A stretch of DNA of 64,000 bases. Source: an uncultured Chloroflexota bacterium. GTDB lineage: Bacteria > Chloroflexota > Dehalococcoidia > CAUJGQ01. A model generated the notes under the pieces. The model ran no database searches. It was not told the origin of the DNA and worked only from the letters and a program-made list of their open reading frames with translations. The stretch lies in NCBI GenBank assembly GCA_937879875.1, contig CALFMN010000021.1:65249-129248 (forward strand). The letters are read 5' to 3'. The translations under genes were made by a program, and so were the position numbers. Numbering within the stretch: the stretch's first letter is position 1; the number at the start of each line of letters is the position of its first letter. Shown here in pieces: positions 1 through 64,000 of the stretch.

Positions 1-167
1 CTGATGACCGCCAGTATGCTGCCGAGGATCGCCGTCAATCGCTTCCTCACGACTGTGCTCTCCATCTCTTACCAGACTGCCCACATCCGAAACGTTTGGT
101 GGACAACACGGCGGACACAGCCGTTGCACGCCGGAAAAAATGAGCCGCTAACACCGCAATTGAGCTG

Positions 168-974
168 TTAGCAGAGCAGTGCGATCTGGCCGCTCCCGAC
201 GGACACGGCCACGGGCGCCCGCCCACTGGGACAGAGGCCAACCGTCGCGCTGAACGGCACGCCACCGAAGACTGTCGTCGGCACGGTGACGAACGGCGCG
301 AACGGCACGCCGCCAATAGCCGTGATCGCCACCGGGAAGGCGAAGCCGGGGAACTGCGCCAGCACGAAGACCGGCACGCCAATCGCGGTGGTGACGGTTA
401 CGGGCACAAAGGCGTTCACGCCGGCGATCGGCTGCACGGGCGCCTGGATGTCGAGCGCCGTGTACGAGTCGGTCGCGTCGGCGGTGTTGATCAGGTCCAC
501 GGCGTTGTAGATGCTGCGCGGCAGGTCCGGCAGCAGCGCGTTGAAAGGCGTAATCGTGATGCTGGCGTTGCCGAAGTTGTCAGTGATCAGCGTGCCCTGC
601 TGCACCAGCGTCAGCACGACCGGACTCAGCGCCTTGGGCGCGATCTGCACCTGCTGCAGGCTGGGCGGCACGTTTTTGCCGGCGCAGGAGAGGTCGCCGC
701 CGGTGAGTGTCAGGCAGGTGAAGATGGCGTAGACCGCGTTGGGCCGCGCCCCGCCGATCGAGATGCTGATCGTGGCCTGCGCCCCGGTGATCGTCGTGGC
801 GCCGCCGGTGCCCTGGCCGTTGCCGTTGGGGAAGAAGGTTCCCGATGCCAGCCAGGCGTGCGCCGGCCGCGGCGCACCCACGGCGAGACCCGCCGCCAGC
901 AACACCGCCAGCGCGGCGATCACCGCCAGCGGGCGCGGACATGAAGGGGAGCGGCGCGGCGCATGCGCGTTCAC
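168..974 (-). CDS. Secreted hypothetical protein (Sec signal peptide ...LAVIAALAVLLAAGLAVGAPRPAHA; Gly/Thr/Ala/Val-rich)
   Basis: ORF 168..1088. Likely GTG start at 974 just before a hydrophobic signal peptide. No recognisable catalytic motif. Confidence 0.4.
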   Translation of the reverse strand: MNAHAPRRSPSCPRPLAVIAALAVLLAAGLAVGAPRPAHAWLASGTFFPNGNGQGTGGATTITGAQATISISIGGARPNAVYAIFTCLTLTGGDLSCAGKNVPPSLQQVQIAPKALSPVVLTLVQQGTLITDNFGNASITITPFNALLPDLPRSIYNAVDLINTADATDSYTALDIQAPVQPIAGVNAFVPVTVTTAIGVPVFVLAQFPGFAFPVAITAIGGVPFAPFVTVPTTVFGGVPFSATVGLCPSGRAPVAVSVGSGQIALLC

Positions 975-1097
975 GGCGAACTCCGTCAGCGGAAATGCTG
1001 TTCCGCGTATTCCCTTGCGGGAGGCATGTCTGTTCAAGGATCGGCTACGGCGGGCCTGATGGCAAGGCCGGCGCGGCGGCAGTGGCATAAGCGCTGA

Positions 1098-2954
1098 TCA
1101 TAACGGCAGCCGGCCGGCGCCTCGTGCCCGCGCCAGCGCTCCGCTCAGCGCCGGCACGACCTCCGCCCAGTCGCCGATGATGGTGTAGTCCGCCGCCTTC
1201 GCGATCGGCGCCCGCGGGCTGCGGTTGATCGCGACGATCGTGCCCGCTTTCAGCACGCCGACCATGTGATTGAAGCTGCCGCTGACGCCGACCGCGACGT
1301 AGAGCGCTGGCGCGATCGCGCGGCCGGTGAGGCCGACCTGGCGCTGGCGCGGCAGCCAGCCGAGATCCGTTACCACGCGCGTGGCGCCGATCTCGGCGTG
1401 CAGCTCGGCGGCGAGCGCATGGATCGCCGGCAGGTTCTCCGGCCCGCCGACGCCGCGGCCGACGCCGACCACGATCGCCGCCTCGGTCAGCTCGGAGACA
1501 TTCGCCCGCGGGTCCGGCCGCGATTCGAGCAGGCGGATGCCGAGCCTGGACGCGGGCGCGGCGCTGTCCGGTACGTTCGTTGCGTTCGTTGCGTTCATAT
1601 TGATGATGGGATGCGGCAGCGGCGCCGGCGCGCCGAGCAGACCGGGACGCACCGTCGCCAGCGCGGGCGCCGTGGTGCTGTAGACCGGCGCGACAATGTT
1701 GCCGCCGAAGGCCGGCTTGAGCATCACCAGCCGGCCCGCTTCGTCCACGCGCACGCCGATGCAGTCGCCCGTGAGGCCAAGGCCGAGGCGCGCCGCCAGG
1801 CGCGGCGCCAGATCGCGGCCGTCTGCGCTGGCGGGCAGCAGCACGGCGAACGGCGTCGTCTGCTGAATCGCCCACTGCAGACCCAGGATATGGCGCTCCA
1901 TCACACGAGTGCCGTCGTCCGCGATGCGCAGCACGCGGTCGGCGCCGTGGGCCGCCAGCCGCTCGTCGACGCGCTCATCGCCGCCCGACACGACCGCCGC
2001 GGTGTGCCCGCCGATCGCGTCGGCGATCTCGCCGGCAGCGCCGAGCAGTTCGAAGGCCGAGGGCCGCGGCCGGCCGTCGTGCAACTCGGCCCAGACCAGC
2101 ACGGCCTGTCCGCGCTCCGGCGCGCGCTGGCGGGCGCGCGGAGGCGCTGCGCCGGCCGGCCGCGCGAAGGCGCCGCGCGCCAGCAGCTTTTCGACCAGCT
2201 CTTCGGCCAGGACGGCCGGATCGTCGCCCGTCAGCACATCGCCCAGCCGTTCGGGCCGCTCCTCGTAGACCTCACCCACCCAGGTCGGCGAGCCGGCCGC
2301 GCCGAAGCGCTCGGGCGGTCCGAGATCGGCGGCTGCCAGCGTGGCGATGGCGCTCTGGTCGATCGCGTCGAGCTGATCCTGCCGCGGCCAGACCTCCTCG
2401 CCGATCGCTTCGGACACCGTTACCAGCGCCGGCAGCGGGCACTGCAGGAGATCGATTCCGTCGTCGGTCTCGCGCTCGGCGGTGAGCGTGCGCGCCGTTT
2501 CGTCGATCTGCATGGCGCGCACGCCGCTGAGGTGCGGGATGCCGAGCAGCTCGGCCACCTCCGGCCCGACCTGGCCCGTCTCCGAATCGGTGGAGTGCCG
2601 CCCGCAGAGGATCAGGTCGTAGCCGCCGGGCCGCAGCGCCGCGGCCAGTGCCCGCGCCGTGGCGAGCGTGTCGGCGCCGGCAAAGGCGCGGTCGTTCAGA
2701 TGTAATGCCCGATCCGCGCCGAGCGCCAGCGCCTGTTCAAGGATCTCGCGTGCCTGCGGCGGCCCCATCGTGACCGCCGTGAGGCCGCCGCCGCGCTCCG
2801 CCCGGTAGGCCGCGGCGAAGCCCAGGGCGCGGTTTTCGAACGAGTCCATCAGCCCGGCCACACCCTCGCGCACGACACGGCGCGTCTCGGGGTCGAAGCG
2901 GATGCGGGCGACGTTGGGCACCTGCTTCATGCAGACGGCGAGGGCAAGCGGCAC
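1098..2954 (-). CDS. Electron transfer flavoprotein, fused beta-alpha subunits (EtfB-EtfA / FixAB-like)
   Basis: N-terminus MPLALAVCMKQVPN... matches the ETF-beta start (MKILVCVKQVPD-like). C-terminus ...AAIVVGVGRGVGGPENL...LYVAVGVSGSFNHMVG...DWAEVVPAL matches the ETF-alpha FAD-binding domain. One continuous 618-aa frame. Confidence 0.85.
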   Translation of the reverse strand: MPLALAVCMKQVPNVARIRFDPETRRVVREGVAGLMDSFENRALGFAAAYRAERGGGLTAVTMGPPQAREILEQALALGADRALHLNDRAFAGADTLATARALAAALRPGGYDLILCGRHSTDSETGQVGPEVAELLGIPHLSGVRAMQIDETARTLTAERETDDGIDLLQCPLPALVTVSEAIGEEVWPRQDQLDAIDQSAIATLAAADLGPPERFGAAGSPTWVGEVYEERPERLGDVLTGDDPAVLAEELVEKLLARGAFARPAGAAPPRARQRAPERGQAVLVWAELHDGRPRPSAFELLGAAGEIADAIGGHTAAVVSGGDERVDERLAAHGADRVLRIADDGTRVMERHILGLQWAIQQTTPFAVLLPASADGRDLAPRLAARLGLGLTGDCIGVRVDEAGRLVMLKPAFGGNIVAPVYSTTAPALATVRPGLLGAPAPLPHPIINMNATNATNVPDSAAPASRLGIRLLESRPDPRANVSELTEAAIVVGVGRGVGGPENLPAIHALAAELHAEIGATRVVTDLGWLPRQRQVGLTGRAIAPALYVAVGVSGSFNHMVGVLKAGTIVAINRSPRAPIAKAADYTIIGDWAEVVPALSGALARARGAGRLPL

Positions 2955-3031
2955 GACGGTTGCTCCGGCCTGCGGTGCGTTGGGTGTGCTGCGAGTACGG
3001 CGCCCGTCCGCGCGCGGATCTGCCGCGTCGG

Positions 3032-3430
3032 CTAGCTGTTCATGAAGACGCGCAACTCATCCACCATCAGCCGCGGCAGGAACTGCAAGGAGAGCAGGTT
3101 GTTGCCCGAACGCCACTCCCAGCCGACGTGCGGCACACCCGGCCGCGGCGTGCCGGAGACGACGCGGCCGATCAGGAACTTGCTGTTCGGCGGCTGCATC
3201 GCCGTGCCGGAGGGCGGATCGAGGAAGCCGCTGATCGCCACGTCCATGCCGGTGGCGCTGTGAATGCGGCGCACCAGCTCCGGCTCGTCGTCCAGCTCTT
3301 TGCTCGTCGCGCAGATCTGCGGAAACTCGACCACGCCCGGCTCGCGCTCGAGCAGAAACACGGTTGTGTCGCCCGTGCGCGTACTGATGATGAACAGATG
3401 CAGGACGTGCTCGGTCTGGGTTTTGGGCAT
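3032..3430 (-). CDS. Hypothetical protein
   Basis: 132-aa ORF with a start context. No clear family motif (no Nudix box). Confidence 0.35.
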   Translation of the reverse strand: MPKTQTEHVLHLFIISTRTGDTTVFLLEREPGVVEFPQICATSKELDDEPELVRRIHSATGMDVAISGFLDPPSGTAMQPPNSKFLIGRVVSGTPRPGVPHVGWEWRSGNNLLSLQFLPRLMVDELRVFMNS

Positions 3431-3596
3431 GGCGTCAAAACCTTACATCGTCCGAGGAGCCGCGGCCATGCCGGGCAAGGGCTATCGTAGCGTAGCCGCT
3501 GCGCGGTGTCGCGCGCGGAAGCGACCGCAACCCGGGTGCCCGCGTACGCAGCGCACGTCCGGCCCGAAGCACGCGGGGGCTGCAGCGAGCGTCGGG

Positions 3597-3836
3597 CTGG
3601 CGGGGCACCTAACCCTGCTTTGCCTGACGGCAAAGCTGTCCCTTCCCGAGACGGGAAAGGGACTTCTGGAGCGTTCCTATCGCCGTGCGACGGCGGCGGG
3701 ATCACGGTGTCGTCGCGGGACACGCGGCTGGGTTGTCTCCCGTCCGTTTGTGTGTCCTCTACCCAAACCCTTCCTGTGTCGGGAAGGGACAGGTTTGCCG
3801 TCAGGCAAAGCAGGGTTAGGTGCCCCGCCAGCCCGA
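3597..3836. repeat. MITE-like interspersed repeat, family 1 (TIR ...GGCACCTAACCCTG...; internal hairpin GTCCCTTCCCG-N-CGGGAAGGGAC), full copy A
   Basis: About 45-bp near-perfect terminal inverted repeat (cgtcgggctggcggggcacctaaccctgctttgcctgacggcaaa / reverse complement) flanking about 130 bp. The same element recurs at 48398-48640. Confidence 0.8.
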
Positions 3837-3839
3837 CGT

Positions 3840-5243
3840 TCAGACGGCGAGCCGGTTGATGCCGTCGAAGGCGGCGACTTTGTACGCTTCGGCAAGAGTG
3901 GGATAGTTGAAGACCGTATGCACGAAGTAGTCGATCGGGCCGTGGTTGGCCAGCACCGCCTGGCCGACGTGCACCAGCTCGCTCGCGCCTTCGCCGATGA
4001 TATGCACGCCCAGCAGCTCGCGCGTGTAGATGTCGAAGATCAGCTTCAACATGCCGGTGGTGTCGCCGATAATCAGGCCGCGGGCGATCTCGCGGTAGAG
4101 CGCCTTGCCGACCTCGTACGGCACGCCGGCCGCCGTCAGCTCTTCCTCGGTGCGGCCCACCATCGAAATCTCCGGAATCGTGTAGATGCCGTAGGGGAAG
4201 TGATCCGGGCTGCTGGAGAGCGGCGCGCCGAAGGCGTGACAGGCCGCCAGCCGGCCCTGCTCCGACGACGTTGAGGCGAGGCTGGGAAAGCCGGTCAGGT
4301 CGCCCACGGCGTAGATGTGCGGCACGGCCGTCTGGTACTGCTCGTTGACGGCGATGCGGCCGCGCGCATCGGCCTCAAGCCCCGCCGCCGGCAAGTTGAG
4401 CAGCGCTGTGGCGCCGTCGCGGCCCGCGCAGTAGAGCACGGCTTCGCTGCCGATCTGCTTGCCGCTGGCGGTATGGATGCGTACCGAGCCGTCCTCGGCG
4501 ATCAGGACGCTCTCGACCGTCTCGCCCAGGCGCAGCACCACGCGCTGGTTGCGCAGGTGATACTCCAGCGTCTCCACGATCTCGCGGTCGACGAAGGGCA
4601 GCAGCGTCGGCCGCGCATCGATCAGGGTTACACGCACGCCGAGCGTGGCGAAGGTCGAGGCATACTCGCAGCCGATCACGCCGGCGCCGACGACGGCCAA
4701 CGAGCGCGGAATGCGTTCCATCTGCAAAATGCCGTCGCTGTCGAGCACGCGCTTCTCATCGAAGGCGACCTGTGCGGGCCGCGCCGGCGTGGTGCCCGTG
4801 GCGATCACGACCGTTTCCGCCGTGACTTCGCGCCCGCCGCGGTGGCGCTGATCCTCGATGTGGACGGTGTGCGGATCGGAGAAGCTGGCCGTGCCGCTCA
4901 AAACTTCGATGCCGTTGCGCCGCATCTGGTGGCGAATCACGTCGGCCTCGTGCTGAATCACGTACTTGCAGCGCGAGAGCAGGTCCGCCATCGTGATCGC
5001 GTCTTTGACGGCGTAGCTGTCGCCATAGAAGCCACGCTCGCGGTAGCCGGAGAGGTAGACCGCGGCCTCGCGCAGCGTCTTGCTCGGAATCGTGCCGGTA
5101 TTGATGCAGACGCCGCCGAGGTCTTCGCTGCGCTCGACGATGCCGACGTGCTTCTGCAGCTTGGCGCCCTGCACGGCGGCGCGCTGGCCCGCCGGTCCCG
5201 TGCCGATCACCAGCAGATCGTAGTCGCAGCTTGTGGCTTCCAT
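3840..5243 (-). CDS. sthA: Soluble pyridine nucleotide transhydrogenase (SthA-like; FAD pyridine nucleotide-disulfide oxidoreductase class I)
   Basis: DYDLLVIGTGPAG Rossmann motif. C-terminal stretch IYAVGDLTGFPSLAS..QGR..A...IYTIPEISMVGRTEEELTAAGVPYEVG...FNYPTLAEAYKVAA is near-identical in pattern to SthA. Start taken at MEATS (5243) rather than ORF start 5330. Confidence 0.8.
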   Translation of the reverse strand: MEATSCDYDLLVIGTGPAGQRAAVQGAKLQKHVGIVERSEDLGGVCINTGTIPSKTLREAAVYLSGYRERGFYGDSYAVKDAITMADLLSRCKYVIQHEADVIRHQMRRNGIEVLSGTASFSDPHTVHIEDQRHRGGREVTAETVVIATGTTPARPAQVAFDEKRVLDSDGILQMERIPRSLAVVGAGVIGCEYASTFATLGVRVTLIDARPTLLPFVDREIVETLEYHLRNQRVVLRLGETVESVLIAEDGSVRIHTASGKQIGSEAVLYCAGRDGATALLNLPAAGLEADARGRIAVNEQYQTAVPHIYAVGDLTGFPSLASTSSEQGRLAACHAFGAPLSSSPDHFPYGIYTIPEISMVGRTEEELTAAGVPYEVGKALYREIARGLIIGDTTGMLKLIFDIYTRELLGVHIIGEGASELVHVGQAVLANHGPIDYFVHTVFNYPTLAEAYKVAAFDGINRLAV

Positions 5244-5439
5244 GCCTGCCTCCGGTCGGGCAGTGCAGGTCCGCCCGGCAGTTCGTTGCTCTATTGCTTC
5301 GGGGCTTCGGTATATCAAGTATCGACGCAAGCGGGCGATTCGCGTAGTCGCGGCTTCTCATCGAATCTCACCGCGGATCACGAAGCCCGGACGGCCGTAC
5401 GGCGCGTCCGGGCTTCTGCCTTCGTGAAGACGTGCGGGC

Positions 5440-6798
5440 TTACTCGATTGTCCACGGCGGCGGCAGATAGCGCAGCGGGTCCACCTGCTTGCCGTTGACG
5501 CGCACCTCGTAATGCACGTGCGGGCCGGTGCATTTGCCCGTGCAGCCGCTGATGCCGAGCTTTTGCCCTTGCTTCACCACGTCGCCGACTTTGACGGCCA
5601 GGCTCGACATGTGCGCGTAGAGCGTGGCCAGGCCGTTGCCGTGGTCCACGATCACGTACAGGCCGTAGCTGCAGCAGGCATCGCCGCCGGCAAAGGTCAC
5701 GGTGCCATCGGCCGAGGCGCCGACCGGATTGCCGCCTGCCGGAAACTCGTCGATGTCAACGCCGAGGTGCGATGGACTGAAGACGGTGCTGATGCGCCGC
5801 GAGTTTGTCGGCCAGGCGAGCTTTGGCTGCGTGCCCGAGGCCGCGGGAGAAGCCGCGGGCGTGGCGGAAGCGCTGGGCGGGGCGGGGCTGTTGCCGCTGT
5901 CGTGGGTCGAGCCGCTGCTGCCGGAGCCGGCTGAGGCGGTGATCGCGGCGCCGCCGGTGCTGCTCGCGGCGTTGGCCGTCACGATCGTCGAGCTGCCGCT
6001 GTTGGAGATGAAGGCGCCGTCTACCCAGCCGCTCTGGCCGTTCACGCTGACGGGATACCACTGATTGTTGGCCGCGCCGGTGATCGTCACACTCGCCCCG
6101 CCGGGAATCACCGTGACCACGCCGTAGGACGTATCGGGGCCGGAGCGCAGGTTGAGGCCGTCCGGCGGCAGCACCGTGGCCGTGCCGGCAGGCGCCGGTG
6201 TGACGCTGGCGGCGGCAGCGAGCGGAGCAGCCGGCGGCGTGACGCTGGCTGCCGGTGCGGCCGCAGCCACGCTGGGCGAGCCATTGCCGCCGGCTTGCGG
6301 CGGCGTGGGGGCGTTCAACGTGATGTAGGCGCCGTCGGCCCAGCCGATCTGCCCGCTGTACTGCAAGGGCAGCCAGTTATCGGTAGTGGGGTTGCCGGTG
6401 ATCGTGACCGCGGCGCCGTTGGGCATGACGGTCACGATGTCGTAGCTCTGGCCGGGGCCGGAGCGCAAGTTCAGGCCATCCGCGGAGTTCACCGTGCCGG
6501 TGGGAGAGGTGATGGTGTCCGCCGTGGCGCTGCCGGCGCGGAAGGCGGAGAAAACGACCATGGTGACGACGGCCAGCCAGGGCGCCGTCCTGCGCCAGGC
6601 CGCCGTGGGCGCGGCCTCACATGCGGGAGCAGTCTTCGGGGTGGTCGTGTGCCGGCGCGAAGGTTGGGAAGGCTGGGCGGTGCGCCGGGGCTCGAGCATA
6701 CCGTTAATGCTCTCGTCCTCCTCTGCTGCGGTTTGGCGGAAGAGCGCCGCCGCGCGTCGCAGCGTATTGCGAAAAGACGACGCCAAAACCTCGGTCAT
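5440..6798 (-). CDS. M23 family metallopeptidase with two bacterial SH3 (SH3b) domains, membrane-anchored
   Basis: C-terminal M23 signature HLGVDID...DGTVTFAG...YGLYVIVDHGNGLATLYAHMS...GISGCTGKCTGPHVHYEV. Two NLRSGPG..Y..V SH3b repeats. TM/signal segment WLAVVTMVVFSAF. Start at MTEVL (6798) is a guess. Confidence 0.75.
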   Translation of the reverse strand: MTEVLASSFRNTLRRAAALFRQTAAEEDESINGMLEPRRTAQPSQPSRRHTTTPKTAPACEAAPTAAWRRTAPWLAVVTMVVFSAFRAGSATADTITSPTGTVNSADGLNLRSGPGQSYDIVTVMPNGAAVTITGNPTTDNWLPLQYSGQIGWADGAYITLNAPTPPQAGGNGSPSVAAAAPAASVTPPAAPLAAAASVTPAPAGTATVLPPDGLNLRSGPDTSYGVVTVIPGGASVTITGAANNQWYPVSVNGQSGWVDGAFISNSGSSTIVTANAASSTGGAAITASAGSGSSGSTHDSGNSPAPPSASATPAASPAASGTQPKLAWPTNSRRISTVFSPSHLGVDIDEFPAGGNPVGASADGTVTFAGGDACCSYGLYVIVDHGNGLATLYAHMSSLAVKVGDVVKQGQKLGISGCTGKCTGPHVHYEVRVNGKQVDPLRYLPPPWTIE

Positions 6799-7215
6799 TG
6801 TACAGGCACGTCCCAATGGCGCGATCCTTCGCAATCCAGCCACAGGCCGGCAGAGCCGGGGCGAGCGCGCCGCGTCCGCACGGTTGCGGCACGGTGGACA
6901 TAAATCGCTCGCGTTTACTCCCATTTTCTCGCCTTTTCGTATGCGAGTCCGGGAATTGTGTAACATCCATGTTTCGCGCCGGCCGGCTGGCCGGACCACG
7001 GGAACCCGTTCCATTCCCGCCAACGTACGCCGTCTGCCCTGGTTGGGCCGGCGCGGTTATGGCCTGTTTCACGGTCGGGGTCCGAGCCGCGCCGCCGCCA
7101 CCGTCGCCGTCGTCATGCTACGGTGGGGAGCGTCGCGCCCGGCACCCGGCGCGTCCCCTAAAAAATTGCCGGCCCGCGCGGGCGAAGCGACGTGCGCGGG
7201 CCGAGAGGAGTGCGC

Positions 7216-7750
7216 CATGACCCTCGTGGAGTTCATTCAGGCGGAGCTGCTGCGGCTGCACGAGCTGCTGGAGCGCGGCGTCGCCGATCTTTCGCCGCAG
7301 CAGTGGCACGCGGTGCCCGGTGGCGCCGCGGGCAAGGCGAACACGATCGCCTTCGAGCTCTGGCACTACGCGCGCACGGAAGACAACATCGTGCGCTTTA
7401 TCTTGCAAGGCCGGCCAACGGTCTGGATGGACGGCGGCTGGGCGGCGCGGCTGGGCCTGCCCGAGCGGGCGCAGGGCACCGGTATGCCGACCGACGACGC
7501 GCACGCCCTGCGCATCGCCGATCTGGACGGCTTCAAGCAGTACAGGCACGCTGTCTGGGCCAGCACCGGCGAGTATCTTGCGAACCCCGACGAAGCGACG
7601 TTCAGCCAGCCGAAGCTGGTGAAACCGCTGGGCGAGATGCCGGCGATCCGCGCCCTCGGCCAGGTCTGCATGACGCACGGCTTCACCCACCTTGGCGAGC
7701 TGGAGCTGTCGCGCACGCTGCTCGGCCTCGGCCCGGCGATCGGCATCTAA
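7216..7750 (+). CDS. DinB_2/YfiT-like (DinB superfamily) protein
   Basis: ATG at 7216. 177 aa. Paralogous (about 45% by eye) to the 23033..23608 product: shared LWHYARTEDNIVRFILQ / AWHWIRTEDNVVNFVLQ and C-terminal HG..HLGE.. motifs. Confidence 0.7.
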
Positions 7751-7751
7751 A

Positions 7752-7925
7752 CGAGACTGCGGCCCTCTATCCCCCTTCCCCTTTCTCCCAATCCTGGGAG
7801 AAAGGGGCGATCCCGGGTTAGAGCGATCCGATCTGCGAACGGCTAACCGCAAACCGATCGGATCGCCCGACGCGGGGTCGCCCCTCGCCCAGGATTGGGC
7901 GAGGGGACGGGGGTGAGGGCCGACT
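7752..7925. repeat. Interspersed palindromic repeat, family 2 (arms GGCCCTCACCCCC...CCCCTTTCTCCCAATCCTGGGAGAAAGGGGCGATCC), full copy
   Basis: Each arm is itself a hairpin (cccctttctccca/tgggagaaagggg). The two arms are inverted copies around a roughly 45-bp core. Full copies also at 30703-30880 and 57950-58125. Confidence 0.8.
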
Positions 7926-8090
7926 GCCGCGCCGCGCGCCGAAGAAGCCACGGCGATATGTCAGAAAGCGCACCGAAAGGTTCGTGCTGGTGCTTGTTAG
8001 ACGCCCTTAGGCGCTGTACCGTAAAGGCTGGCCGGCGATCGCGTCGCGCACGCGGTGGCCTGCGGGAGAGCACTCGCGACGGAGGTGCGC

Positions 8091-8591
8091 ATGGGGCAGG
8101 AGGAGCAGCAGACACCCGCGGAAGAGCTCTGGTGGCTGCTGATGCAGGTGGGCACACTGGTGCGGCGCGTGGCGGAGCGTCGGCTCTCGTCGGCGCGCAG
8201 TTCGCCCGACCAGGTGCAGGCGCTGCAGGCGATCGCCGCGCGCCAGCCGCTGACCGTGGGAGAGATCGCCCGGGCGATGGGTCTTGAGCGCAACAGCGCC
8301 TCGCAGCTGGTGGAGCGGCTGGTACGGCAGGGGCTGGTGGAACGCGAACGCTCGCTGAGCGACCGCCGGCAGGTCTTCGTCACAGTCAGCCATGCCGGGC
8401 GCTCGGCGATCGAAGCCTCGGCGCCGTCGATCCGCGCCCTCGCGGATGAGCTGCTCGGCGCGGTTAGTGAGGCGCAGATCCGCGAAGCCGCCGAGGCCCT
8501 GCGCGCCATGCGCGACAGTGCCGGCACGCTGCTGCAAGGTACCGGCGCCGACGCGGAGCCTGCGCCGATCGAAATCTCCGCCGCCGGCTAA
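8091..8591 (+). CDS. MarR family transcriptional regulator
   Basis: wHTH region ...LTVGEIARAMGLERNSASQLVERLVRQGLVERERSLSDRRQVFV... typical of MarR. ATG at 8091. Confidence 0.8.
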   Translation: MGQEEQQTPAEELWWLLMQVGTLVRRVAERRLSSARSSPDQVQALQAIAARQPLTVGEIARAMGLERNSASQLVERLVRQGLVERERSLSDRRQVFVTVSHAGRSAIEASAPSIRALADELLGAVSEAQIREAAEALRAMRDSAGTLLQGTGADAEPAPIEISAAG

Positions 8592-8680
8592 CGACACTGG
8601 CCTAGGATTGGCGTGCGGGCCAGCGCACGCGATCATCGTGACCTTCGGCGCGGTCTGTCCGCCCGCCGCCCTTCCCGTCG

Positions 8681-9247
8681 CTAGGTCAGCGGCCAGCGGC
8701 GCAGGGCGGGGAAGCGCTCGGCGAGCATGCGGTCGAGGCCGTAGAAGCGGCCGGCGCTGGTCAGTGCCAGCGCCAGGCAGGGGATGAACTCGGTCCAGTA
8801 GTCCCAGACAAAGTCGGCGTCGCCCTGGCCCCAGCGCGAGAACCAGATGTGCGCCGTCATCAAAAGGCCGGCGATCGCCAGCGCCGGCGTGAAGGCGCCC
8901 AGCACCAACCCCAGCCCGACCGTCAGCTCGCCCAGCCCGACCAAATGGCCAAAGATGTTCCAGTGCGGCACCAGCACGTCGAGCACGAGGCGCTTATACG
9001 GCTCGATCGGGTGGTGCTGCACGTTTGACTGGATGATGCCCTTCGCGCCGTTGTAGTCGATCAGGAAGCCCGGCAGCGGATGCAGGTGCTCAAGGCCGAA
9101 CAGCTTGCTCAGGCCGTTGCTGAGGAAGACGAGGCCGAAGAGCACGCGCAGAATCAGCAGACCCCAGGCGAGCAGGCGTGTCCGAAGTACGGCATCGCCC
9201 GCACTTGCCGCCGGTCCGGGAATCGCGATCACGTCACTGGACTGCAT
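8681..9247 (-). CDS. DoxX family membrane protein
   Basis: Four predicted TM helices. LRVLFGLVFLSNGLSKLFG motif typical of DoxX. ATG at 9247 (MQSSDV). Confidence 0.7.
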   Translation of the reverse strand: MQSSDVIAIPGPAASAGDAVLRTRLLAWGLLILRVLFGLVFLSNGLSKLFGLEHLHPLPGFLIDYNGAKGIIQSNVQHHPIEPYKRLVLDVLVPHWNIFGHLVGLGELTVGLGLVLGAFTPALAIAGLLMTAHIWFSRWGQGDADFVWDYWTEFIPCLALALTSAGRFYGLDRMLAERFPALRRWPLT

Positions 9248-9392
9248 GGGCGGCTCCTCTTCGGCGGCGCAAGCGGGCGTACCAGGGCCGTCCACTCCCG
9301 CGGCCGGCCCACGCGTATCGTGCCGTTCAATCGAAAATCAGGCAGGTGGTCGTGCGTCGGACGCCGCCGGCGGCCGCAATACCCTGCGACAC

Positions 9393-9572
9393 TCAGCGGC
9401 CGAGCTGCGCCAGGTCTGTGCTCTCCACCGTCGCGATCAGGTCGTACGGCCCGCTTACCACGGCGACCGACGTCACCTGTGAGCCGTCCAGCTCGATCTC
9501 GGGCAGCGCGTCACGCAGCTCTTCCACCCGCGTTTGGTCGGCTTCGATCAGGACAAAGGCCCGCACACTCAT
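9393..9572 (-). CDS. Mini-protein resembling the C-terminal ligand-binding (RAM) domain of Lrp/AsnC regulators, truncated
   Basis: MSVRAFVLIEADQTRVEELRDALPEIELDGSQVTSVAVVSGPYDLIATVESTDLAQLGR fits the RAM-domain pattern (AFVLI..k.g...ev.eal...pEV.ev..vsG.yDlla.v). It lacks any HTH and ends early. Confidence 0.4.
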   Translation of the reverse strand: MSVRAFVLIEADQTRVEELRDALPEIELDGSQVTSVAVVSGPYDLIATVESTDLAQLGR

Positions 9573-9749
9573 CTCGCTCGCTCCTCGGCCGCGCAGCATG
9601 ACGGCCGCTGACCCGGCTGCCGATCTGCGCTGCTCACCAATTCGCACGCATGAACCCGGCCTCGCGTTACACCACCCGGCCAGCTGCCGCGGCTGCGTGC
9701 TGCCGATCCTGCTCGCCGGCGGCCCCGCACGGGGGCCAGGCCGCTAGCC

Positions 9750-10532
9750 TCACTTGAACTGGCGCGGCATGGCGCCCGTCGCCAGCACCTGCTGCCAGCG
9801 GCAGGCCAGCAGCTCCCACGCCGCCGCCAGCGGGAAGAGACGTCGCGTCAGCAGCATGTCCTCGTCCAGCGCCAGCGGGTGCCAGAAGACGCCGTCCTGG
9901 CTCACGGTCAGCTCCGGCTCCAGATCCGCGGCCGAAAGCTCCAGCCCTTCGGTCGAGAAGCCGCGCTTCGCCAGCGGCCGCACGAAATGTCGCTCCGGCG
10001 GAATGCCGAGCGAAGCGACGAAGTCGCGCAGGCCGTCGATGCGGCCGCTGTTCACCGGCGTCTCGGTGCTGCCGATCACAACCGTGAAACCCAGCGTCTG
10101 CAAGGCGCCGATGCCGACGACGGTCTTCTCCCACGATCCGGCGCCGCGGTAGGCGTCGTGCGTCGTCGCCTCCGCGCCGTCCAGGCTCACCTGCACCGTC
10201 ACCTCGCGCGAGATCTGCTTCAGCGTCTCCAACCGACGACCGTGGTAGAGCATCGCGTTGGAGAGCACCGTTGTTTGCAGGCGGGCTGCGGCGTAATTGA
10301 GCCTATCGGCGAGGTCGGGCAGCAAGAACGGCTCGCCGCCGGTCAGGAAGACCTCGCGTACGTCCGTTGCGGCGGCCTCGTCGATCAGCCGGCGGAAGAC
10401 GTGCAGCGCCAGGCCGCGCCGTTCGGCACGCGGGCTGGACCTGGCGACGCAGTAGCTGCACTGCAAATTGCAGTCGAAGTTGGTGTAAATCCACAGCCGC
10501 CGCGCCGGTGTAACCGTTGTGGAGACGATCAT
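9750..10532 (-). CDS. Radical SAM protein (no SPASM/twitch domain), function unknown
   Basis: CNLQCSYC (CxxxCxxC) cluster motif at residues about 20-27. FLTGGEPFL glycine-rich SAM motif. C-terminal half lacks cysteines. ATG at 10532. Confidence 0.8.
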   Translation of the reverse strand: MIVSTTVTPARRLWIYTNFDCNLQCSYCVARSSPRAERRGLALHVFRRLIDEAAATDVREVFLTGGEPFLLPDLADRLNYAAARLQTTVLSNAMLYHGRRLETLKQISREVTVQVSLDGAEATTHDAYRGAGSWEKTVVGIGALQTLGFTVVIGSTETPVNSGRIDGLRDFVASLGIPPERHFVRPLAKRGFSTEGLELSAADLEPELTVSQDGVFWHPLALDEDMLLTRRLFPLAAAWELLACRWQQVLATGAMPRQFK

Positions 10533-10729
10533 CGATCCGTCCGCTGCCGCGGCGTTGGAGCGCCGCAAGGCCGGGTCTGGTTCAGCTTGTGCGCATGTCC
10601 CGGCACCAAACACTGTGAAATAGTCTCGGGCAGGCGGCAATCACCCGCTATGAACTGGCTCACGCGGCGGCGCCGCTGCGTGATCGCTGACACGCGCCCG
10701 CACCGGCCGACGCGCTACGATGCCCCGTG

Positions 10730-11272
10730 ATGGAATGGCTGCAGGGGAGCGATCGGGGTGACCTGTGCGCCGCCGGCGTCTACGCGCTGGGCGCGGCGCT
10801 GTACTTCGTGCTCGTGCAACTGGCCGGGCTGACCTTTCAGGCGACGCCGCTGATCTTCGGCGGCACGCTGCTTGTGGCGAGCGTCTTCCGGCCGCGCGTG
10901 CTGGCGGCGGCGCTGCTGCTGCTCTGCTGGGGCGTCGCCGTGGCGCTGCTGAACGCCGGAGCCTTGCCTGAGGCGCGCACCGGCGCGGCCTACATGGTCG
11001 CCTTCGGCGTTGCGGCGGCCGTCATGATGCTGCTGCGCCGCTGGATCGCGCCGCCGGTGGCGTTGCAAAGCGCCGCGGCGGTGCTGCTGGCGGGCGGGCT
11101 GGCGCTGTACGGCGCCTTCGACGTGGATGCGCTGGGGCGCGGCTGGTTGTGGACGCTGGTCGTGCTCGCGGACGCGGCGTGCCTGGCGGCAGCCTCCCTG
11201 TATCGGTCGCGGCGACGGCGAACGTCCGTAGCTGCCGGTCCGCAGACGCAGAAGCCCGCGGCAGCTCCGTGA
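10730..11272 (+). CDS. Hypothetical polytopic membrane protein
   Basis: Four or five hydrophobic helices. Basic C-terminal tail. Divergent from the radical-SAM gene. Confidence 0.45.
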   Translation: MEWLQGSDRGDLCAAGVYALGAALYFVLVQLAGLTFQATPLIFGGTLLVASVFRPRVLAAALLLLCWGVAVALLNAGALPEARTGAAYMVAFGVAAAVMMLLRRWIAPPVALQSAAAVLLAGGLALYGAFDVDALGRGWLWTLVVLADAACLAAASLYRSRRRRTSVAAGPQTQKPAAAP

Positions 11273-11304
11273 GAGCGTGCCGCGGGCCGTTGCGGGGCGC
11301 CGTG

Positions 11305-11658
11305 TTACTGTCCGGCCTTGACCAGACCGATCGTGTTACCGTCCGGGTCAGCGAACATCGCGAACGTGACCGTGCCTGGAATCTCGGTGACGGGCGTCAG
11401 CACCTTGCCGCCCATGCCGGACACCTTATCGAGCGTTGCCTGCGGGTCGGCAACTTCGACATAGAAGACCGCCTGTGGCTGGCCGCCCGCCTCGGAGCCG
11501 CCGATGCCCCCGTTGATGCCCTGGCCGCCATTGTCCACCATGCCGTAGTTCATCGGGTTGTTCGCATCGACCTTCCAGCCGAAGAGGGTGGAGTAGAACT
11601 GCTGCGTCTTCGCCGCGTCCTTGCCGATGATCTCGAAGTGTACGACCGGGTTCGCCAT
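11305..11658 (-). CDS. VOC (glyoxalase/bleomycin-resistance/dioxygenase) family protein
   Basis: MANPVVHFEIIG...FGW...FADPDGNTIGLV pattern of a small VOC protein. ATG at 11658. Confidence 0.8.
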   Translation of the reverse strand: MANPVVHFEIIGKDAAKTQQFYSTLFGWKVDANNPMNYGMVDNGGQGINGGIGGSEAGGQPQAVFYVEVADPQATLDKVSGMGGKVLTPVTEIPGTVTFAMFADPDGNTIGLVKAGQ

Positions 11659-11757
11659 CTCAGTGTCTCCTCTTCGCGTTGTGTGCCCCGGCGCCATCCG
11701 CGGGCGCCGGAGGAATACGCACGATGTCGATGGGTGGGCTGACCGCGGCGATCGCCG

Positions 11758-12234
11758 CTAGGCGGGGGCGAGGATATTCGTCAGGTGACCTTTGACGTGG
11801 CCGATCACCAGCATGTCGACGAGCTGGCCGGCGCCGACCGGAGCTTCGCCGAGGGGCGGGAACTGCGCCGTGCGAGCGAGCTGGTCGTCGCTGAAGGCGC
11901 GCAACTGCCCGAGCACGCCGGCTTTGCTGCTGCGCAGCAGATCAAGCGTCTCGGCCTTCGTGCAGTTGGCGAACTGCAGCGCGTGCTGCGCGTTGCCGGC
12001 ATTGATCATCTCGAAGGTAATCGGCGGCAGCGGCTGTGCGGTGGCGATGGCCTGGACCAATTCGAAGGTTGGCTGCACGCTGCTGGCGATGTGGTGCGCG
12101 GTGACGCCCACACTCCAGCTATCCGTTGGGTTCAGCGCGCCCCAGCGCGTGTCCGAACAAGCCGCGATCGCCGCGACCGCCTCGTCGATAGCCGCTTCCA
12201 GTTGACCCGCGAGCGCCTCCGCCTGAGTGCCCAT
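11758..12234 (-). CDS. DinB-like / maleylpyruvate-isomerase N-terminal-domain-like protein
   Basis: 158 aa from ATG at 12234. His-containing motif TAHHIASS and a four-helix-bundle-like composition. Family call is tentative. Confidence 0.5.
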   Translation of the reverse strand: MGTQAEALAGQLEAAIDEAVAAIAACSDTRWGALNPTDSWSVGVTAHHIASSVQPTFELVQAIATAQPLPPITFEMINAGNAQHALQFANCTKAETLDLLRSSKAGVLGQLRAFSDDQLARTAQFPPLGEAPVGAGQLVDMLVIGHVKGHLTNILAPA

Positions 12235-12385
12235 AGCCACGTCTCCTCCTCCGTCCCGCCGGCTGCATCGCCGGGCGAGGCCCACAATTTCACGTCGAAT
12301 CCAAAGCACCAGGACACCGCCGGGCATCTGTCGCTGGCTGACCTCCTTACATGACATGCGCCGCAGGCCGGCACCGCGCGGCGCG

Positions 12386-12850
12386 TTACGTCGATGCTTC
12401 GCCGGCCGCCCAGGGATCGGGGCCGGGATCGGCGCCCGCGGCGGCAAGGGCCAGGCGCGGCAGGTAGTGCTCCCAGCCCACGCTGTGGGCCTCACGCTGC
12501 GCGGCATCGAGGCCGCTGTGGCGCAGCCGCAGCAGCGTGCCGTCGCCGTCCGGCTCGAACGTCACCTCGACCGTGCTCGACCCCGGCGGCACGGCCTGAC
12601 CTTCGCCCTCCCAACCCCAGGTGAAGACGATGCGGCGTGGCGGCTCGACGGCGACGTACTCGCCGCGGGCGACGTCGCCGCCAGTCACGTTGACGCGGTA
12701 GATGCCGCCGGGGCGCGGATCGAGCTCGGCCTCGACGCCTTTCCAGCGGCGCAACTTCTCCGGATCGGTGAAGTAGCTGAAGACAATCTCTGGTCTGGCC
12801 GCGATACGCAACTCGCGTTCAACCGCGGCGTCGATACCGGGCAAGGTCAT
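12386..12850 (-). CDS. SRPBCC family protein (AHSA1/activator-of-Hsp90-ATPase-like)
   Basis: ...EIVFSYFTDPEKLRRW...RIVFTWGWEG...STVEVTFEP.GDGTLLRLRHSG...GWEHYL typical of the AHSA1 domain. Sits beside an ArsR gene, the usual partner. Confidence 0.8.
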   Translation of the reverse strand: MTLPGIDAAVERELRIAARPEIVFSYFTDPEKLRRWKGVEAELDPRPGGIYRVNVTGGDVARGEYVAVEPPRRIVFTWGWEGEGQAVPPGSSTVEVTFEPDGDGTLLRLRHSGLDAAQREAHSVGWEHYLPRLALAAAGADPGPDPWAAGEAST

Positions 12851-12926
12851 GGCTTTGCCCTCCGTTGCTCGCTCCGCGTTGTGACCTTATAACAGATCAT
12901 ATGTTCTGTGATCGCCGCTCCGCCTG

Positions 12927-13235
12927 TCAAGTCCCCTTTTGCTCTGCTTCCGCAACCGCGGCCAGCCGGCTCAGGGAGTCTGCCCAAAACTGATCGAGGA
13001 AGGACTTCAGCTCCGCCAGACCCTCGGGCCGGGCACGGTAGAGGCGCCGCGTCCCCAGCTTGCGCATGACGACCAGCTCGGCCTCTTCGAGCACGCGCAG
13101 GTGCTGCGAAACGGCCGGGCCGGTGATCGAGAAGTGCGCCGCGATCGCGCCGGAAGCCAATTCCTCATGCAAGACCAGCCGCAGGATCTCGCGCCGCCGC
13201 GGCTCGGCGATCGCACGCAGCGCTGTATCAATCAT
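12927..13235 (-). CDS. ArsR/SmtB family transcriptional regulator
   Basis: LRAIAEPRRREILRLV...AHFSITGPAVSQHLRVLEEAELV. ATG at 13235. Confidence 0.85.
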   Translation of the reverse strand: MIDTALRAIAEPRRREILRLVLHEELASGAIAAHFSITGPAVSQHLRVLEEAELVVMRKLGTRRLYRARPEGLAELKSFLDQFWADSLSRLAAVAEAEQKGT

Positions 13236-13413
13236 GCCACTATTGTAGCGACAGCTTTTGGAAGTAGTGCGTACAATATTATGCAATTACACTTACTGCT
13301 GCTGGGGCAGGCCCGCGGCGCGGCAGTTGGGCGAGCCGCCGCTGACCCGGCGATTGCAGGCCGCCGCGGCTCCGCATACGGTGGCAGCAGCCAAATCAGC
13401 AAAGGACCAGCGG

Positions 13414-14193
13414 ATGCCCGACGATGCTCAGCCCGCCGAGGGCGATGCGTTGCGCCACGCCCTGACGCTGGACCGCTATCCCCGTTCCGCCGCCTATGAC
13501 CCGCGCTGGGTGATCGAGCACATGATGGGGCCGAACGTGCTGTGGCTCACGGAGGCGCTGACCGAGGCGCTGCCGTTGGCGCCGGGCATGCGCGTGCTCG
13601 ACCTGGGCTGCGGCAGGGCGCTTTCGTCCATCTTCCTCGCCCGCGAGTTCGGCGTGCAGGTCTGGGCGGCGGACCCCTGGATCAAGCCGTCCGAGAACTG
13701 GACCCGCGTGCGCGAGGCCGGTCTGGAAGAGCGCATCTTTCCGATCTCCGCCGAGGCGCACCGGCTGCCGTTCGCGGAGGGCTTCTTCGACGCGATCCTC
13801 AGCATGGACGCCTACCATTACTTCGGCACCGACGATCTGTACCTGCCATACTGCGCCCGCTTTCTCAAAGACGGCGGCCGCATCGGCATCGCCGTGCCGG
13901 GCATACGCGCGGAGCAGCAGCGCTTGCCACCGCCGCAGCTCGCGCCGTACTGGGACGCGGACTTTTGCTCGTTCCACAGCCCCGCGTGGTGGCGCCGGCA
14001 CTGGGAGAAGAGCCTCGCGGTCACGGTCGAACATGCCGGCTGGCTGCCGCACGGCTGGGCGGACTGGTTGGCCTGGAATCGCGTCTGCGCCCTCGCGGGC
14101 CGCGGCTCCGAGCCGGAGCGCGCCCTGCTTGAGGCCGACGGCGGCGAACTGCTCGGCTTCAGCCGCGTGGTGGCGCGGCGGCAGCCTGCATAG
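13414..14193 (+). CDS. Class I SAM-dependent methyltransferase
   Basis: VLDLGCGRA SAM-binding motif I, then ...FDAILSMDAYHY... ATG at 13414. Confidence 0.75.
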   Translation: MPDDAQPAEGDALRHALTLDRYPRSAAYDPRWVIEHMMGPNVLWLTEALTEALPLAPGMRVLDLGCGRALSSIFLAREFGVQVWAADPWIKPSENWTRVREAGLEERIFPISAEAHRLPFAEGFFDAILSMDAYHYFGTDDLYLPYCARFLKDGGRIGIAVPGIRAEQQRLPPPQLAPYWDADFCSFHSPAWWRRHWEKSLAVTVEHAGWLPHGWADWLAWNRVCALAGRGSEPERALLEADGGELLGFSRVVARRQPA

Positions 14194-14225
14194 CCGCCTC
14201 ACGCCGCCGACGCGGGCGCGTTGCC

Positions 14226-15791
14226 TCAACCGCGGCGCAGCGCCCGGCCCGGCAAGGCGCCGGTATGCTCGCCGCCATCCACGACGATCTGGCCGTTGAC
14301 GATCACCTGCTCGATGCCGATCGGGAACTGCTTCGGCTGCTCGATCGTGGCGGGCGATCGCACCGTGGCCGGGTCGAAGACGACCACATCTGCCTTGAAC
14401 CCGTCTTTCAGCAGGCCGCGGTCGCGCAGTCCCAGCGTCTGCGCCGGCAGCGAGGTCAGCTTGCGAATGCAGTCCGCCATGCCGAGAATGCCCTCTTCGC
14501 GCACCAGATCGCCCAGCATCGTCGGCGCGGCGCCGTAGGTGCGCGGGCTGACTTTGTCGCCGACCAGCAGCGCGTCGCTGCCGAGCATCGTGCTCGGATG
14601 CTCCAGAAACTTGCGCACGTTCACGGGGTTGCCAAACGTGCCGATCTGCACCAGGTTCAGGTCTTCATCGAGCAAGAGATCGCAGAGCGTGTCGATCAGG
14701 CTCTTGCCCAGCGTCTCCGCGATCTGCGGCAGGCTCCAGCCCTCGAAACGGCGGTACTGCGGCCGGCTGAAGTTGGCGGTGAGGTAGCTGTCGAGCCGCA
14801 GCCGCTGGAAGTTGGGGTCGGCCGCCATCTTCCGGCGCACGGCCTCGTCGCTGATCCGCTCCAGCAGCTTCGGCACGCCGCCGTCGTGCGTCCACTCGGG
14901 CAGCAGACTGACGAGGCGTGTGCTCGAATAGACGTAGGGATACACGTCGGCCGTCACCTGCTGGCCGCGAGCGGCGCGCGCGTCCACCAGTTCCAGCAGC
15001 TTGCGCCAGGCGCCGGGGAACGGCCAACCCGAGTTGAAGTGCGAGATGTGTACGGGAATGCCGCTGCGTGCGCCGATCTCCAGCGCCTCGGTGATCGGAT
15101 CGACGTGGCGGTCGCCCATGCCGAAGCGCACGTGGGTGACGTAGAGGCCGCCGAGCGCGTCCGCCTCTTTCGACAGCTCAACCAGCTCCTCGGTGCCGGC
15201 GTAGCTGCCGGGCGGGTAGGTGAGACCCGTCGAGATGCCGAAGGCGCCCTCTTCCATGCCCTGCCGGATCAGCGTGCGCTGCGTCTGCAGCTCGGCGCCG
15301 GTCGGCGCGCGGTCGTCCCAGCCCATCGCCGAGATGCGAATCGGCGAGTTGCCCATCACGTAGCAGACGTTGACCGCGACCTTGCCGTCGAAGTGTTCGA
15401 GATACTCGCCCACCGAACGGGAGCGCAGGCCGTCGGGCGGCCGGCCGTCCAGCCCGGCGTTGAGCGTGATGAAGTGCTGCAGATCCTCGCCCTTAAGGAT
15501 CGGCGCGTAGGAGTTGCCGTCCACGCCGATCAGCTCGGTGGTAATGCCCTGCCGCACTTTGGGCTCGTGGCGGGGCTCGCTGAGGATCACGTTGCCGCTG
15601 TGCGCGTGCATGTCGATGAAGCCGGGGCAGACGATGCGGCCGCGCGCGTCGATCGTGCGCTGCGCCGCGACGCGCGCGGTGTCGCCGCGCAGGAGGCGCA
15701 GCGCGTCGCCCGCGATCGCCACGTCGGCGCGCAGCCAGGGATTGCCGCTGCCGTCGTAGACCTGGCCGTTGCGGATCAGCACGTCGTACAT
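14226..15791 (-). CDS. N-acyl-D-amino-acid deacylase (D-aminoacylase) family amidohydrolase
   Basis: MYDVLIRNGQVYDGSG...ADVAI.GD.I..G....A...IDA.G..V.PGFIDMHAHS matches the D-aminoacylase N-terminus. ATG at 15791. Confidence 0.85.
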   Translation of the reverse strand: MYDVLIRNGQVYDGSGNPWLRADVAIAGDALRLLRGDTARVAAQRTIDARGRIVCPGFIDMHAHSGNVILSEPRHEPKVRQGITTELIGVDGNSYAPILKGEDLQHFITLNAGLDGRPPDGLRSRSVGEYLEHFDGKVAVNVCYVMGNSPIRISAMGWDDRAPTGAELQTQRTLIRQGMEEGAFGISTGLTYPPGSYAGTEELVELSKEADALGGLYVTHVRFGMGDRHVDPITEALEIGARSGIPVHISHFNSGWPFPGAWRKLLELVDARAARGQQVTADVYPYVYSSTRLVSLLPEWTHDGGVPKLLERISDEAVRRKMAADPNFQRLRLDSYLTANFSRPQYRRFEGWSLPQIAETLGKSLIDTLCDLLLDEDLNLVQIGTFGNPVNVRKFLEHPSTMLGSDALLVGDKVSPRTYGAAPTMLGDLVREEGILGMADCIRKLTSLPAQTLGLRDRGLLKDGFKADVVVFDPATVRSPATIEQPKQFPIGIEQVIVNGQIVVDGGEHTGALPGRALRRG

Positions 15792-15980
15792 CGCGAGCCC
15801 CCTCTGTCCCTGCATGGAATCTGCAGGAAAGTCCGGCAGCCGACCCGTGAGCGCCGTCCCCGCGGCATTCACGGCCTGCCTGAATCGGCTGTGGCCACGC
15901 TACCATGGCAGAGCCTGGCAGGAACGCAGCCCGCCATTACAGGGTAACGCGGCACCGGCAGAGCACCGAGGAGGCCGTCC

Positions 15981-16573
15981 ATGACGAGCGCCGTCGAGCA
16001 TCTGCTGGCGAGGGATGAGGCGCTGCGGGCGTGGGCGCGGGCCGTGATTCCCGGCGGCATGCAGGGCCACGGGAGCCACTGGGCGTGCTGCCGGACCTCG
16101 CCACCTATTCGAAGGCGATCGCCAACGGCTATCCGCTGGCAGCCGTGGCCGGTTCCGACCGGCTGCGCGAGGAGACGGCCGGCGTCTACGCTACCGGATC
16201 GTTCTGGTATGGCGCCGTGCCGATGGCCGCCGCGATCGCCACGATCGCGACGCTGCGCGACGAGCAGGGCATCGCCACGATGCAGCGCATGGGCACGCTG
16301 CTGCGCGATGGTCTCGCCAGACAGGCCGAGAGCCACGGGCTGATGATTCACCAGACCGGACCCGTGCAGATGCCGTTCCTCACCTTCGCCCGCGACCAGG
16401 CGTTCGAGCGGGCGAACGTCTTCACCGGCGAGGCGGCGCAGCGCGGCGTCTACCTGCACCCCTGGCACGACTGGTTTTTAAGCGCGGCGCATACGGAAGA
16501 CGACATCGGCCAGGCGTTGGAACGCACGGACGAGGCATTCGCGGTCGTGCGGCGCAAGTTCGGCGCGGAATAG
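15981..16573 (+). pseudogene. Remnant of a class-III (GSA-aminomutase-like) aminotransferase: N-terminal 30 aa fused out of frame to the C-terminal 175 aa (large internal deletion)
   Basis: Frame 1 reads MTSAVEHLLARDEALRAWARAVIPGGMQG (typical class-III N-terminus). A +1 frame then continues ...GVLPDLATYSKAIANGYPLAAVAG...FTGEAAQRGVYLHP (C-terminal domain). About 230 aa of PLP-binding core are missing. Confidence 0.55.
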
Positions 16574-16721
16574 CGCGATTCCGACAACCGGCGCTCGCTG
16601 CTCCACGGTATTCTTGGAGAGGCCGGACCCCGCGCGGTCGGCCTGGATCGCGTCGGGGAAACCGCCGGCAGCTCGCGCTGCGGGCGCATGAGAAACCGCC
16701 GCGGCGGAGAAGGAGCGGACG

Positions 16722-17459
16722 ATGGGCAGACTGGAGGGCAAGGTCGCCCTGATCACCGGCGGGGCGCGCGGGCAGGGCGCGGCCGAAGGCCGGTTGTTCG
16801 CGGCGGAGGGCGCGGGGGTAGTGCTTACCGACGTGCTGGACGCGGAGGGCGAGGCCACGGCGAAAGCCTGCGGCGGCGTCTACCTGCATCACGACGTCAC
16901 CAGCGCCGAGCAGTGGGCACGGGTGGTCGCGGCCGTGCTCGATCGCCACGGCCGGCTCGACATCCTGATCAACAACGCCGGCATCTGGCTGACGGGCCGG
17001 CTAACCGATACGTCCGAGGCCGACTACCGCCGCGTGATCGACGTGAACCAGATCGGCGTCTTCCTCGGCATGCAGGCCGTGGCGAAGCCAATGATTGCCG
17101 CGCATGCGGGCGCGATCGTGAACATCTCGTCGATCGCCGGCATGCGCGGCGCGGCGGCGGGCTTCGCCTACGGGGCGAGCAAATGGGCCGTGCGCGGCAT
17201 GACCAAGTCGGCGGCGCGCGAGCTTGGGCCGCACGGCATTCGCGTCAACTCGATCCACCCCGGTTTGATCGAAACCGCGATGCTGCACCAATTGCCGGGC
17301 ATCGACGCCGGCGGGCTGGAAGATCGCCTGCGCGCCATTCCGCTGGGCCGCGTGGGCGAAGCGGAGGACGTGGCGAAGCTGGCGCTGTTCCTCGCGTCGG
17401 ACGACAGCGCCTACGCCAGCGGCCACGAGTTCATCATCGACGGCGCCCTGACCGCGTAG
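16722..17459 (+). CDS. SDR family oxidoreductase
   Basis: ALITGGARGQG Rossmann motif. NNAG. Catalytic S..Y..SK (YGASK). Confidence 0.85.
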   Translation: MGRLEGKVALITGGARGQGAAEGRLFAAEGAGVVLTDVLDAEGEATAKACGGVYLHHDVTSAEQWARVVAAVLDRHGRLDILINNAGIWLTGRLTDTSEADYRRVIDVNQIGVFLGMQAVAKPMIAAHAGAIVNISSIAGMRGAAAGFAYGASKWAVRGMTKSAARELGPHGIRVNSIHPGLIETAMLHQLPGIDAGGLEDRLRAIPLGRVGEAEDVAKLALFLASDDSAYASGHEFIIDGALTA

Positions 17460-17471
17460 CGGAGGCGTTCG

Positions 17472-17525
17472 GCCCGCCCCAGGATCGTCTCCTTCGCCCA
17501 GGATTGGGCGAAGCAACGGTCTTGA
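17472..17525. repeat. Family-2 repeat, solo right arm (caggatcgtctccttcgcccaggattgggcgaag...)
   Basis: Matches the right arm of the 57950-58125 copy. Confidence 0.6.
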
Positions 17526-17718
17526 TGGTGCCGGTGCGGGGCAGCGTGTGGGGAGCGCAGCCCATGGGGCACCGCCATGCCCGCCGGTGGCCGGCGCTGC
17601 GGCGCTGGTCAGGGACGGCGCGGGGACAGCGGCGGCGGGGGCGGGAGCGCTCCGCGTTGCGGGCGCGGCCCGGCGCCGGCGTGTCCCGAATCAACCGGCC
17701 AATCGCCGTGGTCAGCTA

Positions 17719-18257
17719 TTTGAGCTGGCGGACATATTCGGCGACGGCAGCGGCGAGACTTGCGGCGACCAGGCCGTCGGCGAAGGGCTGGCGGCGGCGT
17801 TCGGCCCCCAGCTATTCCTGGACCTGGCGCCGGCGCGTGACCAACGCGGCCAACTCACGCAGCGGCCTGGTGGGCAGCGGCCGGGGCACCAGCGTCGTGG
17901 TGGCGGCGAAGGGGCGAGCACGCGGGCATCGCCGCGGTCGGTCTTGCAGAGAATCCCCTGGCTTCTGGCGAAGGCGCGGGCCTGGCGGGGATTGACGACC
18001 AGCACCGGCAGAGCCGCTGCCTGCAGCGCCAGGGCACAGGCGGCCTCATAGGCACCCACCGCCTCCAACACGATGAGGCGCGGCCGCTGTGTGGCGAGCT
18101 GCGCGACGAGGGCGGCGATGCCGTCGGCGTCGTTGGCCAGGCGCTGCGGCGTGCCTTGCCGATGGACGGCGAGGTCGAGCTGCGCCTTGCTCACGTCGAT
18201 GCCCACAGCACAGGCAGCGGTAGCGGGCGCAGGGCCGGAGGTGGGTGTGCTGGTCAT
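17719..18257 (-). mobile_element. IS110-family transposase remnant (N-terminal DEDD domain; frameshifted, internal stop, C-terminal Transposase_20 domain missing)
   Basis: CAVGIDVSKAQLDLAV...LIVLEAVGAYEAACALALQAAALPVLVVNPRQARAFARSQGILCKTDRGDARVLA is the classic IS110 N-terminus. A -1 frame continues PRPLPTRPLRELAALVTRRRQVQE* and then ERRRQPFADGLVAASL...; similarity ends at about 17719. Confidence 0.7.
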
Positions 18258-18444
18258 CGCTGGGCCTCCTGTGCCCCGACCTTGTCGATGCGGGCTCGTG
18301 GATCCGGGCAACGGTCCGGGGTTGCTGAGGAGTCAGGGGCGCCGCCCAGGCTCATCCACGGGCTGGCGGCACCGAGGGCCGAACGGGCTGACGCGCCTGC
18401 CAGCTCCCACCCTGCGGGATGAGCAAGATACAGGGGCCGAACGG

Positions 18445-20664
18445 CTACAGCGGCAGGCCGACCGTTGCGGTATCGCGCTCGCCGATGCGCAGATCGTGGT
18501 TGGGCGCCATGCCCTCCGGGAAGAGGTTCGTCTCCAGCAGCGAGCCGCAGGCCGGACACGACCACTCGTACAGCTCCACCGCCGGATCGTGTCGCGGCCG
18601 GATATGCACGCCCAGCTCGGCCAGGCGCCCGGATGCCTCGGAGACGCGCATTTTGCAGCCGTCACGCCAGTTGCGCCCCGCGCCGGCCAGCTCGGCGCCG
18701 CAGGAACCGCAGGCGATCGCGCCGTCGCCGCCCAGCGCCAGCGCGGGGTGGAAGCCGTCCTGGCCGGAGACGTCCCGGCTCGGCTCGCCGCCGATGCGCC
18801 GGCGGCGAATCTCCAGCCGCTCGCGCCGCGTCGCCGCCTCGTCCACCGAGACGCCGTCCGCACCGAGCACCACGCCGTGGGCGACGCGGGCCACATCCGG
18901 TGTCACGTAGGCGGCGATCACGTCGGCCAGCACCCGCCGCGGGTCGCGCGTGATCGGGTCGCCGATGCCGGCGCCGCCGCCGGTGATCTGGTGGAAGACA
19001 TCGCCCTTTGACAGCGGCACTCCGGCGATGTGATTGAGCAGCGTCGTCTCGCCGCCGCCCATCTCCGCTACGCCCTGCGGCAGCCCCTGGCCGTTCGCCA
19101 GCCGGTTACGCACGTTGGTGCCGCGCACCACGTTGAAGAAGTTCGTGCCGCCGGGGTAGCCGCCCATCAGCGCCCGCGTGGGCACGGACGACATCGCGTT
19201 CTCCAGCGTGCCGGTCAGCGCCTCGGTGCGCCACGGCGTCCAGGCGAAGTCCATGCCCTGGCCGCCCCGGTTGTAGCCCGGCCCGCCCGAGCCTTTGTTC
19301 AGCCGGCGCCAGAGGTAGAGCATCGGGTAGTTGCCCTCGTTAATCTCCACGTCCGGAATGCCGTTGCCGAGCTGCACTTCGTATGAGGAGACATCGAGGC
19401 CGTCGATCGTGCTCTGCGCACCCATGCCGCCGGAGCCGCAGTCCATCACCGCGAAGGCGGTATACGTTCCGAACTGCGACTGCCCCACCCACGAATTGCC
19501 CGGCCACGACATGACGCCGAGTGAGAACGTGCGCTGGCGCAGCTCGGGCTCCAGCGCGATGCCCAGCGCCTTGGCGAACGCTTCGGCCGCGGCGCGCGCC
19601 GCCTTCGAGGCGCCCTCCATGTGCCCGCAGGAGACAGGCGCGGGCAGCACGGGGTGCAGCACCGTGCCCGGCGCGGGCAGTTGCATGCGCACGGGTCGGA
19701 AGAGGCCGGCGTTGGCGGGCATGTCGTAGCAGAGGGCAAAGAGCAGGATGCTGCCGACCACGCCCAGCATCGCGCCGTAGCCCGCGTTGATGAAGCCGTC
19801 GCTCTGCGCGTCGGTCTCCGTGAAGTCGAGCACGAGATCGGAGCCCTTGATGATCAGACGCAGGCCGATCTTGTAGAGTTGGTCGGCGCCGTGGCCGTCG
19901 TACTCAGCCCAGTCGTACGTCTCGTAGACGCCGTCCGGCAGCGCTTCGATGCGGCCGCGCACCACCTGCTCGCAGAGGTTCTTGTTGACCTCAACGTACT
20001 TTTCGTATTCCTCCAGCCCGTAGACGTCGAGCAGATCGGCCACGCGCATCTGCGCCACGTTGAGCGCGGCCACCAGCGAGCGCACGTCGTTGATCACGAT
20101 CGGCAGCCGCACGTTATGCACGAGCAGCCGCACCATGTCGGGAATGAAGGTGCCGCGGCTGACGATGCGGATCGGCGGCAGCCGCAGCGCCTCGCCGTAG
20201 CAGTCCCAGGCCACCGGCGCCCAGCCGCCGGGCGACATGCCGCCCACGTCGAGGATGTGTGCGTTGGAGAAGGCCCAGCCGACGAGCTGCTCTTTCCAGA
20301 AGAGCGGTGAAACCACGGCCACATCGCCCTGGTGAATGGCGCCGCCGTCGTAGGGGTCGTTGAGAATGAAGGCGTCGCCGGGGTGCACGTCGTCGCCGTA
20401 CTGCTTCACGACGGCGCGCACGCCTTCGAGCGAGCTGCCCATATGCGCGATCACGTAGCCTGAGAAGCCGATGTGCTCGACCTTGCGGTCGAAGATCGCG
20501 CAGCAGAAGTCTTTGGCCTCGGAGAGGATGGGCGAGCCGGAGGTGCGGATCAGCGTCGTCGCCATCTCCAGGCTGATATTGCGCAGCCGGTTCTGGATCA
20601 CCTCGGCGATGATCGGGTCGTACTCAAGCTGCTCTTGCTCGCTGCGAACCGCGGTGCTGGCCAT
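18445..20664 (-). CDS. Hydantoinase B/oxoprolinase (HyuB/acetone-carboxylase-alpha-like) with C-terminal Cys4 zinc-ribbon extension
   Basis: About 580-aa HyuB core (…ILNDPYDGG..H..D..VV.P.F…). An extra roughly 150 aa carries CGSCG...(46 aa)...CPACG, resembling acetone-carboxylase gamma subunits. ATG at 20664 (MASTAV). Confidence 0.85.
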   Translation of the reverse strand: MASTAVRSEQEQLEYDPIIAEVIQNRLRNISLEMATTLIRTSGSPILSEAKDFCCAIFDRKVEHIGFSGYVIAHMGSSLEGVRAVVKQYGDDVHPGDAFILNDPYDGGAIHQGDVAVVSPLFWKEQLVGWAFSNAHILDVGGMSPGGWAPVAWDCYGEALRLPPIRIVSRGTFIPDMVRLLVHNVRLPIVINDVRSLVAALNVAQMRVADLLDVYGLEEYEKYVEVNKNLCEQVVRGRIEALPDGVYETYDWAEYDGHGADQLYKIGLRLIIKGSDLVLDFTETDAQSDGFINAGYGAMLGVVGSILLFALCYDMPANAGLFRPVRMQLPAPGTVLHPVLPAPVSCGHMEGASKAARAAAEAFAKALGIALEPELRQRTFSLGVMSWPGNSWVGQSQFGTYTAFAVMDCGSGGMGAQSTIDGLDVSSYEVQLGNGIPDVEINEGNYPMLYLWRRLNKGSGGPGYNRGGQGMDFAWTPWRTEALTGTLENAMSSVPTRALMGGYPGGTNFFNVVRGTNVRNRLANGQGLPQGVAEMGGGETTLLNHIAGVPLSKGDVFHQITGGGAGIGDPITRDPRRVLADVIAAYVTPDVARVAHGVVLGADGVSVDEAATRRERLEIRRRRIGGEPSRDVSGQDGFHPALALGGDGAIACGSCGAELAGAGRNWRDGCKMRVSEASGRLAELGVHIRPRHDPAVELYEWSCPACGSLLETNLFPEGMAPNHDLRIGERDTATVGLPL

Positions 20665-20742
20665 GTTACCCTCCTGGGGGTTAGGTGACAGTAGGTTTCT
20701 GGTCCAGCCGCTCCCTGTAACCAGTAACCAGTAACCTGTCAC

Positions 20743-22815
20743 CTAAACGGTGAGCCGGTAGTTGCGGAACTCGTCCACGCTGAGTTCCGCACCCGTGGGC
20801 ACGTAGATCGTCGTATCCACATCTTCCACGATCGCCGGGCCTTGCAGGCTCATGACCGGCGCGAAGGCGGCGCCGCGATACACGGCCACGCGCTCGCGCC
20901 GGCCGAGGTCGGGCAGCAGCGCCTCGCGCGAGCCGTGCCAGGCTCTGTCCGCCGAGCCGCCGTCGCGCGCGAAGCGGCGCAGCGCCGGCTTGTTGACGCG
21001 GCCGATGCCCGTTACGCGGGCGTTGAGCATGATCGGCGGGAACCCTTCCCAGGCCGTGCCCTTGCCGTACAGCCGCTCGTAGCTGTCTTTGAACTCGCTG
21101 GCGATCTGCTCGCGGTGCGCCTCGGTGAGCTGCGCCGCGGGCAGCGGCACGGTCAGTTCGAAGATTTGGCCGGCGAACTTGAGATCGCCCTCGTAGCGCA
21201 GCTCGATCTGGTCGGGCGCGAAGTTGCGCTGCGCGAGCACGCTGCGCGCCTGCTCGGCCAGGCTGCCGATCACGGCGTTCACCGGCTCCAGCGGCGCCGC
21301 CGGCACGATCCAGTTCACGGTCTGCACGAAGGAGCGCACGCCGTCCGCCCACAGCAGGCCGTAGGCGGAGAAGACGGCCGCATCGTCCGGGATAATGATC
21401 TCCTTGATCCCCATCGTGCGGCAGATCTGCGCCATGAACAGGCCGCTGGCGCCGCCGAACGAAACCATGACGAAGCGGCGCGGGTCGTAGCCCTTCTCGA
21501 TCGTGGCCGAGCGCACCGCGTTCGCCATCGTGTCGGTCACGATCTGGTAGAGGCCGCTGGCCGCCGCGTCTTCTGTCCAGCCCAGCGGCTCGGCGATGCG
21601 CGTACGCACGGCGCTCGCCGCCGCCGCGCGGTCCAGCTTGATCGCGCCGCCGAGGAAGTAGTCGGGGTCGATCAGGCCGAGCGCCACGGCCACATCGGTT
21701 ACGGTCGGCTCGGCGCCGCCGCGCCCGTAGCAGGCGGGGCCGGGCACGGCGCCGGCCGACTGCGGCCCCACGCGTGGGGCGCCGCGCGAATCGAGCCAGC
21801 AGACCGAGCCGCCGCCCGCGCCGATCGCGGAGATGTCCACCATCGAGATGCCGGTGTCGAACTTGCCGAGCTGCACGCGGTGCGCCAGCGTGAGCTCGCC
21901 GTCTTTGATCAGCGCCGTGTCGAACGAGGTGCCGCCCATGTCGGCGGTGATCGCGTCTTGAATGCCCAGCGCCTGCGTCAGCGCCCGTGCGCCAAGCGCA
22001 CCGCCGACGGGGCCGGAGTTGATGAGCTGGATCGGCTGCTCCTGCGCCTCGGCAGTGGAGAGCAGGCCGCCGATCGACTGCATCATCGACAGCTCGACGC
22101 CGAGGCCGCGCTGCTTCAGCTCACGTTCGAGTTTGTCGACGTAGGTCTCGATCCCCTTCGAGGCGTAGCTGTTGAAAACCGTCGTCACCATGCGCTCGTA
22201 CTCGCGCGCCACGGGGAAGACGCGTGAGGAGATGGAAACGAACAGGTCCGGATACAGCTCGCCCGCGATCTCGCGTACGCGCTGCTCGTGCGCCGAGTTG
22301 GCGAACGACCAGAGGAAGCAGACGGCCAGCGCCTCGCAGCCGCCCTCCACGAGCCGCCGGATCGCCTCGCGCACCTGCTCCTCGTGCAGCGGCACCACGA
22401 CCTGGCCGAAGGAATCGACCCGCTCGTCCAGCTCAGCGATGTCCTCGCGGGCGACGATGTCGGGCGGCGGTGTCTGCGTCCAGAGGTCCATGTCGTTGGT
22501 GCGGGCCGAGCGGGCGATGCGCAGCGTATCGCGGAAGCCGCGCGTGGTGATCAGGCCGACGCGCCGGCCGCGCAGCTCGGCGATGGCGTTGGTGACGATC
22601 GTGGTGCCGTTGATGAACAGCTCGCAGCCGCGCAGGATGCCGCCCAGATCAAGGTCGGCCTCACGGGCCAGCGTTTCGAGGGCGTCGAAGATGCCGCGGG
22701 GATAGTCGTCGGGTGTGGTGGGCGCCTTGGCGCGGCGGACGTGGCCGTCTTCGTCGATGGACACCACATCCGTGAACGTCCCGCCGATATCGACGCCGAT
22801 GTGGTAGCGAGGCAT
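20743..22815 (-). CDS. Hydantoinase A/oxoprolinase (HyuA/acetone-carboxylase-beta-like)
   Basis: MPRYHIGVDIGGTFTDVV N-terminal ATPase motif. 690 aa. Its stop abuts the hyuB start. Confidence 0.9.
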   Translation of the reverse strand: MPRYHIGVDIGGTFTDVVSIDEDGHVRRAKAPTTPDDYPRGIFDALETLAREADLDLGGILRGCELFINGTTIVTNAIAELRGRRVGLITTRGFRDTLRIARSARTNDMDLWTQTPPPDIVAREDIAELDERVDSFGQVVVPLHEEQVREAIRRLVEGGCEALAVCFLWSFANSAHEQRVREIAGELYPDLFVSISSRVFPVAREYERMVTTVFNSYASKGIETYVDKLERELKQRGLGVELSMMQSIGGLLSTAEAQEQPIQLINSGPVGGALGARALTQALGIQDAITADMGGTSFDTALIKDGELTLAHRVQLGKFDTGISMVDISAIGAGGGSVCWLDSRGAPRVGPQSAGAVPGPACYGRGGAEPTVTDVAVALGLIDPDYFLGGAIKLDRAAAASAVRTRIAEPLGWTEDAAASGLYQIVTDTMANAVRSATIEKGYDPRRFVMVSFGGASGLFMAQICRTMGIKEIIIPDDAAVFSAYGLLWADGVRSFVQTVNWIVPAAPLEPVNAVIGSLAEQARSVLAQRNFAPDQIELRYEGDLKFAGQIFELTVPLPAAQLTEAHREQIASEFKDSYERLYGKGTAWEGFPPIMLNARVTGIGRVNKPALRRFARDGGSADRAWHGSREALLPDLGRRERVAVYRGAAFAPVMSLQGPAIVEDVDTTIYVPTGAELSVDEFRNYRLTV

Positions 22816-23032
22816 GCGCCCTCCCTGTCACCGCAATCGTCGCGGCCGATCCTCAGCCGGACCACGAGAGCCGGCTCTTACTCCAGGCCGCGGCAGCAAT
22901 CCCGGCGATTGTGCACCGTGCCCTCTGAAGTATCAACAACCCGGAATGGCGATCCTGCCGCGGTTCAACGCGCTGCGCGGTGCGCTTGAAAGCGATCCGG
23001 CGCGAGCGAGAACGGAATGCGCCGCTTCGGTG

Positions 23033-23608
23033 CTACATCCCCTGGCCGGTCGTCTCCTGCAACTCGCGCGTGAGCCAGATCTCGCCGAGGTGCTGGTTGC
23101 CGTGCGCGATCACGGTCTGGCCGATCGCCTGTAGGATCGGGATCTCACCGAAAGGCATGACTTTGACGATACGGTTCATCTCGTCGGCGGTGAGGCCGGC
23201 GTAATAGGGTGCGGTGCTTTCCCAGACGGCACGGGCGTAGGGCAGGAACTCGGCCGGCGGCGGCACGGTCATGGCGTGCGCCTCGTCGGGCTCCATGCCG
23301 GTGCCCTGTGCCGCTTTCGGCAGGTGCCACTGCTGATCGAGTCCCTGCTCAAGCCAGACGGTGTTCTTGCGCTGCAACACGAAGTTGACGACGTTGTCCT
23401 CCGTGCGAATCCAGTGCCAGGCGGTGAAGCCGATGTGGTTGGTAGTGGGACCGAGGCGACGCTGCCACTGCTCCAGCGAAAGATCCTCCAGCGCCTTCGC
23501 GTAGTTTTCGTGCAGTTGGTCGATGAAGTGACGCAGATAGTCACGGATCTCCACGGTCGTGCTCCTGCCGGCCGGCGGCGTCAAGGCGGCGCCGGCCGCG
23601 CCCCGCAT
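23033..23608 (-). CDS. DinB_2/YfiT-like protein (paralog of 7216..7750)
   Basis: Shared motifs with 7216..7750. True start is probably an internal GTG near 23559 (VEIRDYLRHF...). Confidence 0.65.
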   Translation of the reverse strand: MRGAAGAALTPPAGRSTTVEIRDYLRHFIDQLHENYAKALEDLSLEQWQRRLGPTTNHIGFTAWHWIRTEDNVVNFVLQRKNTVWLEQGLDQQWHLPKAAQGTGMEPDEAHAMTVPPPAEFLPYARAVWESTAPYYAGLTADEMNRIVKVMPFGEIPILQAIGQTVIAHGNQHLGEIWLTRELQETTGQGM

Positions 23609-23616
23609 TCTGCCGT

Positions 23617-24657
23617 CTACTTGCCCGCCGGCGCAACCGGCCGTGCCGGCGCGATCGACTCGCGCACCACCAGCTCGGAGCGCTGAACCAACGTCTGCTC
23701 GCGCGCCTCGCCTGCTGCCACGGCGAAGAACAGTTCCGCAGCGCGGCGGCCGAATTCGCTGTAGTCGAGCCGGATCACGCTGATCGGCGGTTCGAAGGCG
23801 TTGGCCCAGAGCGAATCGCCGTGCGCGAGCAGCGAGACATCGCGCGGCATGCGCAGACCGGCCTCGCGCACGGCGAGCAGCATGCCAGGCGTGAAGCGGT
23901 GCATGCCGGCGATCAGTGCCGTCGGCCGGTCGGGCCGGGCCAGCATCTCGCTGGTAAAGGTACGTGCCTCGTCCAGATTCTGCGCGGCGTACAGTAGTGA
24001 CTCATCGACCGAGACGCCGGCTGCGGCGTGCGCTTTGCGGTAGTCGCGCATGCGCACGGACATGCTGGCCACCGGTTGGGCCGGCTCGCTGCCGTAGGAG
24101 CGGATGATCAGGCCGATGCGCCGGTGGCCCAGATCGAACAGCAGCCGGAAGGCCGAGCGCGCGGCCTCCTCTTCGTCGACGACGATCTCCGGCTCCATGC
24201 CGCTGGGCGAGCGCTGACCCATCACGATCACCGGGATGCCCGTGGCCCGTGCCGCGGCGATCTGCTCCTGATAGGGGCCGAGCGGATGGATCAGGATGCC
24301 GTCGACGCGCTGGCCGTAGAGCCGGTCGAGGTGCGTGCCCTGGGCGCTGAAGGAGCCGGCCGCGTCGCAGACGAACAGGCTGCGGCCGCGGGCCGCGGCG
24401 ACTTGCTCGATGCCGTGCAGGATGTCGGTGAAGGTCGGATTGGTGAGATCGGGCACGACCACGCCGATCGTGCCGGTGCGGGCGAGGCGCAGGCTGCGCG
24501 CGGCGGCGTTCGGCCGGTAGCCGAGCTGCGCGATCGCCTCTTCGACCAGGCGGCGCAGGCCGGGGTGAACCGAGCGGTCGCCATTGACGACGCGCGAGAC
24601 CGTCGCGATGGAGACGTTGGCCGCGCGGCCGACGTCGCGGATGGTAGCCACGGGCAC
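23617..24657 (-). CDS. LacI family transcriptional regulator
   Basis: N-terminus ATIRDVGRAANVSIATVSRVVNG (LacI HTH) followed by a periplasmic-binding-protein-like sugar-binding domain. Confidence 0.85.
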   Translation of the reverse strand: MPVATIRDVGRAANVSIATVSRVVNGDRSVHPGLRRLVEEAIAQLGYRPNAAARSLRLARTGTIGVVVPDLTNPTFTDILHGIEQVAAARGRSLFVCDAAGSFSAQGTHLDRLYGQRVDGILIHPLGPYQEQIAAARATGIPVIVMGQRSPSGMEPEIVVDEEEAARSAFRLLFDLGHRRIGLIIRSYGSEPAQPVASMSVRMRDYRKAHAAAGVSVDESLLYAAQNLDEARTFTSEMLARPDRPTALIAGMHRFTPGMLLAVREAGLRMPRDVSLLAHGDSLWANAFEPPISVIRLDYSEFGRRAAELFFAVAAGEAREQTLVQRSELVVRESIAPARPVAPAGK

Positions 24658-24879
24658 CCTCGCGCCGGGCGACTTGCGCGAAAAGGTTTACCGGCCGCCG
24701 AAGTATCCCGCCGCGTCGCAACGATGTCAAGACGGCTGAAGGGTGAAGGGTGAGAGGTGAAGCGTGAACGTGCTGCATGGTTGGCCCGTACTCTGGTGTA
24801 CGACTCGCCGCTCGCCTGCACCCTGCACCCTCAACCCTGGCCCTGGCGTGTAGAATGCAGGCGCTCGCGGCGGGCCTAG

Positions 24880-25085
24880 CCCTGGTTTCGCACACGAAAC
24901 CTGTCCCTTTCCGACGCGGAAAGGGTTTTGGCTGCGGAGGACTCCCGACGCCAATCCTGCCTGCGCGGCAACCGAGGAGTCGCCGCGCGCCCGCAGGCCT
25001 GATCACGCGATCAGCGGTCACATGATCGAAAGGTGGAAAATCCTCCCAACGAGAAAACCCTTCCCGTGTCGGGAAGGGAGACGCG
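24880..25085. repeat. Degenerate copy of family-1 MITE (hairpin gtccctttccgacgcggaaaggg...cccttcccgtgtcgggaaggga)
   Basis: Internal hairpin modules recognisable. Outer CACCTAACCCTG termini absent. Confidence 0.5.
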
Positions 25086-25134
25086 GCGCTTTTTAGATCG
25101 CCGCTCCACGGCGATGAGGGCGCGGCGGGGTTAG

Positions 25135-25905
25135 GTGACGGTGCAGGTGGACGAGTTCGATCTGAAGGGCGAGGTTGCGCTGGTGACGGGCGGCAACGGC
25201 GGCATCGGCCGCGGTATCGCCGTCGGGCTGGCCCGGGCGGGCGCCGATATTGTGATCGCGGCGCGCGACGAGGCGAAGACGGCGGACGCCCGCGCCGAGG
25301 TCGAGGCGCTGGGCCGTCGCTGCGTCGGTGTGCGCTGCGACGTGAGCCGCCGCGCCGAGCTGCAGGCCGCGGTACAGATCGCGCGCGATGCGCTGGGCAA
25401 GCTCAGCATCGTCGTGGCGAACGCGGGCATCGCCGTGCGCGGGGCGCCGCAGTCGCTGGCGGAAGAAGATTGGCTGCGGGTGATCGGCACGAACCTGAAC
25501 GGCGTCTTCTTCGCCGCGCAGACGGCGCATCCGGCGCTTGTGGCGAACGGCGGCGGCAAGGTGATCACGATCGGCTCCGAGTACTCATTGTTCGGCAGCC
25601 CGACCGTGCCGTCGTATTCGGCCAGCAAAGGCGGCGTGGTGCAACTGACGAAGTCGCTGGCGGTGGCCTGGGCGCGGGACAACATCCAGGTCAACTGCAT
25701 CATCCCCGGCTGGGTGCGCACCGACCTGACCGCACCGGTCATGGAAGACAAAGAGAGCTACGAGCGCATCGTCGGCCGCACGCCGGCGCGCCGCTTCGCC
25801 GAGCCCGAAGAGCTGGCCGGCGCCGCCGTCTTCCTCGCCTCGCGCGCCTCGAATTTTGTGACCGGCCAGAGCCTGGTGGTGGACGGCGGCTACTCGATCG
25901 CCTGA
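25135..25905 (+). CDS. SDR family oxidoreductase
   Basis: ALVTGGNGGIGRGIA...NAG...S..Y.ASK. GTG start at 25135. Confidence 0.85.
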   Translation: MTVQVDEFDLKGEVALVTGGNGGIGRGIAVGLARAGADIVIAARDEAKTADARAEVEALGRRCVGVRCDVSRRAELQAAVQIARDALGKLSIVVANAGIAVRGAPQSLAEEDWLRVIGTNLNGVFFAAQTAHPALVANGGGKVITIGSEYSLFGSPTVPSYSASKGGVVQLTKSLAVAWARDNIQVNCIIPGWVRTDLTAPVMEDKESYERIVGRTPARRFAEPEELAGAAVFLASRASNFVTGQSLVVDGGYSIA

Positions 25906-25990
25906 ACGTTGCCAGCGCCGCGCTGTGCTGGCTATGCTCGCGCTGGCACAAGATCATTCGGAGCCGTTCCCTGCGCCGTGAGGCCGCGCG

Positions 25991-28807
25991 ATGGCCGAAC
26001 TGCCGACTGGCACGCTCACCTTTCTCTTCACCGACGTGGAGGGCAGCACGCGCCTGTGGGAGCGGCACCCGCAGGCGATGCGCCGGATCATGGCCCGTCA
26101 CGACGCGCTGCTGACCCAATGCTTCGAACAACACAAAGGTGTCGTCGTGCGCCCGCGTGGGGAGGGCGACTCGCTGTTCGCCGTCTTCATGCGGGCGAGC
26201 GATGCCGTCACCGCGGCACTCGAAGGGCAGCGCGTGCTGCTTACAGAGGATTGGGGCGCGATCGGGCCGCTGCGGGTGCGCATGGGCTTGCACACGGGCG
26301 AGGCGGACCTGCGCGCGGGGGACTACTACGGCAGCGCCGTGAATCGCTGCGCCCGCATCCGCGCCGCCGGCCACGGCGGCCAGGTGCTGCTCTCCGAGGC
26401 GACGGCGAAGCTCGTGCGCGAAACGCTGCCGGACGGCGCAACGCTGCTGGACCTCGGCCGGCACCGGCTGCGCGACCTGAGCGAGCCAGAGCAACTGTTC
26501 CAACTCATTGCCGCAGACCTCCCCGGCACGTTTCCACCGCTGAAGACGTTGGAGAGCCGGCCCAACAACCTGCCGCTGCAGCTCACCAGCTTCGTCGGTC
26601 GCGGGCGCGAGCTGGCCGAGCTTGCAAGCCTGCTGAAAACGGCGCGTTTGGTGACGCTCACTGGCCCCGGCGGCACCGGCAAAACGCGGTTGGCGCTGCA
26701 CGTCGCCGCTGGGCTGCTGGACGGCTTCTCCGATGGCGTGTTCTTTGTGGACCTGGCGTCGCTGCAGGATCCGGCGCTCGTGCCCGCGGCGGTCGCCCAG
26801 GCCCTCGGTGTCCAGGGCCTGCCGGAGGTGTCGGCCCGCGAGAGCGTGCTGCGCTTCCTCCGGGACAAACAGGTGCTGCTCGTGCTGGACAACTACGAGC
26901 ACCTGTTGGCAGCGGCTGAATTCGCAGCGGCGCTGCTTCAGGCGGCGCCGGCGGTGCGCCTCCTCGTGACGAGCCGCGCGCCGCTGCGGGTGACCGGCGA
27001 GCGGGAATATGCGGTTGCGCCCTTGCTGGCGCCGCAGGAGCGCGTGCACTCGGCAGCGGAGCTGGCGCAGAATCCGGCAGTGCAACTCTTCGTGCAGCGG
27101 GCACAGGCCGTGCGAGCCGACTTCGCGCTGAGCGATGCAAACGCCTCGACCGTGGCGGCCACCTGCGCACGGCTGGACGGCTTGCCGCTGGCGCTCGAAC
27201 TGGCGGCGGCGCGGATGCGTGCGTTGCCAGTGGCAGCGCTGCTGGCGCGATTGGAGCAGCGCTTGCCGATCTTGACGGGCGGCGCACGGGACGTGCCGGC
27301 GCGCCAGCAGACGTTGCGGGACGCGATCGCCTGGAGCTACGCCCTGCTTGAGCCGGCGGAGCAGCGCTTGTTCCGACGGGTTGGCGTGTTTGCCGGCGGC
27401 TGTACGCTGGCGTTGGCGGAGGCCGTCTGCACCGCCGACGGCGACCTCGGCCTCGACGTGCTGGACGGCGTCGGTTCGCTGGTGGAGAAGAGCCTGCTGC
27501 GCGAAGTCGACGGCCAGGCGGGAGAGCCCCGCTACCGCATGTTGGAGACCATCCGCGAGTTTGCCCTCGGGGAGCTTGAGGCCCATGGCGAAGCGGAGGC
27601 TGTACGGCGGCACCTGGCGGTGCAGGTGTTACAGCTGGTCCGACAGGCCGCCGTGGCGGGTGCCCAGGAGCGCCTGGACGTCGACCTGGATAATGCCCGG
27701 ACCGTGCTGGGGTGGTGCGTCGAACACATGGAGTTGGCGGTGGGGGTGCGATTGTTCTGGGCGTTGCGCTGGTATCTGCACTACCGTGGACTCGGAAAGG
27801 AGCTCAACCTGTGGCGCCAGCGCCTCCTCGCCCTGCCGGACGCCTCGGCGCCGAGCGTTTCTCGGGCGCGGCTGCTTGGAATCACGCTGTTTGACCCGCT
27901 CTCCCTCGCCGAACAGGAGCGCGCGGTGCTTGAGCTCGAGGAAGCCATTGGCCTCAGTCGTGCCCTGGGCGACGCGTCCTGCCTCGCCGATGCGCTCCAA
28001 CACCTTGCGGTGCTGCGGATGAGTCAGGGCCGGTTTGACGCGCTGGTGCCGCCGGCAGAAGAAGCGCTCCCGCTGTATCTCGCAGCGGGAGCGCCACAGG
28101 CCGCTGCCTCTATGCAGCTCTTCCTGGTTCATGCCGCGCTTTCCCGCGGCGATATCGCCACCGCAGAAGCGCTGGTCGCGGCCAATCGGGCGCTCGAGGG
28201 CACGAAACGCTCGTCGCCCGGCCTATCAGCGGAGTCCGCGCTCGCAGAGGCGCACGGCGACCATGGGCGGGCGCGGGTGTTCCTGGAGGAGTCGGCTCGA
28301 GCGGCGGCCGCGTTACAGGGGGAGCAGAGCCCTGACAGACTGGCCCGCCTCGCCATGCTCGTGCAGGTCACCCTGCGCCAAGGGGACACGCGGGGCGCGG
28401 TGGCACGCTGCACCGAGAGTCTCGCCGTGGAACGCCGTGTGGGGCCCTCGCGCTTTCTGGCGGCGGTCTTGACGGTGCTCGCCCAGGCGGCGGAGCGCTG
28501 TGGCCGGCTGCCCGCCAGCGCACGGCTGTTGGCCGCCGTCGACGGGCAACGGCGAACGTTCGCCGTGGAGGTGCCGGGCGTGCAGGAGGCGCAGCAGGCG
28601 GCGGTGGCGCGGGTGCGGGTCGCGCTGGGCGAGGCGGCGTTCGCCGAAGCGTGGGCGGTGGGCGAGGCGCTTGCTCCGGAGGAAGCCATCGAGCTTGGCC
28701 TGGCTGTTGCCGGGGAGCTGGCGGCCGGCCCAGCGGCCCTCATCCTCACCCCCGTCCCCTCTCCTTCTCCCAATCCTGGAGAGAAGGAAAGGGGCGATCC
28801 GGCGTGA
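25991..28807 (+). CDS. Signal-transduction protein: class III adenylate/guanylate cyclase domain + STAND (NB-ARC/AAA) NTPase + TPR-like repeats
   Basis: N-terminus LTFLFTDVEGSTRLWE...GDS.FAVF...R.G.HTGE (CHD cyclase). Walker A GPGGTGKTRLAL. hhhhDN Walker B (LLVLDNYEH). Helical repeat C-terminus. The last about 20 codons are encoded by a family-2 repeat. Confidence 0.85.
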   Translation: MAELPTGTLTFLFTDVEGSTRLWERHPQAMRRIMARHDALLTQCFEQHKGVVVRPRGEGDSLFAVFMRASDAVTAALEGQRVLLTEDWGAIGPLRVRMGLHTGEADLRAGDYYGSAVNRCARIRAAGHGGQVLLSEATAKLVRETLPDGATLLDLGRHRLRDLSEPEQLFQLIAADLPGTFPPLKTLESRPNNLPLQLTSFVGRGRELAELASLLKTARLVTLTGPGGTGKTRLALHVAAGLLDGFSDGVFFVDLASLQDPALVPAAVAQALGVQGLPEVSARESVLRFLRDKQVLLVLDNYEHLLAAAEFAAALLQAAPAVRLLVTSRAPLRVTGEREYAVAPLLAPQERVHSAAELAQNPAVQLFVQRAQAVRADFALSDANASTVAATCARLDGLPLALELAAARMRALPVAALLARLEQRLPILTGGARDVPARQQTLRDAIAWSYALLEPAEQRLFRRVGVFAGGCTLALAEAVCTADGDLGLDVLDGVGSLVEKSLLREVDGQAGEPRYRMLETIREFALGELEAHGEAEAVRRHLAVQVLQLVRQAAVAGAQERLDVDLDNARTVLGWCVEHMELAVGVRLFWALRWYLHYRGLGKELNLWRQRLLALPDASAPSVSRARLLGITLFDPLSLAEQERAVLELEEAIGLSRALGDASCLADALQHLAVLRMSQGRFDALVPPAEEALPLYLAAGAPQAAASMQLFLVHAALSRGDIATAEALVAANRALEGTKRSSPGLSAESALAEAHGDHGRARVFLEESARAAAALQGEQSPDRLARLAMLVQVTLRQGDTRGAVARCTESLAVERRVGPSRFLAAVLTVLAQAAERCGRLPASARLLAAVDGQRRTFAVEVPGVQEAQQAAVARVRVALGEAAFAEAWAVGEALAPEEAIELGLAVAGELAAGPAALILTPVPSPSPNPGEKERGDPA
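28742..28805. repeat. Family-2 repeat, solo hairpin arm (cccgtcccctctccttctcccaatcctggagagaaggaaaggggcgatcc)
   Basis: Overlaps the 3' end of CDS 25991..28807. Confidence 0.6.
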
Positions 28808-28974
28808 AGCGTTCCGGAGGGCGTCGGGCCAGCAATCGCCTGTAGGGGCGCACGGCGTGCGCCCTTCGCGGCCAAAGCCGCGCCCAACGGCGCGCCGGAT
28901 AACCCGGTGCTCTTGTGGATCGCCGCAACGCCAACCATCTCCATCAACCTGCTAACCCGGCGCCCTTTCGGATC

Positions 28975-29040
28975 GCTTCATGCCGGATCGCCCCTTTCCC
29001 TCCAGAATTGGGGGAAAGGGGACGGGGGATGGAGGGCCAG
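28975..29040. repeat. Family-2 repeat, solo arm in opposite orientation (gatcgcccctttccctccagaattgggggaaaggggacgggggatggagggcc)
   Basis: Lies upstream of the 29083 start. With 28742-28805 it brackets about 170 bp. Confidence 0.6.
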
Positions 29041-29082
29041 CCGCGCTATGATGGCGCTGCGTTTCTGCTCAGGAGCTACGCC

Positions 29083-30690
29083 ATGACGACGCTGCACACC
29101 ACCAGCCGCACGCTACCGCGGTTCACGTTGCAGGACGGCGAGGGCCGCGAGCGCCGCTTCCCCAGCGGCCGCCATGCCCTGCTCTGCTTCGTGAAAGAGG
29201 ACTGTCCCACCTGCCGTCTCTCGATGCCGCTGGTCGAGGCGGCGCACCGCGCCTTCGGCGAGGCGCTCGACATCTGGGCGATCGGCCAGGACGAAGCGGG
29301 CAACGCGAAGCTGGTGGACGAGTTCGGCCTCAGCGTCCCCATGCTGGACGACACGGCGCTGAAGGTTTCGTACGCCTACGACCTCGACACCGTGCCCACG
29401 GTGATCCTTGCGGACGGCAGCGGCGCCGAACAGCGGCACTTCGTCGGCTTCGATAAGGCCGACTGGCTGGATCTGGTGCGCGCGCTGGCGCGGCTGGCGG
29501 GCGGCGCGGCGCCGGCGGTCGATTGGGCGTCCTATCCCGAGTCGCGGCCGGGCTGCGGCTCGAAGTCGGTCGAGCCGGGCATCGCCGAGCGGCTGGCGGC
29601 GGAGGCCGAGGGCAGCCCGCTGCGGGCGCGGCGCATCGAGGTCGGCGAGGGCGACGACGTTTTCGAGTTCATGTTCGACCAGGGGCTGACGGACGGCCTG
29701 CCCGTGGTGCCGCCCACACCGGAGCGGGTGCTGCGTATGCTGCACGGCACACGGCGCGATCCGCAGGAGGTTGTAGCCGTGGTGCCGCCGAACATGGCGC
29801 CGGCCACGGTCGAGAAGGTCGCGGCCAACGCGGTGCTGGCCGGCTGCAAGCCCGCGTACCTGCCTGTCGTGATCGCCGCGCTTGAGGCCGTCTGCACCGA
29901 TACATTCAACATCCACGGCGTGAACGCCACGACCTGGGCAGCCAGCCCGGTGATCGTCGTCAACGGCCCGATCCGCGACCGCATCGGCATGAACTACGGG
30001 CTGATGGCGCTGGGCTACGGCAACCGCGCCAACGCCACGATCGGCCGCGCGCTGAAGCTGTGCATCCGCAACCTCGGCGGCGCCAGGCCGGGCGGCGTCG
30101 AACGCTCGGTGCTCGGCTCGCCGGGCAAATACACGATGTGCTTCGCCGAGCACGAGGCGCGCAGCCCCTGGCAGCCGCTGCACGTGGAGCGCGGCTTCCG
30201 CCCGGAACAGAGCGTGGTCACCGTCTTCGGCCTCGAAGTCTCGCCCCGCCACATCGCCGACCAGACCTCGCGCACGGCGCGGCAGCTCGGCGGCAGCCTC
30301 GGCCTGGGCCTTGAGGCGTGCTGGCTGCCGAAGGCGCACGGCCAGGGCGATGTGCTGCTCGTCGTCTGCCCCGAACACGTTGATACGCTCTGGCGCGACC
30401 GCTGGACCAAAGCGCAACTGCGCGAGCGCATTCAGGAGATCACGTCGCGGCCCGTGCGCGAGCTGCTGGCGGACGACGAAAGCGGCGAAGGCATTCCCCG
30501 CTCACGCTTCGGTCCGGGTGGTCCGAGCGAGGAGGAGCTAAACCGGCGCATTCCCAAGTTCCGCTCGCCGGAGAACATCCACATCGTCGTGGCCGGCGGC
30601 GAGGGCGGCAAGTTCTCCTCGGTTTTCGCCGGCTGGGTCAGCGGCCCGACAGGTTCGTCCTCCGTCAGCCGCGTGATCGAAGAGGTGTGA
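29083..30690 (+). CDS. Fusion protein: N-terminal thioredoxin-fold (redoxin/AhpC-TSA-like, CPTC active site) + about 400-aa uncharacterised C-terminal domain
   Basis: AGGAGC RBS 7 nt before ATG 29083. ...ALLCFVKEDCPTCRLSMP...DIWAIGQDE...VPTVILADG typical of a TlpA/ResA-like Trx fold. The C-terminal domain (HGVNATTWAASPVIVVNGP...GNRANATIGRALKLC) was not recognised. Confidence 0.7.
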   Translation: MTTLHTTSRTLPRFTLQDGEGRERRFPSGRHALLCFVKEDCPTCRLSMPLVEAAHRAFGEALDIWAIGQDEAGNAKLVDEFGLSVPMLDDTALKVSYAYDLDTVPTVILADGSGAEQRHFVGFDKADWLDLVRALARLAGGAAPAVDWASYPESRPGCGSKSVEPGIAERLAAEAEGSPLRARRIEVGEGDDVFEFMFDQGLTDGLPVVPPTPERVLRMLHGTRRDPQEVVAVVPPNMAPATVEKVAANAVLAGCKPAYLPVVIAALEAVCTDTFNIHGVNATTWAASPVIVVNGPIRDRIGMNYGLMALGYGNRANATIGRALKLCIRNLGGARPGGVERSVLGSPGKYTMCFAEHEARSPWQPLHVERGFRPEQSVVTVFGLEVSPRHIADQTSRTARQLGGSLGLGLEACWLPKAHGQGDVLLVVCPEHVDTLWRDRWTKAQLRERIQEITSRPVRELLADDESGEGIPRSRFGPGGPSEEELNRRIPKFRSPENIHIVVAGGEGGKFSSVFAGWVSGPTGSSSVSRVIEEV

Positions 30691-30702
30691 GTGCGGCCGG
30701 CG

Positions 30703-30880
30703 CGCTCGGCCCTCTATCCCCCTACCCCTTTCCCCCAATCCTGGAGGGAAAGGGGCGATCCTGGGTTGGAGCGATCCGATACTGGGCAGGGTTAACCGTG
30801 CCGGCCACGGAACGCCCGACCCAAGATCGCCCCTCGCCCAGGATTGGGAGAGGGGAAGGGGGTGAGGGCCGACGCCCGCG
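30703..30880. repeat. Family-2 palindromic repeat, full copy
   Basis: ggccctctatccccctacccctttcccccaatcctggagggaaaggggcgatcc ...core... gatcgcccctcgcccaggattgggagaggggaagggggtgagggcc. Confidence 0.8.
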
Positions 30881-30962
30881 CACGCCCCAGCATTTCGCCG
30901 TACACTAAGGCCGGTCCGCGCATAGTCGTGCGCCGGGCGCCAGCAGCCAGCGGGAGGATAGG

Positions 30963-31481
30963 ATGACGACCCTCATCGACCCCACGGACGAACGTGTGCC
31001 CATTCGCCGGCAGCTCACGCGCCGGCCGGAGGCGATCACCGGCACGGTCGCGTTGCTGGACATCAGCAAGCCGCGCGGCGACGTGCTGATCGCGGAGCTG
31101 GAGGCGCGCCTTGCCGAGCGGCTGCCCGCGGTCACAATCAAGCGCTACAAGAAGCCAACCTTCACCAAGCCGGCGCCCGACGAACTGCGCCGCGAGATCG
31201 CGCAGGAGGCGGACTTCGTCATCGAAGCCCTTGCCGATTGAGGGTCATGCACGACGTGCAGTGTGCACGACACGGTGTGGTTCGAAATCCAGGGCAAGCC
31301 GAGCGTCTTCGTCGCCTCCAACGTCTTCGTCACCGCCGCCGAGGCACAGTCCGCCGCGCTGGGGCTGCCGGACGTGCGGCGCATCTTCGTCCCGCACCCG
31401 ATCCAGGACGCGGCCGACGACGAAATGCGTGCGAAAGCCGACGCGATCGTGGACGAGGTCATCGCCGCGCTGGTGGACTGA
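30963..31481 (+). CDS. UGSC-family selenoprotein (in-frame TGA at 31239-31241 read as selenocysteine)
   Basis: GGAGG RBS before ATG 30963. ORFs 30963..31241 and 31263..31481 are in the same frame. Read-through gives ...FVIEALAD-U-GSC-TTCSVHDTVWFEIQGK..., matching the eponymous U-G-S-C motif. Small palindromes (cgtgca/tgcacg) lie 10-30 nt downstream of the UGA. Confidence 0.75.
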
Positions 31482-31498
31482 AGGCGGGCCGCCGGCCC

Positions 31499-31576
31499 TC
31501 ATCGTCTCCTTCCTCCTTCCTCCAATCCGCCGGAAGGAGACGATCATGCACCGTGCGTTCCGAGCACCCGACGGTT
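31499..31576 (+). promoter_or_regulatory. 13-bp perfect stem-loop sequestering an AAGGAGA-N6-ATG, followed by a 10-codon mini-ORF (MHRAFRAPDG*)
   Basis: Left arm atcgtctccttcc (31501-31513) pairs with right arm ggaaggagacgat (31532-31544). The right arm contains a Shine-Dalgarno sequence and ATG 31546. Lies 17 nt after the selenoprotein stop. Confidence 0.4.
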
Positions 31577-32026
31577 AACCCGGCTCGGTCCGAGTGGTGC
31601 TCCCCACGATCGCTCCGTGCCCGTGGTCTAATATTACCGTGACCGTTTAGTATCACGGGCAGCGCGGCGGCGGATCTGGCCTCGGCGGGCGATCGCCTGG
31701 TGCCGGCGGCGCCAACGCGACCACGCGATCACGGTGCTGGGCGGATGCCCGGCGGCGAAGCGGTTCAGCAGCCGGCGGAGTTCCGCGACACGGAGCGGCA
31801 CGCGGTCGTCGCCTGGGCCCCCTGTTTGCCCGGGCGGTTTCGACGGCCCGGCGCGCCGGCGTCATCTGCCGGTGCCAGCCCCGCCAGGCGCGTCCCTCGG
31901 CCTGATCGAGCCCGACCTGCCCCTGCGCCAGCGTCAAGCAGTCCGCGCTGCGCGTGCGCGGGCCGGCCACGCGCACGATGGCGGTCAGCCCCCTCTCGTC
32001 GGGGGCGTAGACGAGCGAGGAGGTAG

Positions 32027-33090
32027 TCACGGCGCGATTGCGGGATAGAGATGCTGCAAGCGAATGCGGGCAGCGGCGGTGGTGAAGCGCCAGCGGATGG
32101 CGGTGGTGCCGGCGTTGCGCTCGGCCTCCCAGGCGGCGACCTCAGCGGTGAGCGTGTCGGCATCGGCGATGCGCCGGTCCAGGCACTGGCGGCTGAGGAT
32201 GCTGCACTCAATCTCGGCCATGTTCAGCCACGACCCGTGCGGCGGCGTGTGATGCAGCTCCAGCTTATCCAGCAGGCGCGTGGCCTCGGCCGGTGGGAAG
32301 GCCTGGTACAGCGCCGCCCCACTATGCGTGTTCAGGTTGTCCAGCACCAGCACGAGGCGCTCGGCCTCGGGGTAGTGGACCTCGACCAGGTCTTTGATGA
32401 CGTGGGCGCAGTCGACCGCCGTGCGCCGCGCGGTGACCGTCACGTGCCGCCAACCGGCAAGCGGCTCACAGACCACAAAGAGGTTGGCCACGCCGTTGCG
32501 CACGTCCTCATCGTCCTCGCGGGCGGGCTGGCCCGGCTGGACCGGGCGTGGGGGCTGGACCGCGCCCACCAGGTGCTTGCTGGTCTCGTCCAGACAGACC
32601 TGCGGACGCCGGGGATCCTGGGGCCGGTGATAGACATCCAGCACGTCCTCCAGCTGGCAGACCAAGGCGGCACTGCCCTGCGGCGGCAGGCACCAGCGCG
32701 TGTCTGCCAGGGCTTCAGCACGTTGTTTTGCGCGTGCGCCGTACGGTTTCGTACGCGATCGCCTCGACGAGGTTGAGTTCGACCAGGCGCTGGGCGACCA
32801 GGCGCAAGGTCCAGCCCCTCCTCCACGAAGCGGCGGCGCACGCGCTCGACGGTGTCGCTGCTCACACCGGCGGTGGCGGCGATCGCGGCGTCGAAGCGGC
32901 CGGACTGCCCGGGCGGCGCATCGGCCAGCAGCAGGATGCGGGCGTGCTGGAGCGTGCGGGCGGCATGCGTGCCGCTGTGCAGGAACTGCTGCAGATGCTC
33001 CCGCTCAGCAGAGGTGAGGGTGACACGATAGCGTTTCGTTCGCATGCGCCCAGCATGCCAGCGCCTTACCATAACGGGCAAGGCGGCCGT
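32027..33090 (-). mobile_element. IS630-family insertion sequence (copy 1); transposase broken into N-terminal HTH and C-terminal DDE ORFs by frameshifts
   Basis: N-terminus MRTKRYRVTLTSAEREHLQQF...VSSDTVERVRRRFVEEGLD (IS630 HTH). C-terminus ...DETSKHL...LVLVLDNLNTHS...HHTPPHGSWLNMAEIECSIL...LYP (DDE domain, ORF 32027..32665). At least two frame changes in between. Confidence 0.75.
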
Positions 33091-33094
33091 GATG

Positions 33095-34200
33095 GGGTAC
33101 TAAGCAGGTAGCCCTCGTTATGGTACGTTCGCGGCATGCGCCGCACGACGTTGAGCGACGAGGCACGGGCCGCGCTCCAGGCGGCCCGCCACGACTCTGG
33201 CTGGAGTCCGCGGGAGCGCGACCGGGTGGCGATGGTGCTGCTGTCGGCGGCGGGCTGGTCGCCACCGCGCATCGCCGGGCACTTCGGCTGTTCGGTGCAG
33301 CCAGTGCGTACGGCGCTCGACCAGTACGCGGCCAGCGGCCTGGACGGGTTGCGCCACCGGCGGCCCGGCCCGCCGCCCAACGCCGCGCGACGCACGCAGG
33401 TGACGGCAGCGTTGACGGCGCTGCTGGAGCAAGACCGTAGCTGGACGGCGGCGCAGCTGGCAGCCGCGCTCGACGAGCAGGACATCCGGCTCAGCACGCG
33501 CCAGACGCGCACGTAGCTGGGCGGGATCGCCGCCTGGCGGCGCACCGTGCGCACCCTGGCGCACAACCAGGCCCCGGTCAAGGTCGCCCGGGCCGAGCGG
33601 CACCTTGGGGTGCTGCAAAAACAGGGGGCGCCGGCCGGGCCACGCTCTGCGATCGCGACGGTTGTGGCGTCAGCCCCAGCCAGCCGGTGAATTACCGTTG
33701 GACGCTGGTCGGGCAGCGCAAAGCCGTGCCCGACGAGAACCCCTGTGGGCGGCGCCTGCACGTGCTGGCGGCGCTGGTGTGCGACGGTCCCCATCCCAGC
33801 CTGACCTGGGACATGCAGCCACGCACGCTGCGGGCCAGCGACCTGCGCGCCTTCCTGCCCGGCATCCCCCGCCAGCCGGACACGCCGCTGGTCGTGGTGC
33901 TGGACAACGCCGGCAGGCAGCGCCGCAAGGCCGGGCAAGCAGCCGTGCCCGCGCTGTGGCGCCAGGGGCATCTATCTCTACTACCTGCCGCCCTCCAGTC
34001 CGCAGCTCAACGCGCTTGCGCGCGTCTTCGGCGTGATCAAGCCGTACGACCTACCCGAACGACGCTATGCCACCGATACCGCCCTGGAGGAGGCACTCGA
34101 TGCCGCCTTTACCCGCTACGAAACCCGACTCCTCGCGAAAACGACCCCACAACCGGGGCTAGCTGCTTAGGCTGTAAACTGGACGAGGGGCTTTCGGCCC
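33095..34200 (+). mobile_element. IS630-family insertion sequence (copy 2, distinct member), transposase interrupted by in-frame TAG (33514) and TGA (33690) plus frameshift
   Basis: MRRTTLSDEARAALQ...GWSPPRIAGHFGCSVQPVRTALDQYAASGLDGL (HTH). Later ...LVVVLDNAGRQRRK... and, in another frame, ...YLYYLPPSSPQLNALARVFGVIK...TRYE. Head-to-head with copy 1. Confidence 0.7.
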
Positions 34201-34226
34201 CATTATCCGAACCGATCCTCAAAAGA

Positions 34227-34349
34227 TGACTACAGTGCCTGGCGTCTTTGCTGCCGGCGACATCACGCGTTCCGCCCACAATGCGACCTGGGCAAGCGCC
34301 GATGGCGTCACTGCCGGCATGGCCCTGCACCGCTCGCTGGTCTTCTGAT
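34227..34349 (+). pseudogene. C-terminal 40-aa fragment of an FAD-dependent pyridine nucleotide-disulfide oxidoreductase (thioredoxin-reductase-like)
   Basis: MTTVPGVFAAGDITRSAHNATWASADGVTAGMALHRSLVF* is the canonical C-terminal GD-FAD motif. No N-terminal part remains; it is directly flanked by IS630 copy 2. Confidence 0.5.
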
Positions 34350-34700
34350 CAGTACCCCACCCAATTGCGGGATTCCCATCAACCGGTGGAAGGCGCCGGC
34401 CGAGGATTGGCTGCGCGACCTCTACGAGAAGCGCCAGCGCAAGGCGGCGCGGACCTCGCGCGGGCGATCGCCGCCTTCGGCAATAGCGGCGGCACGCCGC
34501 TGCTCGGGACCGGCGACGATGGAGCGGTTCCCGGCCTGTAGTATGCCCAGCCAACTCACATCACGCGCCCTGAGAGCCCTGCACGCGCGCCCGACACGCG
34601 AACGCGCGCTGTTGAAGCCGTCGCACTTGGAGTATTGTGACCTCGAAGCAGCCGCGCGTCGGCGGCGGTGCGATGCCGGTTCACGAGAGAGGTGAGGCAG

Positions 34701-35843
34701 ATGGCGCAGATCTACTACTCCTGCGATTCGCATGTGGTGGAGGCGGCCGAGGTCTACGACGGCCTCGTGGACCGCTTCGGCGATCGGGCGCCGCGCATCG
34801 TCGACGGCGTCAACGGCCGCGAGGGCGTCTATCTCTACTGGCCGAAGCTCAACCGGCCGATCCTCGTTGGCCGCCTGGGCATCGCCGGCAGCCGCCTCGA
34901 CAACCCGGAAACGCACGAGCGCATGAAGCACGGCTGGGACAACCTCAATCCCGGCGTCAAAGACCCGGTGGCGCGGCTCAAGGAGCAGCAGGTCGATGGC
35001 ATCGTGGGCGAGGTGATGTACCCGAGCCTGAACATGTTCACCTTCGCCGTGCCCGATCGCGAGGTCGCGCAGGCGGTGATGCAGCGCCACAACGACTGGA
35101 TCCGCGACTACTGCTCGCACGCGCCGGAACGGCTGATCGGCGTCGCCTGCCTGCCGCTGCCGGACGTGGACGAGGCGATCGCCGAGCTGTACCGCTGTGC
35201 GAAGATGGGCATCCGCGGCGTCGCCATCCCCTGCACGGCCCCCGTCGCCAAACCGTACAAAGATCCGGCCTACGAGCCGTTCTGGGCGGCGGCGGAAGAG
35301 GTCGGCCTGCCGATCACGATGCACATCTTCTGCGGCGCCGAGTGGGGCATGAGTCTGCCCGACTACTGGGATCCAATCGTCAGCTATACGCTCTCCCATG
35401 CCGGCATCTGGAATACGGTCAGCAACCTGATCACCTCCGGCGTCGCCGAACGGCATCCGAAGCTGCGCTTCATCTGCGCCGAGTGGGAGACGGGCTGGCT
35501 GGGGCACGTGCTCAAGCGCTTCGACCACGCGATCTACCGCAGCCGCGCCGACGCCTCGCCCGACCTGCAGATGCACGGCAGCGAGTACTTCAAGCGACAG
35601 TTCTTCGCCACGTTTGAAGACGACGACATCGGCGTGGAGACGCGCCACTCGATCGGCGTGGACCGGCTGCTGTGGGGCAACGACTATCCGCACCACGACT
35701 CGATCTGGCCGCGCTCGCAGGAGATCCTGCGCGAGATCATGGCCGGCGTGCCGGACGACGAGCGCGACGCGATGGTCTGGAAGAACGTGCAGCAGCTCTA
35801 CGCGATCGACGAGTCGAAGCTGCCGGTGGGCGCGGCGGTGTAG
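34701..35843 (+). CDS. Amidohydrolase-2 family metal-dependent hydrolase/decarboxylase (ACMSD-like)
   Basis: MAQIYYSCDSHVVE N-terminal metal-binding HxH-like start. ...WGNDYPHHDSIWP... C-terminal Asp/His motif. RBS GAGGTGAGG before ATG 34701. Confidence 0.85.
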   Translation: MAQIYYSCDSHVVEAAEVYDGLVDRFGDRAPRIVDGVNGREGVYLYWPKLNRPILVGRLGIAGSRLDNPETHERMKHGWDNLNPGVKDPVARLKEQQVDGIVGEVMYPSLNMFTFAVPDREVAQAVMQRHNDWIRDYCSHAPERLIGVACLPLPDVDEAIAELYRCAKMGIRGVAIPCTAPVAKPYKDPAYEPFWAAAEEVGLPITMHIFCGAEWGMSLPDYWDPIVSYTLSHAGIWNTVSNLITSGVAERHPKLRFICAEWETGWLGHVLKRFDHAIYRSRADASPDLQMHGSEYFKRQFFATFEDDDIGVETRHSIGVDRLLWGNDYPHHDSIWPRSQEILREIMAGVPDDERDAMVWKNVQQLYAIDESKLPVGAAV

Positions 35844-35879
35844 TCGGCCCTGGTATTGGAAGCCTCCGGCGGTTGCGCT

Positions 35880-35935
35880 GTGCTCTGGCCCCGACCCCTC
35901 CCTCTCCCAATCCTGGAGAGAGGGAGGGGAGCTTG
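35880..35935. repeat. Family-2 repeat, solo hairpin (cccctccctctcccaatcctggagagagggagggg)
   Basis: Perfect hairpin of the family-2 type. Confidence 0.6.
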
Positions 35936-36241
35936 AACGCTGGTGGGATGGAGGCTGGGGCGGAGTGCGGAGGCCGCTCGCGGGCGCACCACTGTGTGCC
36001 CCTACGATCTGCGAACCAGTCACGCCGCCAGGTGCAACGCCCCGCACTTCGACAAATGTCCGGCTGAGACTACCGAGAATAGCTTGTCCGTCCCGACCCC
36101 CTTCGAATCCGGCACCAACTTGCTCGCTCCAGGCGCTCACGCGCGGCCTGCCTGCTTTACGATGGCCCAGACGGCGTCGTTGCCTGACTGAGGTACGACT
36201 GCGCCGAGCTTCCCCTGAAGGAGACGGCCACGAGGACGTCA

Positions 36242-37057
36242 GATGCGAGCAGTCCGATAAAGACGGAATATGCGCTTGACAATGCCTGGCAGGGGGCACG
36301 TGAGCGCCTCCGGCTGCTGGAGGAGACCCAGGATCCGGGCACTCTCCGCCACCTGGACGCGCTGGGCGTAGCGAGTGGCTGGCGCTGTCTTGAGGTGGGT
36401 GGCGGCGGTGGCTCGATTGCGACCTGGCTCTGCCAGCGGGTTGGGCCGACTGGCCGGGTGGTGGCGACCGATATCGACACACGCTTCCTTGAGGCGCTGG
36501 ATTTCTCCAACCTTGAGGTCCGCCAACAGAACATTGTCACCGACGCCGTCGAGGAGGCCGGCTTCGACCTCGTCCACGCCCGCGCCGTGCTCATGCACCT
36601 CCCGGAGCGGCAGCGCGCGCTGGATCGGCTGGTGGCGGCCCTGAAGCCAGGGGGCTGGTTGCTCCTTGAGGAGGGTGAATATATTTCGCACGCGCTGCCT
36701 GACCCACGGATTGATGCGGCGGCGGGCGAACTGCTGGCGAAGCACAAGCGCGCGCTGGATATCGGCGGGGCGACGAGCGGCATCGACTTTTACTACGGGC
36801 GGCGGCTCTTCGGGGACCTGCTTGCCCGGGGCATCGCCGACATCGGGTCAGAAGGTCGGCTGGAGATGGTGCGCGGCGGCAGTACTCCAGCGAAGTTTTT
36901 GCAGCGTACTGGGCAGCAGACGCGACAGCAGCCTCAAGCGAGTGCACACATGTCTGAAACTGAGCGCGACGCGTTTCTCACTCTGCTCGATGACCCTGCC
37001 TTGCTCTATCTGGGTCCTATCTTGATGGCCGTGTGGGGTCGGAAACCACTCGGGTAG
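36242..37057 (+). CDS. Class I SAM-dependent methyltransferase lacking a canonical start codon (possible pseudogene/5' truncation)
   Basis: Frame open from stop at 36190. Conserved N-terminal region ...ERLRLLEETQDP...GWRCLEVGGGGGSIATWL...VVATDID... lies upstream of the first ATG/GTG/TTG (GTG 36395, inside SAM motif I). Confidence 0.55.
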   Translation, partial: DASSPIKTEYALDNAWQGARERLRLLEETQDPGTLRHLDALGVASGWRCLEVGGGGGSIATWLCQRVGPTGRVVATDIDTRFLEALDFSNLEVRQQNIVTDAVEEAGFDLVHARAVLMHLPERQRALDRLVAALKPGGWLLLEEGEYISHALPDPRIDAAAGELLAKHKRALDIGGATSGIDFYYGRRLFGDLLARGIADIGSEGRLEMVRGGSTPAKFLQRTGQQTRQQPQASAHMSETERDAFLTLLDDPALLYLGPILMAVWGRKPLG

Positions 37058-37230
37058 GCGAGGAACGGTGCTCGCTCTCTGCAAGCGGCGCCGGCCGAGG
37101 GTCTTCGCCCCGTGGTCCTCTGCGGCCAATTCCTCTGCACCGCGGACCGCGCATACTGTTGCCCGTGAGCGGCGTCTTTTGGCCGCCGCCGGTCACGCGA
37201 GCTGTCCGAATGTGTAAAGCATCCTGGCTC

Positions 37231-37377
37231 TCCCGCGATTTTGGTGACGATGGTTCGAGGGGCGATCTCGTCGAACGGCACGCCGAACCTGTCGTGCAGG
37301 ACGAAGGTCACCCGCTCAGCTGGAGTCAGCGCGTCCGGTACGAGCAGCAGGGCCAGGCCCACTGCGTCGGAGACCAC
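37231..37377 (-). pseudogene. Fragment resembling sigma-70 family region 4 (ECF-type) without regions 2/3
   Basis: [31 protein letters not shown] fits the region-4.2 HTH pattern (L.ER.VF.L....G.SY.EIA). Upstream space is occupied by an opposite-strand gene. Weak call. Confidence 0.3.
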
Positions 37378-37459
37378 GGCTTCGTGCTCGGGATTTGCTT
37401 CGTCGGCGGGTTGCAGGAGCGTGATCCGTCATAATACTGTCGAACCACAACCGGTCCCT

Positions 37460-37951
37460 GTGACCGCCGGAGGAGCACAGAGATGCCAGCAGGCAACAAG
37501 AGCACCAGCGCGAGCGGCGGAGAAGTCCCAGGGCTTCACGGACGCGGAACGAGCCGCGATCAGGGCGCGCGCCCAGGAGCAGCAGGCGGACGCGCGCCGC
37601 GGCCGGCGCGCGGACAAGGCGGACGGGGAAAGCGCCGTGCTGGCGGCGATCGCCGCGATGACGGGACCGGATCGCGCCATGGGCGAGCGGCTCCATGCGA
37701 TCATCACCGCCAGCGCGCCAGCCCTCTCACCGAAAACCTGGTACGGGATGCCCGCGTATGCCAGGGACGGCAAGGTCGTCTGCTTCTTCCAAAGCGCGCA
37801 GAAGTTCAACACGAGGTACGCGACGTTCGGCTTCAACGACACGGCGCACCTCGACGAAGGCGCCATGTGGCCCGTCGCCTTCGCGCTGCAGGAGTTGACT
37901 GCCGCCGCCGAGGCACGGATCGCCGCGCTCGTGACGCAAGCGGTGGGCTGA
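37460..37951 (+). CDS. DUF1801/YdhG-like domain protein, probably frameshifted near the 5' end
   Basis: Body ...[15 protein letters not shown]...[23 protein letters not shown]....[52 protein letters not shown] is typical. The best N-terminus ([15 protein letters not shown] 37483) is in the +1 frame relative to the body. Confidence 0.5.
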
Positions 37952-38029
37952 GGGCGCGCCGTCTGGCCTGGTTTGACGGTCATGACGGACCGAAACCTCG
38001 CCACGAGCTGCCGGGGCTTCCGCGAACCT

Positions 38030-39805
38030 GGTGAAGGCGAGCCGGTGACGCTAGCGACGTGATGCCAACCACGATCGACGCCGCTGACCTCCTACCCACT
38101 GGCTCGTAGTTCCGTGTCGAGGCGCTGAGCCGCACGGCGGACGCGAGCACCCTGCCCCTCACCAGTCCCCAACCGACCGCGGCCTGCCTGCGGTGCCGCG
38201 CGCCCTCGGCCGCCGTCCATAGTCGCTACCAACGCACGCTCGCCGACCTGCTCTGGGTCCGCCTACCCGTACGCCTCGACCTCCACGTCCGCAAGTTCTT
38301 CTGCCGCGTCTCCACCTGTACGCGGCAGATCTTCACCGAGCGGCTCCCCACGCTCGTTGCCCCCTCTGCGCGGCGCACGCTGGGCCTGACCGCAGCGCTC
38401 TGGCTGGTGGCGCTGGCCCCTGGTGGCGCAGCGGGCGCCCGGGTCGTCGCCGGGTTGGTGATGGGCACGAGCCCTGACACCTTGCTGCGGCTCATTCAGA
38501 CCGCGCCAATCAGCAACCGCGAGCCGACCCGCGTGCTGGGCATCGATGATTGGTCCTGGCGCCGCGGCCTGCGCTTCGGGACGATCCTCGTCGACCTCGA
38601 ACGGCATTGCCCGGTGGACCTCCTGCCCGATCGTGCGGTCGAGCCCATCGTGGCATGGCTGAAGGCGCATCCCGGTATTGAAGTCATCAGCCGCGACCGC
38701 GCCCAGTGCTACGCCGAGGCGGCCAGGCAAGGGGCACCGGATGCCGTGCAGGTCGCCGACCGCTGGCATCTCCTCAAGAATCTGGCGGAGGCGCTGGAGC
38801 GCTGCCTGCTGCGCGCTGCCAGCAGCCGGAAAGTGGCCGCCCAGCACACCGCCGACCGCGACCCGCCGCTCCAGAGTTACCCGGACGCGGACTGCGTCCC
38901 CTGGGAACAGCGGGCCGAGGAGGCCAGCCAGGCGAAGCACCAGGCAGCCGTGGAGCGCTATCAGCGCATCCGCAGCCTGCATGCCGCCGGGGCCGACATC
39001 GCCGACATCGCCCGCACCGTCGGCGTCTCCCGCGTCACGGTGTATCGCTATCTCCGGCTCACGGCGCTTCCTGAACGAAAACATTCCCGCTGCCGGCGGC
39101 CAGTGCTGGACCCCTACAAGGACTACCTGCTGCGCCGCTGGGAGGAGGGCTGCCACGTCAAACTCACCCTCTTCCGCGAAATTCAGGCGCAGGGCTATGC
39201 CTTCTCGGCGACGAACGTCTTCCGCTTCCTCAACCGGACGGCGCGAGCGCGGAGCCGCGACCCGGTCCAGGTCGTCCCACCCCCGGCCAGCGCCGTGCCC
39301 ACGGCGCGCCAGGTCGCCGGACTGTTCGTCGCCCGGCCCGAGCGGCTGGCGAAGGACGACCGGGCCTCTCTCACGCGCTTGACGGCTGGGGAGCCGAGCC
39401 TGGCAATGGCGTATGCCCTCACCCAGGCGTTCGGCCGCATGCTGCGCGAGCGTCAGGGCGAGCAGCTCGATGACTGGCTCACGCAGGCGAAAGCGAGCGG
39501 GGTGAAGGAGCTGGCCGCCTATGCCTGCGGCCTGGAAGCGGACGAGGCGGCGGTCACGGCGGGGCTGACGCTCGCCTGGAGCAACGGCCAGACCGAGGGC
39601 CACGTCCATCGCCTGAAGTTGCTCAAGCGCCAGAGCTACGGTCGCGCCGGCTTCGATCTCCTGCGCCGGCGCGTCCTGCTCGCTGCGTGAGCGATCAGCG
39701 CAGGCGCGACGCGGTTGACCGTTGCCTGCTCACCGCGATTCACCAAAAGACCGGAAGACCCAGCATCATTTGGCGAGGTGTGCAACGCCGCTCGCTCTTC
39801 GCCCT
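38030..39805 (+). mobile_element. ISL3-family insertion sequence; transposase 38062..39690 carries an in-frame TAG at codon 16 (38107-38109)
   Basis: MPTTIDAADLLPTGS*FRVEAL...PTAACLRCRAPSAAVHSRYQRTLADL (zinc-finger N-terminus) ...LGIDDWSWRRGLRFGTILVDLERHCPVDLLPDR...W.NGQTEGHVHRLKLLKRQSYGRAGFDLLRRRVL (ISL3 C-terminus). Imperfect terminal IRs GGTGAAGGCGAGCCGG (38030) / CCGCTCGCTCTTCGCC (39788). Confidence 0.75.
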
Positions 39806-39812
39806 CTATTCC

Positions 39813-40778
39813 CTAACCCCTATTCCCTGCATTGAGCACGCGCTGCGGCGTGCCGGCGATGAACGCCTCGATGTTTTCCAGCGTTTGGCCGTAGAAGACG
39901 CGGTACGTGTCGGCGGTGACGTAGCCGAGGTGCGGCGTCAGCACGACGTTCGGCAGCGAACGCAAGGGGTGGTCGAGCGGCAGCGGCTCCTGGTCGAACA
40001 CGTCGAGGCCGGCGCCGGCGAAGGCGCCTGCCTGCAGCGCCGCGATCAGCGCGGCCTCGTCCACGATCGGGCCGCGCGAGGTGTTGACGAGATAGGCGGA
40101 CGGCCGCAGCAGCGCCAGTTCGCGCGCGCCGAGCAGGCCGGTGCTGCGCGGGCTGAGCACGAGATGGATCGTAACGATGTCGCTCTGCGCCAGCAGCTCG
40201 TCCTTGCTCGCGCGCTCGGCGCCGCAGGCCCGCGCCCGTTCGTCGGTCAGGTTCTGGCTCCAGACGAGCAGACGCATGTGAAAGGCCCGCGCCACTTCCG
40301 CCACCTGCCCGCCGATGTTGCCCAGGCCGATGATGCCCAGCGTCTTGCCGTCGAGGCCGAAGCCGACCGTCTCCTGCCAGCCGCCGCCCCGCACCGAGCG
40401 GTCTTCACGCGGAATGCTGCGCACCAGCGCCAGGATCAGCCCCCAGGTCAGCTCCATCGTGGAGCGGCTGCCACCGCCCGTGCCGCAGACGAGCACACCG
40501 CGCTCAGTTGCGGCCTCCAAGTCGATCGCGGCGTTGCGCATGCCGGCGGTGCACAGCAGCTTAAGGTTGGGCAGCCGCTGCAAGAGCGAGCGGCGGAAGG
40601 GCGTGCGCTCGCGCAGCGCCATCACCACGTCGAAGGGCTGCAGCCGCTCGGCCAGCGCCGCCTCGTCCGTCAGATGATCGTGAAACGCCTCGACCCTGAC
40701 CTTGCCTTCGAGGCGCCGCCAATCCGCGGAGCCGAGCGCTGCATCCTGGTAGTCGTCGAGCAAAGCGACCCGCAGCAT
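39813..40778 (-). CDS. D-isomer-specific 2-hydroxyacid dehydrogenase (NAD-binding)
   Basis: GKTLGIIGLGNIGGQVA Rossmann motif. Catalytic R...E...H region (LVNTSRG..VD, TPHLGYVT). ATG at 40778. Confidence 0.85.
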   Translation of the reverse strand: MLRVALLDDYQDAALGSADWRRLEGKVRVEAFHDHLTDEAALAERLQPFDVVMALRERTPFRRSLLQRLPNLKLLCTAGMRNAAIDLEAATERGVLVCGTGGGSRSTMELTWGLILALVRSIPREDRSVRGGGWQETVGFGLDGKTLGIIGLGNIGGQVAEVARAFHMRLLVWSQNLTDERARACGAERASKDELLAQSDIVTIHLVLSPRSTGLLGARELALLRPSAYLVNTSRGPIVDEAALIAALQAGAFAGAGLDVFDQEPLPLDHPLRSLPNVVLTPHLGYVTADTYRVFYGQTLENIEAFIAGTPQRVLNAGNRG

Positions 40779-40830
40779 AATCGACCTCAATGATGCTGGC
40801 TGCACCCGGAGAAGCGGCTGAAGGGAGCGG

Positions 40831-41073
40831 CTAAGGCAGCGGCTCCGCCTGCTTGAGGGCGCGCTCGTCGAAAGCGGCGCGGGCGGAGAGCACCTGCTCG
40901 ATGTTCGCCTCCGCCCACGCCCGCAGCGCTCCGATCGGCGCGATCAGCGTCTCGTCCGGCGGCGTGAGCGCATACTCGACGCTCGACGGCGTGGTGGGAT
41001 AGACGCGCCGGCTCACCAGCCCGTCACGTTCGAGGTTGCGCAGAAGATGCTGACGCAGACGCTGCGGTTTCAA
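40831..41073 (-). pseudogene. HxlR-type HTH regulator, C-terminal fragment only (TTG start; first ~50 aa absent)
   Basis: ...RQHLLRNLERDGLVSRRVYPTTPSSVEYALT matches the HxlR wing/recognition region. A stop codon lies two codons upstream of the TTG. Confidence 0.45.
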
Positions 41074-41169
41074 TCCTCACTCGGCGACGCCGCTGGGTGC
41101 GACACGTGGCACTTGCTTCACTATAGTGAGTATACCGGACGGATGGCGTCCCGAAACGGAGGGTTTCAC

Positions 41170-41619
41170 ATGGCAGTCAAGGAACTTGGACATCTCGTGC
41201 TGTACGTACGCAACATCGGCGAGTCGGCCGCCTTTTACGGCGACGTGCTCGGCTGGCAGCCCATTCCCACGCCCGCCGGCGCGCCGGTCGCGCTGTTTTC
41301 GAGCGGCCGCACGCACCACGAGCTGCTGCTGATCGAAGTAGGAGCGGACGCGCAGCCGATTCCCTCAGGTCGCCGCGTCGGCCTCTATCACTTCGGCCTC
41401 AAGGTCGGAGAGACGGACGACGAACTGCGCGAGGCGCTGGCGCGGGTGCAGGCCGCGGGCACACGCGTCGTCGGTGCCAGCGACCACACGGTCAGCCACA
41501 GCCTCTACATCCTCGACCCGGACGGCAACGAGATCGAGCTGTACGTCGACGTGCCGGGCGTCGATTGGAAGAACCATCCGGAGCTGGTTCTGGCGCCGGT
41601 CAAGGCCCTGGCGCTGTAA
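41170..41619 (+). CDS. VOC family protein (glyoxalase/extradiol-dioxygenase-like)
   Basis: GGAGGG RBS 8 nt before ATG 41170. ...LGHLVLYVRNIGESAAFYGDVLGW... and ...YILDPDGNEIELY. Confidence 0.85.
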   Translation: MAVKELGHLVLYVRNIGESAAFYGDVLGWQPIPTPAGAPVALFSSGRTHHELLLIEVGADAQPIPSGRRVGLYHFGLKVGETDDELREALARVQAAGTRVVGASDHTVSHSLYILDPDGNEIELYVDVPGVDWKNHPELVLAPVKALAL

Positions 41620-41787
41620 TCACATTCCCGCGAGGAGCTAGGAGCTGATGCGGCTTGACCTGGACCAGGTGCAGCCGCATACTGCTCAAAAGTTCCGTGC
41701 TGTGCGCTGCGCGGCCCTCACTGGCGTCCAGGGGCAGGGTCGCTCGCAGCGCATCGCTTTACTCTCCGCCGCTGATCTGAAGTCAGA

Positions 41788-42219
41788 ATGAAGCTTCAAC
41801 CACGTACAGCACACAAAGTTATCACTGCTGCTGGGTGTCTTGCTGCATTGATAATTTGCACTACGCTGGCGTACGAACTGGGAGTGCGAAACGAAGCGCA
41901 CTATTTTAAGAATCTCACTACTGTTAGCGTCAATGCTGACCAGATTGCGCAGGCAATGCAGGACGACCGATTTTTTGCAGACTACGGAGCACACCGGCTG
42001 CTTGTCCAGGGCACCGTGACCGGCGTGAGTCAGACGCACAGTGGCTTTATCCTGGAGTTTGGTACCGCCGTGCCAACAAAAGTGCTGTGTGACCTGGACT
42101 ACCAGCCGCCCTCGGTGCATGTCGGAGATACAGCCACGGTGACGGCGCTGGCTGCCGACGCACAGCGCGCATCGCGGGCGGTGAGGCTCAAGAGCTGCAG
42201 CCTGTCTCCGCAGGAGTAG
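41788..42219 (+). CDS. Hypothetical membrane-anchored protein in a low-GC islet
   Basis: N-terminal TM (VITAAGCLAALIICTTLAY). Local GC visibly lower (about 50-55%) than the flanks (about 70%). No family recognised. Confidence 0.45.
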   Translation: MKLQPRTAHKVITAAGCLAALIICTTLAYELGVRNEAHYFKNLTTVSVNADQIAQAMQDDRFFADYGAHRLLVQGTVTGVSQTHSGFILEFGTAVPTKVLCDLDYQPPSVHVGDTATVTALAADAQRASRAVRLKSCSLSPQE

Positions 42220-42577
42220 CTGCTCTCCCGCTGCCCGCCAACCCGACCACTTTTGCAGCCCGGCACCGGGCCTTCATCGCTGCGGGTATCGCGACAGCGA
42301 TCCTGTCGCTGCGGTCGCGCCCCTGGCTGGCGCGCGGGATGCTTGCCGGCGGCGGCGCTGTCTCATTCGTGCTGGCGACCCTTGCAGGCATTGCCCTCGC
42401 ACCCCTGCTCGTGCTCTGGCTAGCCCAGCGCCTCCCGTCCGTCTGGCACGAGCAGGCCCGGAGCGGGATGATCCCCGCTCGAGCCCGCCAGTTGCTGCCG
42501 CGCACAACGAACCGGGGACGGGCTCGTCGCTCCGTCCCCGGTTCAGGTCGGGGTGTCCGCGCGGGGATGCGATCGCT

Positions 42578-44128
42578 CTACTGGGTGACGGGTGACGTCG
42601 TCACAACCGTCTTCCAGGGGCCGGCGGGAACGTTCTGCGCATCGATGAACTGCCAGTCGACGTGGTCGTTGTCGCCGTCGAGTTCCGCGTAGCCCAGGCA
42701 GCCGTTCAATGCGGGGCTGACATCGAGGCCGGCGTCGTTGAACTGACCCTGGACAGGACGGGCATCCGTGCTGCCGAAGACGTAGGTTGCGTCATGGTAG
42801 AGGCTGCCGTGCGACGGTCCGGCGTCCTCGATCTGGCCGTAGCAGGTGTGGCCGTTGGGACCGACGATCTCGACCCAGTGGTTCTTCATGTAGCTGAAGT
42901 TGCCGTCGGAGCAGTGGGCGCCGGTCGGGTCGAGCTGCGTTGCCCACGGTATCACCTGGCAGCGCTCGGCGAAGGCGGTCGGGTCGTTGAGATCATCGAA
43001 AGGGAGATCGAGATAGAACGGATTTTCATGCGGTGTGGCGTGTGTGGGGAAGTAGCCGTTCGTCGCGCTGCGCGCTTCGGTCTGGCATGTGAACATGGCA
43101 AGGGTCGTGCCAGAAGGAACGCCATCACAGCCGCCCACGGGCGAGCCGGTGCAGCCGGTGTCCGGAGAGGGCCCCATGTTTATGCCGCCCGACCAGTGCA
43201 TGGCCCACTGGCTGTCGTATGCGCTGCACACCTGGCTGCCATCGCTCAGGCTGGCATTGAAGATCTCGCCCACCCAGAATGTCGTGCTGACGATGTTCGT
43301 ATGCCACGGATAGCCGCCCGATGCAGGGCTCGGACTCGGCGACGGGGTTGGCGTCGGGGTCGGGCTGGGGCTCGGACTTGGCGTTGGGGTTGGGGTGTGC
43401 GTCGGCGTGGCCGTCACCGTGGGCGGTTGCGTGGCAACTGCCGTTGCCGTGGCCGTCGGCGGTTTGGTCGGGGCCGCCGTCGCGGTTGTAGTCGGTGAAC
43501 TGGTCGCCGAGGGCGGGGCAGACGCCGTGGCTGTGGCCAGCAGCGGCGTACTGCCCGCGGTGAGTGCGATCTGATCGACGTACATCGGCGGCTCGGCCTT
43601 GCCGCTCTCGTCCTGGATGATGATGCCGCCCACCGTCTTGTTCACGCCGCCGAGGGCGCTGAGCGGGATGCTGTAGAGCTTCCATGAGCCGGCGATCGGC
43701 TGGCCGCCGTAGGTGCTGTTCAGCTTCACCACCGGGCCGAGTGGATTGTCATGCACATCTTCGAGCACGACCGAGACCGCCTGCCCGGCTTGCGTCGCCT
43801 CCAAGGCGAAGCTGAGGTTCGCGAAGGGGCTGCTGCTCACGCCGGTGTCGCTATGCAGATAGAGGCCGCCCCACGCCGCCTTCACCGTCCAGGAGATCGC
43901 CTTCGTGCCACTGTAGACCGGGGCGGAGACGCCGTAGTTGACGCTGGAGTCCCAGGACCAGTTCACCCAGCCAGGCGCCAGCGCATCGCCGTAGGCCATG
44001 AAACTTGTGGTCGAGGCCGAGGCCGTGACCCCGGAGCCGCCGGCGCGGGCGCCGAACAGCGCCGCGCCCACCGCCGCCGCCACGACCGCGGTCGCGCCGA
44101 CGTTCCGTAAAACCGACCCGCCACGCAT
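42578..44128 (-). CDS. Secreted protein: signal peptide + about 160-aa beta-sandwich-like module + Pro/Thr/Ser linker + uncharacterised Cys-rich C-terminal domain
   Basis: GGAGGA RBS before ATG 44128. N-terminal module YGDALAPGWVNWSWDSSVNYG..YSGTKAISWTVKAAWGGLYL... is homologous to the 4x repeated module of 44576..47773. Linker [24 protein letters not shown]-terminal domain has 8 Cys. Confidence 0.75.
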   Translation of the reverse strand: MRGGSVLRNVGATAVVAAAVGAALFGARAGGSGVTASASTTSFMAYGDALAPGWVNWSWDSSVNYGVSAPVYSGTKAISWTVKAAWGGLYLHSDTGVSSSPFANLSFALEATQAGQAVSVVLEDVHDNPLGPVVKLNSTYGGQPIAGSWKLYSIPLSALGGVNKTVGGIIIQDESGKAEPPMYVDQIALTAGSTPLLATATASAPPSATSSPTTTATAAPTKPPTATATAVATQPPTVTATPTHTPTPTPSPSPSPTPTPTPSPSPSPASGGYPWHTNIVSTTFWVGEIFNASLSDGSQVCSAYDSQWAMHWSGGINMGPSPDTGCTGSPVGGCDGVPSGTTLAMFTCQTEARSATNGYFPTHATPHENPFYLDLPFDDLNDPTAFAERCQVIPWATQLDPTGAHCSDGNFSYMKNHWVEIVGPNGHTCYGQIEDAGPSHGSLYHDATYVFGSTDARPVQGQFNDAGLDVSPALNGCLGYAELDGDNDHVDWQFIDAQNVPAGPWKTVVTTSPVTQ

Positions 44129-44575
44129 GAAGCTTCCTCCTCGGCGGTCGTGCCACCGCCGCCATGGCCCGACAGCGGCTGAACAGACCGTGAGGAGGTC
44201 TGCGCCTTCGGCAACCCGGCTGCCTGTGCCGTTCCGCTGGCGTGCCGCCAGGGAAACGACCGAAGGCCCGTGGCTTTGCGTCCCCGCCTTTCGGCGGGTT
44301 TGCCTTTGTCGGACGTTCTGTAAAGCGACCCGGCAGCCGGTGCTACCTGTGGTCCAGGTGCAGTAATCGCGTGGCCGCGGGTGCTGCAAGAGGGTTGCCG
44401 GACAGTGGTGGGCCGGGCGTTACTGAAATGTTACAACCGGCAAACGGACCATCGGCCCGCCGGCAGAGGTCTTCCGCGGACAAACGAATCGGCCCGAAGC
44501 CCGGTGACGGGCTTCGGGCCGGCGCCGTTGCCAGCGTTACGGCGAGAGCAGGTCCGTGGAGAGGGCGCTGGCCTG

Positions 44576-47500
44576 CTACTTGAACTGGATGTCGTCGATA
44601 TAGACGGCTGGCTGCGCCGCGCCCAGCGCATCCTGGAAGACGATGCCCATAATCGTCTGTCCGGTACCGTTTAGATCGGACAGCGGGATGGTGTACTGCG
44701 TCCACGAGCCGGTTGCGGGCTGGCCGCCGTAGTTGGCGAGCGATACCAGCTTAATCATGGTGTTGGTAGGATCCACCAGCGAGACATCGTAGGCCTGGCC
44801 GGACTGTGACGCCTGCGCCCAGAAGCTGAGCGAGGTGTAGCCCGCCAGGTTCAGGTTGTTCCAGGTCCATGGGTAGAGCGCGCCCCATGCTGCCGTAATC
44901 GTCGCCGAGATCGAGTGCGTGCCGCTGTGCACAGGGCTGGTGTTGGCGTAGTTGACGGTCGCGTTCCAGGATGAATCGCCCCAGCCGGTTGCCTCTGCGT
45001 CATCGTACACAACAAACGTCGGGATCGCGGTGGGACTCGGCGTCGGGCTCGGCGTCGGGCTCGGCGTGGGGCTCGGCGTCGGCGTCGGGCTTGGCGTCGG
45101 GCTTGGTGTTGGCGTCGGCGTGGCGGCCGGTGTGTTGTCGAACTTGATGTCGTCCAGGTAGACGGCCGGCTGCGCCTTGCCCAGCGCGTCCTGAATAACG
45201 AAGCCCTGAATCTGCTTGCCCACGCCGTTCAGGTCGGTGAGCGGGATGATGTACTGCTTCCACGAGCCGGTTACGGGCTGGCCGCCGTAACCGGTGAGCG
45301 ACACCGACTTGATCATCGTGTTGGTCGTGTCCACCAGGCTGGCGGCGTAGGCCTCTCCTGAGGCGCTGGCCTGTGCCCAGAACTGCAGGTTGGTGAACGG
45401 CGTCGTGTTGAGCGGCGGGGCGGTGGAGGCATAGAAAGCGCCCCACGCCGCCGTCACCGTCAGCGAGATCGAGTCGGTACCCGTGTGCACGGGGCTGGTG
45501 TTCAGCAAGTTCGTCGAGGCGCTCCACGACGAGTTCGCCCAGCCGGGAGCCAGGTGGTCGTCGTAGACGGTCAGCTTGCCGGGCGTGTTGGGCGTGGGCG
45601 TAGGAGTACTGATCGCCGGGCTGGTCAGGGCGACATCGTCGATGTAGACGTTGGACTGGGTCTTGCCAAGTGCATCCTGCAGGACGATGCCCGTGATCTG
45701 CTGATGGTTCGGGTTCAGGTCAGAGAGCGGTACCGTGTACTGCTTCCAGGCGGTGCTGACCGGCTGGAAGCCGTAGTCAGCCAGCGTAAGCAGCGGCATC
45801 TGGCGGTTGAGCTGGTCGACGAGGCCGATGTCGTACGCCTGGCCGGACTGGCTGGCCTTCAGCCAGAAGCTGAGCGCGGTGTATGGCGACGGGTCGATCG
45901 GCAGGCCGTCGTACAGATAGAGCGCCCCCCAGGCGGCTTTGATGTTCATCGAGATCGACTTCGTGCCGGCGTGCACCGGGCTGGTGTTGGCGAAGTTGAT
46001 CCCCGCGTTCCAGGACTCATTGCCGAAGAGGCCGTTCACGGCGTCGTCAAAGATCGTCAGCGTACCCGGCGTCGGGTTTGGCGTTGGCGTGGGCTTCGCG
46101 TTGCAGTTCGACAGCGGCGTGGCGGCCGTTGCGATGAACGCGTCGAGAATGTTGGTGGTGACCTTCTGCAGCGCTGCGCTGACGGTGTGCGCCTGGTACG
46201 TGTTGCTGTCGAGCTTCCAGGCCCAGTAGATCGTGCCCGCGTTGAAGACGTAGGCGCCGCTGCACGCCGTGTAAATGGTGGAGTTCGACGTGTCGGCGTT
46301 GTTCCACGCGTCTTTGGTGGGCGAGTTGGAGAGCACGGTCAGATTCTGCGGCTGCAGGCCGTTGGGATAGACCTTGTCCCACTCGTAACCGACGACGCCG
46401 GTGACCTTGGAACCGTTGGCTAGGCCGCTGCCGGTGAAGACCCAGTTGCTGGCGTTGCTCACCACCCAGGGGAAGGCGGGGTCGGTTGTGGTGTAAGCAG
46501 GGCTGTACATGCCGCCGAGGAAGGCGTTTTCGGGCTGGCTGACGGGCGACTGGCGCCATTGCACGGTCGTGAGCCCGGGTGTGGCGGCTTCGACCGGATC
46601 CTGTGTCGCATCGCGGTAGCAGACGATCACGCGGTTGGCGACGCCCGCGGCGTTCGCTTCCCAGCGGATCTGCCAGTACATGGAGTTGGCATCGAAGAAA
46701 GCGAGGTGTACGCCGGCATCGCGCGCCGCGATGATGTTGGTGCGCATCTGCTGCGACCAGTACTCGTCGTGCCACGGTGAGATGAAGGCCTTATGGCCCG
46801 AGAGCAGCGAGGGGTTGGTCTGCACGTCGGTGCTGGTGACGTAGGTGATGTTGTAGTTCTTCGACTCGATGAAGCGAATGAAGCCGTAGTCGCCGTCGAA
46901 GAGGTCGCCGGCGCCGGCGTAGTCGGAGTACGGCCGGTCAAAGGAGGCCTTGACTGCCTGTGGGCCGGTCGAGTTGAAGGCGTACAGACTCTTGCCGCCC
47001 CAGTTGTTGTACGCCTGGTAGGTGGCGACCGGCAGCTCGTACACCAGCGGCGCCGTGCTGCTGTCGTCGCGCACCACGAAGATCAGGTAGCCGACATCGC
47101 TGCTTGCCGCGGTCAGCTTGACCAGGTAGACGCCCGTGGTCCAGGCGGTGGTGGTTTGCAGGGTGTAGGAGACCTGCCAGTTGGTGGCGATCAGGCCAGT
47201 CGTCGGGTCCGGCGTGGGCACGGCCTGGTTTTGGCCCGTCAGGTTGGCCACTGAGGTGACGAGGGTAGAGCCGGCCCCCGCGTACCAGCCGATGCGGTAG
47301 ACATCAAGATTGTAGGTCGGCTGGGCCGTGCTGACGTAAAAGGAGACCGCATCGCCGTGGTTGATGCTCGTGGCGGAGGCGTAGCCGCGGATCACCTGGT
47401 CGGTCCAGCAGTCGGTGCCGCAGGTGGAAGCGTCGACCGCGTCGTACTCCGCATCGCTGGCGCTGTCCTTGCCGGGCTTGTGCGGGTTCGCCTTCGGCGC

Positions 47501-47773
47501 CTTGTCGATCTCGTCATCCTGGTCATTCAGGTGACGGCCGCGACCCCTGTCAAGCTCCTTGGAGCCGAAGTTCGTCGTGCCGGGCTTGAGATTCTCGTCG
47601 TGAATCGGGTTGGACTCGTTGTGCGGCTTGAGCTGGGGCGCTGGGCCGGAACCCGGGGTACCGGCGGCTACCTGACTGCTGCCCGAAGCGCCGGCAAAGG
47701 CGATGCCAACGGCGATCAAGCAGAACAGGAGTCCGAGGGCATGAACAGGCCGGAGTCGCGCAAAGATCTTCAC
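44576..47773 (-). CDS. Large secreted multidomain protein: signal peptide, about 500-aa N-terminal domain (possibly DmfA2/N,N-dimethylformamidase-large-subunit-like), then 3 tandem about 165-aa modules separated by Pro/Thr linkers
   Basis: GTG 47773 preceded by GAGGTG. Signal peptide [28 protein letters not shown]-terminal domain carries [13 protein letters not shown]. Modules share ..DD...GW.NSSWNA..N.ANTSPVH.GT.SIS....AAWGALY... Linkers [10 protein letters not shown] / [10 protein letters not shown] / (PTPS)n. Confidence 0.8.
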
Positions 47774-48397
47774 AGCGGAGCACCTCACACAATACCTACA
47801 AAACGCGGCGAGCTACCAAATTTTGCTCATCTCCCATCTGATGAAGCCCGGGGCCGGGCGCGCGGCGCCTCGCATGGGATGCTTGTTACAGGTTCTTCGA
47901 ACCTTAACCGAATGTCAACCGTGAAGTGTTGCAGGGGGATAACACTCCTGTTGCAGGTTTGGCAGATGTACATATGGTTGCGTCGGTTGCCGCCGAAGCA
48001 CTCCCGCCGGCTCAGTGCGCGAGCGGGAACCTGGCCGCTTACTTCTCGCGGATTCTCTCTTTGCCGGCCGCCACACCGCCGCCGTCCGTGCCACCCGCCA
48101 GCGCCAGCACGGCGATCGTGACACCGGCCAGGAGCGCAAGCACAGAGAGCGGGCGGGGGCGATGCGATCGCTTCATGAGAAGGTACCTCTTGCGGTTCAC
48201 AATAGAAGAACGCTGCCGGTTACAAGATCGCCGCTACAAAAGGGCGTCGATGCGCCGACCCTACATTAGTATTGATAGAGATTCGCAGACTCTTAACCGA
48301 TTGTCAACGATGAGCGTTGCGACCGCGTAACGTTCTTCTTGCATAACGTGCGGCGGCGCCGGACGGCGGCAGGGTCTCGTCAAGCCCGGGCCCGTGG

Positions 48398-48640
48398 AGC
48401 TTGCGAGGCACCTAACCCTGACTTCCCTTGCGGGAAGTCTGTCCCTTCCCGAGGCGGGAAAGGGACTTTTGGAGCGCTCCCGACAACGCCGGACGGCGGC
48501 GGGGTCTGGGTGTCCCTGTGGGACACGCGGCGGGCTGGCCTCCCAGCCCTATGTGCGTCCTCGAACCCCACCCTTCCCGGCTCGGGAAGGGACAGACCTG
48601 GCTTCAGCCAGGTCAGGGTTAGGTGCCGCGCGCGGCGAAC
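48398..48640. repeat. MITE-like interspersed repeat, family 1, full copy B
   Basis: Starts cacctaaccctga and ends tcagggttaggtgcc. The internal sequence aligns with copy A (3597-3836), including hairpins gtcccttcccgaggcgggaaagggac and cccttcccggctcgggaaggg. Confidence 0.8.
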
Positions 48641-48864
48641 GAGATTGCGGGTGCTGGACGTAGCACGGCCTTGCAGCAGAAGCGCTGCCCCGCCTGTCAT
48701 GCACCGGAAGTTGTATGCAGCGATCGTTCTGTTACGCCGATACTGTGCGTTGTGAGACGCCCGCAAGGCGGGACCGCGGCGCACCGCCGTACACTGGGCG
48801 CACGCCGTGCATTTTCGCGGAGCCGGCGCGGTGTTGGACGCCGCCCGGCGCGAGGAGAGAGGCC

Positions 48865-50085
48865 GTGAACTTTCCGCGGCCGCGACTCTGGCGTTCAACC
48901 TTCGCTCACGGCGCTGCCTCGGGCTGGCCGGCAGAGACCGACGTCGGGACGCCCCCCGGCCGTGATCGCCGCTCTGCGGGCACGTCGCTCTCCTACCTCG
49001 TCGCCGCAGCGCTCGGGCTGGCGATCGCCCTGACGGCGATCCGGGTGCTGCCGGGCGCCGTGCACGCGGCGAGGACCGCGTTCCAGCAGTCCTCCCGGGC
49101 CGCGGGCCGAAAGGCGGCGACCGATTCGCTCATCTACACGGTGACGGATGGCGATCACAGCAGGATTTGGCGCCAGAGTGTAGGCGGCAAGCCAGACAGC
49201 GCGACCGTGCAGAACGGTCTGCAGGGCGCCGCGCTGGCCGCAAGCGACGGCTCGGCCATCCTTTACTTGCAGGCCGGCTGCCCAAGCTGTACCGCGCTGT
49301 ACACGCTGCGCGAGAGCGGCAGCGGTCAGACGCGCGTGCTGGGCAGCGCGCCGCTGCGCCCGCTGTTCGAAGGGCTGCGGCCGGACGCGGCCTTCTCGTC
49401 CGATGGCCGTTTCGTGGCCTTCGCCGAAGCCGGGGCCGACGCGCCCACGCCCCACATCTTCGTCTTCGACCGCCGGACCGGCGAACGCCATGCCCTCGCG
49501 CCCTACGATCCGGCGCCGGAAGACAGCCCGGTCTGGTCGCCGGATGGCGGCAGCGTGGCGTTCTTTGCCGGCGGTGCGAAGACCATTGTTACGGCCGCGA
49601 ACGTGCAGACGGGCGAGCTGCGCCCGCTCAACGACCAGCTCGACCATGCCGGCGCGCTGGCCTGGTCGCCGGACGGCCGCTACCTCTCGCTGCTGCGCGG
49701 CGGCCAGGTCTGGCTGATCGACACCAGCGACGGACACGGCTTCGCCCTCGCTGCGCCGGGCGCTGTGCGGGCGATCGGCGGCTGGGCGCCCGGCTCGCGC
49801 GAGTTGATCGCCGCGGTCGCCCCGAATGATGCCGGTCTGCAACCCACGCCGGATGGCCCGAAACTGCTCGCGGTTACCGCGCTGCCGGTGGATGGCAGCG
49901 CGGCGCGCCCGCTCGCCCGCGGGCCGCTCCTGGGCGCGCCGCGCTGGTCGGCGGACGGCCGCTGGGTCGCATGGGCCGAGGGCAGCGACACGGCGTGGAC
50001 GCTGCACATCGCGCCGTCAAACGGCGGCGCACCGCGCGTGCTGAGCAGCGGCACCGGACAGATCTCGCTGGACGATTGGCGTTGA
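48865..50085 (+). CDS. TolB-like WD40/PD40 beta-propeller repeat protein with N-terminal TM anchor
   Basis: GGAGAGAGG RBS 5 nt before GTG 48865. TM LSYLVAAALGLAIALTAI. Repeated ...SPDG..VAF... / WSPDGRYLS / WSADGRWVAW PD40 motifs. Confidence 0.7.
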   Translation: MNFPRPRLWRSTFAHGAASGWPAETDVGTPPGRDRRSAGTSLSYLVAAALGLAIALTAIRVLPGAVHAARTAFQQSSRAAGRKAATDSLIYTVTDGDHSRIWRQSVGGKPDSATVQNGLQGAALAASDGSAILYLQAGCPSCTALYTLRESGSGQTRVLGSAPLRPLFEGLRPDAAFSSDGRFVAFAEAGADAPTPHIFVFDRRTGERHALAPYDPAPEDSPVWSPDGGSVAFFAGGAKTIVTAANVQTGELRPLNDQLDHAGALAWSPDGRYLSLLRGGQVWLIDTSDGHGFALAAPGAVRAIGGWAPGSRELIAAVAPNDAGLQPTPDGPKLLAVTALPVDGSAARPLARGPLLGAPRWSADGRWVAWAEGSDTAWTLHIAPSNGGAPRVLSSGTGQISLDDWR

Positions 50086-50097
50086 TCTGCAGCGCGG

Positions 50098-50736
50098 TCA
50101 GCCGGAATGCGGCCGGTCCGCGACGTCGCGGGCGCGAATGCGGTAGGTGCAGGCGCTGTCGCCGCGCAGCAGGCTGCTGGTGAGGCGGGCGTCGGCGCCG
50201 GTCATGCGCTGCACGAAGCCGACCTCGAGTGCGCAGACGGCGCTGTGGCGGCGGGCGACGTTGGGATACGGGCAGGTGCACTGGCGCAACTGGAACTCGT
50301 CGCCCTGCTGCGCGACCTCGACCACGCAGCCTTGCTCGCGCAGCACGTCGGCGGTGACGGCGACGCGTTCGGCCAGCGCGAGCCCTTCGGTGCGGTCGCT
50401 GTAGCGTTCGGCCAGGCGGCTGGAGACGCGGCGCATCAGTCGTTGCAGCGCATCGGTGCCGGCCATGGCCCGCACCTCTTCCATCAACAGATTGGCAAGC
50501 GTGTCATAGTTGTGTGGATAGAGCGCTTCGCCCTGGGCGCTGAGGCGGTAGACGTGCGCCGGGCGGCCGACGTGGCCGCGCTCCTCGTGCGCTTCGACCA
50601 ACCCGTCGCGTTCGAGCACGGTGAGGTGTTGGCGCACGCCCGTTGCGGTCAGCGAGAGCAGATCGGTGAAATCGCGCACCGTGCAGGCGCCGTGCCGGTG
50701 CAGATGGTCGAGGATTTGCTGCCGCGTCGCCTGCAT
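50098..50736 (-). CDS. SufR-like wHTH transcriptional regulator with C-terminal Cys cluster
   Basis: N-terminus QILDHLHRHGACTVRDFTDLLSLTATGVRQHLTVLERDGLV (DeoR/ArsR-type wHTH). C-terminal cysteines C-x16-CTC-x14-C-x25-C as in Fe-S-sensing SufR. ATG at 50736. Confidence 0.6.
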   Translation of the reverse strand: MQATRQQILDHLHRHGACTVRDFTDLLSLTATGVRQHLTVLERDGLVEAHEERGHVGRPAHVYRLSAQGEALYPHNYDTLANLLMEEVRAMAGTDALQRLMRRVSSRLAERYSDRTEGLALAERVAVTADVLREQGCVVEVAQQGDEFQLRQCTCPYPNVARRHSAVCALEVGFVQRMTGADARLTSSLLRGDSACTYRIRARDVADRPHSG

Positions 50737-50871
50737 CGTTCGGCCCTTCGCATGCAGCGCCAGCGCCGGCGGCCGGCGCCTCCACATACCATGCTAGCAC
50801 AGCGCGCAGGCGCTGAAGCCGGCGCGCGATTGAGCCAGGGCCGCGGCTCTCCCTATACTGCGGCCTGAAGG

Positions 50872-51285
50872 ATGGCCCATATGGCGGATTTGGAGATCGA
50901 CCCGCTCGCCCGCAAAGCGCAGGCCGACCTGATCGTCGAGCGCGCCGCCGCGCAGCTACGCCGCCTGGTCGAAGACCTGGCCGCGCAGTTACGGCCGTTT
51001 CCGCCCTTTCCCGGCGCCTTCTTTACGAACGCGATCGAAGTCGAGCCGGACGCGGCCGGCAGCGCCGAGCGCGGCTGCGTGGTCGTCACCGAGGACGGCA
51101 CGCTGCAGGAACTGGTGATCGGCGTCGAATTCGACAGCCCGGAGGCGCTGATCGACCCCGTGGCGGCGCGCAAGGAAGAGTTGCGGGCGCTGGATCTGCA
51201 CCCGCGCGACTATGTCGTTTACGCCTACAACGCCGTGACGGCGCTCAGCGAGCAGTTGCTCGAACGCGCCGAGCAGAATCTGTGA
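50872..51285 (+). CDS. Hypothetical protein
   Basis: 137-aa acidic soluble protein. Overlaps the next gene start by 4 nt (operon-like). Confidence 0.45.
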   Translation: MAHMADLEIDPLARKAQADLIVERAAAQLRRLVEDLAAQLRPFPPFPGAFFTNAIEVEPDAAGSAERGCVVVTEDGTLQELVIGVEFDSPEALIDPVAARKEELRALDLHPRDYVVYAYNAVTALSEQLLERAEQNL

Positions 51286-52214
51286 GCCGCCGTGATCTCG
51301 CCCTGGCGTTGGCCGCCGCCGCGGCGCAGGGCGTCGCCTTCGCCGTGGTCGCCCGGCTGCTGCAACGCCGTGCGCCGCAAAGCGCCGCGCTTCCCGAACT
51401 GCTGGACGCCCGCATAGGGCGCGTCGAGCAGCGGCTGGAGGCGATCGAGCAACGAGCGACCGCGCCAGCGCCGAAGGTCGCGGAGAGCCTCGTACCGGCG
51501 CGCGAAAGCTTCGCGTCGTTACCGCCTCCCGAGACGCTTGCCGCCGCTGATCCCGGCGGCATAGAAACGCCCTTTCCGCGGCCGCGCGGCGCCGAGTCGT
51601 ATCTCGAAGAGGGCACGGTCTATTTCGCCGTCGGGCAATTCGAGCGGGCCGAAGAGCGGTTCAGCCGCGCCCTGCAAACCGAGCCGCTGCTGGGCAGCGC
51701 CTACTACAACCGCGGCCTCGCGCTGGCTCGCATGGGCCGCATCGGCGAGGCGCTGGCCGACTACGATCGCGCGGCCACGCTGCTGCCCGACGACCCCGAT
51801 GTGTTCAACAACCGCGGCCTGATGCGCTGCGCCCGCGGCGAGTTTGCGGCGGCGCTGGCCGATTTCCGCCGTGCGCTGGCGCTGGCGCCGGAGGATGGGT
51901 TGATTCGCCTCAACCTGGGCCTCACCCTGATCGAAACCGGCGACGCCGGGGCCGCGCTCGTCGAGTTTGAACGGGCGCGGGCGAGCGACGCGGCGGAGTC
52001 CTCCGCCCGCTACGGCGCGGCGATCGCGCTGGCCGCGCTCGGCCGAGTGGGCGGCGCCGCCGGCGAGCTTGCCGCCGCGCTTGTCGCCGATCCGGCGCTG
52101 GCAGAGTCCGCGCGTACGGAGCCGCGCCTGGCGCCCGTGCGCGGCGATGCGCGGGTGCAGACGCTGCTCGACGGTGGGCCGGCGGGCGCTGCCCACGCTC
52201 GGGCACTTGATTAG
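51282..52214 (+). CDS. TPR-repeat protein with N-terminal TM anchor
   Basis: GTG 51282. TM ALALAAAAAQGVAFAVVARLL. At least five TPR-like units (AYYNRGLALARMGRIGEALADYDRAATLLPDDPDVFNNRGL...). Confidence 0.7.
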   Translation: MSRRDLALALAAAAAQGVAFAVVARLLQRRAPQSAALPELLDARIGRVEQRLEAIEQRATAPAPKVAESLVPARESFASLPPPETLAAADPGGIETPFPRPRGAESYLEEGTVYFAVGQFERAEERFSRALQTEPLLGSAYYNRGLALARMGRIGEALADYDRAATLLPDDPDVFNNRGLMRCARGEFAAALADFRRALALAPEDGLIRLNLGLTLIETGDAGAALVEFERARASDAAESSARYGAAIALAALGRVGGAAGELAAALVADPALAESARTEPRLAPVRGDARVQTLLDGGPAGAAHARALD

Positions 52215-52439
52215 CTAACGGTCGTCACGCCTAAGATGTTATGAGAATGTTGCGCCGCGGCGCGGGAGGTGATCCGGGCAGACCGCTCGCGCCGACGCGC
52301 GGGGCGCGCCGACAGAGTGCAGAGCCGCACCCCACGGGCGCAGAACGCCCAGCCCATACGTCGACCGCGGCAACGCGCCGCCCCCTCCGGCGTCCGAAGA
52401 CCGTACTTCAGCGCCGTTCGAGCACGGAGGAACACGGCC

Positions 52440-53618
52440 ATGCAGTTCCGCCTTCCCCAGATCACGAAGCCGCGCCTGCCGTTCGCCGCGTTCACGCTGG
52501 CGGCGCTGGCGGGCCTCACGCTCGCTTGCAGCAGCAGTAACAACAACTCGAACAAGAACAACACCGCCGCCACGAAGGCGCCCGCCGCGGTCACAACGGT
52601 CGCCGCCGGCTCGCCCACCGCCGCAACGGCGAAGAGCGCTACGGCCGCCGCAGCGCCGTCGCCTTCTGAGGTGCTTCCGGTCGGTGTGATCAACGGAAGT
52701 CCGACCGCCGCGGCAACCGGCGCCCTGCCGGCCCTGCCCGCGGGCGGCAACGACGATCCGAAGTCGCTGGTGATGGCGTTCGTGCCATCGCGCGACGTGA
52801 GCGTGATTCAGCTCAGCGCGGATAAGATCGCCGCCTATCTCAGCAAGGAGCTGAACCGGCCGGTCAAATCGGTCACGCTGGCCAGCTATGCCGCCGTCAC
52901 GCAGGCGCTCACCTCGAAGACCGCCGATATCGGCTGGGTCGGGCCGCTTGACTATCTGATCGGCCACGAGCAGAACGGCTCCTATCCCGTGACCTGCTCG
53001 CTGCGGCCGGGCGACACGCCGGGCTCGCTGGTGCCTGGCTACAAGGCGTTCATCATCACGAAGACGGACAGCGGCATTAATACGCTCGCGGACCTGAAGG
53101 GCAAGAGCTTCGCCTTCGGCGATACGACCTCGACCTCAAGCAGCCTCGTGCCGAAGGGCGCCCTGATGAAGGCCGGCGTTAATCCGGACAAGGATCTGAA
53201 GTCGGTCAACATCTCGAACCAGAGCGCGATCGCGGTCGCGGTCTACCAGGGCAAGGCGGACGCCGGCGCGATCTACAACGACGCCCGCACGAACAAGGAA
53301 GTGACCGACCAATACCCCGATATCCTGCAAAAGACGAAGGTGATCTACACCTCCGACCTGATCCCCTGCGACCCGCAGATCGTGCGCAAGGATCTGACGC
53401 AGGCGCTCGCCGGCCAGATCCGCGCGGCGTTGCTCAAGTACTCGGGCGACCCTGAAGGCAAGCAGGTGCTCAACGACCTGTTCAGCATCAGCGCCCTGGG
53501 CGCGACCTCCGACAGCGATTACGATGGTCTGCGCAACACCGTAAAGGCCGTGGCGCCCGATCTGCTGAAGGGCTATCCGAGCCCGACGCCGGCCCCATCC
53601 CCGAAGCCGACGCCATAG
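52440..53618 (+). CDS. phnD: Phosphonate/phosphite ABC transporter substrate-binding lipoprotein (PhnD/PtxB family)
   Basis: GGAGG 10 nt before ATG 52440. Lipobox LTLAC followed by a Ser/Asn/Ala/Thr-rich linker. ...SLVMAFVPS...IGWVGPLDYL... matches the PhnD-type SBP. Confidence 0.8.
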   Translation: MQFRLPQITKPRLPFAAFTLAALAGLTLACSSSNNNSNKNNTAATKAPAAVTTVAAGSPTAATAKSATAAAAPSPSEVLPVGVINGSPTAAATGALPALPAGGNDDPKSLVMAFVPSRDVSVIQLSADKIAAYLSKELNRPVKSVTLASYAAVTQALTSKTADIGWVGPLDYLIGHEQNGSYPVTCSLRPGDTPGSLVPGYKAFIITKTDSGINTLADLKGKSFAFGDTTSTSSSLVPKGALMKAGVNPDKDLKSVNISNQSAIAVAVYQGKADAGAIYNDARTNKEVTDQYPDILQKTKVIYTSDLIPCDPQIVRKDLTQALAGQIRAALLKYSGDPEGKQVLNDLFSISALGATSDSDYDGLRNTVKAVAPDLLKGYPSPTPAPSPKPTP

Positions 53619-53732
53619 GATACGCTGTGCTGGCGGGAGGCGACCCGTGGGATCGCCCCCGCCGCCTATACTTACGGTCCGCTTGGCGCCCATCGTTGCG
53701 CCGGCGTCTCCGTTCCCTGGCGAGGGCGTCCC

Positions 53733-54506
53733 ATGGTCGATGCCGAGCCTTCCCATGACGCCCCGTCCGATCCGCAGATCGTCGCGCGCGGCGTGAGCAA
53801 GCAGTTTCCCAACGGCGCGCAGGCGCTCAGCGATGTCAGCGTCGACGTGCGGCCCGGCGAGTTCCTCGCGGTGATCGGCCCTTCCGGCGCGGGCAAGTCC
53901 ACATTCTTGCGCTGCATCAACGGCCTCGTGCGGCCGAGCGCAGGCACGATCGCCTTCGAAGGCCGGGATATCTGTCGGGCTCGGGGCGGCGACGTGCGCC
54001 GGGCGCGCCGGCAGATGGGCATGATCTTCCAGCAGTTCAACCTGGTGAAGCGCACCTCCGTCTTGCAGAACGTGCTCTGCGGCCGGCTGGGCTATCAGTC
54101 CGGCTGGCGCGCCGTCGTGCCGGTGTTCAAGCAGAGCGATGTCGAGCTGGCGCTGGCGGCGCTGGAGCGCGTCGGCATCGCCGACAAAGCCTACGTCCGC
54201 GCCGACAGTCTCAGCGGCGGCCAGCAGCAGCGCGTTGCCATCGCGCGGGCGCTGGCGCAGCAGCCGCGGCTGATGCTCGCGGACGAGCCGGTGGCCTCGC
54301 TCGATCCCGAAACCTCGATCACCGTGCTGGACGACCTGCGCCGCATCAACCGCGAGCAAGGGATCACCACGATCGTCAACCTGCACCAGCTCGATTTCGC
54401 CCGCGAGTACGCCGACCGCGTGATCGGCTTCAAACAGGGGCGGCTGGTCTTCGACGGCCTGCCCTCTGAACTGGACCGCGACGTCTATGAGCGAGTCTAC
54501 CGATAA
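53733..54506 (+). CDS. phnC: Phosphonate ABC transporter ATP-binding protein
   Basis: Walker A GPSGAGKST. LSGGQQQRVAIARAL signature. Walker B LMLADEP. FLRCINGL is typical of PhnC. Confidence 0.9.
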   Translation: MVDAEPSHDAPSDPQIVARGVSKQFPNGAQALSDVSVDVRPGEFLAVIGPSGAGKSTFLRCINGLVRPSAGTIAFEGRDICRARGGDVRRARRQMGMIFQQFNLVKRTSVLQNVLCGRLGYQSGWRAVVPVFKQSDVELALAALERVGIADKAYVRADSLSGGQQQRVAIARALAQQPRLMLADEPVASLDPETSITVLDDLRRINREQGITTIVNLHQLDFAREYADRVIGFKQGRLVFDGLPSELDRDVYERVYR

Positions 54507-55794
54507 CGGCTCAGCGGGTGAGGGCGTCGCCGTGCGGGATGCGGCCGAGGCGCCATGGCCCGTGTCCGCGCCGGCGATCCGGCCGCAGATCGCCGGCCGC
54601 TGGGTGAGCGCCAGGCCGCCGCTGCCTGGCATCGCGCTCGGCGTGCTCACGCCCACGATCGCTCGGCCGCGTGCCGACGGGCTCCCGCCGCAGCGGCCGC
54701 TGGCGTCGGGCGGCACCGTGCTGGTCGCGCAGGCGCTCGTGCCGGGGCTGGGCTACGCGCTGCTGCGGCGGCCGCTGCGCGGTGCGGTCACGCTCGCCAT
54801 GTTCGTCCTGGTCGTGCTGGCGCTGTACTGGCAGTTTCCCAAGGACGCGAAGCAGCCGGGCGCGGCCTGGCTCTGGTTCGGCGCGATCGCGGCCGCGGTC
54901 TGGCTGAACCTGCTGTACCGCACCGCGCGCGACATGCAATTCGCCGCGCTCGCAAGCGAAGACCTCGATTCCGCGGCGATGCAGCAGCGCAGGCACGCGC
55001 AGCGGCAGGGCTTCGTCCGCTCGCTGTGCGGACTCAACCTGCTGGCGATCGCGCTCGTTATCTATGGGCTGAACCGGCTGGCGATCGACGCGGAGGTCGA
55101 CTTCGCACTGTTCACCAGGCAAAGCAACCTGCACTCGGCCCAGCAGCTCGTCAGCGGCCTGTTTCACCCGAAGTGGTCGATCGCGGGCAGCACGATCAGC
55201 CACTACGCCTGGATCAGCCTGGAGATGGCGATCCTCGGCACCGTGGGCGGAGCAATCGTCGCCGCGCCCTTCAGCTTTCTCGCCGCGCGCAACCTGATGG
55301 GGCGGCATCCGGCGACGCGACCGGTCTACTACGTGATGCGTTTCCTCTTCAGCTGCATCCGCGCCATCCCCACGCTGATCTGGGGGTTGATCGCGATCTC
55401 CTTCACGCTCGGCCACTTTCCCGGCGTGATCGCGCTCAGCATCTTCTCCTTCGGCCTGCTGGCAAAACTCTATTCGGAGGCGATCGAGGCGATCGACTGG
55501 GGCCAGATCGAGGCAGTCACGGCCGCGGGCGCGAATCCGTTGCAGGTGGTGCTGTTCTCAGTCGTGCCGCAGGTCGTGCCCTACTTCATCTCGTCGACGC
55601 TGTACTCGCTGGAGGTCAACGTCCATTCTGCGGTGGTGCTGGGCCTGATCGGCGCCGGCGGCCTCGGCCTCGTGATCAACGAGTACGTCGGCACCTTCCA
55701 CTGGAGCGAGGCGTCGATGGTGCTGATCATCACGATCGTCATGACGCTCGCGATCGACTACGGCAGCGCCTTCATTCGCAGCCGGGTAGTGTAA
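54487..55794 (+). CDS. phnE: Phosphonate ABC transporter permease (PhnE) with about 200-aa N-terminal membrane extension
   Basis: C-terminal 230 aa match PhnE (…MAILGTVGGAIVAAPFSFLAARN…EAIEAID.GQIEA..AAGA...QVVLFSV.PQV.P…). Start overlaps the phnC stop. Confidence 0.8.
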   Translation: MSESTDNGSAGEGVAVRDAAEAPWPVSAPAIRPQIAGRWVSARPPLPGIALGVLTPTIARPRADGLPPQRPLASGGTVLVAQALVPGLGYALLRRPLRGAVTLAMFVLVVLALYWQFPKDAKQPGAAWLWFGAIAAAVWLNLLYRTARDMQFAALASEDLDSAAMQQRRHAQRQGFVRSLCGLNLLAIALVIYGLNRLAIDAEVDFALFTRQSNLHSAQQLVSGLFHPKWSIAGSTISHYAWISLEMAILGTVGGAIVAAPFSFLAARNLMGRHPATRPVYYVMRFLFSCIRAIPTLIWGLIAISFTLGHFPGVIALSIFSFGLLAKLYSEAIEAIDWGQIEAVTAAGANPLQVVLFSVVPQVVPYFISSTLYSLEVNVHSAVVLGLIGAGGLGLVINEYVGTFHWSEASMVLIITIVMTLAIDYGSAFIRSRVV

Positions 55795-55840
55795 GCTCGG
55801 CTCTGGTCTGCCGGCACGCGCGGACGCGGAGCACGAACCG

Positions 55841-57073
55841 ATGTCGCTGCCCGACGCCGATCCGGATCTGCCGCTCAGCGGCCTGCGCGTGATCGACTTC
55901 GCCACCACCGTCGCCGGTCCCTCGGCGGCGCGGCATCTCGCCGACTTCGGCGCGCAGGTGATCAAAGTCGAGTCGCAGGCGCACCCGGACACGCTGCGCG
56001 CGGCGACGCCCTTCCCCGAGCGCCAGGCCGGCGTGAACCGCTCCGGCTACTTCGCCGCCTACAACGCCGGCAAGCTCTCGTTCTCGCTCAACATGCAGAA
56101 GCCGGAGGCGCGCGAGATCGTGCGGCGGCTGGTGGAGCGCAGCGACGTGCTGATCGAGGCGTTCGTGCCTGGCGTGATGGCACGCTGGGGTCTGACCTAC
56201 GAACAGATCGGCGCCTGGAACCCACGCATAATCATGGCCAGCCACTGCCTGCAAGGGCAGACGGGGCCGCACGCGCAGCACCGCGGCTACGGCCAGATCG
56301 CCGGCGCGATGAGCGGCTGGTACGACCTCACCGGGCTGGAGGGCGGCGAGCCGCTCGGCCCGTACTCCGCCTACACCGACTTCGTCTCCTGGCCGTTCCT
56401 GCTCTCCGCCATCCTCGTGGCGCTGGACGTGCGCGACGGCACCGGTCGCGGCCAATATATCGACCACGCGCAGCTCGAAAGCTCGATCCACTTTCTCGCC
56501 GCGCCGCTGCTGGATCTGCAGATCAATGGCCGCGAGCTGACGCGCCGCGGCAACCGCGAGGACTATGTCTGCCCGAACAACGTCTATCAGTGCGCCGGCG
56601 ACGACCGCTGGATCGCGATCACCGTCGATTCCGACGCGGCCTGGACCGCGCTGTGCGAAGCGTTGGGCCATGCCGAGGCGGGCAGCGAGGCGCGCTTTGC
56701 CACGCTCGCCGGGCGCAAGGCGCACGAGGCCGAGATCGATGCGTTGATCACGGGCTGGGTGGCCGGCGCGGAGCCGTTCGCGCTGGCCGAACGGCTGCAA
56801 GGTGCGGGTGTCGCGGCCGGCGTGGTGGAGCGGGCAGAGGATCTGTTTGCCGACCCGCAGTTGCAGCACCGCGGCTTTTTCACGCGGCTGCCGCACGCGG
56901 AGATCGGCGAGCACGCCGTGCTGACGCAGAGCTTCCGCATCGACGGCTGGCGGCCCGGTCCGGCGCGGGCCGCGCCGTTGCTTGGCGAACACACGCACGC
57001 GATCTGCAGCGAACTGCTGGAGCTGAACGAGGCTGAGATCGCCCGGTTCGCGGCGGCGGGCGTGTTCGAATAA
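55841..57073 (+). CDS. Family III CoA-transferase (CaiB/BaiF-like)
   Basis: LSGLRVIDFATTVAGPSAARHLADFGAQVIKVES N-terminal signature of CaiB/BaiF enzymes. Confidence 0.85.
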   Translation: MSLPDADPDLPLSGLRVIDFATTVAGPSAARHLADFGAQVIKVESQAHPDTLRAATPFPERQAGVNRSGYFAAYNAGKLSFSLNMQKPEAREIVRRLVERSDVLIEAFVPGVMARWGLTYEQIGAWNPRIIMASHCLQGQTGPHAQHRGYGQIAGAMSGWYDLTGLEGGEPLGPYSAYTDFVSWPFLLSAILVALDVRDGTGRGQYIDHAQLESSIHFLAAPLLDLQINGRELTRRGNREDYVCPNNVYQCAGDDRWIAITVDSDAAWTALCEALGHAEAGSEARFATLAGRKAHEAEIDALITGWVAGAEPFALAERLQGAGVAAGVVERAEDLFADPQLQHRGFFTRLPHAEIGEHAVLTQSFRIDGWRPGPARAAPLLGEHTHAICSELLELNEAEIARFAAAGVFE

Positions 57074-57093
57074 ACGACGCGCAGGAGCGATCG

Positions 57094-57930
57094 ATGTACC
57101 AGGAGATCCTGTTCGAGGTTGAGGATCCGGTCGCCACGATCACGCTGAACCACCCGGAGAAGCTGAACGCGCTGACCTCGCGCATGCAGCAGGAGCTGCG
57201 CCACGCGCTCGGCGAGGCCGAGCGCCGGGCGGACGTGGTCGGCATTGTGATTACGGGCGCGGGGCGCGGCTTCTGCGCCGGCGCCGACATGGGCGAGCTG
57301 CGCGTGATTCAAGCCGCCGGCTCGATCGCGGCGGCGGAGACGAAGACCGAGTTCGCCAGCGCGCGTGCGGGCGATCCGGCGATGGGCCCGGACTACACGC
57401 GCGTCTTCACCTATCTCCTGACCGTGCGCAAGCCGATCATCGCTGCGATCAACGGTCCCTGCGCGGGCCTCGGCTTCTCGCTGGTGATGTTCTGCGACCT
57501 GCGCTTCGCCGCCGAAGATGCGTTGATTACCACGGCCTACGCGCAGCGCGGTCTCGTCGCCGAGCACGGGACGAGCTGGATGCTGCCACGGCTGATCGGC
57601 CCGGCGCGGGCGCTGGACGTGCTTTGGAGCGGGCGTCGCTTCGATGGGCGCGAGGCGCTGCAACTGGGCATCGCCAACGCCGCCGTGCCGCGCGAGCGGC
57701 TGCTGGTCGAGACGCAGGAGTACGTGCGCACGCTGGCAGCCACCAGTTCGCCGGCGTCGCTGATGCAGATGAAGCGCCAGGTCTACCGCCATCTGATGCT
57801 GCCGCTGGGCGAGGCGATGGACGAAACGCAGGCGCTGATGGACGCGAGCGTGACACGGCCGGACTTCAACGAAGGGCTCGCCTCGTTCGCGGAGCGCCGG
57901 GCGCCGCGCTTCGGCCGCGTGCAGGGCTGA
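57094..57930 (+). CDS. Enoyl-CoA hydratase/isomerase (crotonase) family protein
   Basis: ITLNHPEKLNAL...ITGAGRGFCAGADM oxyanion-hole motifs. GCAGGAGCG RBS. Confidence 0.9.
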   Translation: MYQEILFEVEDPVATITLNHPEKLNALTSRMQQELRHALGEAERRADVVGIVITGAGRGFCAGADMGELRVIQAAGSIAAAETKTEFASARAGDPAMGPDYTRVFTYLLTVRKPIIAAINGPCAGLGFSLVMFCDLRFAAEDALITTAYAQRGLVAEHGTSWMLPRLIGPARALDVLWSGRRFDGREALQLGIANAAVPRERLLVETQEYVRTLAATSSPASLMQMKRQVYRHLMLPLGEAMDETQALMDASVTRPDFNEGLASFAERRAPRFGRVQG

Positions 57931-57949
57931 GGCGGGCGATCCGCGGCGT

Positions 57950-58125
57950 TCGGCCCTCACCCCCGTCCCCTCTCCCAATCGTCCAGATCGCGCGGAGCGC
58001 GATGTCAGATGGCGAGGGGCGATCCTGGGTTGCTAACGCGAGAGGGCGTCGGGTTAACCGAAGGTTGATTGGAACGCTTCAGGCAGGATCGTCTCCTTCT
58101 CCCAGGATTGGGAGCCAGAGCGTAG
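57950..58125. repeat. Family-2 palindromic repeat, full copy
   Basis: ggccctcacccccgtcccctctcccaatcgtccag ...core... gcaggatcgtctccttctcccaggattgggag. Confidence 0.75.
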
Positions 58126-58232
58126 CGCAACCGTCGGAGACGTTCAAAGCACAGGAGAGGATGAGGGCCGAACGCCGCGAACGGGCGCCATGGTCGTGAT
58201 GCGTCAAACGTGAGCTGCGGCGGTCTGCCCGG

Positions 58233-58625
58233 TTAGTGCGCGTGCGCCAGCTCGGGCGCGACGAGGTGCTCTTCAAGATGCGTGGCCGGCTCGCCGGGGA
58301 ATGTCTCGCTCGAACCGGGCTTCGGCAGCGATCGCAGCACGGAGTCGAGCAGGCCGGGAAAGCGGGTGTCGAGGTCATCGCAGCGCAGGGCATACAGCCG
58401 CGTCGTGCCTTCGACACGAACCGAGACGATCCCTGCCTGCCGCAGCACCTTCAGGTGGTGTGAGAGCGTCGGCTTGGGGATGGGAATGCCCAGCTCGCCG
58501 CAGGGCCGCAGGCTGGTTTGCAGCGCAAGCTGCTGCACCACGCGCAGACGCACCGGATCGCTCAGCGCATACAGCACGTCGGTCAGCGAGAGATGTTCGC
58601 AAGCAGGATGGAACAGCGTTCGCAT
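58233..58625 (-). CDS. ArsR/SmtB family transcriptional regulator
   Basis: LSDPVRLRVVQQLA...LSHHLKVLRQAGIV. Confidence 0.8.
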   Translation of the reverse strand: MRTLFHPACEHLSLTDVLYALSDPVRLRVVQQLALQTSLRPCGELGIPIPKPTLSHHLKVLRQAGIVSVRVEGTTRLYALRCDDLDTRFPGLLDSVLRSLPKPGSSETFPGEPATHLEEHLVAPELAHAH

Positions 58626-58872
58626 GCCTGCATTCTGGCACGTTACCTCGCGTTCCTCAAATATGCCCGTCCTACGCAGTGCCGCCCGCCCGTTCTGGAG
58701 TCACGAAATGGTAACGACTCGCCGGTCGCGCGATCCGCGCAACGCCGCCGGGCGTACCCCGATCAGGACGATCCCTTCAGCCCTCGATCCGCGCGCCGAT
58801 AACTCATGCGTAGCGCCGCAGAACCGCGGGACGCCAGGGCGGCCGGAATCCTGCTCTCCGGGAGTACCAGCC

Positions 58873-59838
58873 GTGAACCAGTTCAGCCAGGACGCCGGCC
58901 AGCCTCCGGCCGCGCCGAGCGGCGGCGCCGATCTCTTCACCGTGTGGGCGACCAGCACCCTGATCGGCGTCTACATCGTGCAAGACGGCGTCTTCGCGTG
59001 GGTCAACGAGACCTTTCGCCGCGACCTCGGCTACGAGGCGGGGGCGCTGGTTGGACGCGCGCCCCTGACGCTGATCCACGCGGACGATCGCCTGCTCGCC
59101 CATACGGCCGCGGTGCGCATGTTGCACGGCACGCTGCGCACGCCGTACGAGTTCCGCTATCTCACCCACGGCGGCGACGTGCGCTGGGCGCTGGAGACGG
59201 TGGCCTCGATTCCGTTCCACGGCCGGCGGGCGGTGCTCGGCAACTTCATGGACATCACGGCGCGCAAAGACGCCGAAGCGCAGCTGGCCCACCAGGCCTT
59301 TCACGACCCGCTGACCGATCTGCCCAACCGCGCCCTGTTCATGGAGCGGCTGACACGCGCCCTCACCCGGCGCGAGCGCCATCCCGGCGAAGCAGCCGTG
59401 CTCTACCTCGACCTCGACGGCTTCAAGGCGGTGAACGACTCGCTTGGCCATCACGCCGGCGACCAACTGCTCACGGCCGTCGCGCGTCGGCTGAGCGGCA
59501 GCGTTCGCCCGAGCGACACCGTTGCCCGCCTGGGCGGCGATGAGTTCGCGGTACTGCTGGAGGACATGCAGGCGCCGGCACATGCGCTGCGCGTCGCCGA
59601 AGACCTGATCGCCGCGCTGCGCGAGCCCTTCATCGTCACCGGCCACCAGGTCGCGGTGACGAGCAGCGCCGGGGTCACGGTGAGCCGGCCGCTGGTCGCC
59701 TCGCCGGAAGGGCTGCTGCGCGAGGCCGACGCGGCGCTGTATCTCGCCAAGGCGCGGGGCAAAGCCTGCGCCGTGCTCGCCGTGCCAGACGCGATCCGCA
59801 CCGCCCGTCCGGAGCTGAGCGAGATCCCGGCCGCGTAG
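58873..59838 (+). CDS. PAS-GGDEF diguanylate cyclase
   Basis: GTG 58873. PAS-like N-terminus. ...HDPLTDLPNRALF... and GGDEF motif LGGDEFAVLL. The ORF-track start at 58282 is in a long GC-shadow frame. Confidence 0.8.
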   Translation: MNQFSQDAGQPPAAPSGGADLFTVWATSTLIGVYIVQDGVFAWVNETFRRDLGYEAGALVGRAPLTLIHADDRLLAHTAAVRMLHGTLRTPYEFRYLTHGGDVRWALETVASIPFHGRRAVLGNFMDITARKDAEAQLAHQAFHDPLTDLPNRALFMERLTRALTRRERHPGEAAVLYLDLDGFKAVNDSLGHHAGDQLLTAVARRLSGSVRPSDTVARLGGDEFAVLLEDMQAPAHALRVAEDLIAALREPFIVTGHQVAVTSSAGVTVSRPLVASPEGLLREADAALYLAKARGKACAVLAVPDAIRTARPELSEIPAA

Positions 59839-59998
59839 CCCGGCCGCACGCTCAGCCTCACACGGCCTCGTTCATCCCCGGCGTACTGTTAAAGCCGCGC
59901 GTGGCGACGTACGCTGCGATCGAGAGCGGCAACCTGGCTCGGGCCGTGCGTTCGCTCACGGCGGCACGGGACGGTCCACGCCGCGGCGAGGGATCGCG

Positions 59999-61129
59999 AT
60001 GGGCGGCACACTCACGGTCGGCCGGATCGCCGGGATCAAGGTCCGTGTGCATTTTAGCTGGGTCGTGGTGCTCGTGCTGCTGGTCTGGTCGCTGGCCGCG
60101 AGCGAGTTTCCCAGCGCTTATCCGCACTGGAGCCAGGCCGAGTACTGGGTCACGGCCACGATCGCCTCGCTGCTGCTGTTCGTCTCCGTGCTGGTCCACG
60201 AGCTCAGCCACTCACTGGTCGCGCGGGCACGCGGCCTCTCGGTCGCCTCGATCACACTGTTTATCTTCGGCGGCGTCTCACAGATCGAGCAGGAAGCACG
60301 CACGCCGGGCGTCGAGTTCGCCGTGGCCGTCGTCGGTCCGCTGGCGAGCCTGATCATCGCCGGCATCTGCTTTGCGCTCACGCCGCTCGCCGGCGCGGTC
60401 AGCCAGCAGACAAAGGCGGTGTTGGTCTACCTCGGCGCGGTCAATCTGCTGCTGGGCATTTTCAACCTGCTGCCCGGCTTCCCGCTGGACGGGGGCCGCG
60501 TCCTGCGCTCGCTGGTCTGGCGGGCCACGCACAGCCCCGTACGCGGCACGGTGGTCGCGGCGTCGGTGGGGCGGCTGATCGGCTTTTTGATGATCATCGG
60601 CGGCGTGATCGCCACGTTCAGCGGCGCCGGCTTCAGCGGCCTCTGGATCGCCTTCATCGGCTGGTTTCTGGACAACGCGGCCAGCGCCTCGCTGCAGCAG
60701 ACGGCCGTGCACGGCGTGATCAGCGGCGCCCATGTCTCCGACGCGATGACCACCGACTTCAAAACCGTGGTGCCGGCGCTGCCGGTGGAAGCGCTGGTGG
60801 AGGAGTACATCCAGGGCAGCCACCAGCGCAGCTTCCCCGTCTTCGGCGGCGGGCGGCTGTGGGGTCTCGTCTCGCTGGCGGATGTGGCGCACCTGCCGCG
60901 CGACCGCTGGGCCGAAACGCCGGTCGAGCGGATCATGACGCCGCGCGAGCGGCTGAAGACCACCAGCAGCGACACGCCGATCGAAGTCGCGCTGCCCGAG
61001 CTGCAGCGCAGCGGCGTCAAGCAGCTCGTGGTGCTCGAAGGCGAGCCGGAGCGCGTGGCCGGCCTGCTCAGCCGCGCCGACCTGATGGACTACCTGCAGG
61101 TGCAACAACTGCTGGCCAGACAGGTCTGA
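59999..61129 (+). CDS. Site-2 protease (M50) family zinc metalloprotease with tandem CBS domains
   Basis: HELSH zinc motif in TM helix. LLPGFPLDGGRVL second motif. Two CBS-like repeats at the C-terminus. Confidence 0.85.
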   Translation: MGGTLTVGRIAGIKVRVHFSWVVVLVLLVWSLAASEFPSAYPHWSQAEYWVTATIASLLLFVSVLVHELSHSLVARARGLSVASITLFIFGGVSQIEQEARTPGVEFAVAVVGPLASLIIAGICFALTPLAGAVSQQTKAVLVYLGAVNLLLGIFNLLPGFPLDGGRVLRSLVWRATHSPVRGTVVAASVGRLIGFLMIIGGVIATFSGAGFSGLWIAFIGWFLDNAASASLQQTAVHGVISGAHVSDAMTTDFKTVVPALPVEALVEEYIQGSHQRSFPVFGGGRLWGLVSLADVAHLPRDRWAETPVERIMTPRERLKTTSSDTPIEVALPELQRSGVKQLVVLEGEPERVAGLLSRADLMDYLQVQQLLARQV

Positions 61130-61423
61130 GCGCGAGGACAGGGAGGCGATCCGGCACACTGCTCCGCGTTGGCCACCACCCCGTCCGCTGTGCCCCGTTT
61201 GCCGCGACCTGTGCGCTCGGGGCCGCCAGGCTGCCTCCTCGCCCCCTGGCGTGGCTGTGCGTACTCCACGCTCACCTACGGCCACTCGATGGTGCTCGGC
61301 TTCATCGATCCGGCCGAGGTGGACGTGGTTTCGGCGGACCCACATGTCGGCGGTCAGCCAATCGCCGAGGCGGTGCCAGCAGTTCCGACCACCGTCGCGG
61401 CCCGCGCAAGGGCCGGTCCTGGG

Positions 61424-62854
61424 CTACGGCGTGCCCGGATACGGCGTGGCCACGTAGGGGAAGGCCGGCAGCGGCGCTTCGTCCGGGGCGTCCACGCCGT
61501 CGCCAAGCGTGGACGCCGCCGGGTCAGGCGTAAACGACTTGTCGATCAGCGGATAGGTGGCGCCGGCCATGGCTTGCAGCACGATGTCCACCACGTCGTC
61601 GGTCAGCCGGCGTCCGTTGGGGAAGCCCTGCGTGTCGTTTGCCAGCACGCCCAGCCGGTTCGGGTTGACCGTGGGCGGGACGGCGACGTTGAGGCGCAGC
61701 TCGTCCGCGGGGAGATTGGTGCCCGTGTTGTTGAGACCGGGCACGCCGAAGAGGAAGATCTCGGAGATATCGCCGCGCGGCGTGGGTGGCACGTTGATAT
61801 TGTGGATCAGCTTCAGCAGCCGCGCCGGCTCCGGATCGGTGTAGTACTGCATATACTGCGCATCGTCGGCGGGCGCCGACTCGCCGAAGTGGTCCTGCTG
61901 CGCGATCGGAATCAGCAGTTCATTGGTCAGCGGCATACCGAGGCGGGACACCTGGACGTAGCCGCCCGACTCCTGCGGCGGGGTGCCATCCGTATTCAGC
62001 ACTGACGTCGACTGCCGGTAGGCGGCGGTCCACACACCGATGATTGCATCGCTCGCTTTGGGGTCGGCCGGCCGTTGGCCGTCGTTGGTCAGCGAGCCGA
62101 TCGGCACCTGCAGGACGATGCTGTGGACGTTGCTGCCCTTCAGCGTGTTGACCGCCGCTGTCGGCCTGAGCTGCAGCAGATCGAAGACGGCGCCGAGATC
62201 GATGAAGAACGGATCGGCGCGCTGGCCGGCGAAGACCTGGCCGCCGCCGGGCAACGGGTTGGTCGCCGCCTGGGCCAGCGCGGGATAGTTCGGCGTGGAA
62301 GCCTGGCCCACGTTCACCGGCGGCGTCTTGCAGGCGCTGCAGAGCACCATCGAGCCGTTCGCATCGACGCGCGTGACCTGCATCGACTGCCGCACGTTCC
62401 AGTTCGGGTCATCCAGCGACATGATCGGCCCGGTGTTGTACAGGAACGTGTTCTTGTTCTGATAGGTCGTCGTGAACTGGAAGTAGTAGCTGATGTGCGG
62501 CTGTCCGTCGCCCATGTTGTCGATGTTGATGCTGTACAGCACATCATCGCCGAAGCGCTCGAAGCTCGGCCCACCCTGTGGAAACTCCGGGCCGATGTAG
62601 TCCGCGATCAACGTCACCGTGTCTGGCTTATCAGGGCTGACAAACGCGTAGAGATCCGTGCTGTCCGCCACCGGATCCCCACTGATCAGCGGCGCTTCGC
62701 GGTAGCTGCCTGCGATCGCCGCGTGTGGATCATGCGTCGCGGCTACCGGCAAACACAGCGCCGTCAGTACCGCGAAGACCAGCGTCTTTCGCAACGTTCC
62801 AACCTTCTGTCTCGGGTTACAGGGGGTGATGCGTGCCGGGATAGGCGATTTCAA
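61424..62854 (-). CDS. DUF4331 family secreted protein
   Basis: Signal peptide LVFAVLTALCLPVAA. DSTDLYAFVSPD and RADPFFIDL motifs are characteristic of DUF4331. Exact start uncertain. Confidence 0.7.
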   Translation of the reverse strand: MKSPIPARITPCNPRQKVGTLRKTLVFAVLTALCLPVAATHDPHAAIAGSYREAPLISGDPVADSTDLYAFVSPDKPDTVTLIADYIGPEFPQGGPSFERFGDDVLYSINIDNMGDGQPHISYYFQFTTTYQNKNTFLYNTGPIMSLDDPNWNVRQSMQVTRVDANGSMVLCSACKTPPVNVGQASTPNYPALAQAATNPLPGGGQVFAGQRADPFFIDLGAVFDLLQLRPTAAVNTLKGSNVHSIVLQVPIGSLTNDGQRPADPKASDAIIGVWTAAYRQSTSVLNTDGTPPQESGGYVQVSRLGMPLTNELLIPIAQQDHFGESAPADDAQYMQYYTDPEPARLLKLIHNINVPPTPRGDISEIFLFGVPGLNNTGTNLPADELRLNVAVPPTVNPNRLGVLANDTQGFPNGRRLTDDVVDIVLQAMAGATYPLIDKSFTPDPAASTLGDGVDAPDEAPLPAFPYVATPYPGTP

Positions 62855-62915
62855 CCCGCAACGTGCCTGACGATCGGCGGTTCGAACCCGTCTTCGAGCC
62901 CAGTGCGCCGGCCGG

Positions 62916-64000
62916 TTAGCCGGCGATCGTCACCTGACCGCTGTCGCCATCGACGGAAACCAGCTGGCCCGTCTTGATCAGGCGGGTGGCGCCTTTGACG
63001 GCGACGACAGCAGGAATGCCGAACTCGCGCGCCACCGTAGCCGCATGTGAAAGCAGTCCGCCCGTTTCCACCACCACGGCCGCGGCGGCAACGAACAACG
63101 GCGTCCAGGGCGCGTCGGTGTAGGGTGCAACCAGCACCTCGCCGGGCTCCAGCTCAACTTCTTCGGCGGCTTCGGCGGAGAGCACGACGCGGGCCTTGCC
63201 CGAGGCCTTCCCCGCCGACACCGGCATGCCGTTGAGCACACCGTCAGCGGTGAGCGGCGCCGTCACTGGCTGCAGCGGAAGCAGCTCGACGGGCGTGCTG
63301 AAGACTTCAGGCAGGGTGTATTGCTCCAGCCGCTCGCGTACGGCGCGGCGGCGCCGGACGCTCGCGCGCGCCTCTGCCGTATCGAGCCTGCCCTGCACGG
63401 CGCGCTCGACTTCGTCCGCAAGCAGGTACCAGAAGTCGTCGGGCTCAGCGATCAGGCCGCCTGCCGTGAAGCGCCGGGCCAGCTCCAGCAGCGGCGCACG
63501 CACCGGCCGCAGCGAACGCACCCAGTTCGCCTTCGACGCCTCACGCAGCCGGGCGAAGCGCTGCGAGCCGGCCAGTAAGCGGTTGAACTCGGCCAGCGCG
63601 GCGCGCGGCAACTGCCGGCGCACGTCCGCCTCGACGGCTTCGCGGCGCGTCGCCGCTGCCTCTTCGAGCCGGTACGGATCGTGCTCCTTGCCGGCGTGCA
63701 GGAAGGCTTTGATCGCGCTGATCGCAAAGGCCGGCTCCTCCTCCCAATCGGCGGCCGATGGATCGGCCTCGCGCTGGCCGCGGAACCCGAACTCGGCGAT
63801 GAAGGCGTCAAAGCGCTCGGCAAAGGCCTTCCAGCCGGCGCCGCGCGGTTCGCGCAGCTTCGCCGCGATTGTGTGCGGCGCGAGGTGTTCGACCTCCTCG
63901 GCCAGCGCGTTGTGCCGGCGCACGAATTGCGCCACGTCCCAGGCGCCCTTCCCCGGCCGCGCGCTCTCCACCCCGCGCAGGGCGCTGGTCAACCCAACGA
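62916..64000 (-). CDS. PEP-utilising enzyme (PEP synthase/rifampicin-phosphotransferase-like), C-terminal part; gene continues beyond window
   Basis: C-terminal mobile phosphohistidine domain ...VVETGGLLSHAATVAREFGIPAVV... Confidence 0.75.
   Translation of the reverse strand, partial: VGLTSALRGVESARPGKGAWDVAQFVRRHNALAEEVEHLAPHTIAAKLREPRGAGWKAFAERFDAFIAEFGFRGQREADPSAADWEEEPAFAISAIKAFLHAGKEHDPYRLEEAAATRREAVEADVRRQLPRAALAEFNRLLAGSQRFARLREASKANWVRSLRPVRAPLLELARRFTAGGLIAEPDDFWYLLADEVERAVQGRLDTAEARASVRRRRAVRERLEQYTLPEVFSTPVELLPLQPVTAPLTADGVLNGMPVSAGKASGKARVVLSAEAAEEVELEPGEVLVAPYTDAPWTPLFVAAAAVVVETGGLLSHAATVAREFGIPAVVAVKGATRLIKTGQLVSVDGDSGQVTIAG

Follow-up and report, generated by a model that had tools for sequence, protein, structure and literature searches.

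The palindromic repeat that lies next to sthA in this uncultured Chloroflexota bacterium raises a question of class: is it a transposon derivative, a structured RNA, or another kind of DNA repeat? An earlier note on this DNA took it for a miniature inverted-repeat element (MITE). The window, i.e., the whole 64-kb stretch of DNA that was analyzed, has a G+C content of 68.75% and is 100% identical to metagenome contigs of ENA ERZ27245795 and JGI 3300022557. The closest named homologues of its SthA protein share 68-70% identity and belong to Anaerolineae, Chloroflexales, and other Chloroflexi.

Copies in the window

Copies were located with a covariance model, R1, that was trained on 108 end modules and run over the entire 64 kb with filters off. 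The window contains three elements, made up of six ends, and no others. Two good copies are real and lie close to where the earlier note had placed them; by R1, their conserved units are 3601-3827 and 48404-48630. The degenerate third copy also exists, but it spans 24868-25137 and is thus wider than the 24880-25085 originally given. Copy 1 is made up of the following features.

3590-3838, entire palindrome of copy 1 including its extensions
3590-3600, left copy-specific extension CGTCGGGCTGG, pairs with 3828-3838 and is absent from copy 2
3601-3827, plus strand, conserved unit from CGGGG to CCCCG, A side on the left
3601-3664, minus strand, left end, 83.7 bits with R1
3764-3827, plus strand, right end, 81.1 bits with R1
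3601-3617, plus strand, left terminus CGGGGCACCTAACCCTG
3618-3635, plus strand, A-side variable hairpin CTTTGCC-TGAC-GGCAAAG, the covarying helix (alignment A2 columns 32-38 with 46-52; A3 helix 2)
3638-3663, plus strand, A-side conserved hairpin GTCCCTTCCCG-AGA-CGGGAAAGGGAC, with one additional A in the 3' arm
3664-3767, plus strand, asymmetric interior with motifs GGAGCGTTCC, GACGGCGGCGGG, and GTGTC..GGGACAC
3768-3790, plus strand, B-side conserved hairpin CCCTTCCTGTGTCGGGAAGGG, followed by AC
3793-3810, plus strand, B-side variable hairpin GTTTGCC-GTCA-GGCAAAG
3811-3827, plus strand, right terminus CAGGGTTAGGTGCCCCG
3828-3838, right copy-specific extension CCAGCCCGACG, 1 nt from the sthA stop codon (3840-3842)

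Copies 2 and 3 are organized as follows.

48404-48630, plus strand, conserved unit of copy 2, with R1 scores of 79.3 bits at 48404-48467 (minus) and 81.2 bits at 48567-48630 (plus)
48404-48420 and 48614-48630, termini of copy 2
48421-48438, A-side variable hairpin of copy 2 (ACTTCCC-TTGC-GGGAAGT)
48596-48613, B-side variable hairpin of copy 2 (ACCTGGC-TTCA-GCCAGGT)
48441-48466 and 48571-48593, A-side and B-side conserved hairpins of copy 2
48467-48570, interior of copy 2
24868-25137, plus strand, degenerate copy 3, with R1 scores of 58.1 bits at 24868-24929 (minus) and 28.7 bits at 25058-25136 (plus)
24873-24884 and 25126-25137, termini of copy 3, GGCCTAGCCCTG and CGGGGTTAGGTG
24885-24900 and 24903-24925, A-side variable and conserved hairpins of copy 3
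25058-25078, B-side conserved hairpin of copy 3
25083-25104, B-side hairpin of copy 3

The string CACCTAACCCTG has four exact matches in the window (3606, 3811 on the minus strand, 48409, and 48614 on the minus strand). With up to two mismatches, there are 8 matches vs. 1.9 expected by chance. CGGGAAGGGAC is found at both ends of copy 1 and of copy 2, which is far above chance. All three copies fold more stably than shuffled sequence, with z-scores of -15.7 and -14.3 for the two strands of copy 1 as RNA, -11.3 for copy 2 as DNA, and -4.9 for copy 3.

All three window copies are intergenic, more than 20 kb apart, and located among housekeeping genes. Their neighbors are those named in the earlier note, i.e., sthA, the LacI/SDR pair, and the PD40 gene. 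Copy 1 lies 1 nt beyond the sthA stop codon and upstream of a 132-aa ORF. Copy 2 is flanked by a DMFA2_C-domain gene and the PD40 gene, and is ~85 nt upstream of the latter. Copy 3 lies between the divergent LacI and SDR genes. The only ORFs that overlap the element are spurious high-GC ones. With a length of 215-227 nt, the element agrees with the first description of a non-coding sequence of ~220-240 bp with inverted ends.

Architecture of the ends

Each end is modular. Read inward, it is composed of the 17-nt terminus, a variable hairpin of 16-18 nt, the tetranucleotide CTGT, and a conserved hairpin. The conserved hairpin has the form GTCCCTTCCCG-loop-CGGGAAGGGAC, with CGGGAA(A)GGGAC as its 3' arm, and some copies of it carry an extrahelical A. 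Both this hairpin and the terminus are nearly invariant, a conservation that is partly an ascertainment effect, as the loci were picked by an exact end pattern. By the information content of the flanks, the CGGGG at the border is conserved to the same degree as the element proper.

The variable hairpin maintains pairing and not sequence. Oriented by their interior, 58 copies align cleanly (A2). In the end-module alignment A3, six of the seven pairs of the variable hairpin vary in both partners, and 96% of the cells are paired. Compensatory cells number 208 vs. 83 in shuffles, and none of 500 shuffles reaches 208. The signal collapses once the partners are slid. Among 106 distinct ends, there are 58 alleles of this hairpin. 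An element carries an identical variable hairpin at its two ends in 9 of 53 cases vs. 1.2 expected. In copy 2, the two 18-nt variable hairpins differ from each other, which shows that each is a local hairpin that stands outside the inverted repeat.

The term "TIR" used in the earlier note needs to be qualified accordingly. The ends are indeed inverted, and the 17-nt terminus is a perfect inverted repeat; what was called a TIR breaks down into local hairpin modules, of which one covaries. A length of about 45 bp had been proposed. The arms of copy 1 match over ~72 nt, but the inverted repeats of copy 2 are limited to the 17-nt terminus and the 25-nt conserved hairpin.

The interior is ~100 nt long, asymmetric, and diverged. 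Its A side carries CTTCTGGAGCGYTCC..GACGGCGGCGGGG, and its B side ..TCCTCGAACCCCA. No conserved structure is found in the interior on either strand, and the one small hairpin present breaks and does not covary. A structured RNA within the interior was rejected for this reason.

Copy number, variants, and age

A metagenome scan with the pattern TCGGGAAGGGACAG-N18-CAGGGTTAGGTG yielded 91 loci, which come from two JGI samples and hold 65 unique full copies and ~35 end-variants, in either orientation. Together with the three copies in the window, they bear out the view that the element is present in several dispersed intergenic copies. In related uncultured Chloroflexi-like bacteria, the palindromic repeat is present in at least about 100 copies. 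R1 finds ~215 end modules with scores of 35 bits or more in 812 kb of loci, all selected for containing the element. The organism of these loci shares one gene with the window, in locus L075, at ~78% nucleotide identity.

The 65 unique full elements have a modal length of 215 nt, measured from CACC to GGTG. Of 40 ends that at first looked "solo", almost all belong to full elements whose B end is a variant. B ends of the form GGGAG-hairpin-CGGGGTTAGG occur. A module of ~31-35 nt (CCAGAGCGCAGCGCAACCGTCGGAGAC..) can take the place of a stretch of the conserved hairpin's 3' arm, and it is repeated two to three times in loci L033 and L077. Other forms include a palindromic A-A type of 311-339 nt and a short type of ~150 nt.

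Identity between interiors averages 68.5%, the median for the nearest neighbor is 77%, and no two copies are identical. The copies are old, with no sign of recent activity. Viral contigs gave no match to the element, nor did a distant search of a plasmid collection. A scan of a genome collection returned 14 loci, half of which are ordinary terminators. A literature search with the motif strings returned nothing relevant.

Flanks and insertion sites

Direct target-site duplications of 3-5 nt were sought in 65 copies at offsets of 0-20 nt, and their counts equal the expectation from shuffled partners. On this point, the MITE classification does not stand. Inverted matches across the element, unlike direct ones, are in excess. 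In ~15 of 63 copies (about a quarter), 10 nt or more of each flank take part in the inverted repeat, which is always contiguous with the element end. These flank repeats measure 27 nt in L109, 24 nt in L107 and L063, and 16 nt past CACC/GGTG in copy 1 of the window.

The long flank arms are found nowhere else in ~1 Mb. They are therefore unique DNA that has been duplicated in inverted form. Insertion into a second repeat family was considered as a source of the palindromic flanks and rejected because the long arms are unique. In locus L106, a partial A-half is fused to a complete element exactly at CGGGG/CACC, and ~12 flanks look like interior up to GGCGGCGGGG. Comparison of the copies points to the CGGGG/C junction as a probable joining site.

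No empty site was found. The relative with an 85% identical SthA has unrelated DNA after sthA, those with 74% SthA identity are not syntenic, and locus L075 has only its one gene in common with the window. Among the loci examined, no site is polymorphic for presence or absence of the element. Mobility and the exact boundaries of the element are therefore putative.

Search for a mobilizing enzyme

The earlier note remarked that a partner transposase was not obvious, and a wider search leads to the same result. No insertion sequence (IS) bearing the ends of the element (GGGGCACCTAACCCTG) was found in the window or in the 812 kb of loci (~0.9 Mb). The loci encode no multicopy IS-like ORFs, and no genes were found between paired ends. 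The window transposase genes that were checked, an ISL3 type at 38407-39690 and an IS630 type at 32027-32665, showed no link to the element. For a Y1 transposase, tblastn with approximate RayT and IS200 TnpA query sequences gave no match in ~1.06 Mb.

Several candidates were rejected. A weak IS200-like tblastn match in L025 falls within a large ORF that is unrelated and runs on the opposite strand. Four pairs of "solo" ends that lie 2.4-5.9 kb apart were candidate autonomous elements; they enclose housekeeping genes, e.g., RecQ, PurL, and an ABC-transporter binding protein. A recurrent ORF that adjoins elements belongs to a family of luciferase-like monooxygenase paralogues. The sequence GGGGCACCT resembles the ends of Tn21, and a Tn3-type origin was rejected because no 5-bp target-site duplication is present.

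Whalefall-1 and other relatives

At gathering thresholds, Rfam has no match on the elements. In E-value mode, Whalefall-1 (RF01762) matches four of the six window ends with 25-30 bits (26.0, 30.3, 25.4), vs. a gathering score of 37. The matches on copy 2 are as follows.

48409-48462, minus strand, Whalefall-1 match of 30.3 bits
48572-48625, plus strand, Whalefall-1 match of 25.4 bits

The element and Whalefall-1 have in common a pyrimidine/purine hairpin, ACAG, a covarying hairpin, and a G-rich tail, which is CAGGGTTAGGTG in the element and AGAGGGAGGAC in Whalefall-1. They differ in their hairpin and terminus sequences, the score is below threshold, and the host of Whalefall-1 has a low G+C content. 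Whalefall-1 was rated a certain RNA by its original authors, owing to covariation (Weinberg et al. 2010, PMC2864571). It is classified as a small RNA; the window element, by contrast, gives evidence for the terminus of a DNA repeat.

In the alignment of PMC2864571, the Whalefall-1 seeds with published flanks are the right ends of ~150-nt elements. The corresponding left end lies ~100 nt upstream and consists of GUCCUCACCCUGA, a variable hairpin, CUGU, and a CCCUCC..GGAGGG hairpin. The sequence wf2_Contig168 folds into the same five-part shape as the window element. Whalefall-1 is best explained as the terminus of a palindromic DNA repeat.

Short relatives of 95-130 nt, with ACCTAACCC and a CCCTTCCCG hairpin, are present in Dehalococcoidia, other Chloroflexota, and "delta proteobacterium" MAGs. 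A second related family, Family 2, is found in the window itself.

7765-7920, member of the second family
30710-30870, member of the second family
57953-58170, member of the second family

The window element, the Whalefall-1 elements, and Family 2 have the same architecture.

DNA element or RNA

An RNA reading has to be weighed first. The element could be a structured non-coding RNA that is kept by the host, either as a small RNA of the Whalefall-1 kind or as a UTR element that stabilizes or processes mRNA. Roles in mRNA stabilization or processing have been proposed for REP and ERIC sequences. The strong covariation of the variable hairpin agrees with this, as do the sub-threshold Whalefall-1 matches, the rating that Whalefall-1 received from its authors, and the position of copy 1 directly after the sthA stop codon.

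The gene context is mixed. All 51 assessable copies are intergenic, with 14 between divergent genes and 9 between convergent genes. Between tandem genes, the copies show a co-directional orientation bias of 20:8, which is weak but not zero. This bias favors an RNA, whereas the 14 divergent copies speak against one. No promoter or terminator consensus was found in the elements, and the unstructured interior also counts against an RNA.

Other objections concern strand and symmetry. G-T mismatches show no excess over A-C mismatches (9 vs. 5), so no strand is favored, and a G-U wobble excess is missing. The module is inverted at the two ends, so no transcript carries both modules in the same sense; any transcript has one sense and one antisense module. 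Unique flanks are duplicated in inverted form, which happens at the level of DNA. Since the modules are inverted and the flank duplication occurs at the DNA level, the hairpins are read here as probable single-stranded DNA structures. The evidence points to DNA over RNA, and a host-maintained RNA is judged unlikely.

Other alternatives

A further reading is that the copies are DNA sites maintained by the host, e.g., for the nucleoid, gyrase, or a regulator, and spread mainly through recombination or gene conversion, with no transposase of their own. Conserved ends around a diverged interior are consistent with this, as are the mosaic shuffling of modules, the two ends that match more often than expected, and the failure to find a transposase. 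The end conservation, however, owes something to the way the loci were picked. No mechanism is known that places units of ~227 nt at 100 or more unrelated intergenic sites without transposition, and the same architecture with different sequence in distant taxa suggests a portable selfish system. Host-maintained sites are thus an improbable explanation.

A classical MITE would be an internally deleted IS of less than ~600 bp, with inverted ends that are bound as double-stranded DNA by a DDE transposase. The element is small, non-coding, and dispersed in many intergenic copies with inverted ends, and ISL3-type and IS630-type transposase genes are present in the window. In size, inverted ends, lack of coding capacity, and intergenic dispersal, it also resembles Correia/NEMIS, Nezha, and the Tn3-derived TIMEs. 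Those elements have direct target-site duplications and the ends of a known IS or transposon, whereas neither was found for the window element.

The missing duplication, at any offset in 65 copies, weakens the MITE reading most directly, and the flanks are inverted, not direct, duplicates. In ~0.9 Mb, neither a partner IS with these ends nor a multicopy IS-like ORF was found. A covarying hairpin within the "TIR" is unexpected for a site that is bound as double-stranded DNA. The label given in the earlier note is thus supported only in part. The classical MITE class fails on the target-site duplication, and such an origin is quite unlikely.

The termini also resemble attC sites, the folded single-stranded substrates of integron-type tyrosine recombinases, here scattered singly. 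The attC core consensus is RYYYAAC for R'' and GTTRRRY for R'. Despite terminal ACCTAAC and GTTAGGT sequences that fit R'' and R', respectively, pairing that is kept while sequence varies, and the extrahelical A of some hairpins, an attC identity is highly improbable and fails on size, shape, and genomic arrangement, as attC is a single hairpin of 57-141 nt and the element is a branched structure of ~227 nt, with no L boxes adjoining the R boxes, no arrays or cassettes, no integrase among the window ORFs checked, and copies more than 20 kb apart in both orientations among housekeeping genes.

Relation to REP dimers

The closest analogues appear to be REP dimers (REPINs and BIMEs), although membership of the REP, REPIN, or BIME class is not established. 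Like REP dimers, the elements are high-copy intergenic palindromes that occur as inverted pairs around a conserved spacer and can form one long hairpin or local hairpins. They likewise have no target-site duplication and show complementary stem changes, homo- and heterodimers, mosaic clusters, and flanking palindromes. In REP dimers, complementary stem changes, homo- and heterodimers, conserved spacers, and insertion within palindromes are described, including in Thermomicrobium roseum, a member of the Chloroflexi (PMC3733652).

There are also differences. The GT[AG]G/CGTC tag at the foot of REP hairpins is absent, and the hairpins adjoin CCCTG, CTGT, ACAG, and CAGGG instead. The best approximation to GT[AG]G is GTTAG; it belongs to the terminus and lies at the far side of the hairpin. 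A REP is a single unit of 20-40 nt, whereas each end of the window element has two hairpins and a 17-nt terminus (~60 nt), and the spacer is ~100 nt. A single-copy RAYT (TnpA-REP) gene flanked by the repeats (REPtron) marks the REP class; for the window element, tblastn with approximate queries gave no match in 1.06 Mb.

The ends of IS200/IS605 elements and of their palindrome-associated derivatives (PATEs) are a second point of comparison. They too possess subterminal hairpins and lack a target-site duplication, and their insertion is tied to a short conserved flank, comparable to the CGGGG that always precedes CACC. The ends of IS200/IS605 do not, however, form inverted repeats, and they have hairpins of fixed sequence; the window element has no TnpA or TnpB gene associated with it. 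Y1 HUH enzymes read the hairpins of REPs and of IS200/IS605 ends as single-stranded DNA (PMC6006769). Taken together, the traits fit REP-dimer, REPIN, or BIME elements better than they fit a transposon with a DDE-transposase origin.

Proposed mechanism

With a probability of about one half, the repeats are non-autonomous, hairpin-ended palindromic DNA elements of a REP-dimer-like kind, mobilized in trans through single-stranded hairpins, that have spread in a Chloroflexota-related lineage. Each end would be a recognition module of three parts: the 17-nt terminus, a spacer hairpin that is constrained in its pairing only, and a hairpin whose sequence is fixed. The modules would be read as folded single-stranded DNA, e.g., on the lagging-strand template. 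The reader may be a structure-specific nuclease or recombinase that is supplied in trans, and the leading candidate is an HUH Y1 enzyme of the RAYT or IS200 type. Cutting and rejoining at or beside CGGGG/CACC would leave no target-site duplication.

Template switching at quasipalindromes is known from the work of Ripley and of Lovett. After insertion, the palindrome may fold back during replication and cause such template switching. This would keep the arms of the variable hairpin complementary. It would also copy unique flank to the other side of the element, which may account for the copy-specific inverted duplications. For the covariation, selection for pairing is an equally valid reading.

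Several observations count against trans-mobilization. No enzyme was found, the REP tag is absent, no empty site was obtained, the copies are old, and the tandem copies have a 20:8 orientation bias. The conservation of the ends is in part due to ascertainment, and the covariation could stem from selection on an RNA instead.

A broader and tentative version is rather unlikely as a whole. Here, the window element, the second family, and Whalefall-1 would form one widespread, undescribed superfamily without target-site duplication. It would be moved by a structure-reading single-stranded-DNA recombinase that needs a terminal CCTNACCC(Y)G and a pyrimidine/purine hairpin. Inverted flank duplication would then be part of the insertion chemistry, through fold-back or hairpin-primed joining, and not a later artefact of replication.

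Significance

The element is a bacterial repeat of the REP/BIME/MITE kind, in a new form. It forms an abundant repeat family in a Chloroflexota-related lineage of which little is known, and relatives of it exist in other phyla. Three copies per 64 kb would extrapolate to a few hundred per genome. Knowledge of the family is of use in MAG annotation, where false calls of non-coding RNAs and ORFs can be avoided, and in strain typing.

An orphan Rfam family is also reassigned. Whalefall-1, a small RNA of unknown function since 2010, now appears to be the terminus of a palindromic repeat. This is a warning that covariation in palindromic repeats is no proof of an RNA gene. Inverted ends without target-site duplication, a hairpin conserved only in its pairing, and inverted flank duplications make this a concrete case in which to look for a new mobilization enzyme that recognizes hairpins. 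The same three features are suited to measuring palindrome-driven template switching in natural genomes.

Palindromic Repeats

Related to Family 1, the hairpin-ended repeat of ~227 nt, is a second palindromic repeat family, found in the window as follows.

7765-7920, second-family element
about 17470-17520, second-family fragment
30710-30870, second-family element
57953-58170, second-family element

The two termini are GGCCCTC(A/T)(C/A)CCCC.. and ..GGGGGTGAGGGCC, the subterminal hairpin is CCCCTYTCCCAATCCTGGGAGARGGGG, and the centre is GGTTAACC. The fold of this family has a z of -11. Further occurrences are found in L027, L034, and L100, loci from outside the window, and in the Chloroflexota MAG L004.

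Both families contain a module of ~31-35 nt, CCAGAGCG(C/T)AGCGCAACCGTCGGAGAC.., in their subterminal hairpin, where it lies within the 3' arm. The module is located at about 58124-58160 in the window and is also present in L024, L027, L032, L033, L049, L073, L074, L077, L084, L086, L091, and L102. In L033 and L077, it is arranged in tandem, with two to three units.

Short intergenic tandem runs of heptamer-like units, often close to the palindromic elements, are present at 24740-24850 of the window, at 1600-1645 of L017, and in the flanks in L042, L071, L096, and L104. Examples are GGGTGAA/GGGTGAG opposite CACCCTG/CACCCTC, and (GCATCAG)n. In L065, at about 200-290, a Family-1 terminus is interrupted at TTAG by a distinct inverted-end element (GAGCGTGTCTGAAAAATG...).

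Transposase Genes and Rfam Matches

Transposase-type ORFs and Rfam matches in the window include the following.

32027-32665, minus strand, IS630-type ORF (DDE_3)
38407-39690, plus strand, ISL3-type transposase ORF (DDE_Tnp_ISL3 plus an HTH_7 domain)
41067-41103, minus strand, weak CRISPR-DR9 match (31 bits, gathering score 45)
44206-44313, minus strand, c-di-GMP-I-GGC riboswitch aptamer (78 bits, gathering score 59)

At the level of the ORFs themselves, no tie of either transposase type to the Family-1 repeats was seen. The CRISPR-DR9 match falls within a glyoxalase-family ORF and is probably due to chance.

Whalefall-1 is listed in Rfam as a small RNA (RF01762). Its seed sequences, viewed with their flanks (PMC2864571, supplementary file 53), are the right ends of palindromic elements of ~150 nt, and the left end matches. 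The Rfam family Whalefall-1 is probably a model of a repeat-element terminus.

Follow-up and report, generated by a model that had tools for sequence, protein, structure and literature searches.

Family 2, a high-copy palindromic intergenic repeat probably of the REP/BIME type in uncultured Chloroflexota

The DNA studied here (a 64-kb stretch, hereafter the window) contains several copies of a repeat, family 2, which we interpret, with a probability of about 0.7, as a lineage-specific, high-copy family of non-coding palindromic repeats of about 185 bp, i.e., as DNA of the REP/BIME/REPIN type that moves or recombines without being autonomous, in an uncultured high-GC lineage of Chloroflexota. 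The kind of system is ordinary, a REPIN/BIME-like or MITE-like palindromic intergenic repeat, and the family is new; it is apparently undescribed, as full-text literature searches revealed no earlier account of it in Chloroflexi. A REP/BIME-type nature had been proposed in a preliminary description of the window, and the architecture agrees with it: imperfect hairpins, inverted and mostly unlike pairs, high copy number, location at gene 3' ends and no target-site duplication. Since its hairpins are imperfect, its arms are paired with unlike partners and the target is not duplicated, family 2 resembles REP/BIME/REPIN more closely than DDE-type MITEs.

Copies and structure of the family 2 unit

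A profile built from the arms revealed four full and three partial copies of family 2 in the window, one of them next to a transposase remnant:

7749–7933, plus strand: full copy c1, core 7761–7921, left arm of type C and right arm of type A; the TAA stop (7748–7750) of a Pfam-confirmed DinB_2-domain gene lies 10 nt before it and a MarR gene (8055) downstream
17464–17513, plus strand: degenerate, internally deleted copy, its left terminus GGCGTTCGGCCC joined to the inner portion of a type-B arm that breaks off after GGGCGAAG; an SDR (short-chain dehydrogenase) gene ends with its TAG stop 4 nt before the copy, and an IS110 remnant adjoins
17712–18311, minus strand: truncated IS110-family transposase with the DEDD_Tnp_IS110 domain only, adjoining the truncated arm
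28722–29050, minus strand: full copy c4, core 28735–29038 (304 bp), centre enlarged by nested DNA
30696–30882, plus strand: full copy c2, core 30708–30870, arms C-A; it starts 17 nt past the TGA (30688–30690) of an AhpC/TSA-domain gene, and a UGSC gene (30963) follows 92 nt on
31494–~31610, minus strand: partial copy that lacks the right arm and consists of a degenerate left arm of type B plus the centre (…GACGGTTAACCCGG…); the TGA (31479–31481) of a second UGSC gene lies 12 nt before its start
35846–35929, minus strand: half element with the terminus GGCCCTG, a module of about 36 nt in reverse orientation and an arm hairpin at 35895–35929; the terminus lies 2 nt past the TAG stop (35841–35843) of an amidohydrolase gene
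57941–58180, plus strand: full copy c3, core 57952–58169, arms A-B, nested inserts in both arms; it starts 21 nt after the TGA stop (57928–57930) of an enoyl-CoA hydratase gene

All three full copies of the preliminary description are real, and the sequence at 7752–7925 agrees with it, but the third ends at 58169 rather than 58125, because its right arm holds a 38-nt nested insert, and a fourth (28735–29038) had been missed. What had been recorded as single arms at 28742–28805 and 28975–29040 are actually the two ends of this fourth copy, whose core reaches 304 bp owing to further DNA nested in the middle, among it a GTAG-type REP. The remaining single arms were found again as the partial copies at 17464–17513 and 35846–35929, and the one at 31494–~31610 has to be added to them. 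The loop motif CCAGGATTGGG occurs nine times in the window (with at most one mismatch) against 0.85 expected by chance, and a longer arm pattern five times against none expected.

In most copies the core, GGCCCTC…GAGGGCC, is 160–163 bp long. Conservation extends for about 10 nt outside it (GAnnGCCgCG) and is at background level beyond, so that the whole unit measures about 185 bp. It forms a single long imperfect palindrome with the centre GGTTAACC and the conserved termini cGCGGCnnTC-GGCCCTCA…TGAGGGCC-GAnnGCCGCg, in which the terminal inverted repeats (GGCCCTCA/TGAGGGCC) are invariant and the outer 10 nt or so conserved. GATC is enriched only about 2-fold. Each arm contains a nested hairpin with a stem of 11–15 bp, where CCCA/TGGG closes an ATCC loop. 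These hairpins had been called perfect; the 30-mer quoted for them was found only once (7778–7807), even with three mismatches, and the other arms carry variants with a conserved mismatch or a 1-nt bulge. Nor did the suggested cruciform of hairpins hold up, the minimum-energy fold of the single strand being one long hairpin in which the left arm is paired with the right arm. For copy c2 this fold has an energy of -140.7 kcal/mol (z = -11.7), and the two strands of an A-B copy gave -104 and -112 kcal/mol.

By sequence, at least three types of arm can be distinguished, in which the hairpin is kept by paired changes. Type A has the sequence CCCCTC(T/G)CCCA… and usually a conserved T·C mismatch, type B has the sequence GTCTCCTTCTCCCA… and type C the sequence CCCCTTTCCCCCA… with a 1-nt bulge. 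The 276 arms compared comprised 175 distinct variants with a mean of 14 bp paired. Among 69 bulge-free arms, nine of the 15 stem pairs showed changes on both sides (at one pair, for example, 33 arms have C-G and 32 have U-A), and the covariation score of the stem was 0.272 against 0.168 in shuffles, none of 500 shuffles scoring as high. The percentage paired is inflated in these 69 arms, which had been pre-selected for at least 11 of 13 pairs. When copies were oriented by their slightly asymmetric centre, most of them proved to combine unlike arms (A-B, 23 copies; C-A, 16; A-A, 6; C-B, 5).

Family 2 is not confined to the window; confinement had been named in the preliminary description as an outcome that would speak against it. 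The tight arm pattern was found in at least 115 further loci on metagenome contigs from at least seven datasets. Applied to the matches listed (1.07 Mb) together with the window, the arm profile detected 254 arms, which make up 87 full copies at 85 distinct sites and about 70 solo arms. One full copy is present in an unselected 10.8-kb locus. Extrapolation from about 83 kb of unselected sequence gives a density of about 85 copies per Mb, roughly one per 10 kb or about 1.6% of the DNA. A loose pattern (18 specified bases with a variable gap) matched genome contigs 82 times; 81 of these matches are due to chance, and the sole real, diverged copy belongs to a Chloroflexi groundwater MAG (L082). 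Viral contigs searched for the arm pattern and for the module of about 36 nt contained no copies.

As regards the hosts, the related loci have a G+C content of 63–73%. The 938-aa cyclase-STAND protein, whose gene ends inside copy c4, is encoded without any difference on JGI metagenome contigs (samples 3300007982 and 3300022557), and its named homologues come from "Dehalococcoidia bacterium" or Chloroflexota MAGs.

Position relative to genes and the C-terminus of the cyclase-STAND protein

All seven copies of the window overlap a stop codon or start at most 21 nt from one. In the wider set the core edge and the nearest stop codon are mostly 3–40 nt apart. The gene contexts there were established with our own crude codon-usage gene finder, which missed the DinB_2-domain gene before c1, and were distributed as follows:

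Between tandem genes: 27 copies, 492 background spacers
Between convergent genes: 24 copies, 140 background spacers
Between divergent genes: 9 copies, 127 background spacers

The distribution of copies differs from that of the background spacers (chi-square p = 8e-5), with a 2.2-fold enrichment between convergent genes. The only copy that lies 'inside a gene' may be a gene-calling artefact. The elements pointed in the direction of transcription in 15 cases and against it in 12, and their orientation showed no link to transcription, GC skew or gene-strand majority; therefore, they lack the strand signature of single-strand transposition.

An ORF extends with its 3' end into the element in five or six of 63 copies. 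A case in the window is the gene of the 938-aa cyclase-STAND protein (25991–28807), whose translation terminates in …LAVAGELAAGPAALILTPVPSPSPNPGEKERGDPA*:

28733–28807, plus strand: element-encoded tail AALILTPVPSPSPNPGEKERGDPA and stop codon, at the end of the cyclase-STAND gene

As the core of c4 begins at 28735 and the stop codon extends to 28807, the last 24 codons and the stop consist of element sequence, in accordance with the earlier proposal that an arm supplies the end of this protein (estimated then at about 20 codons). The tail is also absent from homologues. Nine of them (53–74% identity) could be aligned up to …L(A/T)V(A/V)(A/G)(E/Q)L, after which they have short unrelated tails or end immediately; in the 938-aa protein the alignment ends at …LAVAGEL. 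That the insertion has replaced the original end of the protein is a sound but indirect conclusion from these alignments. The two closest homologues fetched were considered as orthologues without the insertion and set aside; they are not syntenic with the 938-aa locus and are therefore paralogues. On the other side of c4, the far arm end was measured at 44 nt before the ATG (29083) of the Trx-fusion gene, close to the 40 bp given before. For annotators of uncultured soil and groundwater genomes, family 2 explains odd proline/serine-rich C-terminal tails as well as mis-called starts and stops beside intergenic repeats, and likely assembly breaks.

Copies would persist past stop codons because such sites tolerate insertion, and an insertion that overlaps the stop codon would give the gene a new element-encoded tail, as seen in the cyclase protein. 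Read-through transcripts would have at their end a highly stable stem of about 85 bp, which, on the model of REP, ERIC and Correia elements, could block 3' exonucleases or attract RNase III. By the same analogy, family 2 may play the role of a terminator or mRNA stabiliser.

Such a role could also be the main reason why the repeat is maintained, i.e., family 2 could be a 3'-end RNA module selected by the host, which would terminate or insulate in both directions between convergent genes, or stabilise mRNA, in a lineage with few T-run terminators. The tight association with stop codons and the enrichment between convergent genes agree with this, as do the symmetric structure, which folds well on both strands, and the paired changes that keep the hairpins. 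Canonical terminator-like sites, moreover, occur only at chance frequency across the 11.5 kb scanned (25000–36500). However, the four copies within this region contain no T-run terminator-like site, their stems being followed by GC-rich sequence, and some copies lie in divergent spacers. The position past stop codons is equally explained by purifying selection that leaves insertions at tolerated sites, and upkeep of the hairpins is equally expected if a transposase recognises them. We therefore consider a host-selected module rather unlikely as the primary explanation.

A multi-copy family of structured non-coding RNA genes, or a cis-regulatory RNA, seems highly improbable. It is true that the predicted structure is strong and that the apical and loop sequences are conserved, but no Rfam family matched the elements at the gathering score (all element-level scores were far under threshold), promoter-like sites were not detected in the four copies at 25000–36500 and the orientation to genes is random. 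Besides, no compensatory pairs were found in the consensus long-range fold, and about 85 copies per Mb is a density typical of repeats and not of RNA genes. The sole Rfam match of the window is a c-di-GMP-I-GGC riboswitch at 44206–44313 (minus strand; 78 bits against a gathering score of 59). It lies in the 5' end of the longest minus-strand ORF there (42578–44389), which probably starts in reality downstream of the riboswitch. The neighbouring 1070-aa ORF (44576–47788) contains 12/18-nt periodic repeats and three to four internal repeats of about 500 bp.

Insertion sites, nested repeats and the search for a mobilising enzyme

Comparison with shuffled flanks revealed no excess of direct repeats around the copies (offsets 0–21, lengths 2–8), that is, no target-site duplication. 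It was also considered that the outer repeat could be a pre-existing palindromic target. This was rejected: spacers show no excess of CGCGGC…GCCGCG pairs, and GCGGCnnTC-GAnnGCCGC does not occur as an empty site; therefore, the outer repeat is part of the element.

Related contigs differ in the occupancy of sites. One site of this kind lies in the window:

50086–50097, no strand assigned: unoccupied site, a 12-nt spacer between convergent genes, where a full copy is present in the related contig L150

Similarly, contig L104 is occupied where L092 has no element. The flanks of such contigs are 75–92% identical. Clean junctions are lacking in these presence/absence comparisons, as the spacers around the sites have diverged too, and the attempt to use them as clean empty sites was given up, this divergence being too great to read exact insertion points; occupancy differences could be explained by deletion or gene conversion. 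At two orthologous intergenic sites (L106 448–624 and L189 9847–10030; L168 1909–2092 and L184 9144–9361) the copies have differing arm types and centres, which suggests re-insertion at the same site or gene conversion.

A further feature of family 2, and its least ordinary one, is the presence of nested inserts in the hairpin loops. In the window, inserts within family 2 copies are located as follows:

28842–28864, plus strand: GTAG-tagged REP GTAGGGGCGCACGGCGTGCGCCC, nested in the centre of c4
57980–58012, plus strand: mini-hairpin (…GATCGCGCGGAGCGCGAT…) inside the loop of the left-arm hairpin of c3
58115–58152, plus strand: module of about 36 nt (CCAGAGCGTAGCGCAACCGTCGGAGAC…), which takes the place of the 3' half of the right-arm stem of c3

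GTAG-tagged REPs (TGTAGGGGCGCACGGCGTGCGCCC, often with a second small hairpin next to them) were observed in or beside family 2 copies, in the window at 28842–28864 (plus strand) and about 35972–35998 (minus strand) and at about ten more sites in the other loci. REPs of the GTAG type are those usually linked to a RAYT transposase. The mini-hairpin (…GATCGCGCG-GAG-CGCGATC…) sits in the ATCC loop of arm hairpins not only in c3 but also in L149 (about 480–520), L146, L165, L096 and L116. The module of about 36 nt (GGgGCCAGAGCGCAGCGCAACCGTCGGAGACTTcca…) substitutes the 3' half of stems in type-B arms of family 2 and in family 1 hairpins, and is found beside GTAG REPs. Apart from 58115–58152 (plus strand) and 35853–35889 (minus strand) in the window, it occurs at 41 sites in L087–L197 (e.g., L113 3382; L110 8364/8395). 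It is sometimes tandemly duplicated with a 31-nt period, and in L093 (about 7186) and L116 (about 1713) it stands directly before the start codon of an ordinary gene, with shared sequence up to the ATG. Searches with this module gave no Rfam match and no viral match.

It should be mentioned that the window contains another repeat of the same design. Copies of this family 1 are located at 3587–3841 and 48393–48631, with fragments near 24897–24938 and 25058–25078. Its 74-nt arms are 93% complementary and separated by 107 nt; each holds two nested hairpins, whose stems vary among copies yet remain paired. The hairpin at 25078–25058 (minus strand) is followed by a T-run and has a terminator-like score.

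Two further copies are interrupted at their centre. In L147 (686–1507) a family 2 copy is split at its centre, with the TAACCG motif kept in both halves, and the halves flank about 630 bp with a small ORF (cupin-like by eye), the 36-nt module and a GTAG REP. In L100 (10732–12105) the central TTAA of a family 2 copy has received, with a TA duplication, an IS630-family element whose DDE_3 and HTH ORFs seem to be frameshifted. This element was considered as a parent of family 2 and rejected; its own, different inverted repeats and the TA duplication at TTAA indicate a guest. The rare central TTAA of family 2 is a landing site in a GC-rich genome. In the window, the IS110 remnant (17514–18330, N-terminal DEDD domain only) abuts a family 2 arm cut inside the stem at 17513; REP hairpins are known targets of IS110/IS1111 elements in other organisms.

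No gene for a mobilising enzyme was detected in a sample of 1.1 Mb comprising parts of several genomes. Its six reading frames contained no RAYT (REP-associated tyrosine transposase) or Y1/HUH motif, tblastn with an approximate sequence of the IS200 TnpA gave no match, and no parent IS with family 2 termini was found. Between arms lie ordinary genes (sortase, HxlR, luciferase-like, methyltransferase).

These results bear on the view of family 2 as a classical MITE, i.e., an internally deleted derivative of an IS with a DDE transposase, moved via its terminal inverted repeats. Both the size of about 185 bp and the terminal inverted repeats with their outer bases would suit a MITE, and so would the full-length hairpin fold and the presence/absence of copies among relatives. 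Nevertheless, we regard this origin as unlikely: a target-site duplication is absent at any offset, the 1.1 Mb contain no parent IS, the lone IS630-family element between arms having different ends, and in its unlike arm pairs and conserved stem mismatches family 2 is closer to REPs.

For a REP/BIME/REPIN-type repeat, in contrast, the most likely mobiliser would be a trans-acting, hairpin-recognising enzyme that causes no duplication, putatively of the HUH/Y1 type, e.g., a RAYT. Copies would have spread to, or been exchanged at, short spacers just past stop codons without duplication of the target. In a bolder reading, family 2 would belong to a layered group of repeats inserting into one another's hairpin loops, and these could be traces of an unrecognised hairpin-directed insertion or exchange in Dehalococcoidia-like Chloroflexota that works without duplication, RAYT or DDE enzyme. 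This reading is prompted by the 36-nt module replacing stem halves, the mini-hairpins sitting in arm loops and the sites re-occupied by other arm types, and we offer it with strong reservations. For the biology of mobile DNA, family 2 adds, from the Chloroflexota, a repeat that is built of hairpins and free of duplications and for which the sampled DNA yielded no transposase; its nested insertions in hairpin loops are natural material for studying how such repeats move.

Comparison with known repeat systems

Among the known systems, the REP/BIME/REPIN elements of E. coli and Pseudomonas have much in common with family 2. Both consist of imperfect hairpins with a conserved mismatch or bulge, and both form inverted pairs that fold into a larger hairpin around a conserved linker, the partners being mostly unlike in the manner of the Y and Z REPs of BIMEs. 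Both number hundreds of copies, which follow genes or separate convergent ones, and neither duplicates its target site. However, the unit of family 2 is larger, with arms of about 60 nt and a centre of about 60 nt against 20–40 nt in REPs. Its arms lack GTAG and carry CGTC, TGTC or CTTC, separate GTAG REPs being present in the same genomes; no RAYT gene was detected beside any sampled copy, and the host belongs to the Chloroflexota.

ERIC/IRU, Correia (CREE/NEMIS) and RUP elements are likewise imperfect palindromes over their whole length of 100–200 bp, co-transcribed with their neighbours; their transcripts are predicted to fold into long hairpins able to alter the fate of mRNA. Correia and ERIC elements duplicate a TA target, whereas family 2 is without a duplication and has several types of nested arm hairpins. 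With the Rickettsia palindromic elements (RPE) it shares translation of a palindromic repeat as part of host proteins; RPEs, however, are found in frame inside genes, while family 2 replaces only 3' ends, in about 9% of copies.

REPs tagged with CGTC or TGTC are likewise not known to have a dedicated transposase (Di Nocera et al., 2013; PMC3733652). They have an unpaired tag, stems of 8–9 bp that start with A/T pairs, loops of 4–5 nt and a CCA tail, and the class has not been reported from Chloroflexi (PMC3733652). Family 2 differs from them in its GC-rich stems of 11–15 bp, in the absence of a CCA tail and in a 'tag' that can partly pair. It is similar in that the tag lies directly 5' of the stem (CGTC in type A and most of type C, TGTC in type B), head-to-head pairs of often unlike partners are the rule and the loop has 4 nt.

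A parallel within the same phylum is provided by the GTAG-23 REPs of Thermomicrobium roseum, which are flanked by the small palindromes CCGSSCC(n3-4)GGSSCGG (PMC3733652). These palindromes also stand unoccupied in hundreds of copies (PMC3733652), whereas unoccupied versions of the family 2 termini are absent. In both cases, nevertheless, a short GC palindrome brackets the repeat (compare the outer CCGCGGC…GCCGCGG of family 2), and GTAG REPs occur in the organism of the window as well, nested inside family 2 copies.

Follow-up and report, generated by a model that had tools for sequence, protein, structure and literature searches.

The last ~123 residues of HyuB, the product of one gene in the window (the whole stretch of 64,000 nucleotides that was analysed), form a Cys4 domain that sequence profiles and structure models confirm as a homolog of the gamma subunit of acetone/acetophenone carboxylases. 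Gamma has so far been described for these carboxylases only, and here it is found on the HyuB C-terminus. The fusion is not unique to the present locus and is the layout of a large, widespread, uncharacterised subfamily. Together, HyuA and HyuB would form a carbonyl-activating enzyme that depends on ATP, consists of two polypeptides and belongs to the hydantoinase/oxoprolinase-ketone carboxylase superfamily, with the third small zinc-binding subunit covalently joined to the C-terminus of the HyuB-like one. As its chemistry we tentatively favor hydrolysis that opens the ring of a polar cyclic amide of the lactam, hydantoin or ureide type, by a hydrolase-branch enzyme that retains gamma (probability roughly 0.45).

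ORF calling placed four co-directional genes, lacI, dinB_2, hyuA and hyuB, on the minus strand, as the preliminary description had stated. The features are as follows.

24702..24730, minus strand: promoter-like site 5' of lacI, TTGACA-17-GATACT (consensus scan, 10/12 matches, consensus match only)
23617..24657, minus strand: lacI, 346 aa, LacI-family transcriptional regulator (Pfam LacI HTH and Peripla_BP_1/3/4)
23033..23608, minus strand: dinB_2, 191 aa, or 173 aa with a later start, DinB_2/mycothiol-S-transferase-like
22816..23032, minus strand: dinB_2-hyuA intergenic region, 217 bp, with a promoter-like site and short palindromes
20743..22815, minus strand: hyuA, 690 aa, ATP-binding ASKHA-fold subunit (Pfam Hydant_A_N, Hydantoinase_A, Hydant_A_C)
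20665..20742, minus strand: hyuA-hyuB spacer, 78 bp, with inverted repeat, repeats and ribosome-binding site
18817..20664, minus strand: hyuB core, residues 1-616, Hydantoinase_B metal-site subunit (Pfam PF02538, E 4e-117)
18445..18816, minus strand: fused gamma-like Zn-ribbon domain, residues 617-739 and stop codon (Pfam PF08882, profile, fold)
18711..18709 (C652), 18702..18700 (C655), 18558..18556 (C703) and 18549..18547 (C706), minus strand: Cys codons of the gamma-like domain

The open frame of hyuB runs from 20742 to 18445 on the minus strand. Given the GGAGG ribosome-binding site and the identical 739-aa protein in public data, translation most likely starts at ATG 20664, and the hyuA-hyuB spacer is therefore 78 bp long, whereas the two genes abut or overlap, 0-15 bp apart, in relatives. 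This spacer contains an inverted repeat with 10-bp arms (TAGGTGACAG...CTGTCACCTA) and three GGTTACT repeats, and its RNA fold has a calculated energy of -36.4 kcal/mol (z = -1.9). HyuA carries the motifs DIGGTFTD, DMGGT and GAVPGP, consistent with the P1, P2 and adenosine motifs of PMC8453981. In the HyuB core, D52, H111, D114 and H136 are invariant among 28 aligned homologs, and the metal-site residues align with Asp41, His99 and Asp102 of the caprolactamase subunit CapB. Judged by position, they would also pair with Acx His150/Asp153/His175. AlphaFold2 modelled full-length HyuB with a pLDDT of 86 and a pTM of 0.88.

The C-terminal extension comprises ~123 residues (617-739) past the end of CapB and ~170 past the Pfam core match, and the "about 150" first noted was a fair figure. 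It contains the motifs ACGSCG (residues 652/655) and SCPACG (703/706) and scores 26.5 bits against Pfam PF08882 (Acetone_carb_G; gathering score, 21). Taken singly, the sequence is weakly supported (phmmer E 0.008 for the Apc small subunit and 1.8 for Acx-gamma), as would be expected if the Cys4 segment were an unrelated generic zinc ribbon or if the long ORF were an assembly or frameshift artefact joining hyuB to a small gene; unfused hyuB and gamma genes overlap by 4 bp, so a one-base error could mimic a fusion. Against this, a profile of 23 C-terminal domains returned Acx-gamma (E 2e-8 and 3.5e-8) and the Apc small subunit (E 4e-7) as its top three PDB matches, with a clear gap to the fourth (E 0.009). 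The AlphaFold2 model of the domain (pLDDT 90, and above 90 inside the full-length model) gave Acx-gamma and Apc small-subunit chains as the only PDB matches at probability 1.0 in a fold search, and the linker between core and domain was also modelled confidently. Furthermore, C652, C655, C703, C706, P704 and E700 are invariant in the 28 aligned homologs (39-81% identity), the identical 739-aa protein comes from three independent metagenome assemblies, and the fusion is kept in the best 120 homologs and in 80 genomes from several phyla. These conservation data rule out a generic ribbon or an artefact, to which we assign virtually no probability. Taken together, the PF08882 score above threshold, the top three profile matches and the model matching only gamma chains argue for gamma homology; profile, conserved Cys4 and predicted fold thus bear out the fused gamma-like ribbon proposed in the preliminary description.

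Among the best 120 HyuB homologs (down to 40% identity), lengths range from 606 to 750 aa, the great majority being ~715-750 aa; four are shorter, one of which is labelled partial at source, and PF02538 and PF08882 are both present in most. A HyuB homolog was matched in all 80 genome loci, the match extending to residue 700 or further in 78 and ending at a contig edge in the remaining two. A separate query with the C-terminal domain matched in 56 of the 80, and hyuA adjoins the hyuB homolog in 75. Fused HyuB-gamma proteins are encoded by members of the Actinomycetota, Bacillota, Proteobacteria and haloarchaea, and a Natronosalvus halobius plasmid (NZ_CP099998) carries a cluster in which gamma is a separate gene after hyuA and hyuB. 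The preliminary description would have abandoned its gamma reading for an extension shared by ordinary N-methylhydantoinase B homologs and lacking gamma similarity; the extension is indeed common to hundreds of proteins named "hydantoinase B/oxoprolinase family" or "N-methylhydantoinase B", but the gamma similarity does exist. The suggestion that gamma accompanies some lactamases disagrees with the 2017 family classification, according to which no hydantoinase-type complex has a gamma subunit (PMC5214803). Our literature search found no published description of a fused HyuB-gamma clade.

The start of dinB_2 lies 8 nt past the lacI stop, and for this reason the two genes are probably co-transcribed; we regard them as a separate, lineage-specific transcription unit upstream of hyuAB. 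RbsR, PurR, CytR and UriR are the best NCBIfam matches of LacI, all far under their own cut-offs. The DinB_2 protein scored 46 bits against Pfam DinB_2 (cut-off, 24.8) and 27 bits against MST. If LacI, DinB_2, HyuA and HyuB-gamma served a single pathway, DinB_2 might be a thiol-dependent (mycothiol) transferase or isomerase acting on a substrate or product of HyuAB, as their adjacency and common direction, the weak MST profile match and the identical arrangement of the four genes on three independent contigs from the same or a near-identical organism might suggest. We consider this improbable: no homolog of DinB_2 or LacI was found within 8 kb of hyuB-gamma in any of the 80 related loci, close relatives carry PucR-type regulators in place of LacI, and dinB_2 is separated from hyuA by the 217-bp gap with its promoter-like site. 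In addition, DinB_2 paralogs are common in the genome (another lies at 11758..12507 of the window), and the score against the MST_Rv0443 equivalog of NCBIfam is 64.5, the cut-off being 170. DinB_2 is probably outside the HyuAB pathway, and rather than being "inside the cluster", dinB_2 is better described as the second gene of a lacI-dinB_2 unit.

The 217-bp gap had been taken as a likely promoter region, and a consensus scan located a sigma-70-like site there (TTGATA-17-CACAAT, 22936..22908); counting the one 5' of lacI, two such sites were found vs 0.4 expected. LacI probably represses hyuAB from this promoter. The anticipated LacI-type palindromic operator did not emerge: the gap holds three palindromes vs 1.3 expected (15% of shuffles reach three), including CAATCGCCGGGATTG at 22911..22897 and AAGAGCCGGCTCTC at 22879..22866, and none of them stands above chance as a convincing operator.

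From family biochemistry, HyuA (ASKHA fold) would bind ATP and phosphorylate a carbonyl substrate in its enol or iminol form. The phosphorylated intermediate would then reach the Asp/His/Asp/His metal site of HyuB by way of an internal channel and be converted there. The gamma-like domain would hold a structural Zn via C652, C655, C703 and C706 and pack on the HyuB core. In acetone carboxylase, gamma "interacts mostly with" the HyuB-like subunit (PMC5543143) and its Zn is considered structural (PMC10865871); the fusion may be a permanent form of this contact, with the final pair of genes in an acxA-acxB-acxC-type order joined into one. The preliminary description had read gamma as arguing for a given chemistry, but papers on Acx and Apc describe its role as structural or unclear and place it at a long distance from the active sites (PMC5214803, PMC5543143, PMC10865871), and both cores are nearer the hydrolase branch (caprolactamase and N-methylhydantoinase) than the carboxylases.

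In PDB searches, HyuA scored 411 and 410 bits against CapA and NMHase vs 336 and 305 against Apc-alpha and Acx-beta, and the HyuB core profile scored 324 and 290 against CapB and NMHase vs 245 and 230 against Apc and Acx, a ranking that is weak evidence for chemistry at only 22-26% identity to characterised enzymes (structure-based alignments). NCBIfam also favors hydrolases (CapA 578 vs ApcC 357 for HyuA; CapB 238 vs ApcD 139 for HyuB), and, judged by the criteria in PMC5214803, the 690-aa HyuA, the ~616-aa core and the arrangement in two genes fit the Hyd type. In the closest relatives, at 58-71% identity, the neighboring genes encode PucR-type regulators, a class-III aminotransferase or a Liv-type ABC importer, a setting compatible with a polar substrate giving an amino acid, and the LacI-type regulator suggests a polar effector. 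The present locus has no conserved substrate-specific neighbor; downstream of hyuB is a rearranged region with IS110 and aminotransferase fragments.

Somewhat less probable, though a serious possibility, is a minimal two-polypeptide ketone carboxylase resembling Acx, in which HyuA would phosphorylate bicarbonate as well as an enolised ketone, the two would be joined into a beta-keto acid at the HyuB metal site, and the fused gamma would mark carboxylase kinship. All characterised gamma enzymes, namely Acx and Apc, are carboxylases, and all characterised hydrolases are without gamma (PMC5214803). The order hyuA, hyuB, gamma is that of acxABC, and the post-core helix EIRRxRxG of HyuB aligns with Acx-alpha 681-689 (QIRKDRLA), at a point where CapB ends. 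Of the 80 loci, 43 have an AMP-dependent CoA ligase (AMP-binding) at a distance of up to 8 kb, in 26 of them co-directional and within 1 kb, and SCPx-type thiolases (15), CoA-transferases III (14) and Zn-ADHs (10) also occur. The loci with CoA ligase neighbors belong to more distant members (36-53% identity), in which these genes would make sense as parts of a ketone carboxylase pathway. In Aromatoleum, the route proceeds from an alcohol dehydrogenase through Apc to a benzoylacetate-CoA ligase. This is mirrored in Neobacillus (Zn-ADH, sigma-54 activator with a MimR_N domain, MFS, HyuA, HyuB-gamma, cyclase, CoA ligase, 3-hydroxyacyl-CoA dehydrogenase) and on a Rhodococcus plasmid (HyuA, HyuB-gamma, CoA transferase, enoyl-CoA hydratase). 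However, no CoA ligase lies beside hyuAB in the closest relatives, and among called genes no CoA ligase, CoA transferase or thiolase is near hyuAB in the window or in four relatives of 58-71% identity, the nearest in the window being ~33 kb away. Both cores also score 75-100 bits higher against hydrolases, the subunit lengths are Hyd-like, and the second HyuA paralog and epsilon subunit that Apc requires are absent. CoA-rich neighborhoods do not discriminate between carboxylation and hydrolysis, because the Hyd-type lactamase that acts in indoleacetate degradation, a 2-oxoindoleacetyl-CoA gamma-lactamase (PMC5214803), lies in such a neighborhood too.

Compared with AcxABC of Xanthobacter autotrophicus (5M45, 5SVB, 5SVC), the present enzyme has the same HyuA-like, HyuB-like and gamma modules in identical gene order, His/Asp/His ligands in the core metal site and the post-core helix of Acx-alpha. 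The domain profile matches residues 68-143 of Acx-gamma, a stretch that contains both Cys pairs of the Cys4 Zn site. Unlike in Acx, gamma is fused and lacks the N-terminal part of roughly 65 residues, the first Cys pair is CxxC rather than CxC, and the HyuB core is ~616 aa rather than 776 (22% identical). The Apc small subunit of Aromatoleum aromaticum (5L9W, chain C, 129 aa), the best single-sequence match, resembles the domain in its CxxC...CxxC pattern, its lack of a long N-terminal extension and its fold (TM 0.53-0.57), and the (D)ERVDSFG interface motif of HyuA resembles R/KERiDsxG of Apc-alpha (PMC5214803). Apc, however, is encoded by five genes (apcABCDE), including the second HyuA paralog, alpha', whereas here there are two, and the NCBIfam scores are far under the cut-offs (ApcD, 139/1500; ApcC, 357/1500; ApcB, 16.5/250). 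Within the ATP-dependent lactamase/hydantoinase group (CapAB, 6YRA; NMHase, 7HK5/9H03; OplAB; HyuAB), which shares its HyuA ATP motifs and two-gene layout with the present enzyme at ~26% identity, CapAB and NMHase are the top sequence matches of both subunits. The CapA and CapB equivalog scores (578 and 238) are far under the cut-off of 1000, and the CapB chain (581 aa) stops within 3 residues, and NMHase within 11, of the end of the aligned region, where the extension starts. The plasmid-borne genes of Natronosalvus halobius, archaeal and uncharacterised, encode a Hyd-length HyuB (650 aa) followed by a 93-aa protein annotated by PGAP as "acetone carboxylase subunit gamma"; the two genes overlap by 4 bp, and their products together span 93% of the window's HyuB at ~30% identity, which here is encoded by one ORF.

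The preliminary description had read four co-directional genes here, coding for a LacI-type regulator, a DinB_2 protein, HyuA and a HyuB with a fused gamma-like domain (gamma is a small Cys4 zinc subunit), and had assumed a likely promoter in the gap before hyuA. Open reading frames and Pfam searches confirmed the four genes and the fusion, with slight corrections to the start codon assigned to hyuB and to how far the extension reaches, and the gap carries sigma-70-like hexamers. The window has a G+C content of about 69%, and the locus is composed of the following features.

24730..24702, minus strand: sigma-70-like hexamers before lacI (consensus match)
24657..23617, minus strand: lacI, confirmed by Pfam
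23608..23033, minus strand: dinB_2, starting 8 nt past the lacI stop, confirmed by Pfam
217 bp between dinB_2 and hyuA: intergenic gap
22936..22908, minus strand: sigma-70-like hexamers in the gap before hyuA (consensus match)
22815..20743, minus strand: hyuA, 690 aa, confirmed by Pfam
20665-20742: hyuA-hyuB spacer, 78 bp, with a perfect inverted repeat of 10 bp at its borders, TAGGTGACAG / CTGTCACCTA
Open frame from GTG 20742, likely start ATG 20664, minus strand: hyuB, 739 aa, confirmed by Pfam

The two sigma-70-like sites compare with 0.4 expected. The hyuB start at ATG 20664 is preceded by a GGAGG ribosome-binding site, and the resulting protein is identical to one in public data. The same gene order was found on three independent metagenome contigs, and the top match to HyuB-gamma (HyuB with the gamma-like domain at residues 617–739) in a one-genome-per-species scan was a Solirubrobacterales MAG with 64% identity, a match that suggested an uncultured actinobacterium as the probable source.

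HyuA and HyuB both have the hallmarks of the hydantoinase/oxoprolinase-ketone carboxylase superfamily, an ASKHA ATP-binding subunit encoded alongside a Hydantoinase_B protein with an Asp/His/Asp/His site. HyuA matched Hydant_A_N, Hydantoinase_A and Hydant_A_C (E values of 1e-46, 2e-87 and 4e-17, respectively), and its ATP-binding motifs read DIGGTFTD, DMGGT and GAVPGP when compared with the patterns DxGGTxTD, DxGGT and GxxPGP (PMC8453981). HyuB matched PF02538 (E value of 4e-117), and its metal-site residues D52, H111, D114 and H136 are invariant among 28 homologs. A tree of the clade with hydrolases and carboxylases was set aside, since with only four solved outgroups and no root the three groups meet at one node and it is uninformative on function; the bit-score ranking was used in place of a tree to place the two cores. 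Against PDB sequences, HyuA scored 411 bits with CapA of caprolactamase (CapAB), 410 with N-methylhydantoinase (NMHase), 336 with the alpha subunit of acetophenone carboxylase (Apc) and 305 with the beta subunit of acetone carboxylase (Acx), and the family-profile scores of HyuB were 324 for CapB, 290 for NMHase, 245 for Apc and 230 for Acx. The NCBIfam ranking agreed with these hydrolase-best scores, all of them far under the equivalog cut-offs: CapA reached 578 bits and CapB 238 bits, the cut-off being 1000 for each, which places the pair outside the caprolactamase equivalog, and ApcA, ApcB, ApcC and ApcD were likewise far under theirs. By the criteria of PMC5214803, the layout is also of the Hyd type, with adjacent hyuA (690 aa) and hyuB core (~616 aa) in two genes. 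Past the core, a helix with the motif EIRRxRxG aligns with residues 681-689 of Acx-alpha, where the CapB chain stops. As judged from these comparisons, the window's enzyme is a mosaic of Hyd-like and carboxylase-like features.

The C-terminal domain of HyuB was identified as gamma-like by Pfam, profile search, invariant cysteines and predicted fold, and the central claim of the preliminary description was thus right. PF08882 (Acetone_carb_G) matched the C-terminus with 26.5 bits against a gathering score of 21. A single-sequence search with the last 164 residues retrieved chain C of 5L9W, the small zinc subunit of Apc (E value of 0.008), and Acx-gamma (E value of 1.8). When a profile of 23 C-terminal domains was searched against 177,635 PDB sequences, the top three matches were Acx-gamma (E values of 2e-8 and 3.5e-8) and the Apc small subunit (4e-7), while the fourth reached only 0.009. 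C652, C655, E700, C703, P704 and C706 are invariant among 28 full-length homologs (39–81% identity). Both Cys pairs line up with those of the known gamma subunits: in the family-profile alignment they fall on C-x-C and CPEC of Acx-gamma, at the positions of Cys74/76/124/127, and in the single-sequence alignment on CHDC and CPGC of the Apc small subunit, at Cys22/25/75/78. These residues are the zinc ligands of Acx-gamma (PMC5543143) and the Apc small subunit (PMC5214803), respectively, and the four cysteines of HyuB are a predicted zinc site that matches them by position. The AlphaFold2 model of the whole HyuB had a pLDDT of 86 and a pTM of 0.88, and its C-terminal domain was confidently placed with a pLDDT above 90. 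In Foldseek searches, the core matched Acx-alpha, NMHase, Apc and CapB, and the tail separately matched Acx-gamma and Apc small-subunit chains (TM of about 0.5). When the domain was modelled alone (pLDDT of 90), its probability-1.0 fold matches were exclusively Acx-gamma and Apc small-subunit chains, followed by matches with E values of ~0.7. The profile E values, the invariant Cys4 and the gamma-only fold matches exclude a chance zinc ribbon. An assembly artefact was also excluded as the source of the fusion.

The fusion is widespread. The best 120 database homologs (down to 40% identity) are all 606–750 aa long, the great majority ~715–750 aa; four are shorter, one of which is labelled partial at source. 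Most of the 120 carry precomputed PF02538 and PF08882, and they are named just 'N-methylhydantoinase B' or 'hydantoinase B/oxoprolinase family protein'. The one-genome-per-species scan gave 220 relatives, of which 80 hyuA-hyuB-gamma loci were kept for neighbourhood counts; the HyuB match extends to at least residue 700 in 78 of them, and the remaining two end at a contig edge. Their hosts include Thermoleophilia/Solirubrobacterales, Nocardia, Nocardioides, Mycobacterium, Bacillus, Neobacillus, Peribacillus, Paenibacillus, Aneurinibacillus and alpha- and gammaproteobacteria. Among plasmid records, the fusion also occurs in Rhodococcus and in Natrinema, a haloarchaeon, and a Natronosalvus plasmid has an unfused arrangement, in which hyuA is followed by hyuB (650 aa) and a gamma gene (93 aa) that overlap by 4 bp; PGAP names the 93-aa gene 'acetone carboxylase subunit gamma'. 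Overall, the HyuB-gamma clade is distributed in Actinomycetota, Bacillota, Proteobacteria and haloarchaea. A search of 1.84 billion representative proteins with the C-terminal profile gave 846 clusters at 50% identity, many of which are fragments of fused proteins, so that free and fused gamma cannot be reliably counted from them. Given the 120 homologs, the 80 loci, the plasmid copies and these clusters, the fusion defines a large, widespread clade rather than an oddity of this locus, and the locus is an ordinary member of it. A literature search for a HyuB-gamma fusion or PF08882 returned no description, which is not proof of absence; the clade itself is a modestly interesting, unstudied variant of a known enzyme family.

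LacI has an N-terminal LacI HTH and a periplasmic-binding-protein-like effector domain by Pfam. In the 80 related loci, tblastn detected no LacI or DinB_2 homolog up to 8 kb from hyuB-gamma, so that none of them serves as an orthologous locus for footprinting of an operator. DinB_2 scored 64.5 bits with NCBIfam MST_Rv0443 against a cut-off of 170, which assigns it just to the general DinB_2 fold family, and a second DinB_2 paralog lies 11 kb from dinB_2. Given this absence from related loci, the 8-nt spacing from lacI, the promoter-bearing gap before hyuA and the paralog, the best account of DinB_2 is that of a passenger carried in a lacI-dinB unit, outside HyuAB chemistry, and not as part of the cluster in which the preliminary description had placed it. 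A palindromic LacI operator, suspected in 22816-23032, was sought there and in 24658-25134. Short palindromes are present, including the candidates CAATCGCCGGGATTG, which overlaps the −10 hexamer in the gap, and AAGAGCCGGCTCTC further downstream in it, but their number is within chance, and the two regions have no common motif of at least 11 nt. Since palindromes of this type are no commoner than in shuffled sequence, we can infer LacI control of hyuAB only from adjacency.

The hyuA and hyuB genes of relatives abut or overlap, which suggests that the 78-bp spacer is a small insertion separating the cistrons; its RNA hairpin has −36.4 kcal/mol (z = −1.9). GGTTACT occurs three times inside the spacer, and one arm of its inverted repeat, CACCTAACCC, resembles the terminal repeat of a MITE-like element. 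This element is present as two 221-bp copies (3604-3824 and 48407-48627), whose terminal inverted repeats, GGCACCTAACCCTG ... CAGGGTTAGGTGCC, are perfect and 14 bp long, with two 21-nt hairpins inside, CCCTTCCCG-NNN-CGGGAAGGG; the hairpin pattern matches 6 times where 0.02 matches are expected. The third copy, at about 24868-25139, is longer and degenerate; it occupies most of the intergenic region between lacI and a divergent SDR gene and at its right end runs into the SDR ORF, overlapping the GTG start at 25135. Other features flanking the locus are as follows.

14226-15872, minus strand: 548-aa Amidohydro_3 protein resembling D-aminoacylase, separated from hyuB by ~2.6 kb that include the IS remnants
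16031-16573, plus strand: remnant of a class-III aminotransferase gene, matching the 403-position profile only at 248-376
17712-18311, minus strand: N-terminal fragment of an IS110-family DEDD transposase, a remnant just downstream of hyuB
25991-28807, plus strand: signalling protein downstream of the SDR gene, 938 aa, with adenylate/guanylate cyclase, STAND/NB-ARC-type NTPase and C-terminal HTH
32440-33081 and 32027-32665, minus strand: overlapping ORFs

By reading of their translations, the overlapping ORFs (within 32027-33081) resemble a transposase in which an N-terminal HTH is followed by a DDE-type domain at the C-terminus; a frameshift may have split it. Because the region downstream of hyuB is rearranged, the neighbours on that side are poor guides to function. 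The aminotransferase fragment was rejected as an ortholog of the hyuAB-linked aminotransferase of close relatives, with which it has only a 49-residue weak match. Of the 80 related loci, only 7 have an Amidohydro_3 homolog close to hyuB-gamma.

The preliminary description had taken the gamma-like domain as an argument for particular chemistry; however, gamma alone cannot decide between carboxylase and hydrolase, and the cores are hydrolase-like. By analogy with family biochemistry, HyuA would phosphorylate the enol or iminol form of a carbonyl substrate, the phosphorylated intermediate would then go to the metal site of HyuB, and gamma would be a structural zinc module kept on HyuB, here in cis. 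In the 80 related loci, hyuA is adjacent to hyuB-gamma in 75, and an AMP-binding CoA ligase is present in 43 (co-directional within 1 kb in 26). Other neighbours are an APH-like kinase (24 loci), enoyl-CoA hydratase (20), acyl-CoA dehydrogenase (18), SCPx-type thiolase (15), CoA-transferase III (14) and Zn-ADH (10). The order in Neobacillus is ADH, sigma-54 activator, MFS, HyuA, HyuB-gamma, cyclase, CoA ligase and 3-hydroxyacyl-CoA dehydrogenase, and on the Rhodococcus plasmid HyuA and HyuB-gamma are followed by CoA transferase and enoyl-CoA hydratase. Acetophenone is degraded from alcohol through ketone and beta-keto acid to CoA ester. The CoA-gene neighbourhoods resemble this route, which favours carboxylation for those clade members. 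In addition, genes of a TPP-dependent 2-oxoacid/acetoin-dehydrogenase-like complex lie within a few kb in Neobacillus bataviensis (fused) and on the Natronosalvus halobius plasmid (separate gamma), and in the former the sigma-54 activator close to hyuA-hyuB-gamma has a MimR_N domain. The acetoin-dehydrogenase-like neighbours in two very distant hosts hint at a link to small-ketone metabolism.

The subclade of the window's enzyme (58–81% identity) has no CoA genes alongside in about nine loci, a metagenome scan with over-specific patterns having given only 3. Its neighbours are PucR-type regulators, a class-III aminotransferase or a Liv-type ABC importer, and together with the LacI-type regulator here they suit a polar cyclic amide that yields an amino acid. 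We therefore lean narrowly toward cyclic-amide hydrolysis for the window locus (probability of roughly 0.45) over ketone carboxylation, which we consider somewhat less probable. The broader proposal that the clade consists of minimal two-polypeptide biotin-independent ketone carboxylases feeding beta-keto acids to adjacent CoA ligases and thiolases, the window's enzyme being one recruited under a LacI-type regulator, seems a little less likely still.

The family has been divided by gene cluster into hydAB, acxABC and apcABCDE (Weidenweber et al., PMC5214803). Gamma is stated to be absent from any Hyd complex and is regarded as non-essential to core integrity and distant from the active sites, and its lack in hydrolases has been used to argue that carbonyl phosphorylation can do without it (PMC5214803). 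The role of gamma has been called unclear and its zinc structural (Mus et al., PMC5543143; later work, PMC10865871). The published split between hydrolases without gamma and carboxylases with it is blurred by the present clade, which has hydrolase-like cores and always gamma, usually fused and sometimes as a separate gene. The fusion provides a clean system to ask the function of gamma; with gamma in cis, truncation or Cys mutants take one construct only. Ketone carboxylation by the clade would add compact CO2-fixing enzymes that need no biotin, and lactam hydrolysis would widen the set of ATP-dependent lactamases, which is of interest for nylon-monomer chemistry. For annotation, PF08882 beside or within HyuB is not by itself equivalent to 'acetone carboxylase'.

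Acx carboxylates acetone at the expense of ATP, which is converted to AMP and 2 Pi. Like Acx, the window's enzyme has gamma, in Acx gene order. However, the HyuB-like subunit of Acx is ~776 aa long versus ~616 aa for the core in the window, and their identity of 22% does not indicate close kinship; Acx is the lowest-scoring of the four solved homologs for this subunit, and Acx-beta is the lowest-scoring catalytic partner for HyuA, above only Apc-alpha'. Apc is encoded by a cluster of four or five genes that includes another HyuA paralog (alpha') as well as an epsilon subunit, whereas the window locus has a single hyuA. The Hyd branch, represented by CapAB, is without gamma, unlike the window's HyuB with its fused gamma domain, and has the two-gene cluster and subunit lengths in common with the window locus.

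Follow-up and report, generated by a model that had tools for sequence, protein, structure and literature searches.

The window (the whole 64-kb stretch of DNA that was analysed) holds two co-oriented genes, a thioredoxin-fold fusion gene (gene 1, or Trx-X) and a UGSC-family selenoprotein gene, followed by a cluster of insertion sequences and a short remnant resembling thioredoxin reductase (TrxR) (Table 1).

Table 1. Features of the locus in window coordinates, with the evidence or description for each
Feature	Position	Strand	Description
Gene 1 (Trx-X)	29083..30690	+	535 aa; TlpA/ResA-like Trx-fold domain, linker, domain X
Long palindromic interspersed-repeat element	30715..30870	.	156 bp; in the gene 1-UGSC spacer; inverted repeats
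UGSC-family selenoprotein gene	30963..31484	+	172 residues; Sec93; motif ALAD-U-GSCTTCSVHD
Candidate bacterial SECIS	31255..31269	+	Apical hairpin CGUGCA-GUG-UGCACG; 14 nt past the UGA
Inverted repeat	31500..31545	.	14-nt arms; just past the UGSC stop codon (read from the sequence)
IS701-family transposase remnant	31634-32030	-	C-terminus; NF033540, E 3.1e-9, model positions 299-350 of 363
IS630 copy 1	~32024-33102	-	DDE_3 (E 4.6e-23) plus HTH; NF033545, 118 bits; ends placed by eye
IS630 copy 2	~33101-34170	+	HTH_23/HTH_32, weak DDE_3 match; NF033545; several frameshifts
TrxR-like flavoprotein 3' remnant	34170..34348	+	~60 codons, one frameshift; intact 40-codon ORF at 34226-34348

The N-terminal part of the gene 1 product (residues 1 to ~139) is a Trx-fold domain of the TlpA/ResA type, with its CxxC (CPTC, C41/C44) at the start of helix 1. 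Residues 10-125 match AhpC/TSA in Pfam (E 1.2e-6, 28.9 bits versus a cutoff of 26), with Redoxin matched as well, and the ResA model is hit weakly, far below its cutoff (34.5 versus 170 bits). A linker with the conserved motif RPGCGSKS leads into domain X (approximately residues 190-535), which contains the conserved cysteines C255 and C353; from residue ~140 to 535 the protein has no match in Pfam or NCBIfam. Gene 1 had initially been described as a CPTC Trx-fold domain joined to an unrecognised domain of ~400 aa, and these matches bear that description out. Inspection of the N-terminus (MTTLHTTSRTLPRF...) found no hydrophobic segment, signal peptide or membrane anchor, and because the latter two are missing the protein is presumably cytoplasmic. 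In this, and in being fused to a 390-residue domain, it differs from TlpA, ResA and DsbE (CcmG); it shows neither the extracytoplasmic location nor the above-cutoff family HMM score of TlpA/ResA-type proteins.

The product of the second gene scores 162.6 bits against PF24696 (E 1.3e-47, cutoff 25) and 162.3 bits against NF041046 (cutoff 125), which makes it a full member of the UGSC family. With Sec93, encoded by an in-frame TGA at 31239-31241, it has one of the two residues (Sec or Cys) expected at the U/C-G-S-C family motif, and the gene itself shows no difference from the family. Could the UGA be a true stop instead, so that 30963-31241 and 31263-31481 represent two small separate ORFs and no selenoprotein at all? 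Most database records do have the UGSC gene split by gene callers, and neither tRNA-Sec nor sel genes were found within the 64-kb window. However, both halves are spanned by one HMM, Cys-containing UGSC homologues run continuously, and TGA stands at precisely this position, between conserved flanks, in 86 of 86 related UGSC loci. Furthermore, the UGA is shortly followed by the candidate SECIS stem-loop, in the region of which 76 distinct UGSC sequences show frozen synonymous sites; six pairs are retained in 22 of 22 sequences, and one pair changes from G-C to A-U in two sequences, a compensatory change, and to G-U in three. The folding energy of the single sequence is not exceptional (z -0.2). 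A true stop thus has next to no likelihood, and the earlier identification of a UGSC selenoprotein holds on both the family scores and the conserved TGA.

The motif has the layout U-x-x-C-x-x-C. An Fe-S (CxxCxxC) reading of it was dropped because fusions of UGSC to domain X (U-X) have Trp in place of the third Cys, and one of them has only a single Cys. UGSC relatives were not found in a scan of viral contigs, and PDB sequences searched with UGSC, by phmmer and by profile, yielded nothing significant. Since 2007-2008 UGSC has been counted among the major selenoprotein families of prokaryotes that lack a known function (PMC1976440; PMC2398784; PMC13188914). It is the 'UGSC-containing protein' of Zhang and Gladyshev, abundant in aquatic metagenomes (PMC2398784; PMC1976440), and a 'UGSC/Unknown_1' fusion was recorded in 2008 (PMC2398784). 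Neither a function nor a partner gene of UGSC was found in the accessible portions of the literature searched.

At least 599 species genomes contain UGSC, and the best 80 of them (at species level, one locus each) were surveyed for synteny. In 71 of these best 80 loci a Trx-X gene lies upstream of UGSC on the same strand; the gap between the two is at most 200 bp in 61 of the 67 loci in which it was measurable, and at most 10 bp in 29 of the 67. The carriers are spread over Dehalococcoidia, Binatia, Pseudomonadales, Alphaproteobacteria, Myxococcota and Acidobacteriota. When all ORFs of the best 80 loci were clustered, conservation was seen for UGSC (80 loci) and for gene 1 (71 loci) only, the next family being confined to 26 loci. 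The adjacency is not obligatory, since UGSC lacks an adjoining Trx-X in 9 of the 80, where its neighbours are SecA, ABC or Trx-TPR genes. The proposed pairing of the Trx-fold fusion with UGSC is thus real and strongly conserved, as synteny and the gene fusions described below both show, and the window contains an ordinary copy of a widespread Trx-X/UGSC two-gene pair. An acyl-CoA dehydrogenase gene, divergent from and adjoining the pair in nine gammaproteobacterial loci and present beside one U-X fusion, was considered as a third partner and rejected; because it is lineage-restricted, and because such families are abundant paralogues in these genomes, it serves as a hint only. From the neighbouring genes comes a weak hint of catabolism of organic acids or acyl-CoA. 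As for the STAND regulator gene upstream of gene 1, the closest relative has it too, but the 80-genome set does not.

The spacer between gene 1 and UGSC measures 272 bp; the closest relative has 52 bp at this point and most genomes ~0-60 bp. The 156-bp palindrome that it harbours, further copies of which lie at ~7779-7907, 28737-29027 and 35898-35917 of the window, might uncouple the expression of the two genes. On the other side, similarity to the closest relative (blastn of the relative against the window) stops at ~31509, 25 bp past the UGSC stop codon. The IS701 remnant is truncated by IS630 copy 1, the transposase of which is broken up into a pair of overlapping ORFs. Both IS630 copies display the DDE_3 domain with an N-terminal HTH, terminal inverted repeats and TA target typical of this family, the repeats and TA having been read by eye and copy 2 being degenerate; the terminal repeats of copy 2 read TAAGCAGGTAGCCC... 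and ...GGGGCTAGCTGCTTA, and its right junction is common to a different IS630 in loci L106-L108. This cluster of the IS701 remnant and two IS630 elements replaced the original sequence after UGSC. The initial annotation had the TrxR-like fragment immediately flanked by two IS630 elements: the two copies are real by Pfam and NF033545, but they lie head to head and both upstream of it. All that follows on its 3' side is a possible third IS630-like scrap, a weak candidate based on a 20-nt match of 90% and an RWRF(S/T) motif.

Is the fragment then the last trace of a third operon member, as had been supposed? According to that proposal, an ancestral operon comprised the Trx fusion, UGSC and an NAD(P)H-dependent flavoprotein disulfide reductase that was later destroyed by IS630. 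The fragment is indeed TrxR-like, it lies on the same strand as the pair ~2.7 kb downstream and abuts an IS630 end; a redox relay needs an electron donor, and in one member of the domain X family the chain also includes a ferredoxin:thioredoxin reductase-like domain. The coordinates first given for the 40-codon ORF (34227..34349) are one base off, and homology to related remnants begins already at 34170. What the 40-aa ORF matches is the last FAD motif (GD), together with the C-terminal helix, of low-Mr thioredoxin reductase (TIGR01292 positions 263-299 of 300, E 1.1e-5, 24.4 bits versus a cutoff of 343). Unlike a full-length enzyme of ~310 aa with two dinucleotide-binding motifs, the remnant retains only the last 40-60 codons, without the NAD(P)H/FAD N-terminal motifs and the CxxC centre.

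Against the three-gene proposal, no homologue of the fragment was found at E <=1e-3 in any of the 86 UGSC loci with 10-kb flanks that were surveyed for reductases and for the TGA, and no flavoprotein reductase cluster emerged among the conserved neighbours when the ORFs of the surveyed loci were clustered, so the conserved three-gene synteny on which the proposal depended was not found in these loci. Nor is a reductase present at either junction in the closest relative (91% identity on gene 1): there, UGSC is followed by convergent enoyl-CoA hydratase (ECH) and PHP genes, and the locus of the amidohydrolase, a gene that in the window follows the fragment, has neither the fragment nor a reductase upstream (an exact sequence look-up with the window's own amidohydrolase gave no match). 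Since only ~125 bp separate UGSC from the first insertion sequence, the IS701 remnant, the ~250 missing reductase codons are nowhere at the locus. Moreover, the same short remnant recurs elsewhere in unrelated genomic contexts; its 20 database relatives are all ORFs of 37-68 aa, and its dN/dS is 0.06-0.22. The piece is therefore not a lost operon member but an unrelated short remnant inside the IS cluster. Of the module originally envisaged the Trx-X and UGSC pair survives and the reductase does not; the three-gene idea is already largely refuted, and an ancestral operon of that kind is very improbable.

With ~350-390 residues and 5,435 clusters at 50% identity, domain X constitutes a very large family without a Pfam model, NCBIfam or PDB relative; no significant match emerged when PDB sequences were searched with X by phmmer and by profile. 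Most members are stand-alone proteins. Of 59 representatives of at least 400 aa, 25 include UGSC in the same polypeptide, in either U-X or X-U order, others have AhpC/TSA, Redoxin or Thioredoxin_8, and one has a ferredoxin:thioredoxin reductase beta domain; no non-redox fusion partner was found in this set. X domains retain C255 in 94% and C353 in 90% of cases.

We consider it probable that Trx-X and UGSC make up a normal bicistronic module, a thiol/selenol redox relay serving a catalytic X, with the TrxR-like piece as a stray remnant. UGSC would be translated through its UGA, with the conserved hairpin just downstream, and would act as the selenium-based redox partner of X. X would be the catalytic, substrate-handling unit, its cysteine pair (C255, C353) being recycled by dithiol or selenol-thiol partners, and the fused Trx domain would tie the pair to the general reducing system, be it Trx/TrxR or another donor encoded elsewhere. 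What we infer here is which way the electrons flow, that X is catalytic and that the protein is cytoplasmic. Should X be an enzyme at all? The pair may be linked with X acting as a scaffold, chaperone or maturation or selenium-sulfur-trafficking factor, or else UGSC itself may do the catalysis, e.g. as a peroxidase or protein-disulfide reductase, and X may regulate it or be its substrate. The synteny and fusions apply to these options too, no recognisable active-site fold was found in X, and one U-X fusion is adjoined by a NifU-like small ORF; NifU-like domains have roles in cluster or sulfur trafficking. Nevertheless, the sequence of X is very highly conserved across phyla (67-92%), many of its polar residues (R, N, E, H, D) are invariant and its genes are located amid transporters and catabolic enzymes, all of which is more typical of an enzyme; these alternatives are therefore unlikely.

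In the PilB-type Trx-MsrA-MsrB fusions of Neisseria, a TlpA-like domain recycles the fused reductase domains, and 2jzr, which we take to be a PilB-type TlpA-like domain, was met among the search matches. By analogy, gene 1 may likewise place a TlpA-like Trx domain ahead of a thiol-dependent catalytic domain that it would re-reduce, although X has no relationship to MsrA or MsrB, and gene 1 has an additional, separate selenoprotein partner. Glycine and D-proline reductase employ a small selenoprotein (such as GrdA) together with substrate-specific subunits and are re-reduced by the thioredoxin system. The likeness here would be conceptual only, i.e. a small Sec/Cys carrier, a larger substrate-specific protein and Trx-type electrons; no sequence or fold relationship to Trx-X/UGSC was detected, and the Trx-X/UGSC carriers belong to aerobic heterotroph lineages, not to Stickland fermenters. 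It is conceivable, albeit tentative and on balance doubtful, that X is the missing catalytic partner of UGSC, an orphan selenoprotein family that ranks among the most abundant in metagenomes from water and soil, and that the two form, together with a built-in Trx-fold module (in other lineages one of the UGSC or ferredoxin:thioredoxin-reductase type), a new class of selenium-dependent reductase with a fold that has no solved relative, possibly operating in organic-acid or acyl-CoA catabolism of aerobic heterotrophs.

For the window itself the outcome is deflationary, since its copy of the module is a standard one to which the supposed IS-destroyed reductase does not belong. The broader significance resides in the pair. 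A near-fixed operon partner of the orphan UGSC offers a concrete complex for expression and assay, and cultivable carriers such as Hyphomonas could be used for genetics. Fusions of this partner with UGSC exist in either order, its other fusions involve thiol-redox modules only, and it belongs to a family of thousands of clusters with no Pfam model and no solved structure.

Judged from its own sequence and those of its relatives, the UGSC selenoprotein is real, and the gene in the window (gene 2) is an ordinary member of a known, functionally orphan family, matching PF24696 with an E-value of 1.3e-47 and NF041046 with 162 bits (cutoff 125). Every one of the 86 related loci that were fetched has TGA at the U position, flanked as ALAD-U-GSCTTCS[VL]HD. 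A hairpin, CGUGCA-GUK-UGCAYG, lies 14 nt 3' of the UGA, and a comparison of 76 distinct sequences shows its synonymous sites to be frozen; its six pairs are all retained in a sample of 22 sequences, with A-U replacing G-C at one pair in two of them and G-U replacing it in three. Database entries for UGSC are mostly 94-residue N-terminal halves, left by gene callers that stop at the UGA, and the genuine Cys homologues are uninterrupted proteins.

Gene 1 (Trx-X) joins a TlpA-like thioredoxin fold, with its CPTC motif at C41/C44, to domain X, the remaining ~390 residues, for which no Pfam or NCBIfam match was found even at E <=10. The initial annotation had proposed that such a thioredoxin-fold fusion pairs with UGSC, and the neighbourhood survey bears this out. 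With one genome per species scanned, UGSC was detected in at least 599 genomes. The best 80 loci, which were analysed further, come from Dehalococcoidia/Tepidiformaceae, Binatia, Pseudomonadales/Azotimanducaceae, Alphaproteobacteria (Hyphomonas), Myxococcota and Acidobacteriota; a Trx-X gene lies upstream on the same strand in 71 of them, and where the gap could be measured it is 10 bp or less in 29 of 67 and 200 bp or less in 61 of 67. When every ORF of these 80 loci was clustered all against all, just two families emerged as widely conserved: UGSC, present in 80, and gene 1, present in 71. Those that rank after them, acyl-CoA dehydrogenase (26), short-chain dehydrogenase (22), family III CoA-transferase (16) and MFS transporter (15), are each confined to certain lineages. 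The adjacency is frequent and not obligatory, because nine of the 80 loci have no X homologue within 10 kb of UGSC, which there adjoins SecA, ABC or Trx-TPR genes. Five Dehalococcoidia genomes (L068, L071, L079, L083, L084; ~10512-12790) carry one or two extra X-only paralogues directly after UGSC, in the order Trx-X, UGSC, X[, X].

Features of the module and its surroundings in the window
Feature	Position	Strand	Remarks
G+C-rich palindromic repeat, further copies	~7779-7907, 28737-29027, 35898-35917
STAND-type protein gene	25991-28807		938 aa; upstream of gene 1
Gene 1 (Trx-X)	29083-30690	+	535 residues; AhpC/TSA and Redoxin matches, ResA weak, at residues 10-125
Gene 1-UGSC spacer			272 bp; contains palindromic interspersed repeat 30715-30870
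Gene 2 (UGSC)	30963-31484	+	in-frame TGA 31239-31241; full-length when read through
Inverted repeat	31500-31545		after UGSC stop
IS701-family transposase, C-terminal remnant	31634-32030	-	matches NF033540 positions 299-350; cut short by IS630 copy 1
IS630 copy 1	~32024-33102	-
IS630 copy 2	~33101-34170	+	degenerate
Thioredoxin-reductase-like 3' remnant	34170-34348		abuts right end of IS630 copy 2
Possible third IS630-like scrap	34349 to ~34560	-	directly after remnant's stop codon
Extra DNA relative to L087/L088	~35988-39829		~3.8 kb; after amidohydrolase

The company that X keeps elsewhere points the same way. An exhaustive HMMER search with residues 140-535 returned 5,435 clusters at 50% identity, and among the best 150 representatives X stands alone in 85, follows a thioredoxin fold in 27, is fused behind UGSC in 17 and ahead of it in six, is preceded by more than 60 unassigned residues in nine, is duplicated in tandem in five and forms Trx-Trx-X in one. 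A Pfam census of 59 representatives of at least 400 aa found UGSC (25), AhpC/TSA (9), Redoxin (6), Thioredoxin_8 (2) and FeThRed_B (1) as partners and no other partner domain; the single FeThRed_B case, P0142, has a ferredoxin:thioredoxin reductase beta-chain (catalytic-chain) domain at E 2.2e-21. All modules attached to X are thus thiol or selenol redox modules (CxxC/UxxC), UGSC being the commonest, and nothing argues more strongly for a functional unit than this exclusive association. Continuous UGSC-X fusions have the motif CGSCTSW..HD, with Cys replacing Sec, and X-UGSC proteins stop at the expected Sec position; a small NifU-like CxxC ORF lies ahead of, and overlaps the start of, one UGSC(Cys)-X fusion gene (L110 3876-4136). 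A 'UGSC/Unknown_1 fusion' has been remarked on earlier (PMC2398784), to which the fusions of X with UGSC probably correspond. Gene 1 and UGSC are, in sum, a conserved and often fused unit. Within X the most conserved features across the wider family are DGLP..PT, AGC255, TT, GP, G.G.RAN, GR322, N330, C353, E356 and W363; the retention of a pair of cysteines together with several invariant polar residues fits an enzyme better than a scaffold.

Does the module have a third member? The initial annotation had read the reductase fragment downstream as the end of an operon gene destroyed by insertion. Its observation was correct, save for a one-base offset and for the placement of the two IS630 copies, both of which lie upstream of the fragment. 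The last 40 codons of the remnant (ORF 34226-34348) match TIGR01292 positions 263-299 at E 1.1e-5. The interpretation fails. The fragment has no match in any of the 86 UGSC loci, whose conserved neighbours include no reductase family either. The closest relative, Dehalococcoidia MAG GCA_035310145.1 (91% identical on gene 1), has no reductase at either junction. There a STAND regulator, gene 1 and UGSC are followed by an enoyl-CoA hydratase and a PHP gene in convergent orientation, and resemblance to the window ends at ~31509, 25 bp past the UGSC stop. The amidohydrolase found next to the fragment in the window has a 94% identical counterpart in this relative, with different DNA upstream; similarity starts at 34604, and the fragment is absent there even at an E of 10. 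Between the UGSC inverted repeat and the IS701 remnant there are just ~125 bp, and therefore the locus has no 5' part of a reductase. The fetched relatives of the remnant occupy unrelated contexts: after a Wzy_C gene (L102, 4970-5123), between DUF4260 and a MalT/GerE regulator (L103, 4992-5174), beside a B3_4-domain gene (L105, 416-544) and just behind a different IS630 element in a Herpetosiphonaceae MAG (L106-L108; L106 1132-1313). On these grounds the three-gene module with an IS-destroyed reductase was rejected.

What, then, is the remnant? The 40-aa peptide has 20 relatives in the database, and every one is itself an ORF of 37-68 aa, which also speaks against its belonging to the module. 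The six copies differ by 12-24% in nucleotides, with dN/dS of 0.06-0.22 at dS 0.46-1.24 (the near-identical L106/L108 pair excluded); they are truncated at different points on the 5' side, and all retain the ATG. A conserved TrxR-like gene may have been truncated recently on several independent occasions, or the copies may represent a genuinely conserved mini-ORF. The IS630 elements of the window (34168-34170) and of the Herpetosiphonaceae MAG (L106 ~1130, L107 ~246, L108 ~694) are different, and both stop within the TrxR-like gene at one and the same junction, TA|GGCTGTRAA, which suggests a favoured target site. On the reading of independent truncations, an intact CTA-GGC codon pair would create CTAG, the target preferred by IS630.

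The surroundings are rich in mobile DNA. The IS701 remnant and the two IS630 copies, which lie head to head, form a nested IS graveyard that begins where synteny with the relative ends. The possible third IS630-like scrap, for which the evidence is weak, has the end motifs AGTACCCCA and ATTGCGGGAT in common with these elements; at the equivalent offset 20 nt match at 90%, and ...RWRFS stands against ...RWRFT. A contig of JGI sample 3300022557, 99.95% identical to the window over 31766-36000 and breaking inside IS630 copy 1, represents the same organism. The stretch beyond the amidohydrolase that the 94%-identical relative (L087/L088) does not have includes a methyltransferase and an ISL3-family transposase (~38461-39690), by gene calls on the identical contig L101. 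In the window, whose G+C is ~70%, a copy of the palindromic repeat is inserted between gene 1 and UGSC and lengthens the spacer to 272 bp, against 52 bp in the closest relative; some frames of these repeats translate as ...SPSPNPGEKERG.... The STAND-type protein combines an adenylate/guanylate cyclase domain, an NB-ARC/AAA NTPase and TPR. Two paralogues lie either side of the module in the closest relative (L002 1-2456 and 6697-9208), and no STAND-type gene was found beside it in the 80 other genomes.

How might the unit work? X would run a reaction that oxidises its own cysteine pair or a Cys-substrate adduct, the Sec-x-x-Cys centre of UGSC would then resolve or reduce the oxidised X, and the fused TlpA-like domain would re-reduce the selenenylsulfide, drawing electrons from the general thioredoxin system or from another donor encoded elsewhere; in other lineages the same N-terminal position is taken by UGSC(Cys) or a ferredoxin:thioredoxin-reductase-like domain. 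The Trx-X architecture is alike in logic to Trx-Msr fusions, and glycine/proline reductase likewise uses a small selenoprotein carrier, but no homology was detected in either case. Gene context hints weakly at small-molecule (organic-acid or acyl-CoA) catabolism: a divergent acyl-CoA dehydrogenase occurs in nine gammaproteobacterial loci and beside one UGSC-X fusion, an MFS transporter lies downstream in eight loci and an RraA-like gene upstream in eight, CoA-transferases are also among the neighbours, and ABC transporters and MmgE/PrpD stand beside other X genes. Two gammaproteobacterial patterns recur, one with the divergent dehydrogenase and downstream MFS transporter (L032, L035, L037, L042, L051, L070, L076, L078, L085), the other with the upstream RraA-like gene and a convergent CoA-transferase (L040, L047, L049, L056, L061, L064, L069, L072). 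At L109 a divergent acyl-CoA dehydrogenase flanks an unrelated UGSC(Cys)-X fusion in what looks like a gene cluster for side-chain beta-oxidation.

As an instance the module in the window is not novel, because hundreds of others share 70-93% identity with it. Judging by the literature that could be searched, three things are undocumented: that Trx-X is a near-constant partner, which fusions X enters into, and that X has no solved relative. The comparative data, which apply to the whole family and mark nothing special in the window, provide a solid lead, open to testing, on a selenoprotein that has long been an orphan.
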